This document shows, one piece after another, positions 1 through 32,000 of a stretch of 32,000 nucleotides of DNA. The position numbers and the translations under genes are program-made. The stretch comes from Candidatus Brocadiaceae baterium WH-1 (GTDB taxonomy: Bacteria; Planctomycetota; Brocadiia; Brocadiales; Brocadiaceae). How positions within the stretch are numbered: position 1 is the first letter of the stretch; each line of letters starts with the position of its first letter. The stretch covers positions 1,509,043-1,541,042 of the forward strand of contig CP129469.1 in assembly GCA_030583665.1 (NCBI GenBank), in the 5' to 3' direction. The notes under the pieces are model-generated. The model did not search any database. It had not been told where the DNA came from and worked only from the letters and a program-made list of their open reading frames with translations.

Positions 1-1424
1 TTCATCGCAATAAAGCACATGAGTACGGCGATCGGGAGTAATCCGCTGATCAGGATAGAACTCCGGAGGTGCATTACCATAACTATTACCACAATAACCG
101 TTACAAATATCTGTTGAGTCAGCGCCGTTTTTAATGTTTCCAGCGTTTCATAAATCAGGCCTGTGCGATCGTAAAAGGGTACAATCGTTACCTGACTCGT
201 ATTGACCCATTCAGGCCACTGATCACGGGGAGTGGCACGTAACCATTTTAACCATTTTTCCTGGTTAAGATCTGCACTTATAAATGCATCGAATCCATGG
301 GAAAGTGCAAAGGATCTCACTTCTTCAGGAGATACTTTTTTGTAGTCAATGACGGCTTTGGTTGGCAGGCCTGCAGAGACCTCTTTGATCTTTTCCTTGA
401 CGTTTTTAATGGCTTCCAGTGGATTAAACGCGTACCGTACAACCACAACACCGCCGGTCGCCTCCGCTCCTTCTTTGTCAAGCGCTCCACGCCGGAATGC
501 GGATCCCAAGGTAACATGAGCAACATCCCTGATATAAATAGGCACATTTTCATTGACCTTAACAACGCTCATTTCGATATCGCGGATATTTTTTATAAAA
601 CCGAGCCCGCGGATGATATATTCTACCTTGTTCACTTCTATTGTACGAGCGCCCACATCGATATTTGACATACGTACGGCCATAAAAATATCTTCCAAAG
701 TAACGCGGGCAGCCCTCATGGCGTCAGGATCAACATCTATCTGGTACTCCTGCACATAACCGCCAATCGATGCTACCTCACTGATCCCTTCTGCTGCCAG
801 CAGGTAGTACCTTACATACCAGTCCTGGATGGTGCGCAACTCATGCATATCCCATCCTCCAATGGGATTTCCGTCAGGATCACGTCCCTCGAGGGTATAC
901 CAGAATATCTGGCCTAATGCGGTGGCATCGGGTCCCATTGCAGGTGCAACACCTTCAGGCAGAATCCCAGGGGGGAGACTGCTGAGTTTTTCAAGCACCC
1001 GGCTCCTTGACCAATAGAAATCTATTTTTTCATCGAAAATGATAAAAATTGTTGAGAAACCAAACATTGAAAAACTGCGAATGGTCTTGACGCCGGGAAC
1101 GCCAAGCAGCGAAGTGGTAAGGGGGTAAGTAATCTGGTCCTCAACATCCTGTGGGGAACGTCCCTCCCATTCGGTAAAGACAATCTGCTGGTTTTCTCCG
1201 ATATCAGGTATTGCATCAACAGGAACAGGGCTGCGGGGCAGGCCGCCAATTTCCCAGTCAAAAGGGGCAACCAGTATGCCCCAGCCCACAATTCCAATTA
1301 TTATCAATACGACAACAAGCTTATTTTCCAGGCAGAAGCGGACAATCTTGTCAAGAAATGACAACTTTTCCTGAGAGGTACCAGCCGGAAGGTTCTGTTG
1401 ACTTCGTCTCTCCGAATCATTCAT
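1..1424 (-). CDS. cusA: Heavy-metal efflux RND permease, CusA/CzcA family (N-terminal ~474 codons; C-terminus lies beyond the window start)
   Basis: Absent from the ORF track because it runs off the window. My reverse-complement translation from the ATG at 1424 is uninterrupted to base 1: MNDSERRSQQNLPAGTSQEKLSFLDKIVRFCLENKLVVVLIIIGIVGWG...IPDIGENQQIVFTEWEGRSPQDVEDQITYPLTTSLLGVPGVKTIRSFSMFGFSTIFIIFDEKIDFYWSRSRVLEKL...MGPDATALGQIFWYTLEG. These are classic CusA/CzcA N-terminal and porter motifs. The start overlaps the adaptor stop (ATGAATGA). Confidence 0.9.
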   Translation of the reverse strand, partial: MNDSERRSQQNLPAGTSQEKLSFLDKIVRFCLENKLVVVLIIIGIVGWGILVAPFDWEIGGLPRSPVPVDAIPDIGENQQIVFTEWEGRSPQDVEDQITYPLTTSLLGVPGVKTIRSFSMFGFSTIFIIFDEKIDFYWSRSRVLEKLSSLPPGILPEGVAPAMGPDATALGQIFWYTLEGRDPDGNPIGGWDMHELRTIQDWYVRYYLLAAEGISEVASIGGYVQEYQIDVDPDAMRAARVTLEDIFMAVRMSNIDVGARTIEVNKVEYIIRGLGFIKNIRDIEMSVVKVNENVPIYIRDVAHVTLGSAFRRGALDKEGAEATGGVVVVRYAFNPLEAIKNVKEKIKEVSAGLPTKAVIDYKKVSPEEVRSFALSHGFDAFISADLNQEKWLKWLRATPRDQWPEWVNTSQVTIVPFYDRTGLIYETLETLKTALTQQIFVTVIVVIVMVMHLRSSILISGLLPIAVLMCFIAM

Positions 1425-3813
1425 GGTATCGATGCTCTCCATTTTCCACTTCTGGTTTGTCCTCTAAGATTATTTCTGTGCGATCAGCACATCTTAGCAT
1501 CATATGGCCAAAATAAGGGTTCCTGACATCCTCATCCCTCTGCAGCCAGGCTGCGCCCTTGCCATCCAATGCCATTGAACAGTAATGTTCATATATAGGA
1601 CCGATACCTTCCAGATTAAAGGATTTTACTATTGTGATGAGTCTGTTGGAGAGTGGGGAGAAGTTCTCCCGTAACGTTTTTATATCTTTTGACTGTCTCA
1701 TAATTCTTAGAGTATTTTCAATGGGGTAATATTCATCTGTCCAGATATGGTGCGCATCCTCGGGAAGTATTTGAACATCTATATCTTTCAGAGCGGATTG
1801 CAGATCAGGGATCGATTTCATTACCCCCTGGAAATCATCTCCGGCAAGGGCAGTCTGGAGGGTATTGTATGCATCGAAAAACCTTCCAAACTGCGTTCGA
1901 AATCCGGCAGGCACCTCAATAAGATGGGGGGGGTGCGGCAGGTGGTCAATATGGGCAGTATCGAATTGTTCCCGCACACGTTGCATATGTCTTTGGAGGA
2001 GTAGAAATACGCGGTCCGCATCTTTCAATTGTTTTACCTGACTGCCTTCTACTGCATCATTGTTCAGTAACATCGAGAATTCCCTCCACAACATCCGTGG
2101 GTGGCCGGTCAGAAGTTCCCCGTTTATTTCACGAAGGACCTTTCCCAATGACTCAAATGCACTACGTATCTGATATATATCTCTTGCCTGAATAGCAACG
2201 GAGACCGCTTCATACGCCACTTCAATCTCCCGCAATTGATTAATAAATATTGGTGGGATTCCTATGGGGACAACAGGACGTCCTTCTTCCGGCAGAGGCA
2301 TTTCCGGACCATGATGGTGCATAGCAGGAATAACCCCGCCTTCAGGCATCATCATACTCGGTTTTGCCTCAATCTGGACGGCGCTGTCAATTTTCATATT
2401 CCCGCGCGTCACAACTATTTCTCCCTCCTGCAGACCGGTCTTTACAAGATAGAAATCACCGGCGCGGGGACCCAAGACAATCTCCCGTCCCTCAAACGTA
2501 GGGAGTTCAGTATCCGGGACCTCTACATAAACTATAGCACGCGTCCCCGTCACCAGAGCGGCAGAAACAGGAATTACCAGGGGTTTGTGTATGGGTATTT
2601 CACTTACAGACGCATATCCCATTGACTCAGTAGTGACAAGTGGCATCTCACACTTGCGGCAGGTACCGGACTGATCTTCTATTACCTCCGGGTGCATCGG
2701 GCATATCCATTTTCCTGCTATAGCAGGATCTACTACACGTCCACCTTCTGCTATCTCTGCATGGACGACTCCACGTACAAACATATCAGGCTTCAATTTA
2801 CCCTCCGGGTTGGGTACATTAACGCGAACCTTAACCGTCCGGGTTACATCGTTTAATAACGGTGATATAAAGACTATTTGTCCTATAAATTTTTCACCTG
2901 GGTAGGCTTCTGTTGTAAAGGTGATCTTCTGGCCGTATCGAAGCCAGACAAGATCGGACTCATATGCATCCAGCATGACCCATAACTGACTTAAATCGGC
3001 AATTACATAAATACGGTCACCAACATTGACATAGTCTCCCTCCAGCCTGAGTTTCTCAATCACAACTCCTCCCATCGGGGCATAGATGGTTAAATGGTCA
3101 GACGGTTTGTCTCTTTCCTCTATTTCACGAATCTGATCTTCTGTTAATCCCCATAGCCGTAATCTTTCTTTCGCAGAATCAATAAGGTTAATAATTCCTA
3201 CATAATTAGCAGACCCCTTTTTTAGTTCCCGCATTGATTTCGTAGCATGGATTAATTCAGCCTGTGTTGCATATAATTCAGGACTGTATATCGAAACCAT
3301 GTGATCGCCCTGTTTTACCTCAAGACCGGCATAATCCACGAAAAGGCGGTCCAGTCTGCCAGGTATCCAGGCAGTAATGTATCCGAGCAAAGTCTCATCG
3401 AATGAAACTTTACCTACCATCCGGATCTCCGCAGTTACAAAACGCCGTTCGACAGGGGTTGTCTGAACCTTCATTAACTCACGCGCAGCCTTGCTAACGG
3501 AAATTTGGCGTAAACTTATTTCTTCTTCAACAACACGAAAGACGGGAATAAGATCCATTCCGCAAATAGGGCATTTTCCTGGTCTCGGCTGCCGGATTTG
3601 CGGATGCATCGAACAGGTCCAGAAGAGTGGTTTGTCTTCTTCAGTCTCTCTGACAGTTTCTGCTAAACCCGGTGAAGGTTTAGCTGCAGAAAAGAAAAGC
3701 CAATGAAAGAAAATACCGAAACAAAACGCCACTAAAATAAGGCCGATGGTAACTATTTTACCGTGTCTGGAGAAGAATTCCTTCCGCCAATGTGCATCAT
3801 GAAAATATTTCAT
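1417..3813 (-). CDS. cusB: RND efflux periplasmic adaptor (CusB-like membrane fusion protein), unusually long at 798 aa, with two Cys-rich metal-binding modules, a Met/His-rich linker and a DUF3347-like C-terminal domain
   Basis: N-terminal TM helix. Two modules: CSMHPQIRQPRPGKCPICGMDL and CPMHPEVIEDQSGTCRKCEMPL. HlyD-type barrel-sandwich core. PSMMMPEGGVIPAMHHHGPEM stretch. C-terminus CSMALDGKGAAWLQRDEDVRNPYFGHMMLRC is typical of DUF3347. The stop overlaps the cusA start. Confidence 0.88.
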   Translation of the reverse strand: MKYFHDAHWRKEFFSRHGKIVTIGLILVAFCFGIFFHWLFFSAAKPSPGLAETVRETEEDKPLFWTCSMHPQIRQPRPGKCPICGMDLIPVFRVVEEEISLRQISVSKAARELMKVQTTPVERRFVTAEIRMVGKVSFDETLLGYITAWIPGRLDRLFVDYAGLEVKQGDHMVSIYSPELYATQAELIHATKSMRELKKGSANYVGIINLIDSAKERLRLWGLTEDQIREIEERDKPSDHLTIYAPMGGVVIEKLRLEGDYVNVGDRIYVIADLSQLWVMLDAYESDLVWLRYGQKITFTTEAYPGEKFIGQIVFISPLLNDVTRTVKVRVNVPNPEGKLKPDMFVRGVVHAEIAEGGRVVDPAIAGKWICPMHPEVIEDQSGTCRKCEMPLVTTESMGYASVSEIPIHKPLVIPVSAALVTGTRAIVYVEVPDTELPTFEGREIVLGPRAGDFYLVKTGLQEGEIVVTRGNMKIDSAVQIEAKPSMMMPEGGVIPAMHHHGPEMPLPEEGRPVVPIGIPPIFINQLREIEVAYEAVSVAIQARDIYQIRSAFESLGKVLREINGELLTGHPRMLWREFSMLLNNDAVEGSQVKQLKDADRVFLLLQRHMQRVREQFDTAHIDHLPHPPHLIEVPAGFRTQFGRFFDAYNTLQTALAGDDFQGVMKSIPDLQSALKDIDVQILPEDAHHIWTDEYYPIENTLRIMRQSKDIKTLRENFSPLSNRLITIVKSFNLEGIGPIYEHYCSMALDGKGAAWLQRDEDVRNPYFGHMMLRCADRTEIILEDKPEVENGEHRYHE

Positions 3814-3910
3814 AGGTAACCTTTTACATTATCTTTGTTATAGATTTTTTGTATAGAAATTATTTTTTATTTAATCAGTTTATCAGTGTTCTCATGAAGC
3901 GATGCCCACA

Positions 3911-5230
3911 CTACAGGTTTGACGTAATCCCCACAGCCCTTTCAAGGTTTGCAAGATATTGTTCAAAATCTGCCAGCGCTCTGTAATAGAGAAGGGTTGA
4001 ATCTAAAAGTACCCTTACACTATCGATTAAGGTAAGAAAATCCACACGGTCTGCCTCATATCCTATCCGGGCAGATTCTAATGATTGTCTGGCATAAGGA
4101 ATAATACTTTTTTCATAGAGATTTACGGTACTTTCAGTGGATCGAATCTTAACCAAAAAATCTTTTACCTCGAATAACGTTTTGTTGTTGATAAAACGGT
4201 AATCTGAACGGGCAGCAGAAAGTTCCTCTTTTGCCTCTCTTACCCTGGAACGGTTTTTGGACCATATCCAGGGAATGTTGATCGTAACTGCTGTTTCCCA
4301 CATATTGGGCATTCCTACCATTTGCATATATTCAACCATGGGTTCAAAGTCGGTATAATAATAATCCCTCTTTGAAAGTTTTACCTTTGCTTCATTCCTT
4401 CTCACCGCATAATCAAACCTTTTTAGTTCCGGCCGGTTTTTTAAGGCAAGTCTTTCCAGGTCTGTCATCGTTAAATCCAGGGTATTTTTCTCAAATGTAC
4501 CAGGACTTCCAATGGTTGATTCGGGAGGCCTGTCTATTAAGGTATTGATAAGTGCAATAACGGATTCCCTTTGTTCGTTCAAGACGATAAGGTTATTTGA
4601 TAAGGTAGATAATTCAACCTGTGCTGCAAGCACGTCTCTCTGTGTGGTCTTGCCTGTTATATATTTGATTTCTGCTATTTTTGCAAATTTACTGAGCAAT
4701 TCCCTGTTTTCCTCTGTGATTTCAATAGCACGGTCAATGTAATAGAATTCATAAAATGTGGATTTTACAAGGGCAATAATTTCCTGTATTTTGGCCCTAA
4801 GTTCCTGTTCTGACATACGGGATTCCTCTGCGGCAACCTCACCTCTGAGGCGTAATTTACCGGGGAACGGTATCTTCTGGGATACACTGTAACGTCTTCG
4901 GTATAAATCAGTCTGGCCACCGACATTGAGAGGAAAGTTCGTATTAAACGTCCCGACTGTGATCATTGGGTCCTCCAGAGATTTAGCCTGAGAAATCACT
5001 TCTTTTGAAGCACCGAATCGCCTTTGGGCTGCAATAATCTCCGGATTATGTTCCATTGCCTCCCTGATTAACCAGGATAAGCCCAGCAGGGGAGGAGCTT
5101 CACCGGTTTTATCAACAGTGTTCTTGTTATCCGAGGGTTTCCGTGATGTGTCAATATCTTCCCGGGCAATAACCGCTGTGCCGGAGAAAAAAAACAAGAT
5201 AAGTAAACAGATATATCGCATAAATAGCAC
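3911..5230 (-). CDS. TolC-family outer membrane efflux protein (CusC-like)
   Basis: 439 aa with a signal-peptide-like N-terminus (MRYICLLILFFFSGTAVIA). Outer-membrane-efflux-protein repeat pattern. Sits directly upstream of the adaptor and RND pump on the same strand. Confidence 0.82.
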   Translation of the reverse strand: MLFMRYICLLILFFFSGTAVIAREDIDTSRKPSDNKNTVDKTGEAPPLLGLSWLIREAMEHNPEIIAAQRRFGASKEVISQAKSLEDPMITVGTFNTNFPLNVGGQTDLYRRRYSVSQKIPFPGKLRLRGEVAAEESRMSEQELRAKIQEIIALVKSTFYEFYYIDRAIEITEENRELLSKFAKIAEIKYITGKTTQRDVLAAQVELSTLSNNLIVLNEQRESVIALINTLIDRPPESTIGSPGTFEKNTLDLTMTDLERLALKNRPELKRFDYAVRRNEAKVKLSKRDYYYTDFEPMVEYMQMVGMPNMWETAVTINIPWIWSKNRSRVREAKEELSAARSDYRFINNKTLFEVKDFLVKIRSTESTVNLYEKSIIPYARQSLESARIGYEADRVDFLTLIDSVRVLLDSTLLYYRALADFEQYLANLERAVGITSNL

Positions 5231-5248
5231 CCCGTTATAAATATGTGT

Positions 5249-6229
5249 TTATGGCAATTCACAGGTTGTCATAGTACATGCTCTTGTCACGCATTCAGTT
5301 GTATCGGTATAAGGAAAAGGTCTATAAAACAATGATATACAAATTGTTATTGTAATAAAAAGCGAGAAAAGAGATGAGAGATACAAATGCGAATTCCGCC
5401 ATGAGGGAAATACAGTTTCTGATTCAAGTAACCGTCGCAACCGGTCTTCAGTAATATCTGATTTTTTGGAGAATGCTACTGAAAAGTACTGTGCATCTCG
5501 TGTATTACATTGAGATAGTTTTACCAGTGCACTTGCAAGTTCCAGAGGTTCTCCTGAAATATTTATGGCTGCATCATCAGCCGCTTTTTCAGATGCCGAT
5601 ACATAAAGGTTAATCAGGTGATTATTGACGGGAAGGAAAAAATGTATGGTCTTAAAAAGTTGCAAAATAAATAGTTTTAATGGATCCCAGCTCTTCTTAT
5701 GATGTGTTTCATGAAGGATTACCGCCAAAAGCTCCCCGGAGGTTAAATAGGAACAGATGCCTGTGGACAGGTATATTCTGGGTTTCCAAATACCCGAGGT
5801 AAAAGCGCATATTGCCTGAGAAGCATCTATAAGCACAGTTTGGCCATTGGCACATATCCCGGACAGAGCTTTTTTTAATTTTATATGATTCTTAATGGGC
5901 AGGGGGGGGATAGAATGCGTGAGGCGATAATGTAAAAAAAGAATTGAAGAGGTTTTCCGGATTGCCATAGCTATTCCAAAGGAAAATAGTACCATACAAA
6001 ACCAGGGAAATAAGGTATACAGGGTATGCAGGCTGAAAAAACATGTGAGGCAAATACCTCCACAGCAGGTAACCGCTCTGTAAGTAAACTGCGTATCTGT
6101 TACATATCTGTTGATTCCGTACAAGATCCCTGTAATTATTACCGATAGAACAGAAATATTGATGAATACTAGCAGAGCGAAATATATGCGTGCCTTTGTT
6201 TGTTGGTTCTGGAATAAGGGCAACCTCAT
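5249..6229 (-). CDS. M56-family (BlaR1/MecR1-like) membrane metalloprotease lacking a penicillin-binding sensor domain
   Basis: 326 aa, polytopic. HExxH zinc site (AVILHETHHKK) followed by SASEKAADDAA, as in the BlaR1 protease domain. Ends in the Cys-rich tail ECVTRACTMTTCELP. Starts 10 nt after the BlaI-like gene, with an AGGAAAG SD. Confidence 0.75.
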   Translation of the reverse strand: MRLPLFQNQQTKARIYFALLVFINISVLSVIITGILYGINRYVTDTQFTYRAVTCCGGICLTCFFSLHTLYTLFPWFCMVLFSFGIAMAIRKTSSILFLHYRLTHSIPPLPIKNHIKLKKALSGICANGQTVLIDASQAICAFTSGIWKPRIYLSTGICSYLTSGELLAVILHETHHKKSWDPLKLFILQLFKTIHFFLPVNNHLINLYVSASEKAADDAAINISGEPLELASALVKLSQCNTRDAQYFSVAFSKKSDITEDRLRRLLESETVFPSWRNSHLYLSSLFSLFITITICISLFYRPFPYTDTTECVTRACTMTTCELP

Positions 6230-6239
6230 TCTTCTTTCC

Positions 6240-6677
6240 TTACATTTTTTTTGTATTTAAAGATTTTCTTTTGGATTCGATTAGTCTTGAAAAATATTCT
6301 ATCTTATCAGGTTCCAGTTCCGCCACATAATCAACAAAGTGTGCCATTGCCGAGTGAAATGAAAATTCCGAAACGCCTTTCACAATCTTTTTTGATACAA
6401 GTTCTAAAAATTGTTCTTTGGTATATTCGGGACTATAAAAATAGGCCTTTCCAATCTTTCTTTTCCTAAGAAGCTTTTTTTTTACCATTCTGTTCGTAAC
6501 CGTAATAACAGTAGAATAAGAAATATCTTTGCCGATAATAAGAATATCAACGATATCTTTGATACATAATTCGCCATGTTTCCATAGGATTTCCATAATA
6601 TCTTTTTCCAGAGTTCCCAGTACCTGGTTTAATCCTTCTTTAAATGGGTTAAAATTAAATTTCAGTTTTTTGTTCAT
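6240..6677 (-). CDS. BlaI/MecI/CopY-family winged-helix transcriptional repressor
   Basis: 145 aa. N-terminal penicillinase-repressor-type wHTH (LEKDIMEILWKHGELCIKDIVDIL...YSTVITVTNRMVKKKLL). Classical pairing with the downstream M56 gene. Confidence 0.8.
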   Translation of the reverse strand: MNKKLKFNFNPFKEGLNQVLGTLEKDIMEILWKHGELCIKDIVDILIIGKDISYSTVITVTNRMVKKKLLRKRKIGKAYFYSPEYTKEQFLELVSKKIVKGVSEFSFHSAMAHFVDYVAELEPDKIEYFSRLIESKRKSLNTKKM

Positions 6678-6725
6678 AGTAATATTTTATAGTAGTAATT
6701 GAGTTTTTTAAAAAAAGCAGGGGGC

Positions 6726-6783
6726 GAAGCATTTGCCAATTTGGTTATGAAGCATTTATACCAATTTTGCGCTTATGCTTTGC
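6726..6783. repeat. Short direct/inverted repeats in the 5' leader of the blaI-like operon
   Basis: GAAGCATTTgCCAATTT (6726-6742), GAAGCATTTataCCAATTTT (6749-6768), and an inverted partial copy ATGCTTTGC (6775-6783). Confidence 0.4.
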
Positions 6784-6791
6784 ATGAAAAC

Positions 6792-6821
6792 ATTATATTC
6801 TACATAGTGTAAAATATTCAA
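6792..6821 (-). promoter_or_regulatory. Sigma70-type promoter for the blaI-like/M56/efflux operon
   Basis: The minus strand reads TTGAAT (6821-6816), an 18-nt spacer, then TATAAT (6797-6792), about 115 nt upstream of the blaI-like ATG. Confidence 0.55.
6801..6811. promoter_or_regulatory. Candidate BlaI/CopY-type operator dyad TACA-N3-TGTA inside the promoter spacer
   Basis: TACATAGTGTA is a perfect TACA/TGTA inverted repeat lying between the -35 and -10 hexamers above. BlaI/MecI/CopY operators are built on TACA/TGTA dyads, although the canonical cop box has a 2-nt centre. Confidence 0.4.
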
Positions 6822-6931
6822 GGATATTTTTTCTGTTTTATGTTTAGCTTGATTCGGTATTTTAATTTTGTTATGTTAGGTTGTTCGCCGATTTACTTTA
6901 ATACGGTCAATCATAAAGAAAGGGGAAAAAC

Positions 6932-7855
6932 GTGAGAATACTGGTAACGGGCGGCGCGGGTTTTATCGCATCTCATTTGGTAGACAGGTTAATTACGGAT
7001 GGTCATCAGGTAATTGTGGTGGATAATCTCTCTGCAGGGAAAAAAGAGAATGTTAACCCTCATGCGCAATTTTATCCCGTAGATATCTGTGATGCAGCAG
7101 CCTTGGAAGAGGTTTTCAGGAAAGAAAGGCCGGAGATTGTAAATCATCATGCCGCTCATGTTAACGTTCGCAAATCGGTGGAGATGCCTGTCTATGACGC
7201 AAATATAAATATTTTAGGTTCTTTAAATCTCTGTGAATTATCAAAAAAATATGAGATTAAGAAATTTATCTATGCATCAACTGGTGGCGCTGTCTATGGT
7301 GAACCACTGGATTTGCCGGTTAAAGAAACATATCCAGTTGAACCTCTTTCTCAATATGGGGTGAGCAAACACACCGTAGAGCATTACTTATTGGTTTTTT
7401 ATAAATTATATGGTTTAAATTTTACGATCCTGCGGTACCCGAATGTATATGGCCCAAGACAATCTCCTCATGGCGAAGCGGGAGTTATTGCAATATTTAG
7501 CGAGTTGATTCTTCAGAGGAAACGCCCTGTTATTTTCGGTGACGGCACGAAAACAAGGGATTATGTATATGTTGACGATATTATAGCAGCAAATTTACTT
7601 GTCATGGATTCGTTAGGAAAAGGGGGGATTTATAATCTGGGATGGGGAAAGGAAATTTCCGATCTGGACGTATTCCTGACAGTCAAAAGGGCGCTTAAGT
7701 CGGAGATTGAGCCTGTATTTAGTCAAAAAAGACCAGGGGAGATCGATCATATAAGCCTGGACAGTTCAAAAGCAACAAAAGAACTCAATTGGAGACCGAA
7801 AGTCACTTTTGAAGAGGGGGTTAAACGCGCCACACACTATTACCAGAATTTATAG
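6932..7855 (+). CDS. NAD-dependent nucleotide-sugar epimerase/dehydratase (UDP-glucose 4-epimerase-like)
   Basis: 307 aa with a GTG start. Rossmann motif VTGGAGFIASHL, an SDR YxxxK (YGVSKHTVE), and extended-SDR length. Confidence 0.8.
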   Translation: MRILVTGGAGFIASHLVDRLITDGHQVIVVDNLSAGKKENVNPHAQFYPVDICDAAALEEVFRKERPEIVNHHAAHVNVRKSVEMPVYDANINILGSLNLCELSKKYEIKKFIYASTGGAVYGEPLDLPVKETYPVEPLSQYGVSKHTVEHYLLVFYKLYGLNFTILRYPNVYGPRQSPHGEAGVIAIFSELILQRKRPVIFGDGTKTRDYVYVDDIIAANLLVMDSLGKGGIYNLGWGKEISDLDVFLTVKRALKSEIEPVFSQKRPGEIDHISLDSSKATKELNWRPKVTFEEGVKRATHYYQNL

Positions 7856-7867
7856 TAAGGAGAAAAG

Positions 7868-8368
7868 ATGCATTGGTACTTTACGGTATTAAAGAACTAT
7901 GCACTGTTTGGTGGCCGGGCATGCCGCAGGGAATTCTGGATGTTTATGCTCATCAACTGGCTTATTGTCTTTGCCTTGGGGACAATTAATGGAATAGCCA
8001 CGTCAGCGGAGAAACATTATAGTGCATACCCTGGTATTCTGAGCAGAGGCTCTTCGGTGGTGTTCGGCCTGTATAATCTGGCTGTTTTAATTCCGGCAGT
8101 TGCGGTATCGGTACGGCGGCTTCACGACACCAACCGTAGCGGATGGTGGATGCTTCTTGTTCCGGCCCCTCATATAACCCTAGCTCTTGCCCTTCTGACA
8201 CACAGGATACCGGAACCAGGTGGCAGCCTTTCGTCATCTTCTGTTATCTTGCTATCCCTCACTCTTCTTGCTTTCATTTCACAAATCGTTTTGCTTATTT
8301 TTATGGTTCAGGACAGTCAGCCAGGCGTGAACAGATACAGTCCAAATCCTAAAATTAGTACTTTATGA
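7868..8368 (+). CDS. DUF805-family inner membrane protein
   Basis: 166 aa. N-terminal GRACRREFWMF and RRLHDTNRSGWW signature motifs of DUF805 (YhaH/YhaI-like), plus several TM helices. Confidence 0.75.
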   Translation: MHWYFTVLKNYALFGGRACRREFWMFMLINWLIVFALGTINGIATSAEKHYSAYPGILSRGSSVVFGLYNLAVLIPAVAVSVRRLHDTNRSGWWMLLVPAPHITLALALLTHRIPEPGGSLSSSSVILLSLTLLAFISQIVLLIFMVQDSQPGVNRYSPNPKISTL

Positions 8369-8621
8369 AAAAGCGCCAGGAAGATGACTTCCGATACCTT
8401 ATCCAGAAGATGGATACCGATATTGGCCAGCTAAGAACCGAGGTTAAAGGTGAGACAGGGCAGTTAAGAACCGAAATTGGGCAGTTGAGAAATGAGATAG
8501 GGCAGTTAAGAATGAGTTAAAAAGCGAGACAGGCCAATTGCGGACTGAAATTGGTGCTATCAGTCAACGGATAGATACGATCATTCAGATGTTAATGACC
8601 ATCAGGCAGGATCAGAAATAA
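8365..8621 (+). pseudogene. Small heptad-repeat coiled-coil protein interrupted by a single-base frameshift
   Basis: The ATG at 8365 overlaps the DUF805 stop (ATGA). Frame 1 gives MKKRQEDDFRYLIQKMDTDIGQLRTEVKGETGQLRTEIGQLRNEIGQLRMS* (stop 8518-8520). The -1 frame continues (N)ELKSETGQLRTEIGAISQRIDTIIQMLMTIRQDQK* (stop 8619-8621). AGAATGAG at 8509-8516 reads AGAAATGAG in the preceding repeat unit, so one A is missing. Confidence 0.6.
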
Positions 8622-8698
8622 ATTCAACAGGTACATTACAGGCATCATAACGCTTGCTACTTCACTTTTATAAATTTCCGATTTTGTTTTTGGTAACA

Positions 8699-8728
8699 GT
8701 AGGGGGCAGGTTTGAAACCAGCCCCTAC
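8699..8728. repeat. Hairpin repeat GTAGGGG..GGTTTGAAACC..CCCCTAC between the convergent frameshifted gene and rpsI
   Basis: GTAGGGG (8699-8705) pairs with CCCCTAC (8722-8728), with an inner GGTTTGAAACC palindrome. A half copy GTAGGGGCTGGTTTGAAACCC occurs at 10430-10450. No flanking U-tract, so this is not a canonical terminator. Confidence 0.6.
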
Positions 8729-8798
8729 AAAAAATACCATCCATTGCAAGGGTTCCAGGAAAGTTACCTTATTATCAAGGTATATTGTTGAACAACAA

Positions 8799-9194
8799 TT
8801 ATCGTTTTGTCCACTGGAAGCTCTTTCTTGCTCCCTTTTGTCCGTATTTTTTGCGCTCTTTCATCCTGCTGTCCCTTGTCAAAAACCCCTGATCACGCAA
8901 ACTTTCGGTAAGGGAAGGGTTGGTTTTCGACAATGCACGCGCAATACCTAACGATATGGCTCCAGCCTGACCAGTGATACCACCGCCTCTTACATTTACC
9001 AATACATCGTATTCATCATGTAGTTCGGATGTTTTCAGAGGAGCACAAGCTATCCCTCGGTCACGTTCTATGGGAAAATATTTATCCATATCTACATTAT
9101 TTACCACAACCTTCCCGTTTCCCTTGATTAGTCTCACCCTTGCAATAGAAGTCTTCCGTCTTCCTGTACCCCAAATATATTGTTCTGCTGTCAT
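8799..9194 (-). CDS. rpsI: 30S ribosomal protein S9
   Basis: 131 aa. GGGITGQAGAISLGIARAL and the C-terminal basic tail KKYGQKGARKSFQWTKR. Follows rplM as in the conserved operon. Confidence 0.97.
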   Translation of the reverse strand: MTAEQYIWGTGRRKTSIARVRLIKGNGKVVVNNVDMDKYFPIERDRGIACAPLKTSELHDEYDVLVNVRGGGITGQAGAISLGIARALSKTNPSLTESLRDQGFLTRDSRMKERKKYGQKGARKSFQWTKR

Positions 9195-9209
9195 TATGTA
9201 TTCCTCTCA

Positions 9210-9644
9210 TTAATTACGAATAGTCAGTTCTTTTGGTTGCTGAGCCTGATGCGGATGTTCGGCGCCTGCATAAATTTTCAGTTTCTTTAACATAGCCTTA
9301 CCCAGCCTTGTTCTGGGCAGCATCCTTTTTACTGACCGGTTCAGTACTTTTTCAGGAGCTGTTTTAAGGGTTTCTCCAACCATCCGTTTCCGCAAACCAC
9401 TTTGATAGCCAGTTACATAAAAATGAATCTTTTCTTTCATCTTTTTCCCGGTAAGTTTTACCTTGTTTGCATTGGTAATAATAACAAAGTCTCCGACATC
9501 AACATGAGGGGTATATTCAGGTTTATGCTTACCCTGAAGAACCCTTGATACCGTTGTTAACATCCTGCCAAGGACCTTTTCATTGGCATCAACGATATAC
9601 CAATTCCTTTTTACATCCTCTTTCCTAGCCATAAAAGTTTTCAT
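9210..9644 (-). CDS. rplM: 50S ribosomal protein L13
   Basis: 144 aa. N-terminal KRNWYIVDA..KVLGR and GKHKPEYTPHVDVGDFVIITNA motifs. AAGGATG SD. Confidence 0.97.
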   Translation of the reverse strand: MKTFMARKEDVKRNWYIVDANEKVLGRMLTTVSRVLQGKHKPEYTPHVDVGDFVIITNANKVKLTGKKMKEKIHFYVTGYQSGLRKRMVGETLKTAPEKVLNRSVKRMLPRTRLGKAMLKKLKIYAGAEHPHQAQQPKELTIRN

Positions 9645-9664
9645 TATTCTGCATCCTTTAAGCG

Positions 9665-9700
9665 ATTAAAATTAAAAAGCGCCTTAAAGAAAAAGGCGCT
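9665..9700 (-). terminator. Rho-independent terminator-like hairpin plus U-tract, about 20 nt upstream of the rplM SD
   Basis: The minus strand reads AGCGCCTT-tttcttt-AAGGCGCT followed by TTTTTAATTTTAAT: an 8-bp GC-rich stem, 7-nt loop and T-rich tail. Confidence 0.6.
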
Positions 9701-9796
9701 CTTGCGGTATAAATACCCCCGTAACCCACCAACAATCACACATAAAATCGTAACCTTAACGACAGGGTACGATTCCCATGCTAAAAAACTATTTAT

Positions 9797-9970
9797 TCAT
9801 TTCCTGCAGTTACAAACGCTTGATTTGCCTTCACAGTGGCTGCATGGACATCCTTGCGGACACAGACATGCATCAGCAACTGCTGACCTTATAAGCATTG
9901 ATACATTTGTCAGGCCAATTCCAAGCATGATTATCCAGAATACCATAAATGAAATAAGGCATTTTTTCAT
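9797..9970 (-). CDS. Small (57 aa) signal-peptide/TM plus Cys-rich peptide, unannotated in the ORF track
   Basis: Hand translation: MKKCLISFMVFWIIMLGIGLTNVSMLIRSAVADACLCPQGCPCSHCEGKSSVCNCRK*. Strong SD (AAAGGAG, about 10 nt before the ATG), an upstream promoter (10072-10100) and a downstream terminator (9665-9700). Seven Cys in the last 23 residues. Confidence 0.6.
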   Translation of the reverse strand: MKKCLISFMVFWIIMLGIGLTNVSMLIRSAVADACLCPQGCPCSHCEGKSSVCNCRK

Positions 9971-10071
9971 TTACTCATCGCTCCTTTCATGGACAATACT
10001 ATACTTGCATCCGGAAAGAATCGGCATGTACAATAAGTGAACCATAAGTCATGTATATAATAGAGTTATAT

Positions 10072-10100
10072 TTTATATCAAAATGTATACATATTGTCAA
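10072..10100 (-). promoter_or_regulatory. Sigma70-type promoter (extended -10) for the small Cys-rich ORF
   Basis: The minus strand reads TTGACA (10100-10095), a 17-nt spacer, then TGaTATAAA (-10 at 10077-10072). Confidence 0.5.
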
Positions 10101-10204
10101 TTATATTTTGTCCTTGAAGGCTAAATTCCTATTGACATCTTTGCAGCTTATCATTACCATTAACGGAATTAAAAACCAGCTTTAAATTAGGCCTTCGGCG
10201 ACTA

Positions 10205-10576
10205 AAAAACACATTTTCCCTCTCTTGATGGGAGGGACTAAGGGAGGGTGATCGGTTTGTTCCTTTCACCCCCACCTAACCTCCCCCATCGAGGGGGAGG
10301 AACTAATAGTTTGAAATTCCTATACATCAAGGTTAGCCCCGTTAAGGGTGATCTGTTTGTAGTTTAATAACTACGGTAAACAGCTCCGTAGGAGCGGCCT
10401 GTATATGATTAATAGACAAACATGCCTGAGTAGGGGCTGGTTTGAAACCCATTTTTGCATCAAGATATTCCATGAACGTAGAGACGCACTGCAGTGCGTC
10501 TGTACTCCCCCTTAACAAAGGGGATTCAGGGGGTTGTCGTAAAACCGCTTCAATGAAATGAAAATTCCTATACAAT
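10205..10576. repeat. Intergenic nest of short G/C-run hairpin repeats (MITE/REP-like modules)
   Basis: Consecutive modules: CCCTCTCttgatgGGAGGGactaaGGGAGGG; CACCCCCACCTAACCTCCCCCatcgaGGGGGAGG; GTAAACAGCTCCGTAGGAGCGGCCTGTA; GTAGGGGCTGGTTTGAAACCC (second copy at 8699); palindrome GTAGAGACGCACTGCAGTGCGTCTGTAC (10478-10505, relative at 25828); CCCCTTaacaAAGGGG plus a 57-nt element (second copy at 22484). The motif AAATTCCTAT recurs at 10123, 10314 and 10562. Confidence 0.7.
10520..10576 (+). repeat. 57-nt repeat element, copy 1 (upstream of the FabZ-like gene)
   Basis: GGGGATTCAGGGGGTTGTCGTAAAACCGCTTCAATGAAATGAAAATTCCTATACAAT. By my alignment, 50 of 57 positions are identical to 22484-22540. 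Confidence 0.75.
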
Positions 10577-10620
10577 TCAATTAAGATCGGGGATATTATT
10601 TTTAAGAAAAGAGATTTCCA

Positions 10621-11094
10621 ATGCCGCAAGATATATTTATTGATGTAAGCACACTGGATTTTAATAATCCGATAAAGGATATAAATGCAATTCGTACTGT
10701 CATACCACACCGGTATGAGATGGAGCAGTTATGCGGGATATTGATGTTTGATATTGATCAAAGGATTATTGTAGGATATAAAGATGTCACAGATAAGGAA
10801 TTCTGGGTAAGAGGGCACATTCCCGGACGTCCTCTGATGCCGGGGGTAATGATGCTGGAAGCAGCAGCACAATTGTGTACGTATTATTATAAACAGACCA
10901 CGAAGGATGACCGGTTCTTGGGTTTTGGTGGCATTGATGACGTTAAATTCCGGGGGAAGGTTGTGCCTGGCGATAAACTGATCCTGATTGCCAAAAATAA
11001 GGAATTGCGTTCACGGAGGGCTGTTTTTGATACACAGGGGGTGGTGAACGGTAAGCTGGTGTTTGAAGGAATTATTATCGGAATGGTGGTATAA
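10621..11094 (+). CDS. FabZ/FabA-like 3-hydroxyacyl-ACP dehydratase (hotdog fold), orphan paralogue
   Basis: 157 aa. IPHRYEM, the catalytic-His motif GHIPGRPLMPGVMMLEAAAQ (compare GHFPxxPxMPGVLxxEAxAQ), and C-terminal hotdog strands. Confidence 0.8.
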   Translation: MPQDIFIDVSTLDFNNPIKDINAIRTVIPHRYEMEQLCGILMFDIDQRIIVGYKDVTDKEFWVRGHIPGRPLMPGVMMLEAAAQLCTYYYKQTTKDDRFLGFGGIDDVKFRGKVVPGDKLILIAKNKELRSRRAVFDTQGVVNGKLVFEGIIIGMVV

Positions 11095-11186
11095 GGCTTA
11101 GATAGATAACAGACAACATTGGATCGGGGAAATGATACAATAATAAAACCTGATGTCCGCATGAGTACGATTATTTCTGCATAATA

Positions 11187-11891
11187 TTATAAGTCTCTCA
11201 TAGCTAAAACATTATGTAAACATGAAATGTTTTTGATAAAATAATCAGGTTTTATGTGTTTTTCCGGTTCCTTTACATATGCTTTATAGTGTCTGCCATG
11301 TTCAATCATTACCGTGGTTATCCCTAAAGATTTTCCTGCAGTTAACTCATCATCAATCTTATCCCCAACGCAAATAATTTCTTCCTGTTTTACCCGGTAT
11401 CGTTGGATGATATTCCTGAAATGATCTTTTTTGGTAGGGGGGGTGTCTCTTCGCGCAATGAGAATATCATCAAAATAGGAACCGCTAAGTCCAAGAACTT
11501 CAATTTTCCTTGTTTGTATTTGCTCTTCTCCGGAGGTTACGAGAGCTAATGTATAGCCTTGTGCCTTTAATTTCTTTAAGATAGTTATCACATCGGGAAA
11601 GGGTGTAATATCTGAAATTTCTATTTGAATAAATTCCTCTAAAAATTCTCTGATATATTTCCGGGGAAGGCGATAAATCGCGACGATCTTCTCATAAATA
11701 TTTACCTTTGTTCCATATTCTTCTTCGATTTCAGACTGAAGAAGATATGCCTCTTCTTCTGTACAGTTTATAATCCCCGCAATTGTCCTGGCCACCCGCC
11801 TCCTGCCACGCACCACCAGTGTGTTACTGCAATCATAGAGGGTATCATCTAAATCAAAGATAATAAGTTTAACCATATTGAAATTCTTCAA
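11187..11891 (-). CDS. HAD-superfamily hydrolase
   Basis: 234 aa. Motif I IIFDLDDTLYD, motif II LVTSG, motif IV VGDKIDDE. Confidence 0.8.
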   Translation of the reverse strand: MKNFNMVKLIIFDLDDTLYDCSNTLVVRGRRRVARTIAGIINCTEEEAYLLQSEIEEEYGTKVNIYEKIVAIYRLPRKYIREFLEEFIQIEISDITPFPDVITILKKLKAQGYTLALVTSGEEQIQTRKIEVLGLSGSYFDDILIARRDTPPTKKDHFRNIIQRYRVKQEEIICVGDKIDDELTAGKSLGITTVMIEHGRHYKAYVKEPEKHIKPDYFIKNISCLHNVLAMRDL

Positions 11892-11897
11892 GAATTC

Positions 11898-13595
11898 TCA
11901 ACGAAGATAAGCCTCAGTGACATACCGGCGCATCATACGATGGCTATTAAAATAATAGGCAACCTTACTGATCGAATTTTTCATAATCTTTATCCATTGT
12001 GTTTTATCATGATAATACATAGGGATAATAATGTTCTCCAGCTTGTTGTACAAGTCTTCAGCATCCGATGTGTCGTCAATGATAGTAAGTGATGATTCCA
12101 GAGGTTTTGGCCCGATAGACCAGCCAGTAACGTCTTCAATGTGTCCCTCAATCCACCATCCGTCCAGGATACTAAAGTTTATTACTCCATTGTGAGATGC
12201 CTTCATACCGCTGGTACCGGATGCTTCACGCGGACGCAAAGGTGTATTTAGCCAGACATCCACACCCGGAATCAGCTTCAATGCCATCTCAATATTATAA
12301 TCTTTTAAAAAGACAACCGTAATTCTTTCGTTATTTATTTTTACAAGCTGATGAATCTTTTTTATAAGTTCCTTACCGTCTTTATCTTTTGGATGTGCCT
12401 TCCCGGCATAAATAATCTGTACTTTTCCTTTTTCGCACACCGTCAATAACCGTTCCAGATTTGAAAATAGTAAATCCGCCCTTTTATAGGAAGTGAATCT
12501 CCTTGCAAACCCAATGGTGAGTACATCAATGCCAACTTTTGTGGTAGTTACCTTTGTAATATACTCAATCAGTTCTTTCTTTGCGAAAAGATGTGCTTCC
12601 CATATTTCCTCATCAGGAATTGTTTCCGCCCTGACAAACAGCTCAGGTTCATTGGCCCAGCTCGGTATGTATTTATCATACAACTGCCGGAAACTTTGAC
12701 ATGTCCAGGTAAATGAGTGAACCCCGTTGGTAATTGCACAGATCTCATATCCCGGAAACAGATTTTTGGATACTTCGCCGTGTTTTTTTGCCACACCGTT
12801 AACATATTTGCTCAGATTTAACGCAAGGAGTGTCATGTTAAGATGAGGTTCACCACCAAGTTTTTTCAACTGTTCCAGCGGAATAATATCACCCAGAATT
12901 TTTTGTACAAGATCATAAGAAAACCGATCATGACCTGCCTCGACAGGGGTGTGTGTTGTAAAGACGCATAAATCCCTTACTGTGTCGATATCCCAAACCC
13001 ATTGCTCATGCCACACAGTCTCAACATCCCTTTTGTGTTTTAAAAGAAGTTCGAGAGTAAGCAAACTGGCATGCCCTTCGTTCATATGATATTTTTTTAT
13101 GTTATATCCCAGTGCACGAAGCATTCTTACACCGCCAATACCAAGGACAATTTCTTGCTTGAGACGGTAACTATCGTCGCCACCGTAAAGGAAGTAAGTG
13201 ATTTCCCTGTCTGCCTTTGTATTTTCTTCCAAATCGGTATCAAGATAGAGTACGTCAATTTCACCACCTGTAAGGCTTTTAATCCTATACTGCCAGGCTT
13301 GAATATAGACCTTGCGCTCCTCTATATGAACCATAACCCGCTTGGACAAACGTACCATAAATCTGGCCGGGTCCCAGTCTATAGGGTACTCTATTTGCCT
13401 GCCTTCGGTATCAATATCCTGGGAGAAATAACCCTTTTTCGATATGAGTGTAACAGCCACCAGAGGTATTTTAAGGTCAGCACATGATTTTATGGTATCA
13501 CCGGCAAGAACACCAAGACCGCCACTGTAAGTTGGTATGTCGTTGGAGAGTCCGATTTCCATTGAAAAATAGGCAATTTTAGTTTCAGTGTTCAT
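11898..13595 (-). CDS. glgP: Alpha-glucan (glycogen/maltodextrin) phosphorylase, short GT35 type
   Basis: 565 aa. GGLGVLAGD near the N-terminus. The PLP-lysine region EASGTSGMKASHNG. DGWW motif. Confidence 0.88.
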   Translation of the reverse strand: MNTETKIAYFSMEIGLSNDIPTYSGGLGVLAGDTIKSCADLKIPLVAVTLISKKGYFSQDIDTEGRQIEYPIDWDPARFMVRLSKRVMVHIEERKVYIQAWQYRIKSLTGGEIDVLYLDTDLEENTKADREITYFLYGGDDSYRLKQEIVLGIGGVRMLRALGYNIKKYHMNEGHASLLTLELLLKHKRDVETVWHEQWVWDIDTVRDLCVFTTHTPVEAGHDRFSYDLVQKILGDIIPLEQLKKLGGEPHLNMTLLALNLSKYVNGVAKKHGEVSKNLFPGYEICAITNGVHSFTWTCQSFRQLYDKYIPSWANEPELFVRAETIPDEEIWEAHLFAKKELIEYITKVTTTKVGIDVLTIGFARRFTSYKRADLLFSNLERLLTVCEKGKVQIIYAGKAHPKDKDGKELIKKIHQLVKINNERITVVFLKDYNIEMALKLIPGVDVWLNTPLRPREASGTSGMKASHNGVINFSILDGWWIEGHIEDVTGWSIGPKPLESSLTIIDDTSDAEDLYNKLENIIIPMYYHDKTQWIKIMKNSISKVAYYFNSHRMMRRYVTEAYLR

Positions 13596-13603
13596 TTTAT
13601 TTA

Positions 13604-15232
13604 TTATAGATGTTTATTCACTCTCTTTATAAGGGATATATTTCCGGAATAATCTACAGGGCAATCGATAACGGCAGGGCATTGTTGTGTGAAGGCGTCT
13701 TGTAAGACAGCCTTTAGCTCATGAGCTGAAGACACACGATAACCTTTTGCACCAAAACTTTCGGCATATTTAACAAAATCCGGGTTGGTAAAATCGACAA
13801 ATGCGGAGCGTCCAACGGTATTCAGTTGTTTTGATTTGATAACACCATAACCGCCGTCATTAATAATTAATGTCACAAAGGAAACACCGAGCCGCACAGC
13901 CGTTTCTATTTCCTGTGAATTCATAAGAAAGCCACCGTCTCCGGTTATAGCAAGAACCTTACGTTCCGGATAGACTAGTTTTGCAGCGATAGCACCTGGC
14001 AATGCAATGCCCATAGATGCAAAACCATTGGATATAATACATGTATTCGGTCTGTATACTGGATAGACACGTGAAACCCATAATTTGTGTGCCCCTACAT
14101 CACTAAGAAGAATATCATCAGGACACAATACTTGGCGTATTTCGCATAATATCTTTTGAGGTTTCAGCGGAAATGAGCAGTTGGCATGCATAATCTCATG
14201 TTCTTTCATTACGGAATTTCGTAAAAGACAAACAATATTTTCCGGATCCTTTAACCTGATCAAATTGGATAAATGATTCAGCGTTTCTGAGATTTTGCCG
14301 ATTACCTCCAGATCTGCATTGTAAAATGCGTCTACCTCTCCGGGAGTTGTATCGATGTGCAGGATTTTTTTGTTTTTTTGCGGGTTCCAATGTTGAGGAT
14401 GATGTTCTACGAGATCATAACCGATCGCTATAATCAAATCTGACTGATCAAATCCGCACGAGATATAATCGGTATCCTGCAAGCCAATTGCATGCAAAGA
14501 AAGAGGGGAGTCTTCAGGAATTGATCCTTTCCCCATAAAGGTTGTGGCTACAGGAATATGCAATTTATTTGCAAAATTGGTCAATGCCGCTGCCGCATGT
14601 GCCCTTAATACTCCATTTCCTGCTAGGATAACCGGATAGCGGGCATCCGAAACTAACTTCGCTGCAATTTTCAATGTTTCCGGAGTAGGATGCGGAACCG
14701 GTATCTTTTCTTTCAAAGGAATTGGCTGCTCTTGTATGTCTGCCTTTGCCACATCTTCCGGAAAATCTATATGGGTTGCTCCCGGTTTTTCCATCTGGGC
14801 AAGTTTAAAAGCCTTCCGTACGACCTCCGGAATTACATCTGCTGTATGCACCAGGGTATTCCACTTTGTAATCGGTTTAAACATACCAACCGTATCCATA
14901 TACTGATGAGATTCCTTATGCATACGGTCGAGGCTTGCCTGCCCTGTGATAGCAACAAGTGGTGCCCTGTCCATGTTTGCATCAGCAACTCCGGTTACAA
15001 GATTCGTTGCTCCCGGACCTAATGTGGACAAGCAGACACCTGCTTTTCCTGTGAGCCGTCCATAAACATCTGCCATAAAAGCCGCACCCTGTTCATGGCG
15101 GGTTGTGATAAATTGTATCCTGGATCCTAAAAGGGAATCAAGGATATCAATATTTTCTTCTCCTGGAATCCCAAAGATATATTTGACTCCCTCATTTTCC
15201 AAACATTTAACAAACAGATCAGATGCTTTCAT
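13604..15232 (-). CDS. alsS: Thiamine-diphosphate-dependent acetolactate synthase-like enzyme (catabolic AlsS type, no small subunit nearby)
   Basis: 542 aa. N-terminal VKYIFGIPGEENIDILD, HEQGAAFMADVYGRLTGKAGVC, and the TPP-binding GDGGFLMNSQEIETAVR motif. Confidence 0.75.
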   Translation of the reverse strand: MKASDLFVKCLENEGVKYIFGIPGEENIDILDSLLGSRIQFITTRHEQGAAFMADVYGRLTGKAGVCLSTLGPGATNLVTGVADANMDRAPLVAITGQASLDRMHKESHQYMDTVGMFKPITKWNTLVHTADVIPEVVRKAFKLAQMEKPGATHIDFPEDVAKADIQEQPIPLKEKIPVPHPTPETLKIAAKLVSDARYPVILAGNGVLRAHAAAALTNFANKLHIPVATTFMGKGSIPEDSPLSLHAIGLQDTDYISCGFDQSDLIIAIGYDLVEHHPQHWNPQKNKKILHIDTTPGEVDAFYNADLEVIGKISETLNHLSNLIRLKDPENIVCLLRNSVMKEHEIMHANCSFPLKPQKILCEIRQVLCPDDILLSDVGAHKLWVSRVYPVYRPNTCIISNGFASMGIALPGAIAAKLVYPERKVLAITGDGGFLMNSQEIETAVRLGVSFVTLIINDGGYGVIKSKQLNTVGRSAFVDFTNPDFVKYAESFGAKGYRVSSAHELKAVLQDAFTQQCPAVIDCPVDYSGNISLIKRVNKHL

Positions 15233-15304
15233 AATACAAACGAAAATCAGTAAATTTCATTTCGAAGATTTTCTATTTCCTTCAGCTTCAGCTTCACCTT
15301 ATAT

Positions 15305-16744
15305 TTATAAATGAATGGATTTATCAGTGGCTGCTTGTGCAGCTTCAAGAAGGGCTTCCGAAAGGGTAGGGTGGGGAAAAATGCACCTTGTTAATTCAAT
15401 GGATGTTCCTTCCAGTATTGTTGCCAATGATATACCCCACAATAGTTCACTTACATTTGAACCTATGGCATGCACACCCAAAATCTCATGATATTTCTCG
15501 TCCGTAATGATTTTTATAAACCCATCCTGATACTCACCTTCAATAACGGCCTTACTATTTGCAGCAAGTGGAAATTTACCCACCTTAACCCTCAATCCTT
15601 TATTTTCTGCTTCCTCACTGGTTAATCCTATGCTGGCAACCTGGGGAAGACAGTAGGTAACGCGGGGGATATTCTGATACTGTATTGCAGGAACCCCTTT
15701 CCCTGAAATATGAGCTACAGCAGCCAAGCCTTCATTTAATGCCTTATGGGCAAGGAGCGGCGGGCCGGCGATGTCTCCGATTGCAAAAATACCTTTTTGG
15801 AAGGTTTCCATGTTGTTGTTGACCTGTACATATTTTCCTTTCAGGCCTAAAGATACATTTTCTATTCCAAGATGTTCAAGTGTGGGTATCCTGCCTAAAG
15901 CAAGCAGCAAATAATCTGCTTCAAGATAATCCGTATCTTCTGTTATAGAAGGGGGGGGAGATGATAGTGTATCTTTTCTTTTTATCTTTGCACGGACACC
16001 TTTATCATTAATTTCAACATCCTCCAATGAAGTACCAACCAGAATGTCTATGCCCCGCCTGGTAAATATTTTTCCCAGGGTAGTGCTTATTTCCTTATCT
16101 TCAGCGGGAAGGATGGTGTCCATAAGTTCGACAATCTTAACTTTAGTTCCGAGGACATTGAAGAGATAGGCATATTCTGAACCAACGGCACCCCCGCCTG
16201 CAATAATAATTGATTTTGGAATTTCCTCGTGTATCAATATATCATCACTGGTGAATACATTTTTCCGGTTGTGTGGAATCCCTTTGGGAACAAAGGGAGA
16301 AGAACCCGTTGCAAGGATAACATTTTTTGCACGTATATTGCCAATGTCTGTTCCGTTTTTTTTGATGAGAATTTCGTTTGGCGATATGAGCTGTCCTTCA
16401 CCTTCAATGACTTCTACACCATTTTTCTTCAGTAAAAACTGTACCCCCTGATATAAACGACTAACTACAGATTCCTTCCGGCGGTGGAATTGGGAATAGT
16501 CTACGTTTAAGGTATCAATAACAATCCCATAATCCCTGGCTTTTTTTAATTTGTCGTATATGCCGGCTGAGTAAAGTAATGTTTTTGTTGGAATGCAACC
16601 CCAATGCAGGCAGACACCACCTACCATTCCTTTCTCTATGAGAGCCGTTTTTATTCCCGACTGAGCTGCTTTTATAGCAGCAACATACCCTCCCGGTCCT
16701 GCACCGATAATTGCAAGGTCGTACACAAAACTTCTTTCTGGCAA
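15305..16744 (-). CDS. lpdA: Dihydrolipoyl dehydrogenase (E3)
   Basis: 479 aa. FAD motif IIGAGPGGY, redox disulfide GGVCLHWGCIPTK, and the C-terminal His-Glu region FPHPTLSEA. The ORF-track start is TTG, directly after the stop of a small upstream ORF. No E1 or E2 genes in the window. Confidence 0.88.
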   Translation of the reverse strand: MPERSFVYDLAIIGAGPGGYVAAIKAAQSGIKTALIEKGMVGGVCLHWGCIPTKTLLYSAGIYDKLKKARDYGIVIDTLNVDYSQFHRRKESVVSRLYQGVQFLLKKNGVEVIEGEGQLISPNEILIKKNGTDIGNIRAKNVILATGSSPFVPKGIPHNRKNVFTSDDILIHEEIPKSIIIAGGGAVGSEYAYLFNVLGTKVKIVELMDTILPAEDKEISTTLGKIFTRRGIDILVGTSLEDVEINDKGVRAKIKRKDTLSSPPPSITEDTDYLEADYLLLALGRIPTLEHLGIENVSLGLKGKYVQVNNNMETFQKGIFAIGDIAGPPLLAHKALNEGLAAVAHISGKGVPAIQYQNIPRVTYCLPQVASIGLTSEEAENKGLRVKVGKFPLAANSKAVIEGEYQDGFIKIITDEKYHEILGVHAIGSNVSELLWGISLATILEGTSIELTRCIFPHPTLSEALLEAAQAATDKSIHL

Positions 16745-16873
16745 TTATGCTTCCTTCTTCCAGGTGAATAATATGAGAAAGAGAAGGGCAAGGGTAATAA
16801 TCATAATCGTTTTCGGGCTTATATCCGGTATTATTGAATTTTCCATAGCAAATGACAATAATTTGCCAATCAT
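16745..16873 (-). CDS. Small (42 aa) single-TM protein, unannotated in the ORF track
   Basis: MIGKLLSFAMENSIIPDISPKTIMIITLALLFLILFTWKKEA*. Strong SD (AAGGAGGTAGGAG) upstream of the ATG at 16873. Its TAA abuts the lpdA TTG start. Confidence 0.4.
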   Translation of the reverse strand: MIGKLLSFAMENSIIPDISPKTIMIITLALLFLILFTWKKEA

Positions 16874-16910
16874 AAGATCTCCTACCTCCTTATTGTTTTA
16901 TTAAATTACG

Positions 16911-16955
16911 GGTTTCAGATTGCGAATTGCGGATTACCATTCGCAATCTGAAATC
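16911..16955 (-). terminator. Long perfect hairpin 28 nt after the radical SAM stop; probable 3' boundary of the lipid operon
   Basis: TTTCAGATTGCGAAT (16913-16927) and ATTCGCAATCTGAAA (16939-16953) form a 15-bp perfect stem, extendable to 17, with an 11-nt loop. The downstream minus-strand sequence is A/T-rich but has no clean U-run. Confidence 0.45.
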
Positions 16956-16982
16956 GCCTTTGGTTCCGTATAACAAGTACGA

Positions 16983-18443
16983 TTACGTTGAAAAACTTCC
17001 CACGAGTGGTTTTTCGATGGTTACAGAGTTTGATTTGTACCAATCTTTGTAATAATCACCAGAATCATATAATTCTTTTAAATTCTGCAACACCTGTTCG
17101 AACACCTGTTTCCAATCAGAGCCAACCCTGAATGCAAACATGGAATTCCTTGGATTCTTTGTCGTTGCGATAGAATTCTTAAATCGTGACCTTAAATTAT
17201 TTCCGGCATAAATGTGATCATAAACATACTGCATGCCTTCAATAAAATCCTCAAGCGTCATATCAACAAATCTATGGACAACATGCGCAGTATCGTAGTA
17301 TTGCCAGTCAGCCGGATAGTTTTTTCTGAAAATCCTCTTTTCTGAATCCAGCCTTGCATAAAGCTGTGTCTTAGGGAAAGGACAATTAATGCCAAAGGTC
17401 AAAATGTCAATATTGTTTTCCAGCACAAAATCAGTCATTCTTTTAAAAGAATCTTTATCATCACCATCCGCTCCAAACACTACCGATCCCCAGACGACTA
17501 ATCCGGCATTGTGGATCTTTTGTATGCATTCATAGTAACTATCGGTGCCTAATTTAAGATTTACCTTTTTATTCATTTTCTCCAATACCGCTTCATTGGT
17601 CGACTCTATACCAATAAGCATGCCAAAGTTACCACTTTTGGCCATATAATCAAGGGTCTCCGGATCTTGAGAAATATTGAGGGCGGTAAACCCTAACCAA
17701 TCTTTATGTATGCCACGTTCCACCATGCCTTTAAAAAGATTTCGTGCCCTTTCGTTTGATTTTTTGCCATGTCCGTAAAAATTATCCTCTGCAAGCATTA
17801 ATCCTTTATAGTCCGTTGCCTCCATTTCTTCGATCACATCTTCGTAAGGCCTTTCCCTGAATTTTCTTCCCTGGAATGTAGGTACACTGCAAAAATCGCA
17901 ATAATTAGGGCACCCTTTCGTGGTTATAATAGAAGAAAATTTATAATTGTATTTTCTTTTCATAAGCTCTCTGTCAGGATATACCCGTTTCAGCAGACTC
18001 AGCGGAGGTAAACCTCCCTGGTATACCTTTTTTAATTTTCCTTCTTCAAAATCCTTTATAACCTGCGGCCATAGTTCTTCTGCTTCCCCTATAAAGACAG
18101 CATCAGCATATTGTGCTGCTTCTTCAGGCATAACAGAGGCATGTATCCCACCCATAATTACCGTCATACCTCTTTTCCTGCAAGCTTCTGCAATCATATA
18201 AGCCCTTGGAGATTGATAAGTTACTGCGGTAATACATACAAGGTCTACGGGTTTGAAGGTAAGTTCACCGTGATCATCTATCGCCAGTTCAATATTCTCG
18301 TCAATTACATCAAATTCCCAGTCACCTGGCGTAAGAGCAGCTATATAGGCAAGGTTTAAAGGCATTTGTACAATTACGGTAATGCTTTCCTCGCCGCACC
18401 TGCCTGGTGTATGTGGATTAATCAACATCATTTTTTTCGTCAT
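16983..18443 (-). CDS. B12-binding-domain radical SAM enzyme (class B)
   Basis: CxxxCxxC cluster motif TKGCPNYCDFCSVP. N-terminal Rossmann-like cobalamin-binding domain (VDLVCITAVTYQSPRAYMIAEACRKRGMTVIMGGIHAS). I moved the start to the ATG at 18443 (MTKKMMLINP): a GGAGG SD lies 9 nt upstream and ATGA overlaps the upstream stop. The ORF-track TTG at 18458 is less likely. Confidence 0.88.
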   Translation of the reverse strand: MTKKMMLINPHTPGRCGEESITVIVQMPLNLAYIAALTPGDWEFDVIDENIELAIDDHGELTFKPVDLVCITAVTYQSPRAYMIAEACRKRGMTVIMGGIHASVMPEEAAQYADAVFIGEAEELWPQVIKDFEEGKLKKVYQGGLPPLSLLKRVYPDRELMKRKYNYKFSSIITTKGCPNYCDFCSVPTFQGRKFRERPYEDVIEEMEATDYKGLMLAEDNFYGHGKKSNERARNLFKGMVERGIHKDWLGFTALNISQDPETLDYMAKSGNFGMLIGIESTNEAVLEKMNKKVNLKLGTDSYYECIQKIHNAGLVVWGSVVFGADGDDKDSFKRMTDFVLENNIDILTFGINCPFPKTQLYARLDSEKRIFRKNYPADWQYYDTAHVVHRFVDMTLEDFIEGMQYVYDHIYAGNNLRSRFKNSIATTKNPRNSMFAFRVGSDWKQVFEQVLQNLKELYDSGDYYKDWYKSNSVTIEKPLVGSFST

Positions 18444-19903
18444 AATATTAGCCTCCAATTCTTCATAATTAAATTAGCAGCACTCCAGCCTGAAGAGACC
18501 ACAGCAGCAATTCCAGGACCTGGCCTTGTCCAATGCCCAGCTAAATATAAATTCTCAATTGTTGTCTCATGCGGCGGCCTGTTATTCCACATTTGATTTA
18601 CTGTAACCTCCCAACCATAAGCAGCACCATTCGTATTTGATGTGTAACGCTCCAGGGTCTTTGGGGTAGCGGCTTCTTTTACTTCAATATACTCTTTCAG
18701 ACGGGGAACATATTTTTCTAATTGATTGATGGTATGGTCAGTCATGTGTTCTTTGAAAGCATGCCAGTTGGTGATGCCATGGTAAACGTCTTCGTTTACA
18801 GAAACAACTACAGAAACAATCTGTTTACCGGGAGGCGCAAGTTCAGGACATATCATCGTTGGAACGGAGATGTACATCCACTCTCCATCTGAAAATCCCC
18901 AATCAGAGGTTTTATGATAAAACCCTCTCTTTAATCTGCAAATATCTGCATCTCCTTTTAAGCCCAAATATAAAAGAAAAAAAGAACAACTACATTTCAT
19001 CGTCTGAATCTTTTGAAGAAACAATAGGTCTCCCTTGGCATCCAACAGTTCCAGAAAAGTTCTTCGTACGTCAATTGCTGAAACTACTAAATCAGACGAT
19101 ATCTCTTTACCATTTTTGAGGATAACGCCTTTCACCGCATTATTTTTTAATGGGATTTTTACCGCCTCGGATGATAACATAACGTGTCCATTAAAATCAA
19201 TAAATTTCTTAAAAATTGCATTGGCAAATGCTTGTGTGCCACCTGCCGGAAAATAGGCGCCGTCCTTGAGATAATTAACCATCATTTGGCACATAGCAAT
19301 GGCAGAGGCATTAGCAGGGGGGAGGCCTATATAACCCCATTGCCCGGAAAGTACTGTTTTGAGTTCTTCGTTGCTGAAAAAAGCATCAAGCATTTCACCA
19401 TAGGTTTGATTTTTATAGATATTGATAATTTGACTGTTTTCACTATTAAACGTGGCACGGTAAAGTCTTACAAAATCGTGAAAAAATTTCTTCATGGCAT
19501 GTTTTTCTGCCGGATAACGATCCTGTAAGCGGGCGATGTATTCGTCAAGATTAGCGGGGATCTCAATACTGAAACCAGGATAGATAAGGTTGTCCATCGG
19601 GTCAAGCAGATGGAAATCCATTTCAATCCCAAGCAGCTTAAAACAGCGGCCAACAATACTCCATTTTCCGCATCCCCCGATATGGTGAACCGCTGCATCA
19701 AAATAGAAACCTTTTCTTTTAAATGAAGTGCAGTAACCTCCGGGAATAGAATGTTGTTCAACAATAAGCACTCTTTTGCCACTTTGGGCAAGTAATGCAC
19801 CACAAACGAGGCCTGCTATACCTGCGCCAATTACAATTACATCATAAGAGGGATACAACAAATCATTCTTTGTTGATTGAATGAGCCTGTGGGAATGAAC
19901 CAT
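18440..19903 (-). CDS. Phytoene-desaturase (CrtI/CrtD)-family FAD-dependent oxidoreductase
   Basis: 487 aa. Dinucleotide fold YDVIVIGAGIAGLVCGALLAQSGKRVLIVEQHSIPGG. C-terminal LYLAGHWTRPGPGIAAVVSSG is typical of the CrtI family. Starts 3 nt after the KS-like stop. Confidence 0.82.
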   Translation of the reverse strand: MVHSHRLIQSTKNDLLYPSYDVIVIGAGIAGLVCGALLAQSGKRVLIVEQHSIPGGYCTSFKRKGFYFDAAVHHIGGCGKWSIVGRCFKLLGIEMDFHLLDPMDNLIYPGFSIEIPANLDEYIARLQDRYPAEKHAMKKFFHDFVRLYRATFNSENSQIINIYKNQTYGEMLDAFFSNEELKTVLSGQWGYIGLPPANASAIAMCQMMVNYLKDGAYFPAGGTQAFANAIFKKFIDFNGHVMLSSEAVKIPLKNNAVKGVILKNGKEISSDLVVSAIDVRRTFLELLDAKGDLLFLQKIQTMKCSCSFFLLYLGLKGDADICRLKRGFYHKTSDWGFSDGEWMYISVPTMICPELAPPGKQIVSVVVSVNEDVYHGITNWHAFKEHMTDHTINQLEKYVPRLKEYIEVKEAATPKTLERYTSNTNGAAYGWEVTVNQMWNNRPPHETTIENLYLAGHWTRPGPGIAAVVSSGWSAANLIMKNWRLIL

Positions 19904-19906
19904 GTG

Positions 19907-21148
19907 TTACTGTTTATATTTGGAGATAATCAAGGAAGAGTTATTACCTAATCTGGTGAAGGAATTTATCAACACATTTTTGACAGGTAAGGAAGTTTTT
20001 TCCGTTACAAAAGGCAAATCACATTTTTCATCATGCTCCTTATAGTTGATTATAGGTGGAACTGTATGTGTGTTGAGAGACATAACTGCTGCTATGGTTT
20101 GTAATGCGCCTGATGCATCAAGACATTCTCCTGTTGCAGACTTAATGGCAGTTACAGGAATTAGCTTTGCACGCATACCAAAAACCTCTTTAATAACCAT
20201 GGTTTCCATAGCATCGCCATATACACCGGAATACGCATTGGCAGAGATATACGAAATATCATGCAATGTCAGACCAGCATCTTCAATGGCTTCCAAGATC
20301 GACCTTTTGTTACCACCTATCTGATAGTCCTTTCTTATTGCCATTTCAGGATCAAAGGCAGTTCCGTAACCTTTTACTTCAGCATAGATATGTGCATTTC
20401 TCTTGAGTGCATCGTCCAGGGTTTCAAGAATAACCAACGCCGAAGCCTCACCTATAATTAGCCCATTGCGTCTTTTGTCAAAAGGGGCGCAAATTTCCAG
20501 TGTTCCATCTCTGCTTCCAGCCAGTATTTTAGCGTTATGTGAACCCCAGAAAATATCATGGGTCAATCCATGCACTCCACCTGCTACCACTGCCTTTACA
20601 CGTCCCATACGAAGGAAATCAGAAGCATAAATAATAGCATCGATACTGCTTGTGACACCATTTGATATGGTGGTATTAAGCCCGGTTGCCTTACAAAAAA
20701 TAGATGCACGGCTCGCCGGTGCATTTAATACGGTATTGGGAAAATCCATAGGGTTAACATAATTAGGTCCTTCACGAAGTGACTGGAAATCAAATGAACT
20801 GATGCTGTCTATGCTGCCATAAGTAGAACCGACAACTATACCTAATTCGTCTCCGCTATATATCGTATTGTCCAGATTGGCATCTTTCATAGCAAGGATT
20901 GTAGCGGATGATACGAGAAGGGAGGTTCTGTCGATATGCCGGATCCCTTTTGATCCAAGATAAACTTTAGCATCAAAATCTGAGATTTCCCCAGCCTGTT
21001 TGCAACGAAATTTACTCACATCAAATAAGGTAACAGGCTTTATACCTAAGACACCATCAGTTAAATTCTTCCAATAACTATCCTTGCCTGTTCCAATAGG
21101 CGAGATAACGGAAACACCCGTAATTACAATCCTTTTTCTTTCCATCAT
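19907..21148 (-). CDS. Beta-ketoacyl synthase homologue lacking the Cys-His-His catalytic triad (chain-length-factor-like / KS-beta-like)
   Basis: Full-length thiolase-fold KS that aligns with the adjacent FabF. TACAAG becomes NGVTSS (no Cys), YISAHGTGT becomes YISANAYSG (His to Asn), and IKSMIGHT becomes IKSATGEC (His to Glu). I prefer the start at ATGATG 21148 (MMERKRIVITGV, GAGG SD) over the ORF-track 21199, which has no SD. Confidence 0.8.
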   Translation of the reverse strand: MMERKRIVITGVSVISPIGTGKDSYWKNLTDGVLGIKPVTLFDVSKFRCKQAGEISDFDAKVYLGSKGIRHIDRTSLLVSSATILAMKDANLDNTIYSGDELGIVVGSTYGSIDSISSFDFQSLREGPNYVNPMDFPNTVLNAPASRASIFCKATGLNTTISNGVTSSIDAIIYASDFLRMGRVKAVVAGGVHGLTHDIFWGSHNAKILAGSRDGTLEICAPFDKRRNGLIIGEASALVILETLDDALKRNAHIYAEVKGYGTAFDPEMAIRKDYQIGGNKRSILEAIEDAGLTLHDISYISANAYSGVYGDAMETMVIKEVFGMRAKLIPVTAIKSATGECLDASGALQTIAAVMSLNTHTVPPIINYKEHDEKCDLPFVTEKTSLPVKNVLINSFTRLGNNSSLIISKYKQ

Positions 21149-21225
21149 TAACCTCAGACAGAAGGTGTAAAAAACACCCTTAATACCATTTTTATTCAAA
21201 ACTGGTCATAAATATTATAACAGAC

Positions 21226-22446
21226 TTACTCCGTAAATTTCTTAACGACCAGACAGCTATTATTTCCACCAAACGCATGAGCGTTATTGAGTGCAACAAC
21301 CACTCCTTGTCTTCTCATAACATTGGGTACATAATCCAGGTCACATTCCGGATCGGGCGTTTCGTAATTTATGGTAGGAGGAATAATTGCATTCTGGATA
21401 GCCAAAGCACAAGTAATAGCTTCAATAGCACTTGCGGCTCCCATTGTATGGCCAATCATGGATTTTATTGAGCTGATTGCCAGATGTGCAGGTTTTTCTC
21501 CAAACACCTTTTTGATAGAGATCGTCTCTGCTTTATCATTGGCAGGCGTTCCTGTACCATGAGCACTGATATACTGAACATCCTCAGGCTTTAGATTTGC
21601 GCTCTTAAGGGCCTTTTTCATTGCCGAAACCACACCTTCGCCGTCAGGATGGGGAATGGTAATATGATAGGCATCGCAGCTAAGGCCGTAACCAATAATC
21701 TCAGCATAGATATGTGCGTTCCTCTGTAATGCATGATCAAGTGATTCCAAAAGGAGAATTCCGGCACCTTCACCAACCATCATACCTTTTCTGTTTTTAT
21801 CAAACGGCTGACATATCTCCGGGGCAATAGCACCTAACCTTGCGAATCCTGTATATGCTACTTTCGAGAAAGGATCAGATCCCCCGGCAACCATCAGATC
21901 GACCCTTCCGAATTTAATTAAATCAAAGGCATAGCCTATCGCATAGTTCCCGGCTGCGCATGCGGTTGGAATAATTGTATTTGGTCCTTTAAATCCAAAT
22001 TCAATTGCGATGTTAGCAGGGATATTATTGCAGGGATGCATCAGAAAAAGATACGGATCAACCTTATCTTCACCCTCTTTGTGTCTGATGTAATTAACTT
22101 TTTCAAGAATCTGTATTTCTCCGGCAGTTGTCCCTACAGAAACCCCTATTCTTTCTAAATCAATTTTTTCCAGGTCAAGCTTTCCATCGTCAATGGCAAG
22201 TTTTGTAGCTGCTATTCCAAATTGTGATCCTTTACCAATTTGTTTGAGAACACCGTTCTTTCTATAATCATTGTAGTTGAAATTCTTAACCTCGCATCCT
22301 TTATGAACCTTATATTCTGAGGTATCAATGCACGTAACAATATCAACGCCGGATACGCCTGAAATGAGGGCGTTCCAGAAGGTGTCTTTCCCTGATCCTA
22401 TAGGGGTAATCATCCCTACGCCTGTTATAACAACGCGTTTATTCAT
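21226..22446 (-). CDS. fabF: Beta-ketoacyl-ACP synthase II, catalytically intact
   Basis: 406 aa. Active-site Cys in [14 protein letters not shown]. His in [15 protein letters not shown] and [16 protein letters not shown]-terminal [18 protein letters not shown]. Confidence 0.9.
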
Positions 22447-22483
22447 ACTACAAGTTAGTTCCTCAAAGTCTTCTTTAAAAAAA

Positions 22484-22540
22484 GGGGGTTCAGGGGGTTG
22501 TTGTAAAGCCGTTTAAATAAAATGAAAGTTCCTATACAAT
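22484..22540 (+). repeat. 57-nt repeat element, copy 2 (in the fabZ-fabF intergenic gap)
   Basis: GGGGGTTCAGGGGGTTGTTGTAAAGCCGTTTAAATAAAATGAAAGTTCCTATACAAT. About 88 percent identical to 10520-10576, in the same plus orientation, which is antisense to the operon. Confidence 0.75.
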
Positions 22541-22548
22541 ATAAATGA

Positions 22549-22998
22549 TTATATTAGTGTGCTTTTCTCCGCGATTCCAAATGTTAAAGTAGCTTTGGCT
22601 GCGGATTTTTCATCAACCTTTACTATTGCCTGTACGATAGCTCCCTTGGATACAATCTTTTCAACCGTTATTTCTATGTGAAGCCGATCGCCGGGAAAAA
22701 CGGGCTTTGTAAAGCGTGCGTTACCAATCGATGCCAGCAAGAAAACCGTATCGTTGCCGTTTTGCACGGCAAGGCTTTTCTTAAATAGGATAATGGATGC
22801 CTGGGCCATCGCTTCAATGATCAACACCCCAGGCATGATAGCAAAATCAGGAAAATGCCCGACAAAAACCGGTTCATTGCATGAAACGTTTTTTATACAA
22901 ATAATTCTTTTCCCTTCTTCATACTCCACGACTTTATCAATAAATATAAAGGGATATTTTTGCGGAAGTAGGGACCTGATTTCCTCAAAATGTATCAT
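22549..22998 (-). CDS. fabZ: 3-hydroxyacyl-ACP dehydratase FabZ
   Basis: 149 aa. LPQKYPFIFIDKV, catalytic GHFPDFAIMPGVLIIEAMAQ, hotdog fold. Confidence 0.9.
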   Translation of the reverse strand: MIHFEEIRSLLPQKYPFIFIDKVVEYEEGKRIICIKNVSCNEPVFVGHFPDFAIMPGVLIIEAMAQASIILFKKSLAVQNGNDTVFLLASIGNARFTKPVFPGDRLHIEITVEKIVSKGAIVQAIVKVDEKSAAKATLTFGIAEKSTLI

Positions 22999-23058
22999 CT
23001 CGGTAAACCTTTTTCTTTTTGCAGCATTCGAGTATTGTAAATCCTGCGGGTTGTATAG

Positions 23059-23086
23059 ATTGTAAGATCCGGATAAAACCTGTCAA
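23059..23086 (-). promoter_or_regulatory. Possible internal sigma70-type promoter between ACP and fabZ
   Basis: The minus strand reads TTGACA (23086-23081, abutting the ACP TGA), a 16-nt spacer, then TACAAT (23064-23059). Consensus match only. Confidence 0.3.
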
Positions 23087-23356
23087 TCAAGATGTTAATT
23101 TCCCGTTTTCTGCCAAAACAGATTTTGTCAGATCAATAGTAGCACTTAATGATGTAATATCAACAAGCTTTTCTTCAGGTATCTGCACCTTAAACTTCTT
23201 TTCAATAAGCGCAAGTATCTCAAGAGCTAAAAGGGAATCGATTTCAAGATCCTTAAAGAAATTAGCATCCCTTTTATTCCAGATTTCATTCTCGTCCAAC
23301 TCTGTAACCTCTGCAACAATTGCGGTTACACCTTTTTCAATCTCTTCAGCGTTCAA
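23087..23356 (-). CDS. Dedicated acyl carrier protein
   Basis: 89 aa. Phosphopantetheine site DLEIDSLLALE, preceded by NFFK. TTG start supported by a strong SD (AAGGAGG, 6-nt spacer). About 10 residues longer at the C-terminus than typical AcpP. Confidence 0.85.
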   Translation of the reverse strand: MNAEEIEKGVTAIVAEVTELDENEIWNKRDANFFKDLEIDSLLALEILALIEKKFKVQIPEEKLVDITSLSATIDLTKSVLAENGKLTS

Positions 23357-23435
23357 AATATTCCTCCTTTTGTAATAATACCCGAACAGATTATATGTAT
23401 TTCATCCAGACTGCAATTGAAAATAGGAATGAAAC

Positions 23436-23464
23436 ATGTTAGCAGACACAATTTACATTGTCAA
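23436..23464 (-). promoter_or_regulatory. Sigma70-type promoter (extended -10) for the ACP-led operon
   Basis: The minus strand reads TTGACA (23464-23459), a 17-nt spacer, then TGcTAACAT (-10 at 23441-23436), about 80 nt upstream of the ACP start. Confidence 0.5.
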
Positions 23465-23624
23465 TAATAATATTTATACAGAAAAAATATATAGAAAAAA
23501 CACGACGAACACAAGGAAATAAAACCAAATGAATAATCCTACTATTTTCAAAGAAAATCTACAACGTCTGATAATATATATTATGTTACAATTACAATGA
23601 ATTTTTCCTTTGTGTCATTTTTTG

Positions 23625-24251
23625 TCATGAATTTTGTCGTTTTGCCCGCTTTAAAACCTTGCCTTCTCCTTTTTGTTCATGTTTTCTTGCCTTGTTAAGT
23701 TCTTTTAATGCTCTGTATACCTGATCCTCCAGCATGGTTTCGTACTGACATAATTCTTCCAGCTTATTTTTTATTTCAACTACCTTCCTGGATTTCAAAT
23801 ACGTTATTTCTTTTTCAGTCCTTTTTCTCACTCTAAAAAACCCTTGTTCATATTCTGAAACATCAAATGTTGCATATTCCATAATCTGGCTTTCAATTCT
23901 TAAGCACCTTTTCAACCGCCATATACCGGAGACAATACGGTCTACCATAATTAATTCAATCAGGTTGGAAGGTTTCAGTTCTTTCACAAATTTGTTTCTG
24001 ATTTCTTCAAGGTGCTCTTTGCTTTCACCTTCTATTACAATTTCATTACTAAGGATAAATTGCCCTGCATTGTATTCTTCTTTTGAACTTGTTAATTCAG
24101 GTGATATCCTGTTCTCTGTATTCGCTGTCTTTTCGTGTTCCGGTATCCTGTGTTGTTCAATTATGGTATTCATTATTTTGTCAATCTTTTCTTTACTTAC
24201 ATCGTCAGGGTTTTTTCCGCGTAACACACCTTCTTTCAAAATTGCAGACAT
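23625..24251 (-). CDS. Hypothetical coiled-coil protein
   Basis: The ORF-track frame is 228 aa. I prefer the ATG at 24251 (MSAILKEG, 208 aa) because AAGGAGG lies 7 nt upstream. Charged, helical C-terminal half. No motif I can assign. Confidence 0.5.
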   Translation of the reverse strand: MSAILKEGVLRGKNPDDVSKEKIDKIMNTIIEQHRIPEHEKTANTENRISPELTSSKEEYNAGQFILSNEIVIEGESKEHLEEIRNKFVKELKPSNLIELIMVDRIVSGIWRLKRCLRIESQIMEYATFDVSEYEQGFFRVRKRTEKEITYLKSRKVVEIKNKLEELCQYETMLEDQVYRALKELNKARKHEQKGEGKVLKRAKRQNS

Positions 24252-24507
24252 TTGCCCCCTCCTTTCTGCGATAGAATTGTGCAGGACTATTTTACACTCT
24301 TGCCGATGCATCCGAATTATGATACTTGCACATAATATCCTATAAAATAAGACGATTCAATAAATTATTTTATTAACAATAAAATACTTAAAAACTTTAA
24401 AACAATTGAAATAAACTGTTATAATGATATCTGAACAGGTATTAAAAAACGAACATATATTGTGAAACAAAACTGAAGCGATCCTGAATACTAAGAGGCA
24501 ATTTGCG

Positions 24508-25152
24508 GTGAGAATTACTGAAATATTCAAAAGCATACAAGGAGAAACATCATACTCAGGGAAACCCTGTACCTTCATACGTATTACAGGTTGTAACCTG
24601 CGATGTACCTATTGTGATACTTCCTACGCCTATGAGGAGGGATGTGAACTCTCTGTAAATTCCATCCTTGAAGATGTTGATCGTTTCGGGACAAAATTAA
24701 TTTGTATAACCGGCGGAGAACCTTTATCAAATGCGGACACACTATTCTTAATAAAAGAGTTGCTGAAAAAAAACTATACGGTACTCGTTGAGACAAACGG
24801 AAGTTACGATATTCGTATTCTACCTCCCGATGTTATAAAGATTATGGATATTAAGTGTCCGGGTAGCAATATGAGCCATTTCATGCATTGGCCAAATGTC
24901 AAACATCTTAAACGCCTTGATGAGGTTAAGTTTGTCTTAACATCAAGGAAAGACTATGACTGGGCAAAGGAGGTAATACAAAAATACCGTTTATCCAGAG
25001 TGACGAATGTATTAATCGGTACAGCCTGCCCTTCTGTTAATTCTGTTAATCCGGCATCCGTGGTTCAATGGATTCTCGAAGATAATCTTGACGTGAGATT
25101 TCAGTTACAAATACATAAACACATATGGGATCCGGAAACGAGAGGTGTTTAA
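24508..25152 (+). CDS. queE: 7-carboxy-7-deazaguanine synthase (radical SAM)
   Basis: 214 aa with a GTG start and AAGAGG SD. EIFKSIQGETSYSGKPCTFIRITGCNLRCTYCDT is the QueE signature with CxxxCxxC. Adjacent to queC. Confidence 0.9.
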   Translation: MRITEIFKSIQGETSYSGKPCTFIRITGCNLRCTYCDTSYAYEEGCELSVNSILEDVDRFGTKLICITGGEPLSNADTLFLIKELLKKNYTVLVETNGSYDIRILPPDVIKIMDIKCPGSNMSHFMHWPNVKHLKRLDEVKFVLTSRKDYDWAKEVIQKYRLSRVTNVLIGTACPSVNSVNPASVVQWILEDNLDVRFQLQIHKHIWDPETRGV

Positions 25153-25156
25153 TTTT

Positions 25157-25831
25157 ATGAAAGATTTAGCCATTGTGCTGGTTAGTGGCGGCATGGACAG
25201 TTGCGTAACGGCTGCAATTGCAAACTTAGAATATCAACTTGCATTTTTACATGTAAACTATGGTCAGCGTACAGAATCAAGGGAACTGAAGGCATTTAAT
25301 GATATTGCATCATACTATGATATTCCCGGAGAAAGGATTCTCATATCTACTATTGATTGCTTACGAAAAATTGGAGGTTCAAGTTTAACAGACCGGGATA
25401 TGGATGTGCAAAGCATAACGATGGATAGTGCCGAAATTCCTTCTTCTTACGTCCCTTTCCGGAATACCCTTTTTTTGACAATTGCCGTTGCCTGGGGTGA
25501 AGTTATTGGTGCAAGAAAAATATTTATTGGTGCTGTGGAACAGGATAGTCCGAACTATCCTGATTGCAGACCGGTTTATTATGAAGTTTTTAATGAATTG
25601 ATCCGTGTCGGAACAAAACCTGCAACTTTTATAGAGGTGGAGACACCCCTCATATCTTTGAATAAATCCGGTATTGTAAAAAAAGGGGTTTCTCTGAAGG
25701 CGCCTTTGCATTTAACCTGGTCATGTTATAAAAATACAGACAAAGCATGCGGCGTATGCCACAGTTGCTTCCAGCGCTTAAAAGCCTTTCAGGAAGCAGG
25801 TATGACAGACACCATTCCTTATTGCCGGTAG
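25157..25831 (+). CDS. queC: 7-cyano-7-deazaguanine synthase
   Basis: PP-loop VLVSGGMDSCV. C-terminal zinc Cys cluster SCYKNTDKACGVCHSCFQR. Start moved to the ATG at 25157 (MKDLAIV), which has a GAGGTG SD; the ORF-track GTG at 25145 overlaps the queE end. Confidence 0.9.
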   Translation: MKDLAIVLVSGGMDSCVTAAIANLEYQLAFLHVNYGQRTESRELKAFNDIASYYDIPGERILISTIDCLRKIGGSSLTDRDMDVQSITMDSAEIPSSYVPFRNTLFLTIAVAWGEVIGARKIFIGAVEQDSPNYPDCRPVYYEVFNELIRVGTKPATFIEVETPLISLNKSGIVKKGVSLKAPLHLTWSCYKNTDKACGVCHSCFQRLKAFQEAGMTDTIPYCR

Positions 25832-25855
25832 AGACGCAACATCTTGCGTCTCTAC
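25828..25855. repeat. Perfect 12-bp hairpin GTAGAGACGCAA-catc-TTGCGTCTCTAC between convergent queC and the cysteine desulfurase gene
   Basis: Includes the queC TAG stop codon. Same family as the palindrome at 10478-10505. No U-tract on either strand. Confidence 0.65.
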
Positions 25856-25868
25856 AAAATTGAAAGAC

Positions 25869-27029
25869 CTACTTGCTGCTTCGCTCCCCTTCTCTGGCAA
25901 TTTTATCCAGGGCGGTTATAATCTGATCTATATCATCATCCGTATTGAAATATCCGGGGCTTATTCTTACTGTTCCGTCAGGAAATGTACCAATCTTTTG
26001 ATGGGCAAAGGGCGCACAATGCAGCCCGGGTCTCACAGCAATGTCAAAAGACTGATCGAGAATTGCACCAACTTCCGATGGACTGAATCCTTTCACATTT
26101 ATAGAAAGGATACCCACTTTCCTGGTGCTGTCTTTTGTTCCGTACAGGATAAAACGCTTGTCATCTTGTAACGATTGTATAAGCTTGTGGATCAATTTTT
26201 GTTCATGCATTCTGATTGTATCGGTCCCTTCAGAGAAAACATACTCAATACCTGCTCTAAGACCTGCGATACCAACTATATTGGGTGTGCCACTTTCCAG
26301 TCTGAAAGGCAATTCAGCGGGCTGAGAGAGCGATGCCGATTCAAAACCAGTACCCCCTTCCCGCCAGGGTTCAAGTGTCAGGCGTTCTCCGACGTAAAGC
26401 CCGCCCGTACCGGTAGGTCCTAAAGGACCTTTATGTCCTGTAAAAGCAAGCATATCGATATAATGCTTATCAACGTTGATTTCACATACCCCGGCAGTCT
26501 GCGCAGCATCAACCATAAACAGAATATCATTTTCCCTCGCAATCTTGCCGATTTCCGGCACAGGTTGAATCGTACCCAAAACGTTCGGCGCATGTGTTAA
26601 AACAATCAGACGAGTTTTAGAAGTAATAGCATCCTTAATATTATCCGGATCAATAAAACCCTCTTCAGAATTTTTAATCTTTGTTACCGTAATGATATTT
26701 TTACTCTCAAGATTATAAAGAGCACGTGACACTGCATTGTGTTCAAGGTATGTTGTAATAACATGGTTGCCTGGCTTGAGGAGTCCCTTAATTCCCATAT
26801 TGATTGCATCGGTGGCATTGAAAGTGAAAATGAACCGCCTGGCATCTTTAATTCCAAATAGCCGTGCAGCAATATTACGGGTATCTTCAATTTCCCTTTC
26901 TGCTGCCACTGCCATTTTGTGGCCTGAACGGCCTGGATTTGCTCCAGTAGTCCGGTAAAATGTGTCCATTGTCTTATATACAACTTCCGGTTTTGGAAAC
27001 GTCGTTGCTGCATTATCGAGATATATCAT
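25869..27029 (-). CDS. Class V aminotransferase-fold cysteine desulfurase family protein
   Basis: 386 aa. N-terminal IYLDNAATT, the PLP lysine in FTGHKGPLGPTGTGGLY, and the active-site Cys in RPGLHCAP. Confidence 0.85.
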   Translation of the reverse strand: MIYLDNAATTFPKPEVVYKTMDTFYRTTGANPGRSGHKMAVAAEREIEDTRNIAARLFGIKDARRFIFTFNATDAINMGIKGLLKPGNHVITTYLEHNAVSRALYNLESKNIITVTKIKNSEEGFIDPDNIKDAITSKTRLIVLTHAPNVLGTIQPVPEIGKIARENDILFMVDAAQTAGVCEINVDKHYIDMLAFTGHKGPLGPTGTGGLYVGERLTLEPWREGGTGFESASLSQPAELPFRLESGTPNIVGIAGLRAGIEYVFSEGTDTIRMHEQKLIHKLIQSLQDDKRFILYGTKDSTRKVGILSINVKGFSPSEVGAILDQSFDIAVRPGLHCAPFAHQKIGTFPDGTVRISPGYFNTDDDIDQIITALDKIAREGERSSK

Positions 27030-27034
27030 ATTCC

Positions 27035-28060
27035 TTACATTCCTATATATTTTGCGTAGAGACCCTTTGCAACCGATACATCGTTTGTACCGGAAATAAT
27101 AGCCCGCCCATCCGGAAATACTGCTAATTCATAAGTACCAAGGTTTAATCGTAACATAAAATTGTTATACGATACGGCTCCTGCCCTCTCAAGCCGGATG
27201 GCAAGTTTTGTCAAATCAATTTCTGATGCATATGTATGCAGGATTTGTACAGCACTTCTCCCGCATAATGAAGTTGTTTCCGGGTGTTTCCCTTGAGTTA
27301 AAAATTCATAGTGGTGACGGCAACATACAATACAATCTGTCTTATTTGTAACAGTATCGGCCGGTACATACCTTACCATATTACGCCAGACATCTGCCTC
27401 CAGAAGACCTTTATTTAATGCATGATAATTTTCTGTCAGTATTTTTATTGCTTCTGTCACCTGAAAAGAGGCGACGATGCTGGCAACAGGAGCAATGATC
27501 CCGGCGGTATCACACGTTTCTATAGTACCAGGCGGCGGAATATTTTCAAGGATACACCGGAGACAGGGGGTTTTCCCCGGAATAATATTCATGGTAAGGC
27601 CAACAGATCCGATGCATGCCCCATAGATCCATGGTATTCCTTTTTTTACACTATAATCATTTATTAAAAATCGTGTCTGAAAATTATCGGTTCCATCAAT
27701 AATGATATCAGCGTTTCCAATGAGTGTTTGAATATTCGACGGGTTTATATCTGCAACGGTTGAATCAATGCGTATCTGTGAATTTACTTTCCGAAGTTTT
27801 CTTTGTGCAGCTATAGCTTTCGGAAGATTTTTTTCAATATCTTCCTCATCAAATAGTGTTTGCCGCTGCAAATTGTGTTCTTCTATAAAATCACGATCAA
27901 TAATATGGAGGCGTTTGATTCCGCTGCGGACAAGAAGGTTTGCAGAAGCGCATCCCAGCGCACCGCAACCGATAAGCACGACTGATTTCTCCATAAGTAT
28001 CTTCTGGCCGCGATCACCTATGCCATAAAACAAAATCTGTCGTGCATAACGGTCTGACAT
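27035..28060 (-). CDS. ThiF/MoeB/HesA-family E1-like adenylyltransferase with a C-terminal extension
   Basis: 341 aa. RYARQILF, nucleotide loop VLIGCGALGC, DRDFIEEHNLQRQ, zinc CxxC pairs (CLRC ... CIVCC), and a C-terminal VFPDGRAIISGTNDVSVAKGLYAKYIG domain as in long ThiF-type proteins. Confidence 0.82.
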   Translation of the reverse strand: MSDRYARQILFYGIGDRGQKILMEKSVVLIGCGALGCASANLLVRSGIKRLHIIDRDFIEEHNLQRQTLFDEEDIEKNLPKAIAAQRKLRKVNSQIRIDSTVADINPSNIQTLIGNADIIIDGTDNFQTRFLINDYSVKKGIPWIYGACIGSVGLTMNIIPGKTPCLRCILENIPPPGTIETCDTAGIIAPVASIVASFQVTEAIKILTENYHALNKGLLEADVWRNMVRYVPADTVTNKTDCIVCCRHHYEFLTQGKHPETTSLCGRSAVQILHTYASEIDLTKLAIRLERAGAVSYNNFMLRLNLGTYELAVFPDGRAIISGTNDVSVAKGLYAKYIGM

Positions 28061-28168
28061 GAAGGATTTTCTTGTAAAAAACTTCTTTGTAAATTAAACA
28101 TGGAGGGATTCAAATATCTCCTGAAGTGGCCAAACCTTTTGTGGTGTAAATTCTCCGTTCTGTAGTCT

Positions 28169-28849
28169 TTATCCTTCAGGGATCTCAAAACTGCTTAAAC
28201 ATGAAGCATCTCCGGCAGCCAGTGCTTTTATTCGTTTGTATTTTATCCTGGGGTTTACCCCCTCACCAAACCCTGCAATCCATTCGTTTACGATAGTACA
28301 CATGGTCAGAAAGTCTGCTCCTGCACTTTTCCAGTATGGCTCATGAACACAACTATCATGATCCCATGAAGTATGGTTATCCGATTCTGAAACGATTTGT
28401 GCCCCCCTGTCACATGGCATCCCATCGCAATGATAATCCCCCATGACCTCAAACACCTTTGCTGTATTGGCACAGTCCTGTATTGATAATCCCTTGCTCC
28501 TGACAGCATCTTTACCGCAAGATATACCATGCCTGTATGCAGCTTCTGCAGCTACTTTTGCAGCACCACTGTAACGGGAACAAAAAGCGGCAACCACAGC
28601 AGCTTCTCTGGTTTCCCCTTCTATAATAAGATTTTGAATACCCTGGTGGATTGATTTATTGGCCAATAACTCTTCAAGTGTTTCGTTATCGTTTGCCTTT
28701 GGATATTTTTTATATACCTCTTCAAGAATTGCATCTGCTTCCGCACCATATTCCAGCTTAAACGCAGAAATAATGGCGCCCTCACGTGCTTCTGTAGTCT
28801 TTATCTTACCATACATCCAGTAATGTATCGGTCCTAATACCAAACTCAT
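28169..28849 (-). CDS. Hypothetical Cys-rich protein whose C-terminal half resembles the L-2-amino-thiazoline-4-carboxylate (ATC) hydrolase family
   Basis: 226 aa. The family assignment is from memory of the pattern C.HEPYWK...NP.I.Y.R...L..GD..C..F. and is not verified. The function call is weak. Confidence 0.35.
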   Translation of the reverse strand: MSLVLGPIHYWMYGKIKTTEAREGAIISAFKLEYGAEADAILEEVYKKYPKANDNETLEELLANKSIHQGIQNLIIEGETREAAVVAAFCSRYSGAAKVAAEAAYRHGISCGKDAVRSKGLSIQDCANTAKVFEVMGDYHCDGMPCDRGAQIVSESDNHTSWDHDSCVHEPYWKSAGADFLTMCTIVNEWIAGFGEGVNPRIKYKRIKALAAGDASCLSSFEIPEG

Positions 28850-28898
28850 CGAAAACTCCTTAATTATCGAAGCTTGAACAAGGAATCAGTTTATTGCA

Positions 28899-28918
28899 GA
28901 GGGTTTATAAAACCCTCA
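28899..28918. repeat. Perfect 20-nt palindrome GAGGGTTTTATAAAACCCTC between nfu and the downstream gene
   Basis: Read directly from the sequence. 10+10 perfect dyad in a 134-nt intra-operon gap. Confidence 0.6.
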
Positions 28919-28983
28919 TATTGAACTTGTTGGGAAAAAACTGAATAACAATCTTTTTATAAGGAAGGGCTGTTGCGGAATAA

Positions 28984-29202
28984 TTATGCAAGTTCTACCG
29001 ATTGCACTTCAGGTATCTCTTCTTTGAGCCGTTCCTCTACACCATATTTCAGCGTCATTAATGCACTGGGGCAAGACCCGCAGGCCCCTTTTAAACGTAC
29101 CTTCACAACTCCTCCCTCTATATCTACAAGCTCAATATCTCCACCGTCTGCCTGTAAAGCTGGCCGGATATTATTCAGTGCCTCTTCTACTTTTTGCCTC
29201 AT
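28984..29202 (-). CDS. NifU C-terminal-domain (Nfu-type) Fe-S cluster carrier
   Basis: 72 aa. IRPALQADGGDIELVDIEGGVVKVRLKGACGSCPS, with the CxxC motif typical of Nfu. Confidence 0.88.
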   Translation of the reverse strand: MRQKVEEALNNIRPALQADGGDIELVDIEGGVVKVRLKGACGSCPSALMTLKYGVEERLKEEIPEVQSVELA

Positions 29203-29481
29203 GTTTAATCTCCTTAAGTACCAGGATAATTTTGAATAAAACGAAAAACACCTTCTTGATTCGTTGATAGAAAAGAGGTATGGATTCCTGGTTTATTCCA
29301 TGCCCTTTCGCACAACATTACGGTTTTGCCCCTTTAAACCTGTATTTGCATTTCTCTTATCACTACACAATTAGGATATTGCACAAATGAGTTTTTGTCA
29401 ATCAAAAAAACAAGGCGTCTTCTTGCAACAAAAATCTCTTCCGGCTCGTTCGGATTAGGGTTTTAAGATTTTTATTGATTA

Positions 29482-30387
29482 ATGGTAGTTTATCTTTTAC
29501 AGTATTTACTTATGATAACCATAACGCATATTCCTTTTATAATCACGATAATTTTATACTTGGTGTCTTCTATCTGGTCCATAGGATCCATTATCAATCC
29601 ATTTTTTAATAGAAAAGTGGTTAAGTGGTCTATGATGATGGGATTCTTTGTTCATACCGGTTTTCTCATATACCTGGGCCTTGAATCAAACAATATACCC
29701 ATAACAAATGTTTATGAATCTTTCGTATCATTATTATGGTGCATCCTTTTTGTATACATCAACCTGGATTATCTTTATAAATTACCTTCATTAGATGCCT
29801 TTTTACTTCCTGTTATTACAGCACTTTCCCTGTGGGCGCTTACTTTTGATGGCAGGGATTCCTTCGTTACTGTGAAACTTCAGAATTTCTGGCTCATAGC
29901 GCATATCATCCCTATATTTATCGGATATGCTGCCTTTACAATCTCCTTTAGTCTTAGCGTAATGTACCTGACACAACAAAGACAGTTAAAACACAAGGCG
30001 TTTGGCCCTCTTTTCAACAAATTACCCTCGCTTGAAGGAATAGACAGACTTATGTGGAAAACTATCTCATTCGGTTTTCCGCTTCTTACGCTTGGGCTTA
30101 TTTTAGGAACCTTTTGGATAAAAACTCAGAACACCCCGGGTGAGGCGTGGTATCTCGATTATAAAGTCATCATGGGCCTGGCTACGTGGCTTGTTTATGC
30201 TGCGCTGCTACATATGCGCCTTGTCGCATCATTTCATGGGACCAAGATTGCTTGTATGACGATAGCCGGTTTTTGTCTGGTACTAATCACATTTTTCGGC
30301 GCTTTCTTTATGGGGTCTAAACATTCATTCCAGAAGTCTAACGAACAATCCCGTACCGAGATTTTAAATATTCACATGACAAGATAG
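29482..30387 (+). CDS. CcsA/HemX-like cytochrome c assembly family membrane protein
   Basis: 301 aa with about 8 TM helices. Degenerate W-rich region (GTFWIKTQNTPGEAWYLDYKV). Position directly upstream of hemA as for hemX-type genes. The start codon is uncertain (an alternative Met lies 10 codons in). Confidence 0.7.
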   Translation: MVVYLLQYLLMITITHIPFIITIILYLVSSIWSIGSIINPFFNRKVVKWSMMMGFFVHTGFLIYLGLESNNIPITNVYESFVSLLWCILFVYINLDYLYKLPSLDAFLLPVITALSLWALTFDGRDSFVTVKLQNFWLIAHIIPIFIGYAAFTISFSLSVMYLTQQRQLKHKAFGPLFNKLPSLEGIDRLMWKTISFGFPLLTLGLILGTFWIKTQNTPGEAWYLDYKVIMGLATWLVYAALLHMRLVASFHGTKIACMTIAGFCLVLITFFGAFFMGSKHSFQKSNEQSRTEILNIHMTR

Positions 30388-30433
30388 ATCACAATCGAAA
30401 TGATATACTGTTTTTGTTTAACTGAGGTGCGAC

Positions 30434-31705
30434 ATGAGTATTTTAGTTGTAGGGCTGAACCATAAGTCGGCCCCTGTAGAGATCCGGGAAAAGCTGGCTT
30501 TCAACATCAATAATATACCTGCTGCTTTATCTCTTTTTCTCCAAAAACATCAAAATGCAGAGGCGGTAATTTTATCAACCTGTAATCGTGTCGAAATGTA
30601 TGTATCGTCACTGGATGATCATATACAAGTAGACGATATCCTCTCATTTTTTTCCGAATTCCATAAGATCGAGTTAGATAAATTCATCCCTTATATCTAT
30701 CATAATAAGAACAGTCTCGCAGTTAACCACCTTTTCTTCGTTACCACAAGTCTTGATTCTATGGTGATCGGGGAATCCCAGATACTTTCACAGGTTAAAG
30801 AAGCTTATACGATGGCATCGACTGAAGAAGCAACCGGGAAGGTCTTAAACCAGCTATTTCAACAGGCGCTTAATGTCGCAAAAATTATACATACGAAAAC
30901 AACTATTGGAAAAGGAAAAGTTTCGATAAGTTCTGTTGCGGTAGAATTTGCCGAAAAAATATTTCAGGATTTCACGGGTAAAATTGTACTTGTAATAGGC
31001 GCCGGCGAGATGTGCGAACTGTTAATAAAACATCTTTATGAAGAAGGCGCGCGCTCTTTTATTGTTGCAAATCGCACCTTTGAACGTGCCAAGGAACTTG
31101 CAGAGGCATATCATGGACAGGCTATTAAATATGATCTTCTGGGTGAGTACCTTGCAAAAGCTGACATTATCATTAGCTCTACCTCTGCCCCCCATTATGT
31201 AATTCACGCACAACAGGTAAAAGATGCTATCAAATACCGGCGGGGCAATCCCATTTTTCTCATCGATATTGCAGTTCCGAGGGACATAGAACCCGATGTT
31301 GCAAAAATTGATAACGTATATCTTTACAATATTGATGATCTGCAATCTGTTGTAAACCAGAATATTGATGAGCGTACCAGAGAAATAGAAAAATGTCGTG
31401 GTATCATTGAGCTGGAAGTAGAATACTTTATGGCAAAGCTTGAAGAAATGAAGATAGAGCCGGCAATAACGCTGTTGCGGAACCATTTTCATGGTATTGG
31501 TAAAGAAGAATTAAACCGCCTGAAGCCAAAACTCAGAAGCATCAATGAGGGGGATTGGGAACAGGTTGTTTATACCATAGAGCGGACGATAAACAAAATC
31601 CTTCACCACCCTGCAAAGGTTGCAAAACAAGAGGCAAAAAATGGCGGTGGATACCGGTACGTTGAGACCATCAAAAAATTATTTGGAATATTCCATCATA
31701 AGTAG
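30434..31705 (+). CDS. hemA: Glutamyl-tRNA reductase
   Basis: 423 aa. VVGLNHKSAPVEIREKLAF, the active-site Cys in LSTCNRVEMY, the NADPH loop VIGAGEM, and a GAGGTG SD. Confidence 0.95.
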   Translation: MSILVVGLNHKSAPVEIREKLAFNINNIPAALSLFLQKHQNAEAVILSTCNRVEMYVSSLDDHIQVDDILSFFSEFHKIELDKFIPYIYHNKNSLAVNHLFFVTTSLDSMVIGESQILSQVKEAYTMASTEEATGKVLNQLFQQALNVAKIIHTKTTIGKGKVSISSVAVEFAEKIFQDFTGKIVLVIGAGEMCELLIKHLYEEGARSFIVANRTFERAKELAEAYHGQAIKYDLLGEYLAKADIIISSTSAPHYVIHAQQVKDAIKYRRGNPIFLIDIAVPRDIEPDVAKIDNVYLYNIDDLQSVVNQNIDERTREIEKCRGIIELEVEYFMAKLEEMKIEPAITLLRNHFHGIGKEELNRLKPKLRSINEGDWEQVVYTIERTINKILHHPAKVAKQEAKNGGGYRYVETIKKLFGIFHHK

Positions 31706-31759
31706 ATATATGTAAAAGTTTCTGCTTTTCGAAAAATAAGGGTCAGGTGTAGCGACAGG

Positions 31760-32000
31760 TTAGGCTTTCTTTGGTTTTGCTCTATGTTTTTTTGGCAGTA
31801 GCGGAATTAAACAACGCAAAGCCTTATTTACAGATTCCGAATCTGGGAAATACGCTCGAATATCTGGATCTAAAACAACTGCACCCTCTTTTGGCATCAC
31901 CTCCTTGGTGAGAGTTGTACCATCTGCCTTATGAATAGTGACCGTATACCCAGCTTGCATAGTTTTATAGTGCTTGCCACGCACTCCATCCGTAAAATCA
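31760..32000 (-). CDS. Small antitoxin-like protein (3' part; N-terminus beyond the window end)
   Basis: The ORF-track 74-aa frame stays open upstream to the window edge (..DFTDGVRGKHYKTMQ..). The DF..G.RGK.Y plus LDPDIRAYFPDSESVNKALRCLI pattern resembles small TA-system antitoxin-like proteins I recall. No partner is visible. Confidence 0.35.
   Translation of the reverse strand, partial: DFTDGVRGKHYKTMQAGYTVTIHKADGTTLTKEVMPKEGAVVLDPDIRAYFPDSESVNKALRCLIPLLPKKHRAKPKKA

What the first reader, a model, noticed from the sequence alone, without database searches (positions are those of the whole stretch)
16911..23464. Dedicated ACP-FabZ-FabF-dead KS-CrtI-like-B12 radical SAM operon: candidate pathway for a cyclised (ladderane-type) or otherwise non-canonical lipid
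Seen in sequence:
- Six co-directional genes sit behind a good promoter (TTGACA-N17-TGcTAACAT at 23464-23436) and end at a 15-17 bp hairpin (16911-16955).
- The last three genes are translationally coupled (a 3-nt gap, then an ATGA overlap).
- The set contains its own ACP, a dehydratase, one active KS and one triad-less KS, a phytoene-desaturase-family flavoprotein and a class B radical SAM enzyme.
- It has no FabD, FabG, FabI or thioesterase, so it is not the housekeeping fab operon.

Established knowledge:
- KS plus inactive-KS pairs define type II PKS and aryl-polyene systems.
- CrtI enzymes install conjugated double bonds in hydrocarbon chains.
- Radical SAM enzymes form C-C bonds and rings in lipid tails (archaeal GDGT ring synthases GrsA/GrsB, tetraether synthase Tes).

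Inference: the operon makes an ACP-bound polyunsaturated chain that is then desaturated or isomerised and radical-cyclised. This gene composition is what comparative genomics has put forward for ladderane lipid biosynthesis in anammox planctomycetes. That chemistry has no biochemically established enzymology, so this is the most likely undescribed system in the window.
Basis: partly seen in the sequence, partly recalled or inferred. Interest (0 to 1): 0.9.

Follow-up and report, generated by a model that had tools for sequence, protein, structure and literature searches.

The report
Known anammox ladderane-candidate gene cluster
This is the six-gene "Cluster I" that anammox bacteria are thought to use to build their ladder-shaped membrane lipids. 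It has been in the literature since 2009 and four of its proteins have solved structures, but its chemistry is still unproven, and the same gene block also occurs in soil bacteria that are not anammox bacteria.

Summary
Six co-directional minus-strand genes (ACP, FabZ, active KS, triad-less KS, CrtI-like flavoprotein, B12 radical SAM) span 23356-16983, with the stated gene junctions, a promoter-like site and a downstream hairpin.

The window comes from an anammox bacterium. Three of its proteins match Ca. Jettenia sp. AMX2 / Ca. Loosdrechtia sp. records exactly.

The block is the orthologue of Kuenenia KustE3603-3608, called "Cluster I". Rattray et al. proposed it for ladderane synthesis in 2009. 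It was expressed in E. coli in 2016 without any product. Structures exist for amxACP, amxFabZ and the FabF2/FabFmut heterodimer. It is therefore not an undescribed system. The novelty class is "already known", although the function remains unproven.

The same six-gene order, with orthologous proteins and a dead KS, occurs in non-anammox genomes: Blastocatellia and other Acidobacteriota, "delta proteobacterium" MAGs and a high-GC Planctomycetota MAG. A Myxococcales MAG carries a variant without the flavoprotein. The delta and Myxococcales MAGs have the block fused to orthologues of the Kuenenia kuste2803-2805 locus.

Interest is moderate to low as a discovery. The comparative lead is worth following.

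The parts
23436..23464 (-). sigma-70-like promoter match TTGACA-N17-(TG)cTAACAT upstream of the ACP gene
   Evidence: 10 of 12, with TG; sequence read. A consensus match only: 35 sites found against 24.5 expected in shuffles.
23087..23356 (-). amxACP, a dedicated acyl carrier protein (89 aa, TTG start, AGGAGG RBS, Ser41 in the DSL motif)
   Evidence: Pfam PP-binding. Below all housekeeping ACP cut-offs in NCBIfam. 149.6 bits to PDB 7auf, which PMC10139942 identifies as Kuenenia amxACP Kuste3603. Alignment.
23059..23086 (-). second, stronger promoter-like match TTGACA-N16-TACAAT directly after the ACP stop codon
   Evidence: 11 of 12. Function untested.
22549..22998 (-). amxFabZ, a 3-hydroxyacyl-ACP dehydratase (149 aa) carrying the anammox-type Ile69 that narrows the acyl tunnel
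   Evidence: 243 bits to PDB 8ayd and 202 bits to 7qv0_A. Ile69 in the AQASIILF motif is conserved in all Brocadiales loci. Short-chain preference is from PMC10139942.
21226..22446 (-). amxFabF2, the active ketosynthase (406 aa, Cys/His/His intact)
   Evidence: 829 bits to PDB 9s5h_B.
19907..21148 (-). amxFabFmut, a triad-less ketosynthase homologue acting as a chain-length-factor-like partner (413 aa from ATG 21148; 412 aa if from 21145)
   Evidence: Val/Asn/Glu at the Cys/His/His positions. 768 bits to PDB 9s5h_C. Called as 412 aa in L081.
18440..19903 (-). phytoene-desaturase-like (CrtI-family) FAD flavoprotein (487 aa); starts 3 nt after the FabFmut stop
   Evidence: Amino_oxidase and NAD_binding_8. 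crtI_fam 189.5 bits, below the 238.1 cut-off. Nearest structure is CrtI 4dgk at 103 bits. Junction.
16983..18443 (-). cobalamin-binding (class B) radical SAM enzyme (486 aa); its ATG overlaps the flavoprotein stop codon (ATGA)
   Evidence: B12-binding and Radical_SAM domains. CxxxCxxC is invariant. No close solved structure; the best is MgmA/QCMT 9ccb at 51 bits. Junction.
16913..16953 (-). perfect 15-bp stem with an 11-nt loop, about 30 nt after the rSAM stop; no U-tract. A possible terminator or transcript-end stabiliser.
   Evidence: z = -4.07. The arms occur only here in the window. Hairpins at the same position in several relatives.
16745..16873 (-). conserved 42-aa hydrophobic small ORF between the rSAM and the LpdA-like gene. 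May be co-transcribed with either; its membership of the cluster is uncertain.
   Evidence: Sequence. Called as a gene in L081. 68-85% identical at the same position across Brocadiaceae loci.

Best explanation
The block is the Ca. Jettenia/Loosdrechtia orthologue of the anammox "Cluster I" (Kuenenia KustE3603-3608). It is a dedicated, carrier-protein-bound, type II fatty-acid/polyketide-like module.

Shown by others on orthologues:
- amxFabF2 and the triad-less amxFabFmut form a KS/chain-length-factor-like heterodimer.
- The heterodimer decarboxylates malonyl-amxACP and so primes itself.
- It prefers amxACP, and it prefers C6-C8 acyl chains.
- amxFabZ dehydrates only short 3-hydroxyacyl-amxACPs (up to about C6-C8).

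Inferred:
- FabD, FabG and any enoyl reductase are borrowed from housekeeping FAS.
- The short enoyl- or polyenoyl-amxACP is the substrate of the CrtI-like flavoprotein (C-C desaturation, isomerisation or saturation) and of the B12 radical SAM enzyme (H-abstraction followed by C-C bond formation or methyl transfer).
- Fatty acid synthesis extends at the carboxyl end, so a module specialised for short chains acts on what becomes the omega end of the final lipid. That is where the ladderane rings sit.
- The module therefore most likely makes or initiates the non-canonical omega-terminal part of ladderane fatty acids. It would work together with the kuste2802-2805-type locus (PPTase, second B12-rSAM, second KS/dead-KS pair), to which it is physically fused in the delta and Myxococcales genomes.

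Identity as Cluster I is essentially certain. The ladderane role and the individual steps of the flavoprotein and the rSAM are unproven.
For: Identity:
- Exact protein matches to Ca. Jettenia sp. AMX2 / Ca. Loosdrechtia sp. records WKZ23314, WKZ23315 and WKZ23317 on a 3.46-Mb contig.
- 58 of the 80 related loci fetched carry all six genes in this order. 53 of the 58 are Brocadiales (Brocadia, Jettenia, Kuenenia, Scalindua, Anammoxibacter and others), with median identities of 65-88%.
- Top PDB hits are the anammox proteins: 7auf, 8ayd/7qv0, 9s5h_B and 9s5h_C.
- The dead-KS residues match the published Kuste3606 pattern exactly (PMC2649909 Table 2).
- Ile69 of amxFabZ is conserved.

Mechanism, from the literature:
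- Heterodimer formation, malonyl-ACP decarboxylation and the C6/C8 and amxACP preferences (bioRxiv 10.64898/2026.05.19.726425).
- amxFabZ short-chain preference (PMC10139942).

Linkage to the kuste2803-2805 locus:
- In L067, L068 and L079 the Cluster I genes are followed directly by two more B12-rSAMs, a KS, a dead KS and an enoyl-CoA hydratase.
- The best anammox matches of these genes are those of the ACPS-rSAM-KS-KS-OYE-ECH locus of a Brocadiaceae genome.

Tight coupling of the genes (overlaps or 3-nt gaps) is also seen in the Acidobacteria version.
Against: - No experiment links any of the six proteins to ladderanes. PMC10139942 and the 2026 preprint say so explicitly.
- Anaerobic expression of kuste3603-3608 in E. 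coli gave no new fatty acids, although all six proteins were detected (PMC4790861).
- The block is not confined to ladderane producers. This removes the exclusivity argument used in the literature.
- The rSAM scores 90.5 bits against a cut-off of 360 for the NCBIfam model named for ladderane-type lipid clusters, TIGR04072.
- Most characterised class B radical SAM enzymes are methyltransferases (PMC12931638), so ring formation is not the default expectation.
- The authors who characterised amxFabZ and the heterodimer favour a role in making the short linear part of the lipid, not the ladder.
Confidence: 0.55

Rival explanations
1. The enzymology is the same (self-priming KS/CLF module on a private ACP, then flavoprotein and B12-rSAM), but the product is not the ladderane skeleton. 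Instead it is another modified acyl chain or small lipid that anammox bacteria share with Acidobacteriota, Myxococcota and other Planctomycetota. The ladderane rings would be made by other loci.
For: - Orthologous six-gene blocks occur in non-anammox genomes with native GC content of 50-70%. Examples are Blastocatellia (L069; neighbouring gene is Blastocatellia-like), soil Acidobacteria (L083/L084 among glycoside hydrolase genes), Acidobacteriota L078, delta MAGs L067/L068 on contigs of 1.8 Mb and 381 kb, and Planctomycetota Bin8 L080.
- The dead-KS family from Acidobacteria has about 45 soil relatives (clusters at 90% identity). The anammox FabFmut proteins are its next nearest kin, at 37-42% identity.
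- Ladderanes are reported only from anammox bacteria (PMC9387917, PMC9902471).
- Expression in E. coli gave no ladderanes (PMC4790861).
Against: - The lipids of all carriers outside anammox are unknown, because they are uncultured MAGs.
- Brocadiales versions form their own clade and carry lineage-specific features: Ile69 in FabZ, and Val rather than Glu, Gly or Ala at the dead-KS Cys position. The product could therefore have diverged.
- The cluster is universally conserved in the Brocadiales loci and is highly expressed in Kuenenia, which fits a major membrane lipid.
Confidence: 0.28
2. The B12 radical SAM enzyme is a C-methyltransferase, as most class B members are, and the cluster makes methyl-branched acyl chains. 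The flavoprotein would create or remove the double bond involved.
For: - Apart from the sub-threshold TIGR04072 hit, the nearest named families and structures are mostly methyltransferases: HpnR, PhpK, MCR glutamine C-methyltransferase (TIGR04014 and PDB 9ccb), TsrM and TokK.
- Mid-chain methyl-branched fatty acids are reported from anammox bacteria. This is from my own knowledge; I could not confirm it in the library.
Against: - All these matches are far below the family cut-offs.
- Non-methylating relatives (BchE, HpnJ) score similarly.
- A private ACP plus a KS/CLF pair plus a short-chain FabZ is a heavy apparatus for a single methylation.
- The three tandem rSAM paralogues in the delta and Myxococcales clusters suggest several successive radical steps.
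Confidence: 0.1
3. A long ACP-bound polyunsaturated chain is built, further desaturated by the CrtI-like enzyme, and zipped into the ladder by a single radical cascade.
For: - The gene content (KS/CLF and dehydratase without an enoyl reductase, CrtI-like enzyme, rSAM) is compatible with polyene formation.
- This is pathway (a) of Rattray 2009.
Against: - amxFabZ and the heterodimer prefer chains up to C6-C8, not C16-C20 (PMC10139942; 2026 preprint).
- Kuste3607 has no CrtI activity, and no polyunsaturated fatty acids appeared on expression (PMC4790861).
- No polyunsaturated intermediates are seen in anammox biomass, and the isotope labelling does not fit (PMC10139942).
Confidence: 0.05
4. It is an ordinary or back-up fatty acid synthase operon, or an aryl-polyene or type II PKS pigment cluster.
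For: - FabZ just passes its equivalog cut-off, and FabF2 falls just below the fabF cut-off of 493.75 with 471.9 bits.
- KS/CLF pairs are typical of aryl-polyene and type II PKS systems.
Against: - There is no FabD, FabG, FabI or FabH in the operon.
- The ACP scores below every housekeeping ACP cut-off.
- Kuenenia has a separate canonical fab cluster, kustd1386-1391 (PMC4790861).
- The cluster has no cyclase, aromatase, aryl-starter, thioesterase or export genes.
- A B12-rSAM and a CrtI-like enzyme are not part of those systems.
Confidence: 0.02

Closest known systems
Anammox "Cluster I", Kuenenia stuttgartiensis KustE3603-3608 (Rattray 2009; Javidpour 2016; Dietl 2023; Granatino 2026 preprint)
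   Same: - Same six genes in the same order and on the same strand.
- 65-91% protein identity to Kuenenia hertensis and 72-96% to Loosdrechtia aerotolerans.
- Same dead-KS substitutions.
- Same Ile69 in FabZ.
- Top PDB hits are the Cluster I proteins.
   Different: Nothing of substance: this is another species' copy. Local details differ: the sequence of the downstream hairpin, and the presence of the upstream 228-aa gene, which Kuenenia lacks.
Type II polyketide synthase KS/CLF pairs, especially highly reducing ones (ishigamide Iga11/Iga12; actinorhodin ActI KS/CLF)
   Same: - An active KS lies next to a catalytically dead homologue.
- A heterodimer with decarboxylative priming has been shown for the B. 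fulgida orthologues (2026 preprint).
- PDB 6kxd (deposited as Ketosynthase; I take it to be Iga11, from my own knowledge) and 1tqy are among the hits.
   Different: - The dead subunit has Val, not the Gln of classical CLFs, at the Cys position (the Gln is from my own knowledge).
- The neighbours are a FabZ, a CrtI-like flavoprotein and a B12-rSAM rather than ketoreductase, cyclase or aromatase genes.
- The proteins are closer to FabF than to PKS ketosynthases.
Kuenenia kuste2802-2805-type locus (PPTase, B12-rSAM, FabF, dead FabB/F)
   Same: - It has a paralogous B12-rSAM, about 54% identical to the Cluster I rSAM (P0113).
- It has a second KS/dead-KS pair.
- In delta and Myxococcales MAGs the two loci form one contiguous cluster.
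   Different: - It has no ACP, FabZ or CrtI-like gene.
- Its dead KS has Phe at the Cys position.
- It adds an OYE-type oxidoreductase and an enoyl-CoA hydratase.
Class B (cobalamin) radical SAM enzymes acting on lipids or forming rings: HpnR/HpnP hopanoid methylases, HpnJ, BchE cyclase
   Same: An N-terminal B12-binding domain plus a CxxxCxxC radical SAM core, with weak family-level matches.
   Different: All scores are far below the family cut-offs (65-90 bits against 360-650). There is no solved close relative. The substrate is presumably ACP-bound acyl rather than isoprenoid or tetrapyrrole.
"Ladderane-type" clusters outside anammox: Desulfotalea, Geobacter and Pelobacter (Rattray 2009), and antiSMASH "ladderane" BGCs in many phyla (PMC9902471)
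   Same: Earlier reports already noted that FAS-like clusters with rSAM and phytoene-desaturase-like genes exist outside anammox bacteria.
   Different: Those reports did not show colinear orthologues of all six Cluster I genes. Here the full block, with an orthologous dead KS and ACP, is shown in Acidobacteriota, delta MAGs and a non-Brocadiales Planctomycetota MAG.

Membership tests
Anammox Cluster I (KustE3603-3608 orthologue group) | Colinear ACP-FabZ-FabF2-dead FabF-CrtI-like-B12 rSAM genes on one strand | tested here: met
   The same order is found in 53 Brocadiales loci.
Anammox Cluster I (KustE3603-3608 orthologue group) | The proteins are orthologues of the characterised amxACP, amxFabZ, amxFabF2 and amxFabFmut | tested here: met
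   Top PDB hits are 7auf (149.6 bits), 8ayd (243 bits), 9s5h_B (829 bits) and 9s5h_C (768 bits), each far above the next hit.
Anammox Cluster I (KustE3603-3608 orthologue group) | Dead KS with Val/Asn/Glu in place of Cys/His/His; FabZ with tunnel-blocking Ile69 | tested here: met
   compared with PMC2649909 Table 2 and PMC10139942.
Anammox Cluster I (KustE3603-3608 orthologue group) | The host is an anammox (Brocadiales) bacterium | tested here: met
   Exact matches to Ca. Jettenia sp. AMX2 / Ca. Loosdrechtia sp. proteins. The rSAM tree places the window within Brocadiaceae.
Anammox Cluster I (KustE3603-3608 orthologue group) | The cluster is exclusive to ladderane producers (a literature claim used as an argument for its function) | tested here: not met
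   Six-gene blocks occur in Blastocatellia, other Acidobacteriota, delta MAGs and Planctomycetota Bin8. This fails as a property of the gene family, not of this locus.
Anammox Cluster I (KustE3603-3608 orthologue group) | Produces ladderane lipids | not testable with these tools
   No experimental link exists in the literature (PMC10139942; 2026 preprint). Heterologous expression was negative (PMC4790861).
Type II PKS-style KS/CLF heterodimer | An active KS adjacent to a homologue that lacks the catalytic Cys | tested here: met
Type II PKS-style KS/CLF heterodimer | Gln at the CLF position equivalent to the KS Cys (classical CLF) | tested here: not met
   Val in the window; Glu, Ala, Gly or Leu in other lineages. 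The classical Gln is from my own knowledge.
Type II PKS-style KS/CLF heterodimer | Physical heterodimer with decarboxylative priming | not testable with these tools
   Shown for B. fulgida orthologues in bioRxiv 10.64898/2026.05.19.726425. The window proteins score 829 and 768 bits to those chains.
NCBIfam TIGR04072 rSAM_ladder_B12 (lipid biosynthesis B12-binding/radical SAM protein) | Score at or above the curated cut-off of 360 bits | tested here: not met
   90.5 bits. The Cluster I rSAM is a different subfamily from the one that model describes.
Class B (cobalamin-binding) radical SAM superfamily | N-terminal B12-binding domain plus a CxxxCxxC radical SAM core | tested here: met
   PF02310 at 40.8 bits (cut-off 32.1) and PF04055 at 55.7 bits (cut-off 29.5). 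C178, C182 and C185 are invariant.
CrtI phytoene desaturase family (TIGR02734) | Score at or above the curated cut-off of 238.1 bits; phytoene desaturase activity | tested here: not met
   189.5 bits. Kuste3607 did not replace CrtI in vivo (PMC4790861). It is a member of the wider Amino_oxidase/FAD fold only.
Housekeeping FAS II operon | FabD, FabG, FabI or FabH present; ACP and FabF pass their equivalog cut-offs | tested here: not met
   None of these genes is in the window. The ACP scores 49.8 bits against a cut-off of 70.45, and FabF2 scores 471.9 bits against 493.75.

The most novel reading that the evidence does not exclude
Cluster I is not an anammox invention. It is the anammox copy of a pathway found in several phyla: private ACP, self-priming KS/CLF, short-chain FabZ, CrtI-like flavoprotein, and one to four B12 radical SAM enzymes. 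The pathway builds a still-unknown, radically modified acyl chain.

In the delta and Myxococcales MAGs the whole pathway (Cluster I plus the kuste2803-2805-type genes plus a third rSAM) sits in one cluster of about 13-15 kb. On the Blastocatellia contig the Cluster I block and a KS/dead-KS plus two-rSAM set lie about 18 kb apart.

Two readings follow. Either cyclised or strained ladderane-like lipids exist unnoticed in soil bacteria, or ladderanes are a late elaboration of a more widespread unknown lipid. In either case these compact clusters would offer a new, possibly more tractable, route to the enzymology.
Probability: 0.3. Interest if true: 0.7.

Novelty: already known. Interest (0 to 1): 0.35.

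Why it matters
How cells make ladderanes, chains of fused cyclobutane rings, is a long-standing open problem in lipid biochemistry, and this cluster is the field's main suspect. Finding it again in one more anammox genome adds nothing new.

Two comparative results may matter:
- The claim that the cluster is unique to ladderane producers, which is one of the two main arguments for its role, does not hold at the level of colinear orthologues.
- In other phyla Cluster I is physically joined to the kuste2803-2805-type genes and to extra B12-rSAM paralogues. This suggests that reconstitution attempts using kuste3603-3608 alone were incomplete.

The non-anammox clusters also bring their own FabG and, in Acidobacteriota, FabH. 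That gives more self-contained gene sets for heterologous expression.

Tried and rejected
- **Misbinning of the Blastocatellia contig (L069/L066).** I suspected it was a misbinned Brocadiales contig, because it has 50% GC and its ACP is 77% identical to the window's. Rejected: the aminotransferase one gene upstream has only Blastocatellia/Acidobacteriota named relatives at 74-100% identity.
- **The hairpin as a repeated element.** Its arms occur only at this site in the window and only in the identical contig L081 among 81 loci. A 2-mismatch hit at 31828 shows no significant structure.
- **Clues to the rSAM function from solved structures.** The best hit is MgmA/QCMT 9ccb at 51 bits, over the radical SAM core only. 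This is uninformative.
- **Support for the methyl-branched fatty acid rival.** I found nothing usable in the library, so that point rests on memory.
- **Structure prediction and fold search.** Not run. Pfam and PDB sequence matches already settle the folds, and no close functional template exists for the two uncharacterised enzymes.
- **Phage, plasmid and E. coli collections.** Not searched, as they are irrelevant here.
- **Limits of the genome scan.** The single genome-contig scan kept only the best 80 of 185 matching stretches. The count of non-anammox carriers is therefore a lower bound, and I could not test those genomes for hydrazine synthase.

Full report
**What is in the sequence**

Six ORFs lie head to tail on the minus strand between 23356 and 16983. 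Pfam and NCBIfam assign them as follows.

| Gene | Coordinates | Assignment |
|---|---|---|
| ACP | 23087-23356 | PP-binding; below every housekeeping ACP cut-off |
| FabZ | 22549-22998 | 155.9 bits against the 155.15 cut-off |
| FabF-like KS | 21226-22446 | 471.9 bits against the 493.75 cut-off |
| Second KS homologue | 19907-21148 | 310 bits to fabF |
| CrtI-family flavoprotein | 18440-19903 | crtI_fam 189.5 bits against 238.1 |
| B12-binding radical SAM | 16983-18443 | best named family is TIGR04072 "rSAM_ladder_B12", only 90.5 bits against 360 |

In the second KS the pattern is Val/Asn/Tyr/Gly/Lys/Glu/Gln/Arg. This is residue for residue the pattern Rattray et al. tabulated for Kuste3606 (PMC2649909). 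The rSAM has C178-x3-C182-x2-C185.

TAAcacATG joins the dead KS and the flavoprotein, and ATGA joins the flavoprotein and the rSAM. The mechanical ORF starts for the dead KS (TTG 21199) and the rSAM (TTG 18458) are probably too early. ATG 21148/21145 and ATG 18443 fit the ribosome-binding sites and the homologue lengths.

**Signals**

The promoter-like site at 23464-23436 exists (10 of 12 with TG). The region is AT-rich, however, and yields 35 such matches against 24.5 +/- 5.8 in shuffles. The best match (11 of 12) is at 23086-23059, just after the ACP stop codon.

The downstream hairpin is a perfect 15-bp stem at 16913-16953 (z = -4.07) without a U-tract. Strong hairpins sit right after the rSAM stop in several relatives: a Brocadia MAG, Loosdrechtia aerotolerans, Jettenia ecosi, Kuenenia hertensis and Anammoxibacter. 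None was seen within 140 nt in Brocadia pituitae. The position is conserved but the sequence is not. So the element is probably functional at the RNA level, but whether it terminates transcription is untested.

On the same strand there follow a conserved 42-aa ORF, an LpdA-like gene and a TPP enzyme.

**Where it comes from**

The rSAM, the flavoprotein and FabF2 are identical to proteins of "Candidatus Jettenia sp. AMX2" / "Candidatus Loosdrechtia sp." (WKZ23314, WKZ23315, WKZ23317; contig of 3.46 Mb).

A scan of one genome per species returned 80 loci. Of these, 58 have all six genes in the same order, and 53 of the 58 are Brocadiales.

**What it is**

It is the orthologue of Kuenenia KustE3603-3608, which the literature calls "Cluster I".

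- The top PDB hits are the deposited anammox proteins: amxACP 7auf, amxFabZ 8ayd/7qv0, and both chains of the FabF heterodimer 9s5h.
- Rattray et al. 2009 proposed this cluster for ladderane synthesis.
- Javidpour et al. 2016 expressed kuste3603-3608 in E. coli anaerobically. They detected all six proteins and saw no change in fatty acids. They also showed that Kuste3607 cannot replace CrtI.
- Dietl et al. 2023 solved amxFabZ and found that it prefers chains of up to C6-C8.
- A 2026 preprint shows that FabF2 and FabFmut form a KS/CLF-like heterodimer. It decarboxylates malonyl-amxACP and favours C6/C8 chains and amxACP.
- A 2026 review still lists the ring-forming enzyme as unknown.

Its polyene-then-cascade mechanism is the least supported of the published proposals.

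1. *The six-gene block is not confined to anammox bacteria.*
   - tblastn of the six window proteins finds all six, in the same order, in two "delta proteobacterium" MAGs (L067 and L068; 69% GC; contigs of 1.8 Mb and 381 kb), a Blastocatellia contig (L069), an Acidobacteriota MAG (L078) and a 70%-GC Planctomycetota MAG (L080).
   - Protein identities are 36-77%.
   - A Myxococcales MAG (L079) has ACP, FabZ, FabF2, a degenerate dead KS and the rSAMs, but no flavoprotein.
   - A soil Acidobacteria contig family (L083/L084, protein P0098) shows ACP-FabZ-KS-dead KS-flavoprotein-rSAM-FabG with FabH alongside, set among glycoside hydrolase genes.
   - Cluster GC equals flank GC in each case.
   - The gene next to the Blastocatellia cluster has only Blastocatellia/Acidobacteriota named relatives.
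   - Every one of these second KS genes lacks the catalytic triad.
   - A search from the Acidobacteria dead KS finds about 45 soil relatives (clusters at 90% identity). The next nearest family is the anammox FabFmut proteins (37-42%), and only after that come ordinary KS at about 30%.
   - In a neighbour-joining tree the Brocadiales rSAMs form one clade, with the non-anammox ones outside it.
   - The anammox-type Ile69 of FabZ is replaced by Gly or Ala in most non-anammox versions.

2. *Cluster I is fused to a second anammox locus in other phyla.*
   - In the delta and Myxococcales MAGs, Cluster I is followed directly by two more B12-rSAM paralogues, a second KS/dead-KS pair and an enoyl-CoA hydratase.
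   - The nearest anammox relatives of the third rSAM, the KS pair and the hydratase are the genes of a separate Brocadiaceae locus, ACPS-rSAM-KS-KS-OYE-ECH (L082). By gene content this is the kuste2802-2805 cluster.
   - The middle rSAM has a stand-alone orthologue in basal Brocadiales (L070-L077).
   - Gene fusion into one cluster in other phyla is comparative evidence that the two anammox loci serve one pathway.

**How it most likely works**

Shown on orthologues: a private ACP; a self-priming KS/CLF heterodimer; a dehydratase limited to short chains.

Inferred: malonyl loading, ketoreduction and any enoyl reduction come from housekeeping enzymes. The non-anammox clusters carry their own FabG, which supports the need for ketoreduction. 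The short enoyl- or polyenoyl-ACP is then handled by the flavoprotein and the B12-rSAM.

Chain growth is at the carboxyl end, so enzymes specialised for short chains work on what becomes the omega end. That is where the ladder sits. I therefore favour a role in building or initiating the ring-bearing end of the lipid, rather than the linear C6-C8 spacer favoured by the authors of the structural papers. This step is my inference and is unproven.

I put about 0.55 on involvement in ladderane synthesis. I put about 0.28 on a different product shared with the non-anammox carriers, and about 0.1 on the rSAM being a plain C-methyltransferase.

**Verdict**

The novelty class is "already known". The residual interest lies in the comparative result. 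It weakens the exclusivity argument, links two anammox loci, and points to compact clusters in other phyla as new experimental entry points.

Noticed in passing
window 16745-16873 (-): A 42-aa hydrophobic small ORF (MIGKLLSFAMENSIIPDISPKTIMIITLALLFLILFTWKKEA) with an AGGAGG RBS. Its stop codon abuts the TTG start of the LpdA-like gene. It is 68-85% identical at the same position in about 40 Brocadiaceae loci, including Kuenenia, and absent from Scalindua loci.
   Followed up: partly
window 23059-23086 (-): The best sigma-70-like match of the region (TTGACA-16-TACAAT, 11 of 12) lies directly after the ACP stop codon, ahead of FabZ. The ACP may therefore be transcribed separately from the other five genes.
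   Followed up: no
window 23625-24311 (-): A 228-aa protein with no Pfam match lies just upstream of the cluster's promoter region. It is syntenic (43-56% identity) in Brocadia, Jettenia and Loosdrechtia loci but missing in Kuenenia and Scalindua.
   Followed up: partly
window 16913-16953, and L001, L017, L020, L028 just after the rSAM stop: Several Brocadiaceae have a strong hairpin after the rSAM gene. Four of them share the stem AAGGCACAUCAA..., whereas the window has an unrelated stem, UUUCAGAUUGCGAAU. The position is conserved and the sequence has been replaced.
   Followed up: partly
window 18440-19903 (-): The CrtI-like flavoprotein is the least conserved of the six proteins within Brocadiales: median 65% identity to the window, against 71-88% for the other five.
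   Followed up: no
L067 5300-19800; L068 5290-19923; L079 6886-17900: In the delta and Myxococcales MAGs the Cluster I genes are followed by two more B12-rSAM paralogues, a second KS/dead-KS pair (Phe at the Cys position, like Kuste2805) and an enoyl-CoA hydratase. L067 and L068 also add an SDR and a fourth B12-rSAM, with a TetR regulator (scanned in L068) and another KS upstream. L079 lacks the flavoprotein and has an acyl-CoA dehydrogenase upstream.
   Followed up: partly
L070-L077 (basal Brocadiales MAGs): A stand-alone B12-rSAM paralogue, 58-61% identical to the window rSAM, groups with the middle rSAM of the delta-type clusters. None of the other five genes is nearby. Its neighbourhood was not examined.
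   Followed up: no
L054 9998-11449 (Ca. Anammoxibacter OFTM134): This genome has a second copy of the Cluster I-type rSAM (75% identity) on another contig, without the other five genes.
   Followed up: no
L066 5127-11461 (Blastocatellia contig; its rSAM match lies about 18 kb downstream of the Cluster I rSAM in L069): The same contig carries a KS, a dead KS and two more B12-rSAMs. One of these is 63% identical to the window rSAM, and one is closest to the kuste2803 type. A Ser/Thr kinase-TPR gene lies next to them.
   Followed up: partly
window 24508-25831 (+) and 8799-9644 (-): Ordinary housekeeping neighbours: a QueE-like radical SAM and QueC upstream, and rpsI and rplM further downstream. 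The window also holds hemA, a cytochrome c assembly gene, a CusB/OEP efflux pair and a BlaR/BlaI-like pair. None of them is lipid-related.
   Followed up: yes

Follow-up and report, generated by a model that had tools for sequence, protein, structure and literature searches.

A CrtI-like flavoenzyme paired with a B12-type radical SAM enzyme in anammox Cluster I, a candidate ladderane locus

Ladderane biosynthesis has been an open problem since the discovery of ladderanes in 2002. Here, we ask what a CrtI-like flavoenzyme and a B12-type radical SAM enzyme do together at the end of a fatty-acid-synthase-like operon of Candidatus Brocadiaceae WH-1, and what the overlap of their genes means. The window is the whole stretch of 32,000 nucleotides that was analysed, and both genes lie on its minus strand.

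Orthology with Cluster I

Six co-directional genes run from 23356 to 16983 on the minus strand, encoding an ACP, a FabZ, a ketosynthase (KS), a mutated KS, the CrtI-like flavoprotein (PDH) and the radical SAM enzyme with a B12-binding-type domain (B12-rSAM). The same order of six genes is found in Kuenenia stuttgartiensis (CP049055) and in a Brocadia assembly (GCA_000949635.1), and all top homologues of PDH and rSAM come from Brocadiia. The identity to the syntenic Kuenenia proteins is 67% for PDH and 86% for rSAM, and the N-terminus of the Kuenenia rSAM is the kuste3608 sequence printed in the supplement of PMC4790861. The locus is the orthologue of the published candidate ladderane Cluster I (amxACP, amxFabZ, FabF2, FabFmut, PDH, B12-rSAM; kuste3603-3608), which occurs with high conservation in every one of the anammox lineages sampled and is the subject of Rattray 2009, Javidpour 2016, Dietl 2023 and the Granatino 2026 preprint.

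A preliminary description of the window had placed the two genes in a fatty-acid-synthase context, and this is borne out by the ACP, the FabZ and the two KS homologues directly upstream of PDH on the same strand. It was also correct that a CrtI-like flavoenzyme beside a B12-type radical SAM enzyme is unusual in such an operon. The pairing is, however, not new, as it is already known as kuste3607/kuste3608 of Cluster I (PMC2649909, PMC4790861, PMC10139942, bioRxiv 10.64898/2026.05.19.726425).

The first gene (23087..23356, minus strand, an ORF of 89 amino acids) encodes the orthologue of amxACP (kuste3603). It scores 49.8 bits against the NCBIfam model acyl_carrier, below the cut-off of 70.45, and has 91-96% identity with the syntenic ACPs of the Kuenenia and Brocadia loci, which carry the PP-binding Pfam domain. 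The FabZ-type 3-hydroxyacyl-ACP dehydratase (22549..22998, minus strand; amxFabZ, kuste3604) matches PF07977 FabA with 93.7 bits and TIGR01750 fabZ with 155.9 bits, and is 77-85% identical to its syntenic orthologues. The KS (21226..22446, minus strand; amxFabF2, kuste3605) has the N- and C-terminal ketoacyl-synt domains, is 87-91% identical to its orthologues and is predicted to be active; its Cys-His-His triad is intact (PTACAAG, AHGTG, IGHTMG). The fourth gene (19907..21148, minus strand; amxFabFmut, kuste3606) encodes a catalytically dead KS homologue, or chain-length factor (CLF). Aligned with E. coli FabF, it has V/N/K/E at the triad and lysine positions, the same pattern as in Kuenenia, and for Kuste3606 the replacement of the triad by Val/Asn/Glu (Cys to Val, His to Asn, His to Glu) is published (PMC2649909 Table 2). 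We took the CLF start as the ATG at 21148, after a GAGG, which gives 413 amino acids as in Brocadia.

The Kuenenia cluster resembles the window in gene order, strand, the active-site substitutions of the CLF and the Shine-Dalgarno sequence (SD) inside the 3' end of PDH. The two differ at the junction of the gene pair, a 4-nt spacer in Kuenenia and ATGA in the window, and downstream, where the window has an acetolactate-synthase-like gene that is absent from the Kuenenia and many Brocadia loci. A 15-bp perfect stem-loop (16913..16953, minus strand) begins 30 nt past the rSAM stop codon, and its 90-nt segment folds with -25.6 kcal/mol in ViennaRNA. It is not followed by a T-run and was not called by the terminator scan; it is probably the 3' end or a stabiliser of the cluster transcript.

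A paralogous anammox cluster, kuste2802-2805, consists of an ACP synthase (ACPS), a B12-rSAM, a FabF and a non-canonical FabB. Its B12-rSAM is 53-55% identical to that of Cluster I and is likewise accompanied by a KS and a dead KS. However, it has no CrtI-like gene, ACP or FabZ, the rSAM gene lies ahead of the KS genes, and the rSAM forms a clade apart from the Cluster I enzyme in a neighbour-joining tree. This sister cluster (ACPS, rSAM, KS, CLF) is followed by an ECH-family enzyme and a two-domain flavoprotein (Oxidored_FMN/Pyr_redox_2); the flavoprotein may resemble 2,4-dienoyl-CoA reductase.

Cluster I also resembles KS/CLF systems of the type II PKS kind in which polyenes or small carbocycles are assembled on an ACP, such as Iga11-Iga12 and the cispentacin proteins AmcF/AmcG/AmcE (PMC10698177). 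They share the heterodimer of a KS and a dead KS, the dedicated ACP and the FabZ-like partner. In NCBIfam, AmcF matches the KS with 238 bits and the CLF with 148 bits, and AmcE matches the FabZ with 97 bits, all sub-threshold (cut-offs 325 and 140). Unlike Cluster I, these systems have no CrtI-like or B12-rSAM partner.

The junction of the two genes

The PDH stop codon TGA (18442-18440) overlaps the rSAM start codon ATG (18443-18441) in an ATGA (18440..18443, minus strand). The overlap is also found in the loci L093, L100, L133 and L160 and, as GTGA, in L155, with spacers of mostly 1-13 nt elsewhere. A GGAGG, the SD of the rSAM gene (18452..18456, minus strand), lies 8 nt 5' of the ATG in Trp-Arg codons near the 3' end of PDH (..N-W-R..). 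The motif AATTGGAGG upstream of the rSAM start is common to the window and the Brocadia and Kuenenia loci, while Scalindua-type and high-GC loci have GGAGG or GGAG. An earlier start, TTG at 18458, appears in the ORF listing, but we place the start at 18443 since all orthologues open at the methionine of M(T/K/S)KKMMLINPH. Re-reading the sequence confirmed the gene calls, the overlap and the embedded SD as first described.

The distance from the PDH stop to the rSAM start was surveyed in 48 related loci, the window not counted, with five rows set by hand from junction sequences or gene calls. These loci are not independent lineages, because many are nearly identical versions of a single species' locus, recovered from separate metagenomes. 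The distance is -4 nt in three loci, +1 or +2 in nine, +4 in nine, +7 or +8 in nine, +11 to +13 in seventeen and +92 in one; outside the 48, the -4 overlap is found in the window, L160 and L155. The overlap itself is thus not conserved among the orthologues. What is conserved is the tight juxtaposition, at most 13 nt in 47 of the 48 loci over lineages with a GC content from 37% to 72%, and the embedded SD. Upstream, only 3 nt separate the CLF stop from the PDH ATG, without an SD between them; the corresponding distance is again 3 nt in Brocadia, and in Kuenenia it is 5 nt. CLF, PDH and rSAM are packed closely into a single translational unit.

A 4-nt ATGA overlap is among the commonest junctions of co-directional bacterial genes, and the overlap alone is therefore unremarkable; the non-random part is the conserved adjacency. 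The preliminary description went further and proposed that the ATGA enforces stoichiometric co-production of the two proteins. Conservation does not support this, as most orthologues have a spacer of 1-13 nt and a strong SD of their own. Nor do the Kuenenia values in the S7 table of PMC4790861, described there as native expression levels from metatranscriptome data, 28.0 for kuste3607 and 64.7 for kuste3608. Since the rSAM gene of the window has a strong SD of its own, we regard the overlap as operon compaction with possible coupling and not as a demonstrated stoichiometric device.

It is an even question whether the overlap has any special meaning at all, or whether it is ordinary compaction of an operon whose proteins differ in level and serve separate steps without a fixed 1:1 complex. 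The rarity and ordinariness of the overlap and the GGAGG at a spacing that permits independent initiation fit plain compaction, as do the unequal S7 values and the E. coli proteomics, where the two orthologues, kuste3607 and kuste3608, make up 0.22% and 0.052% of the spectra (PMC4790861). Yet the short distance is kept over the whole range of GC contents, the overlap arises independently in distant lineages (the window, L155, L160), and the packing of CLF, PDH and rSAM leaves no room for a promoter.

The flavoenzyme and the radical SAM enzyme

PDH (18440..19903, minus strand, 487 amino acids, orthologue of kuste3607) is an FAD-dependent amine-oxidase/CrtI-like flavoprotein. It matches PF01593 Amino_oxidase with 89 bits over residues 29-479 as well as NAD_binding_8, and has an FAD-binding Rossmann motif, VIGAGIAGL...VEQ, with GxGxxG at residues 25-30. 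The best PDB match is CrtI of Pantoea ananatis (4DGK), with an E-value of 1.9e-28 over residues 23-481. The two proteins share the FAD Rossmann fold, GxGxxG, the Pfam Amino_oxidase domain and a full-length alignment. The assignment to the CrtI family in the preliminary description holds at the level of fold and Pfam but not at the level of NCBIfam, as the score against TIGR02734 crtI_fam is 189.5 bits with a cut-off of 238.1. PDH also differs from CrtI in its ACP/KS context, with no carotenoid genes nearby, and kuste3607 lacks CrtI activity, as lycopene was not formed when it was tested by complementation in E. coli (PMC4790861).

Of the cluster's proteins PDH is conserved least, with 65-73% identity to the Brocadia and Kuenenia orthologues compared with 86-90% for rSAM. 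The identity is 53-60% to Scalindua-like and other deeper anammox-type loci and 38-45% to non-anammox proteins. The best match overall is only 74% identical, and the window belongs to a different Brocadiaceae lineage from Kuenenia.

Instead of a desaturase, the flavoenzyme may be a cis/trans isomerase like CrtISO or a saturase (reductase), and its targets would be double bonds already installed by the FabZ-type dehydratase. We consider this the less probable reading, although a serious one. Cycles of KS, KR and DH can give double bonds with no desaturase involved, and polyene-forming type II PKS are an example. The second-best curated match is a carotenoid isomerase (160.7 bits), the orthologues are annotated as prolycopene isomerase by JGI, and kuste3607 did not substitute for CrtI in making lycopene (PMC4790861). 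The best curated and structural matches, however, are desaturases (crtI_fam, CrtI and the gamma-carotene desaturase 4rep). With every score well short of the equivalog cut-offs, the sequence assigns neither activity.

The rSAM (16983..18443, minus strand, 486 amino acids, orthologue of kuste3608) is encoded by the last gene of the cluster and has an N-terminal B12-binding-type Rossmann domain. It matches PF02310 B12-binding with 40.8 bits (cut-off 32.1), PF04055 Radical_SAM with 55.7 bits and DUF4070. The CxxxCxxC motif, CPNYCDFC with C178/C182/C185, is invariant in 45 homologues. The AlphaFold model has a pLDDT of 92, and its structural neighbours in Foldseek are AprD4, MgmA, TsrM, CysS, TokK and OxsB, of which MgmA, TsrM, TokK, CysS and OxsB align over both domains. 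According to this model, the protein is confidently predicted to have the fold of the B12-rSAM class.

No curated family cut-off in NCBIfam is reached. The score against TIGR04072 rSAM_ladder_B12, "lipid biosynthesis B12-binding/radical SAM protein", is 90.5 bits with a cut-off of 360, and this model evidently describes another rSAM lineage; the second-best profile is HpnJ. By profile and fold the characterised relatives are mostly methyltransferases (HpnR, PhpK, MgmA, TsrM, TokK, CysS), while HpnJ, BchE and OxsB are not. The methylases MgmA (9CCB), TsrM (6WTE), TokK (7KDX/7KDY) and CysS (9N1B) and the ring-forming or rearranging OxsB (5UL4), BchE, HpnJ and archaeal GDGT ring synthases share one layout with the window rSAM, an N-terminal Rossmann domain, a CxxxCxxC barrel and a C-terminal helical domain (Foldseek TM 0.59-0.63), but the sequence identity to these cobalamin enzymes is only 12-19%, and the substrate in the window, unlike theirs, is presumably an ACP-bound acyl chain. 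The best structural match, with TMq 0.66 and the same three domains, is the radical SAM 1,2-diol dehydratase AprD4 (6FD2), which differs in its aminoglycoside substrate and is 17-18% identical. AprD4 is reported to work without cobalamin although it has the same Rossmann domain, and the Pfam label "B12-binding" is therefore no proof that the window rSAM uses cobalamin. Nor does this class have a sequence motif that would reliably mark cobalamin use. Precedents for ring chemistry in the cobalamin class are OxsB, BchE and the GDGT ring synthases (PMC13598231).

Product and distribution of the cluster

By a narrow preference, we regard the two enzymes as a tailoring pair at the 3' end of Cluster I, most plausibly serving ladderane (cyclobutane) lipid synthesis in anammox bacteria. 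The orthology, the order of the genes, the intact motifs for cofactors and the conserved close spacing are directly observed; the mechanism that follows is inferred. The KS/CLF heterodimer, with FabG in trans and amxFabZ, would provide short enoyl- or dienoyl-thioesters of about C4-C8, bound to the dedicated amxACP. The FAD enzyme would alter the saturation or double-bond geometry of the tethered chain, and the radical SAM enzyme could remove a hydrogen with a 5'-deoxyadenosyl radical, cobalamin possibly taking part, and so join carbons by new C-C bonds. Such steps would most plausibly be part of ladderane lipid synthesis in anammox bacteria, and the pair is the leading candidate for the ring-forming chemistry. 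We counted GxGxxG, CxxxCxxC, the B12-type Rossmann domain and the fold in favour of this reading.

Cluster I is highly expressed and by consensus in the field central to ladderane synthesis, and amxFabZ is active only on amxACP-bound substrate (PMC10139942; bioRxiv 10.64898/2026.05.19.726425; PMC13459092). According to the literature, no experiment ties any Cluster I protein to ladderanes (PMC10139942; bioRxiv 10.64898/2026.05.19.726425), and anaerobic expression of kuste3603-3608 in E. coli neither produced a new fatty acid nor changed an existing one (PMC4790861). The idea of the preliminary description, that a diene or polyene is made and then cyclised by radical chemistry, re-derives the desaturate-then-cyclise hypothesis for ladderanes published in 2009 (type-a), so the gene pair alone adds nothing new. 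In its polyene-cascade form the idea has published evidence against it, as anammox bacteria have yielded no polyunsaturated intermediates and the isotope labelling disagrees with it (PMC10139942). It is further disfavoured by the preference of amxFabZ and the KS/CLF heterodimer for C6-C8 chains (PMC10139942; 10.64898/2026.05.19.726425), by the null result in E. coli and by the lack of CrtI activity of kuste3607 (PMC4790861).

The complete six-gene order is also present on contigs with a GC content of 55-72% that NCBI labels as Acidobacteria, Myxococcota and Planctomycetota. Gene by gene, these clusters are 38-61% identical to the window (31-39% for the CLF), and their GC content equals that of their flanks. 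They are usually fused in one operon to a second set of B12-rSAM, KS and CLF-like genes, the sister cluster, and are accompanied by ECH and ferredoxin genes. We counted these genes, and the flavoprotein and ECH-family enzyme of the sister cluster, in favour of unsaturated intermediates. Across phyla the PDH-rSAM pair stays next to KS, CLF, ACP and FabZ. The earlier proposal had named carotenoid or hopanoid neighbours as evidence against it; none is found beside any of the relatives whose identity is 38% or more for PDH and 53% or more for rSAM, all of which adjoin KS/CLF/ACP/FabZ.

Cluster I is stated in the literature to be exclusive to anammox bacteria, the ladderane producers; we reject this, as the complete cluster lies on high-GC non-anammox contigs. 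To our knowledge, no ladderanes are known from these groups of Acidobacteria, Myxococcota or Planctomycetota, and the argument that the cluster is found only in ladderane producers therefore falls, which is the part of the analysis that could matter. The ladderane reading is weakened by these non-anammox carriers, by the E. coli result, by the mostly methyltransferase relatives of the rSAM and by PDH being the least conserved protein.

That the pair tailors a non-ladderane lipid is nevertheless unlikely in our view. The rSAM would then be a class B C-methyltransferase or another non-cyclobutane modifier of C-C or C-H bonds, the flavoenzyme would tune saturation before or after it, and the product would be a branched or modified short- to medium-length acyl chain from a pathway shared with non-anammox bacteria. 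Anammox bacteria do make mid-chain methyl-branched fatty acids, and the whole cluster occurs on the high-GC contigs. Among the closest solved sequences and folds are MgmA, TsrM, TokK and CysS, and after the sub-threshold "ladder" model the best curated profiles are mostly methylases (HpnR, PhpK family, MgmA-type), although the second best, HpnJ, is not. However, with no curated cut-off reached the profiles do not establish methyltransferase membership, and matches of much the same quality are given by the non-methylating OxsB and, at the profile level, by BchE and HpnJ. A dedicated ACP/KS/CLF/FabZ set would be a costly way of adding a mere methyl branch, and the universal conservation of the cluster in anammox bacteria and its high expression there (PMC4790861 S7 table) argue in the same direction.

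The fused clusters suggest a shared pathway for the two clusters of anammox bacteria. The pair may belong to an ancient, phylum-crossing lipid or polyketide pathway of ten genes (ACP, FabZ, KS, CLF, PDH, rSAM, rSAM, KS, CLF-like, FabG) that was split in anammox bacteria into Cluster I and kuste2802-2805, so that Cluster I, contrary to what the literature repeatedly says, would not be unique to ladderane producers; we give this reading an equal chance of being right or wrong. If true, either some Myxococcota, Acidobacteriota and non-anammox Planctomycetota make ladderane-like strained-ring lipids, or the cluster makes another, shared product and the ladderane rings are installed elsewhere. We know of no genetic system for anammox bacteria, and the non-anammox carriers are therefore organisms in which knockouts or heterologous expression might become possible. 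These high-GC, possibly aerobic bacteria would in either case be the first in which the function of the cluster could be approached by genetics.

A Cluster I orthologue in the window

The flavoprotein gene runs on the minus strand from 19903 to 18440 (487 aa, TGA at 18442-18440), and the gene of the B12-binding-type radical SAM enzyme (rSAM) follows on the same strand from 18443 to 16983 (486 aa, ATG at 18443-18441). The ORF listing also offers a TTG start for the rSAM further 5', at 18458. Every orthologue begins at the Met of M-x-KKMMLINPH, and 18443 is therefore taken as the true start. Pfam assigns Amino_oxidase (PF01593) and NAD_binding_8 to the flavoprotein, and B12-binding (PF02310, 40.8 bits against a cut-off of 32.1), Radical_SAM (PF04055) and DUF4070 to the rSAM. 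The core observation of the preliminary description, an overlapping flavoprotein/B12-rSAM gene pair, is correct by both the window sequence and these domains.

Upstream on the minus strand lie an ACP (23356 to 23087, 89 aa), a FabZ (22998 to 22549), a ketosynthase (KS) with an intact Cys-His-His triad (22446 to 21226) and a second KS homologue (21148 to 19907) where the triad is Val/Asn/Glu, the dead KS. The successive intergenic distances from ACP to rSAM are 88, 102, 77, 3 and -4 nt, and because of the last two the dead KS, the flavoprotein and the rSAM form a single tightly packed block.

In a protein search the best homologues of both proteins are all from anammox Planctomycetota. The flavoprotein is 73% identical in Jettenia, up to ~72% in Brocadia, 67% in Kuenenia and 60% in Scalindua, and the rSAM 89% in Brocadia, 86% in Kuenenia and 72-81% in deeper anammox-type lineages. 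By exact-protein look-up we located the orthologues in two genomes with an identical six-gene order, Brocadia (assembly GCA_000949635.1, on a 4.0-Mb contig) and Kuenenia stuttgartiensis (chromosome CP049055). The N-terminus of the Kuenenia rSAM, MKKMMLINPHKPGRHGEESITVIVQ, is the one that Javidpour et al. (2016, PMC4790861, supplement) give for kuste3608, and Table 2 of that paper lists kuste3603-3608 as ACP, FabZ, FabF, non-canonical FabF, phytoene desaturase and SAM radical enzyme. Given the shared gene order, the homologues and this sequence match, it is near certain that the window holds the orthologue of this published set, Cluster I. The gene pair is thus already known.

Conservation is uneven across the cluster (16983-23356 compared with the related loci L081-L133). 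Across Brocadia and Kuenenia the identity to the window is 88-96% for the ACP, 86-91% for the KS and 86-90% for the rSAM, 77-85% for FabZ and for the dead KS, the putative chain-length factor (CLF), and only 65-73% for the flavoprotein. As no flavoprotein in the collections searched is more than 74% identical, the window, with a GC content of 41%, comes from a Brocadiaceae lineage without a species-level representative there.

A perfect 15-bp stem-loop without a T-run, TTTCAGATTGCGAAT...ATTCGCAATCTGAAA, begins 30 nt past the rSAM stop (16913-16953, minus strand) and may mark the 3' end of the transcript or stabilise it. After it come a 42-aa membrane ORF, a dihydrolipoyl-dehydrogenase (Lpd) homologue, an acetolactate-synthase-like TPP enzyme, a glycogen-phosphorylase-like protein and a HAD hydrolase. 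The 42-aa ORF, MIGKLLSFAMENSIIPDISPKTIMIITLALLFLILFTWKKEA (16745-16873, minus strand), has a strong AAGGAGG Shine-Dalgarno sequence (SD) and a predicted membrane helix, and its stop abuts the Lpd start; in the Brocadia and Kuenenia loci a 42-aa gene is called at the equivalent position, with 70-80% conservation. The acetolactate-synthase-like gene (13604-15232, minus strand), between the Lpd and phosphorylase homologues, is polymorphic in its presence, in surroundings that are otherwise syntenic: the window and the Brocadiaceae loci L089, L094, L096, L125, L127, L139 and L144 have it, and L081, L090-L093, L098, L130, L133 and Kuenenia lack it. On the opposite strand, the gene at 10621-11094 (plus strand) encodes another dehydratase of the FabA/FabZ fold, for which Pfam gives an ApeI-like match; it has 78-82% identity in Brocadia-type loci and lies at the far end of the neighbourhood, between the HAD gene and rplM/rpsI.

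The flavoprotein-rSAM junction

The flavoprotein TGA shares bases with the rSAM ATG, and a GGAGG SD lies 8 nt 5' of that ATG within the last flavoprotein codons (18456-18452, minus strand), both as first described. We took the stop-to-start distance in the 48 related loci having both genes, correcting five of the 48 rows by hand from junction sequences or gene calls. The distance is -4 nt in three loci, +1 or +2 nt in nine, +4 nt in nine, +7 or +8 nt in nine, +11 to +13 nt in 17 and +92 nt in one. The -4 overlap is seen again in two distant high-GC loci, as GTGA in L155 and ATGA in L160, and in every case a GGAGG or GGAG SD is found at or within the 3' end of the flavoprotein gene. From these distances and SDs, the tight spacing and the SD are conserved, the ATGA itself is not.

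The ATGA had been read as enforcing stoichiometric co-production, which overstates its meaning. With a strong SD of its own the rSAM can also start translation independently, and values described as native expression levels from Kuenenia metatranscriptome data are 28.0 for kuste3607 vs 64.7 for kuste3608 (S7 table, PMC4790861). Since the ATGA is not kept, the SD is independent and the values are unequal, enforced 1:1 production is unsupported. Some translational coupling of the pair is plausible; we give even chances to the overlap being mere operon compaction.

Between the dead-KS stop and the flavoprotein ATG there is a 3-nt gap (19904-19909, minus strand) with no recognisable SD; the gap is 3 nt in Brocadia and 5 nt in Kuenenia. 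If any junction in the cluster uses termination-reinitiation, this one is more likely to do so than the ATGA junction.

Enzyme families and a proposed pathway

In 2009 Rattray et al. (PMC2649909) put Cluster I forward for ladderane-lipid biosynthesis, with phytoene-dehydrogenase-like enzymes desaturating the fatty chain and radical SAM enzymes cyclising it; the cluster was later studied by the Barends group and reviewed in 2026. The desaturate-then-radical-cyclise interpretation of the preliminary description matches this hypothesis exactly. It is an independent re-derivation and not a new idea, and the hypothesis is still unproven: the papers on Cluster I agree that no experiment ties it to ladderanes. 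With kuste3603-3608 in E. coli under anaerobic conditions, each of the six proteins could be detected, with no change in the fatty-acid profile (PMC4790861). No polyunsaturated intermediate has ever been found, and labelling patterns are at odds with a polyene cascade (PMC10139942). The amxFabZ acts on substrate only when it is bound to amxACP, with a preference for chain lengths of C8 or below (Dietl et al., PMC10139942), and the two KS homologues are a KS/CLF heterodimer favouring C6-C8 (bioRxiv 10.64898/2026.05.19.726425). We regard the chances that the locus is linked to ladderanes as roughly even.

The flavoprotein has the CrtI fold (PDB 4dgk aligned full length, E 1.9e-28). It scores 189.5 against the NCBI crtI_fam, under the cut-off of 238.1, and the next-best curated match is a carotenoid isomerase. 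Its orthologue kuste3607 was unable to replace CrtI in a lycopene assay (PMC4790861). An isomerase or saturase in place of a desaturase is a possible reading of this enzyme, one that we hold tentatively and as the lesser prospect.

The rSAM reaches no curated NCBIfam cut-off. The name TIGR04072 rSAM_ladder_B12 was rejected, at 90.5 bits against a cut-off of 360, and the next matches are HpnJ, HpnR, the PhpK family, the MCR glutamine methylase and BchE (85-65 bits). Its CxxxCxxC motif shows no variation among 45 homologues. An AlphaFold model (pLDDT 92, from a 45-sequence alignment) was compared with the PDB by Foldseek, giving AprD4 (TMq 0.66) and then MgmA, TsrM, CysS, TokK and OxsB (TMq 0.59-0.63), and this predicted structure confirms a B12-rSAM-class architecture. 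AprD4 is reported to work without cobalamin, so "B12-binding" here means a domain call, and cobalamin only a possible cofactor. The N-terminal domain has no DxHxxG motif, only DDHGEL; solved B12-rSAMs are generally reported without it too, so its absence carries no information. The profile and fold matches do not tell methylases from ring-forming enzymes, and a methylase or another non-ladderane tailoring role is in our view unlikely, though worth keeping in mind. This role, mere compaction at the junction and the isomerase or saturase reading overlap partly with one another and with the pathway below. A role in lipoate/octanoyl metabolism, considered given the C8 preference of KS/CLF and FabZ and the Lpd gene downstream, was rejected, as the rSAM domain structure is unrelated to LipA and Lpd is missing downstream in Scalindua-type and non-anammox loci.

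The data show orthology, gene context, cofactor motifs and a conserved adjacency. In the pathway that we propose from these, the KS/CLF heterodimer, FabG in trans and amxFabZ would make a short enoyl- or dienoyl-amxACP, the flavoenzyme would alter its saturation or geometry, and the rSAM would abstract hydrogen and form C-C bonds. In anammox bacteria this last step would most plausibly be cyclobutane formation, or the joining of ladderane and linear parts. Support for unsaturated intermediates comes from the genes after the sister cluster (kuste2802-2805: ACP synthase, B12-rSAM, FabF and non-canonical FabB), which are a two-domain Oxidored_FMN/Pyr_redox_2 flavoprotein that may resemble a 2,4-dienoyl-CoA reductase, and an ECH enzyme, and from ECH and ferredoxin genes in clusters where the two sets are fused. 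We lean slightly towards this picture as a whole, a Cluster I locus working through KS/CLF, flavoenzyme and rSAM.

Cluster I gene order outside anammox bacteria

Cluster I is said to be "encountered exclusively" in ladderane producers (Dietl et al., PMC10139942) and to be "unique" to them (bioRxiv 10.64898/2026.05.19.726425). Contrary to this literature, we find the full ACP-FabZ-KS-CLF-flavoprotein-rSAM order on contigs of GC 0.55-0.72 labelled Myxococcota, Planctomycetota and Acidobacteria, the labels coming from MAG binning and the distribution resting on metagenome contigs and exact-protein look-ups. The most useful new point of this analysis is that Cluster I, fused to its sister set, is present in bacteria other than anammox. 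Our literature search found no published report of it; for other phyla, reports extend only to the loose antiSMASH "ladderane" category (PMC9902471).

In L086-L088 (L086:4476-12399, GC 0.60) the six genes are followed by FabG and FabH, and the protein is that of the NCBI deposit "Acidobacteria bacterium 13_1_40CM_2_60_7". Among the JGI metagenome contigs L124, L126 and L128 (GC 0.55-0.58), L124 and L128 have six genes and the short L126 only the flavoprotein-rSAM pair. Four loci have the fused layout, the six genes and then a second B12-rSAM, KS, CLF-like protein and FabG: L155:2993-13371 (Myxococcota MAG GCA_964649065.1, GC 0.69), L160:4338-14838 (Planctomycetota MAG GCA_008501825.1, GC 0.58), L158:3101-19437 (GC 0.66) and L159:3852-19117 (GC 0.72). 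The last two add FGE-sulfatase-like, ferredoxin, ECH, further KS and FabH genes, and L158 also a cyclase-like gene and MIase. The second rSAM/KS/CLF-like set corresponds to kuste2802-2805, a separate cluster in anammox bacteria.

The identity of the non-anammox proteins to the window is 49-56% for the ACP, 37-48% for FabZ, 50-58% for the KS, 31-39% for the CLF, 38-45% for the flavoprotein and 57-61% for the rSAM, and the catalytic Cys of the second KS is likewise missing. The GC of each cluster equals that of its flanks, so the contigs are not chimeras with anammox DNA. In a quick, only indicative neighbour-joining (NJ) tree, the rSAMs of anammox Cluster I group in one clade with the L158/L159 group as sister, followed by the Cluster-I-type rSAMs of Acidobacteria, Myxococcota and Planctomycetota; those of the kuste2803 type have a clade of their own.

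A genome-contig scan with very degenerate patterns from a 13-sequence rSAM alignment gave four close relatives among the 80 loci listed; the other loci among the matches listed are generic B12-rSAMs of 28-38% identity without flavoprotein or KS context. A candidate for an independent flavoprotein/B12-rSAM adjacency, L023:7900-13814 (Thermodesulfobacteriota MAG; 31% and 35% identity), has an amine-oxidase-family flavoprotein 0.6 kb upstream of the rSAM. It was rejected as an unrelated coincidence because by Pfam the flavoprotein lies among polyamine genes (arginine decarboxylase, agmatinase, saccharopine-dehydrogenase-like), with an MMPL transporter after the rSAM.

L123:3127-9461 (95-kb contig, GC 0.50) is a variant architecture without the flavoenzyme. 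It contains a KS, a CLF, a basal kuste2803-like rSAM and, after ~0.9 kb, a second rSAM 63% identical to that of the window; neither a CrtI-like gene nor an ACP or a FabZ was detected in it. In a Brocadiales MAG, an orphan rSAM paralogue (L161:3080-4516, 60% identical) has no KS, ACP or flavoprotein gene nearby. COX1/FixO (cbb3-type oxidase-like) genes follow ~4 kb downstream, and the paralogue falls in a separate NJ clade shared with Hypogeohydataceae proteins.

Follow-up and report, generated by a model that had tools for sequence, protein, structure and literature searches.

A ketosynthase and its probable triad-less, chain-length-factor-like partner in the putative ladderane-lipid cluster of a Brocadiaceae bacterium

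Two adjacent ketosynthase genes of Candidatus Brocadiaceae bacterium WH-1, here called KS1 and KS2, are amxFabF2 and amxFabFmut of the conserved six-gene anammox 'Cluster I', a putative ladderane-lipid cluster. KS1 is very probably an active ketosynthase that has KS2, a homologue with a dead catalytic triad, as a heterodimer partner resembling a chain-length factor (CLF). The pair is already known: the dead triad has been on record since 2009, and a heterodimer model and crystal structures since 2026. The membranes of anammox bacteria contain unique and highly strained lipids, the ladderanes, whose biosynthesis is, to our knowledge, still unsolved. Within the candidate cluster, the pair belongs to the small set of components for which structure and in vitro activity have been worked out (in orthologues).

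Both genes lie on the minus strand of the window (the whole stretch of DNA that was analysed, 32 kb) and each encodes the N- and C-terminal ketoacyl-synt domains in a Pfam scan. The gene order ACP-FabZ-KS1-KS2-PDH-rSAM (Table 1) is found, with all six genes, in about 75 Brocadiales loci and likewise in Scalindua japonica. The ACP gene starts with TTG, with an AAGGAGG box read in the sequence 6 nt upstream, and its product matches PDB 7AUF (E = 1e-43) and chain E of 9S5I (E = 2e-41), so that the acyl carrier protein located here by a first-pass annotation is indeed amxACP. AmxFabZ, characterised before (PMC10139942), matches 8AYD (E = 7e-72) and 7QV0 (E = 5e-59). The PDH gene starts 3 nt past the stop of KS2 and is syntenic in all Brocadiales loci; its product scores 189 bits against TIGR02734 (crtI family), under the cut-off of 238. 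The start of the B12 radical SAM gene and the stop of PDH overlap by 4 nt, and the enzyme is 71-90% identical across Brocadiales. The 42-aa ORF that follows may be an additional member of the cluster: it is conserved at 68-83% identity in 32 further loci of Brocadiaceae, and in one of these (L007) it is present although the next gene is missing.

Table 1. Cluster I genes and neighbouring features in the window
Feature	Position	Strand	Basis
Promoter-like site (TTGACA, 17 nt, TG-extended TAACAT)	23436..23464	-	consensus match only
amxACP, cluster-specific acyl carrier protein	23087..23356	-	Pfam PP-binding
amxFabZ, 3-hydroxyacyl-ACP dehydratase variant	22549..22998	-	Pfam FabA
KS1 = amxFabF2, active ketosynthase (very probable)	21226..22446	-	Pfam; 89% identical to PDB 9S5H chain B
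KS2 = amxFabFmut, triad-less chain-length-factor-like partner (very probable)	19907..21145	-	Pfam; 84% identical to 9S5H chain C
Phytoene-desaturase-like FAD amine oxidase (PDH)	18440..19903	-	Pfam Amino_oxidase
B12-binding radical SAM enzyme	16983..18443	-	Pfam B12-binding + Radical_SAM; called as 486 aa
42-aa ORF, one hydrophobic segment, directly after radical SAM gene (candidate)	16745..16873	-	called as gene in L001-L003

A scan of positions 15000-24600 yielded one plausible promoter-like site, which lies in the AT-rich spacer that precedes amxACP, and no convincing terminator, with counts close to those expected from shuffled sequence. Neither the Rfam scan nor the tRNA scan of the entire 32-kb window gave a match. 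The mechanical ORF of KS2, which begins at TTG 21199 and has 430 aa, probably extends beyond the true start: gene calls on identical contigs (412 aa) and all orthologues fall within 410-414 aa and a GAGG box stands just 5' of an ATG ATG at 21148/21145, and we therefore delimit KS2 as 19907-21145.

KS1 and KS2 align end to end with 34% identity (BLASTP, E = 3e-76). The nucleophile motif PTACAAG of KS1 reads SNGVTSS in KS2 (Cys163 to Val164), the first His motif YISAHGTGT reads YISANAYSG (His296 to Asn303) and the second His motif IKSMIGHT reads IKSATGEC (His333 to Glu340); KS1 retains Cys163, His296, Lys328 and His333 as well as the gate Phe392. The three substitutions had been claimed in the first-pass annotation and read exactly so, with the same Val/Asn/Glu register in BLASTP, MAFFT and HMM alignments (114-115 orthologues); the profile alignment that it had named as a possible refutation puts Val/Asn/Glu, not Cys/His/His, at the catalytic positions of KS2. 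The loss of the Lys of ANDKAE, also claimed, is seen too (YGDAME in KS2, Lys305 to Ala312), but this is not the catalytic Lys, which KS2 keeps: the Lys of the IKS motif (K328 in KS1, K335 in KS2) is present in 115 of 115 KS2 orthologues, and the ANDKAE-Lys column holds A (42), K (36), R (16), M (11) and others. The nucleophile column of the KS2 orthologues is occupied by V (76), T (26), E (7) or I (6) and never by Q, a variability that is expected if the site no longer serves catalysis, and the first-His column by N or C. Chance can be dismissed as the cause of the dead-triad pattern, since it is repeated in about 75 Brocadiales genomes; it was tabulated for orthologues of amxFabFmut in 2009 (PMC2649909, Table 2), and the window proteins match.

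Among the NCBIfam models, KS1 passes the KAS II subfamily model NF005589 (457 > 387) and stays just under the cut-off of the equivalog TIGR03150 (FabF/KAS II; 471.9 bits, cut-off 493.75), against which the triad-less KS2 scores 310.7 bits. No NCBIfam model specifically names KS1 or KS2, and the models for cispentacin AmcF and AmcE remained below their own cut-offs.

Experimental support comes from crystallised orthologues. KS1 and KS2 match chains B and C of PDB 9S5H with E = 6e-249 and E = 1.7e-230, respectively, and both 9S5H and 9S5I contain the two ketosynthase chains, the latter also the ACP. The orthologues of Kuenenia and Brocadia co-purify as a heterodimer, amxFabF2 or amxFabFmut alone being inactive, and only the two together show activity, decarboxylating malonyl-amxACP and yielding acetoacetyl-ACP (10.64898/2026.05.19.726425). 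Three residues of the dead subunit, F135, T138 and V139, line the tunnel of its active partner, and mutations of F135 and V139 change the preference for probe length (10.64898/2026.05.19.726425), in line with the idea, put forward in the first-pass annotation, that the partner sets chain length; that it might also impose a degree of unsaturation, raised there as well, found no support. The window proteins share each of the residues that the preprint singles out: in KS1 the Cys, both His, the gate Phe, the Mg site and the Ala, Phe and Met residues of the tunnel, and in KS2 F135, T138 and V139. From the 84-89% identity to the orthologues of K. stuttgartiensis and B. fulgida we infer that KS1 and KS2 form a physical heterodimer that would be active only with both subunits, and that the window proteins behave as the studied orthologues do. 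The earlier reading of a KS-alpha/CLF-like pair with a folded, non-catalytic partner is thus borne out by the orthologue heterodimer (identity 89% for KS1 and 84% for KS2). In the same study, elongation past acetoacetyl-ACP was not seen in vitro with the heterodimer, its chain-length preference derives from a non-physiological crosslinking reaction and no Cluster I protein was directly linked to ladderane synthesis (10.64898/2026.05.19.726425). The electrostatic asymmetry by which the preprint explains the preference for the heterodimer was not reproduced by a crude linear charge count, which is not a surface calculation (net charge of helix-loop-helix/partner helix -2/+2 in KS1 and -3/0 in KS2), and these linear charges were similar across 83 loci.

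KS2 is under strong purifying selection, with dN of 0.08-0.14, saturated dS and a dN/dS (omega) of about 0.05. Its most conserved 15-residue stretch over 114 orthologues is 135-149, FPNTVLNAPASRASI, and the tunnel-lining segment FPNTV is invariant in 83 loci. In the dead site Lys335, Glu340 and Cys341 are invariant among the 114 orthologues, which exceeds what a pocket with a purely passive role would require. Within Brocadiaceae KS2 diverges faster than KS1 (78-86% versus 85-92% identity), its closest species representative being that of Candidatus Loosdrechtia aerotolerans (86%).

In the working model that we propose, KS1 would supply the sole working Cys-His-His site, and KS2 would keep the thiolase fold and take the place of a second KS1 subunit in the dimer, neither forming an acyl-enzyme nor decarboxylating malonyl-ACP. 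Its helix-loop-helix (residues about 106-149, including Phe135, Thr138 and Val139) would close and shape the acyl tunnel of KS1. The ACP of the cluster would feed the heterodimer, with malonyl-ACP being decarboxylated and condensed. The tunnel would prefer short acyl chains, of about C6-C8, and for that reason the heterodimer most likely primes or extends a short linear part of a specialised lipid, a chain that the desaturase-like and B12 radical-SAM enzymes encoded next to the pair would modify. The product of the pathway is presumably a ladderane lipid. The role of KS2 could also go beyond that of a passive wall of the tunnel, with the Lys335/Glu340/Cys341 pocket and a separate tunnel binding an intermediate or docking the desaturase-like or radical-SAM enzymes, which we consider unlikely; if true, the KS2 clade would point to a large and unexplored group of FAS-like routes by which anaerobes make modified lipids.

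The loss of the three catalytic residues and the faster divergence of KS2 might suggest a decaying duplicate without function. The first-pass annotation had held against such a pseudogene, as do our data, to the point that we regard this reading as refuted: the ORF is full-length and intact in more than 100 orthologues, selection is strong (dN/dS about 0.05) and 117 columns do not vary among the 114 orthologues, while the protein belongs to an old triad-less clade present in several phyla and an orthologue has been reported as expressed and crystallised (10.64898/2026.05.19.726425). The purifying selection and the invariant Lys335, Glu340 and Cys341 would also suit a KS2 that is itself an enzyme and catalyses a new reaction in a remodelled active site, as in a proposal of 2009 in which a KS2-type protein joins a ready-made ladderane unit and a short acyl chain (PMC2649909), and in the crystal structure a second tunnel indeed reaches the former active site (10.64898/2026.05.19.726425). 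Nevertheless, this is very unlikely, since amxFabFmut alone showed neither activity nor crosslinking with probe-loaded ACP, and the authors of the preprint explicitly rejected the proposal (10.64898/2026.05.19.726425). Moreover, no consistent catalytic set can be recognised in KS2, with V, T, E or I at the nucleophile position and N or C at the first His position, depending on the lineage.

Still less probable is a priming decarboxylase, a role once proposed for the CLFs of type II polyketide synthases (PKSs), in which the pocket of KS2 itself would make the acetyl starter from malonyl-ACP. The finding that only the heterodimer turns malonyl-amxACP into acetyl-ACP and acetoacetyl-ACP could be read in this way, but the tunnel of the dead subunit gives no access to a catalytic triad in the crystal structure (10.64898/2026.05.19.726425). 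KS2 moreover lacks both His needed for decarboxylation and the Gln that PKS CLFs have in place of Cys, and decarboxylation by KS1, stabilised by KS2, is the simpler explanation.

Phylogenetic comparison puts KS2 in an old clade, made up of triad-less partners, that is widespread over several phyla and separate from the CLFs of type II PKSs. In neighbour-joining (NJ) trees KS2 grouped with triad-less proteins of other lineages, and KS1 with FabF and the partner ketosynthases, in 200 of 200 bootstraps. An exclusive clade of KS1 and KS2 was never formed in the 200 bootstrap trees, and a recent duplication of KS1 within the anammox bacteria is rejected. Hallmarks of the clade are FPNTV and KSxxGE, the latter with an invariant Lys-Glu pair, and its members are either stand-alone proteins or C-terminal halves of 820-aa fusions. 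AmxFabFmut is the only solved structure that the profile of this clade places above the active ketosynthases. One protein (P0054, with a VHKHF pattern) was considered as an evolutionary intermediate and dropped, being a chimera by windowed identity: about its first 255 residues are some 90% KS2-like and the rest resembles an active ketosynthase. Its source is a metagenome contig of only 2.5 kb, so that the chimera probably arose in assembly, by a join at NAHIYAE, a region that both kinds of protein share.

The closest known system is the pair amxFabF2/amxFabFmut (amxFabFhet) of Brocadia fulgida and of Kuenenia stuttgartiensis (KustE3605/KustE3606), with which the window shares the six-gene cluster and its order, the Val/Asn/Glu pattern and the tunnel, gate and metal-site residues; the species is another member of the Brocadiaceae and no functional difference is evident. 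The likeness to type II PKSs proposed in the first-pass annotation holds for the way in which KS2 would work and not for its descent. As in the actinorhodin KS-alpha/CLF (PDB 1TQY), an active ketosynthase gene stands beside a triad-less homologue. Type II PKS CLFs have Gln at the position of the ketosynthase Cys, where KS2 has Val164. The score of KS2 with the act CLF (1TQY_B) is 135 bits, versus 243 bits with FabF of B. subtilis, and the profile of the KS2 clade gives the act CLF 286 bits, under all FabFs (about 355-430 bits), so that KS2, CLF-like in action, appears to stand outside the type II PKS CLF lineage. Unlike that of type II PKSs, the setting of the pair is reducing and FAS-like, with a FabZ, and no cyclase or aromatase genes (aromatic-polyketide tailoring) were found in the 32-kb window. 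Both the actinorhodin-type pair and amxFabFhet are heterodimers in which the dead subunit helps to shape the acyl tunnel (10.64898/2026.05.19.726425).

The highly reducing type II PKS Iga11/Iga12 (ishigamide; PDB 6KXD-F) likewise combines a KS/CLF heterodimer with FAS-like reducing enzymes, and Iga11 is the closest structural match of amxFabF2 (10.64898/2026.05.19.726425). KS1 matches 6KXD_A with 333 bits, with FabF 4LS5 being closer (379 bits), and the CLF Iga12 does not figure in the list of matches for KS2; in its associated enzymes and its product this system departs from Cluster I. The same gene order is found in deltaproteobacterial cassettes (Desulfotalea psychrophila and others; PMC2649909) that combine a KS/dead-KS pair with a dehydratase, an ACP, an amine oxidase and a B12 radical-SAM enzyme. 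Unlike Cluster I, the non-anammox cassettes have three radical-SAM paralogues and one or two more KS pairs, and the product in D. psychrophila is polyunsaturated hydrocarbons, not ladderanes. Non-anammox MAGs (L005, L080, L082 and L085) carry related cassettes with orthologues that are 45-62% identical, and the dead partner of the non-anammox cassettes retains the FPNTV and KSxxGE motifs.

The two ketosynthase homologues are encoded by adjacent ORFs on the minus strand. Each contains the beta-ketoacyl synthase N- and C-terminal domains, and they align over their full length with 34% identity (BLASTP, E = 3e-76). KS1 (amxFabF2) has a complete catalytic set: Cys163 (PTACAAG), His296 (SAHGTGT), Lys328 and His333 (IKSMIGHT) and the gate residue Phe392. 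The first-pass annotation had described the second homologue, KS2 (amxFabFmut), as lacking the catalytic triad, and this observation is confirmed because alignments to over 100 orthologues, by MAFFT and by HMM, agree on the register and put Val164 (SNGVTSS), Asn303 (SANAYSG) and Glu340 (IKSATGEC) in place of Cys, His and His. The Lys of the ANDKAE motif, also listed there as lost, is not the catalytic Lys: its column varies among KS2 orthologues (Lys is still there in 36 of 115), whereas the Lys of the IKS motif is kept in 115/115. When started at TTG 21199, the KS2 ORF probably has 18 codons too many: on identical contigs gene callers give 412 aa, orthologues have 410-414 aa, and a GAGG box is found just before the ATG ATG at 21148/21145.

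The KS1/KS2 system is already known. Kuste3606, with Val163/Asn298/Lys328/Glu333, was argued to be unable to act as a normal FabF (Rattray et al. 2009, PMC2649909, Table 2) and was later named a "non-canonical FabF" (Javidpour et al. 2016, PMC4790861). According to a May 2026 preprint (10.64898/2026.05.19.726425), both FabF homologues co-purify and each is inactive alone, but as a heterodimer they decarboxylate malonyl-amxACP and yield acetoacetyl-ACP. The B. fulgida heterodimer was crystallised there, and its structures have one tunnel, which runs through the live site and to which the dead subunit contributes Phe135, Thr138 and Val139 as part of the lining; C8 and C6 crosslinking probes were preferred over C16, mutation of Phe135 and Val139 changed this preference, and the authors termed the dead subunit a chain-length-factor-like partner. 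Both chains are present in each of the PDB entries 9S5H and 9S5I, KS1 being 89% identical to chain B and KS2 84% to chain C. All residues named in the preprint are conserved in the window proteins except "Ile112", an exception that is a numbering quirk, as the crystallised chain shows the identical local sequence.

Purifying selection on KS2 is strong. Compared with five Brocadiaceae relatives its dN is 0.08-0.14 and its dS, where estimable, is saturated at about 1.5-2.3, giving an omega of about 0.05, which is somewhat above that of KS1 (about 0.02) and far from neutral. Among 114 orthologues the most conserved 15-residue segment of KS2 is 135-149 (FPNTVLNAPASRASI), the stretch lining the partner's tunnel. 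Behind it rank 63-77, 106-120 and 333-347, the last of which belongs to the pocket, and none of the 83 loci examined departs from FPNTV. Where the nucleophile used to be, by contrast, the residue varies (V 76, T 26, E 7, I 6), and N or C replaces the first His. Such a pattern would be expected for a structural, tunnel-shaping subunit, not for an enzyme. In the dead pocket, which has its own tunnel, the Lys-Glu-Cys set is invariant. A simple count of net charge on the helix-loop-helix/partner helix (-2/+2 in KS1, -3/0 in KS2), too crude to be set against a 3D calculation, lacks the opposite-charge pattern that the preprint derives from surface electrostatics. Experiments published for the orthologues and the conservation computed here both back the proposal of a KS/CLF-like pair; the suggested effect on the degree of unsaturation found no support.

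Features in the window and in related loci
Feature	Position	Strand	Group
ACP	23087-23356	minus	six-gene cluster
FabZ-like dehydratase	22549-22998	minus	six-gene cluster
KS1, 406 aa	21226-22446	minus	six-gene cluster
KS2	19907-21145	minus	six-gene cluster
Phytoene-desaturase-like flavoprotein	18440-19903	minus	six-gene cluster
B12-binding radical SAM enzyme	16983-18443	minus	six-gene cluster
42-aa ORF	16745-16873	minus	
228-aa charged protein	23625-24311	minus	
Second FabZ/ApeI-like dehydratase	10621-11094	plus	
Dihydrolipoyl dehydrogenase and acetolactate-synthase-like TPP enzyme	13604-16744	minus	
CusB-like adaptor, 798 aa, long His-rich C-terminal extension	within 1417-6677	minus	metal-efflux-like block
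TolC-like protein	within 1417-6677	minus	metal-efflux-like block
326-aa membrane protein, no family match	within 1417-6677	minus	metal-efflux-like block
CopY/BlaI-type repressor	within 1417-6677	minus	metal-efflux-like block
Related cassette	L005 644-12079		
Related cassettes	L082 and L085, about 6000-17200		
Fused KS-KS	L089 6001-8475		
P0054 (chimera)	L006 1-2503		

The six genes correspond to kuste3603-3608 of K. stuttgartiensis, the "Cluster I" that has long been proposed to make ladderane lipids. The gene order recurs in about 75 Brocadiales loci, in every case where the contig reaches far enough, and the flanking genes vary from family to family. All of the closest KS2 relatives belong to anammox bacteria (Brocadia, Jettenia, Kuenenia, Scalindua and others), with Candidatus Loosdrechtia aerotolerans (86%) as the best match among species-representative genomes, and many metagenome contigs carry KS1 in exactly this sequence. 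These matches place the source organism in the Brocadiaceae. The ACP and FabZ of the window match the solved structures 7AUF, 9S5I_E, 8AYD and 7QV0. The cluster B12 radical-SAM enzyme scores 90.5 bits with NCBIfam TIGR04072 "rSAM_ladder_B12" (cut-off 360), which evidently models another B12 radical-SAM family.

Directly 3' of the B12 radical-SAM gene lies a 42-aa ORF (MIGKLLSFAMENSIIPDISPKTIMIITLALLFLILFTWKKEA) with one hydrophobic segment. Another 32 loci of the Brocadiaceae (from Brocadia, Jettenia, Kuenenia and Loosdrechtia) have it at 68-83% identity, among them L007, where the next gene is absent; tblastn did not find it in the Scalinduaceae. Cluster I may thus have a seventh gene that has not been listed so far. 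Immediately upstream of amxACP lies the gene of a 228-aa charged protein, for which Pfam and NCBIfam gave no match; about 30 Brocadiaceae loci have a counterpart at the same position, with 50-56% identity. The second FabZ/ApeI-like dehydratase (104 bits, FabZ equivalog cut-off 155) is found at 78-84% identity in Brocadiaceae, downstream of the cluster and on the opposite strand. Behind the cluster, most Brocadiaceae loci have the dihydrolipoyl dehydrogenase and TPP enzyme genes, which Scalinduaceae loci lack at this place; these genes are probably neighbours rather than members. The window also holds a metal-efflux-like block.

Outside the anammox bacteria, five contigs (L005, L080, L082, L085 and L088) carry the order ACP-dehydratase-KS-dead KS-amine oxidase at 43-62% identity; among the nearest non-anammox relatives (L005, L080, L082 and L085) the KS is 57-62% identical to KS1 and the dead KS 43-48% to KS2. 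Cassettes of the L005/L082/L085 type contain in addition three B12 radical-SAM paralogues and further KS pair(s), and L088 has two radical-SAM genes plus BcrAD/HGD-D-type genes; the four contigs other than L088 are from MAGs labelled delta proteobacterium and others. This wider distribution is not new, because it agrees with the synteny with Desulfotalea, Geobacter and Pelobacter reported in 2009 (Rattray, PMC2649909); the Desulfotalea product is polyunsaturated hydrocarbons, not ladderanes. Other triad-less clade members adjoin ACP, ApeI-like dehydratase, amine oxidase and radical-SAM genes. Fusions of about 820 aa joining an active and a triad-less KS were also seen (P0123, P0124 and about 35 others), and one cluster of them includes a sequence whose name refers to a Helarchaeota MAG; in the one representative examined (L089) the fusion lies beside another KS pair and ACP, KR/reductase, acyltransferase and cyclase genes. 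A KS2-like protein that seemed at first to keep both histidines (P0054) was rejected as a chimera. It is about 90% KS2-like up to residue 255 or so and resembles an active KS in its C-terminal third, and a different ACP and a desaturase-like gene follow downstream. Its probable origin is a metagenome assembly that joined two sequences within a conserved region.

Cluster representatives at 50% identity were searched exhaustively for relatives of KS2. The nearest non-anammox ones are stand-alone proteins of 400-420 aa (at most 49% identity), almost always without the Cys and the first His, with the Lys kept and Glu at the second His position; other relatives are C-terminal halves of the fused KS-KS proteins. 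A distance-based neighbour-joining tree of 130 domains, sampled from the top 150 matches to KS2, separated triad-less from triad-bearing domains in 200/200 bootstraps, with KS2 on the triad-less side and KS1 opposite, together with B. subtilis FabF and the N-terminal fusion halves. Anammox KS1 and KS2 never formed an exclusive clade, so the duplication is far older than the anammox bacteria. In a profile of 44 non-anammox triad-less proteins the Lys and Gly-Glu (KSxxGE) are invariant and the FPNTV motif is conserved; among solved structures only 9S5H_C outranks active ketosynthases with this profile, and the act CLF ranks under all FabFs. KS2 is CLF-like in action, yet stands outside the lineage of type II PKS CLFs: these have Gln at the nucleophile position where KS2 has Val, and in bit score KS2 is much nearer to B. 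subtilis FabF (243) and to the orthologue of its partner (223) than to the actinorhodin CLF (135).
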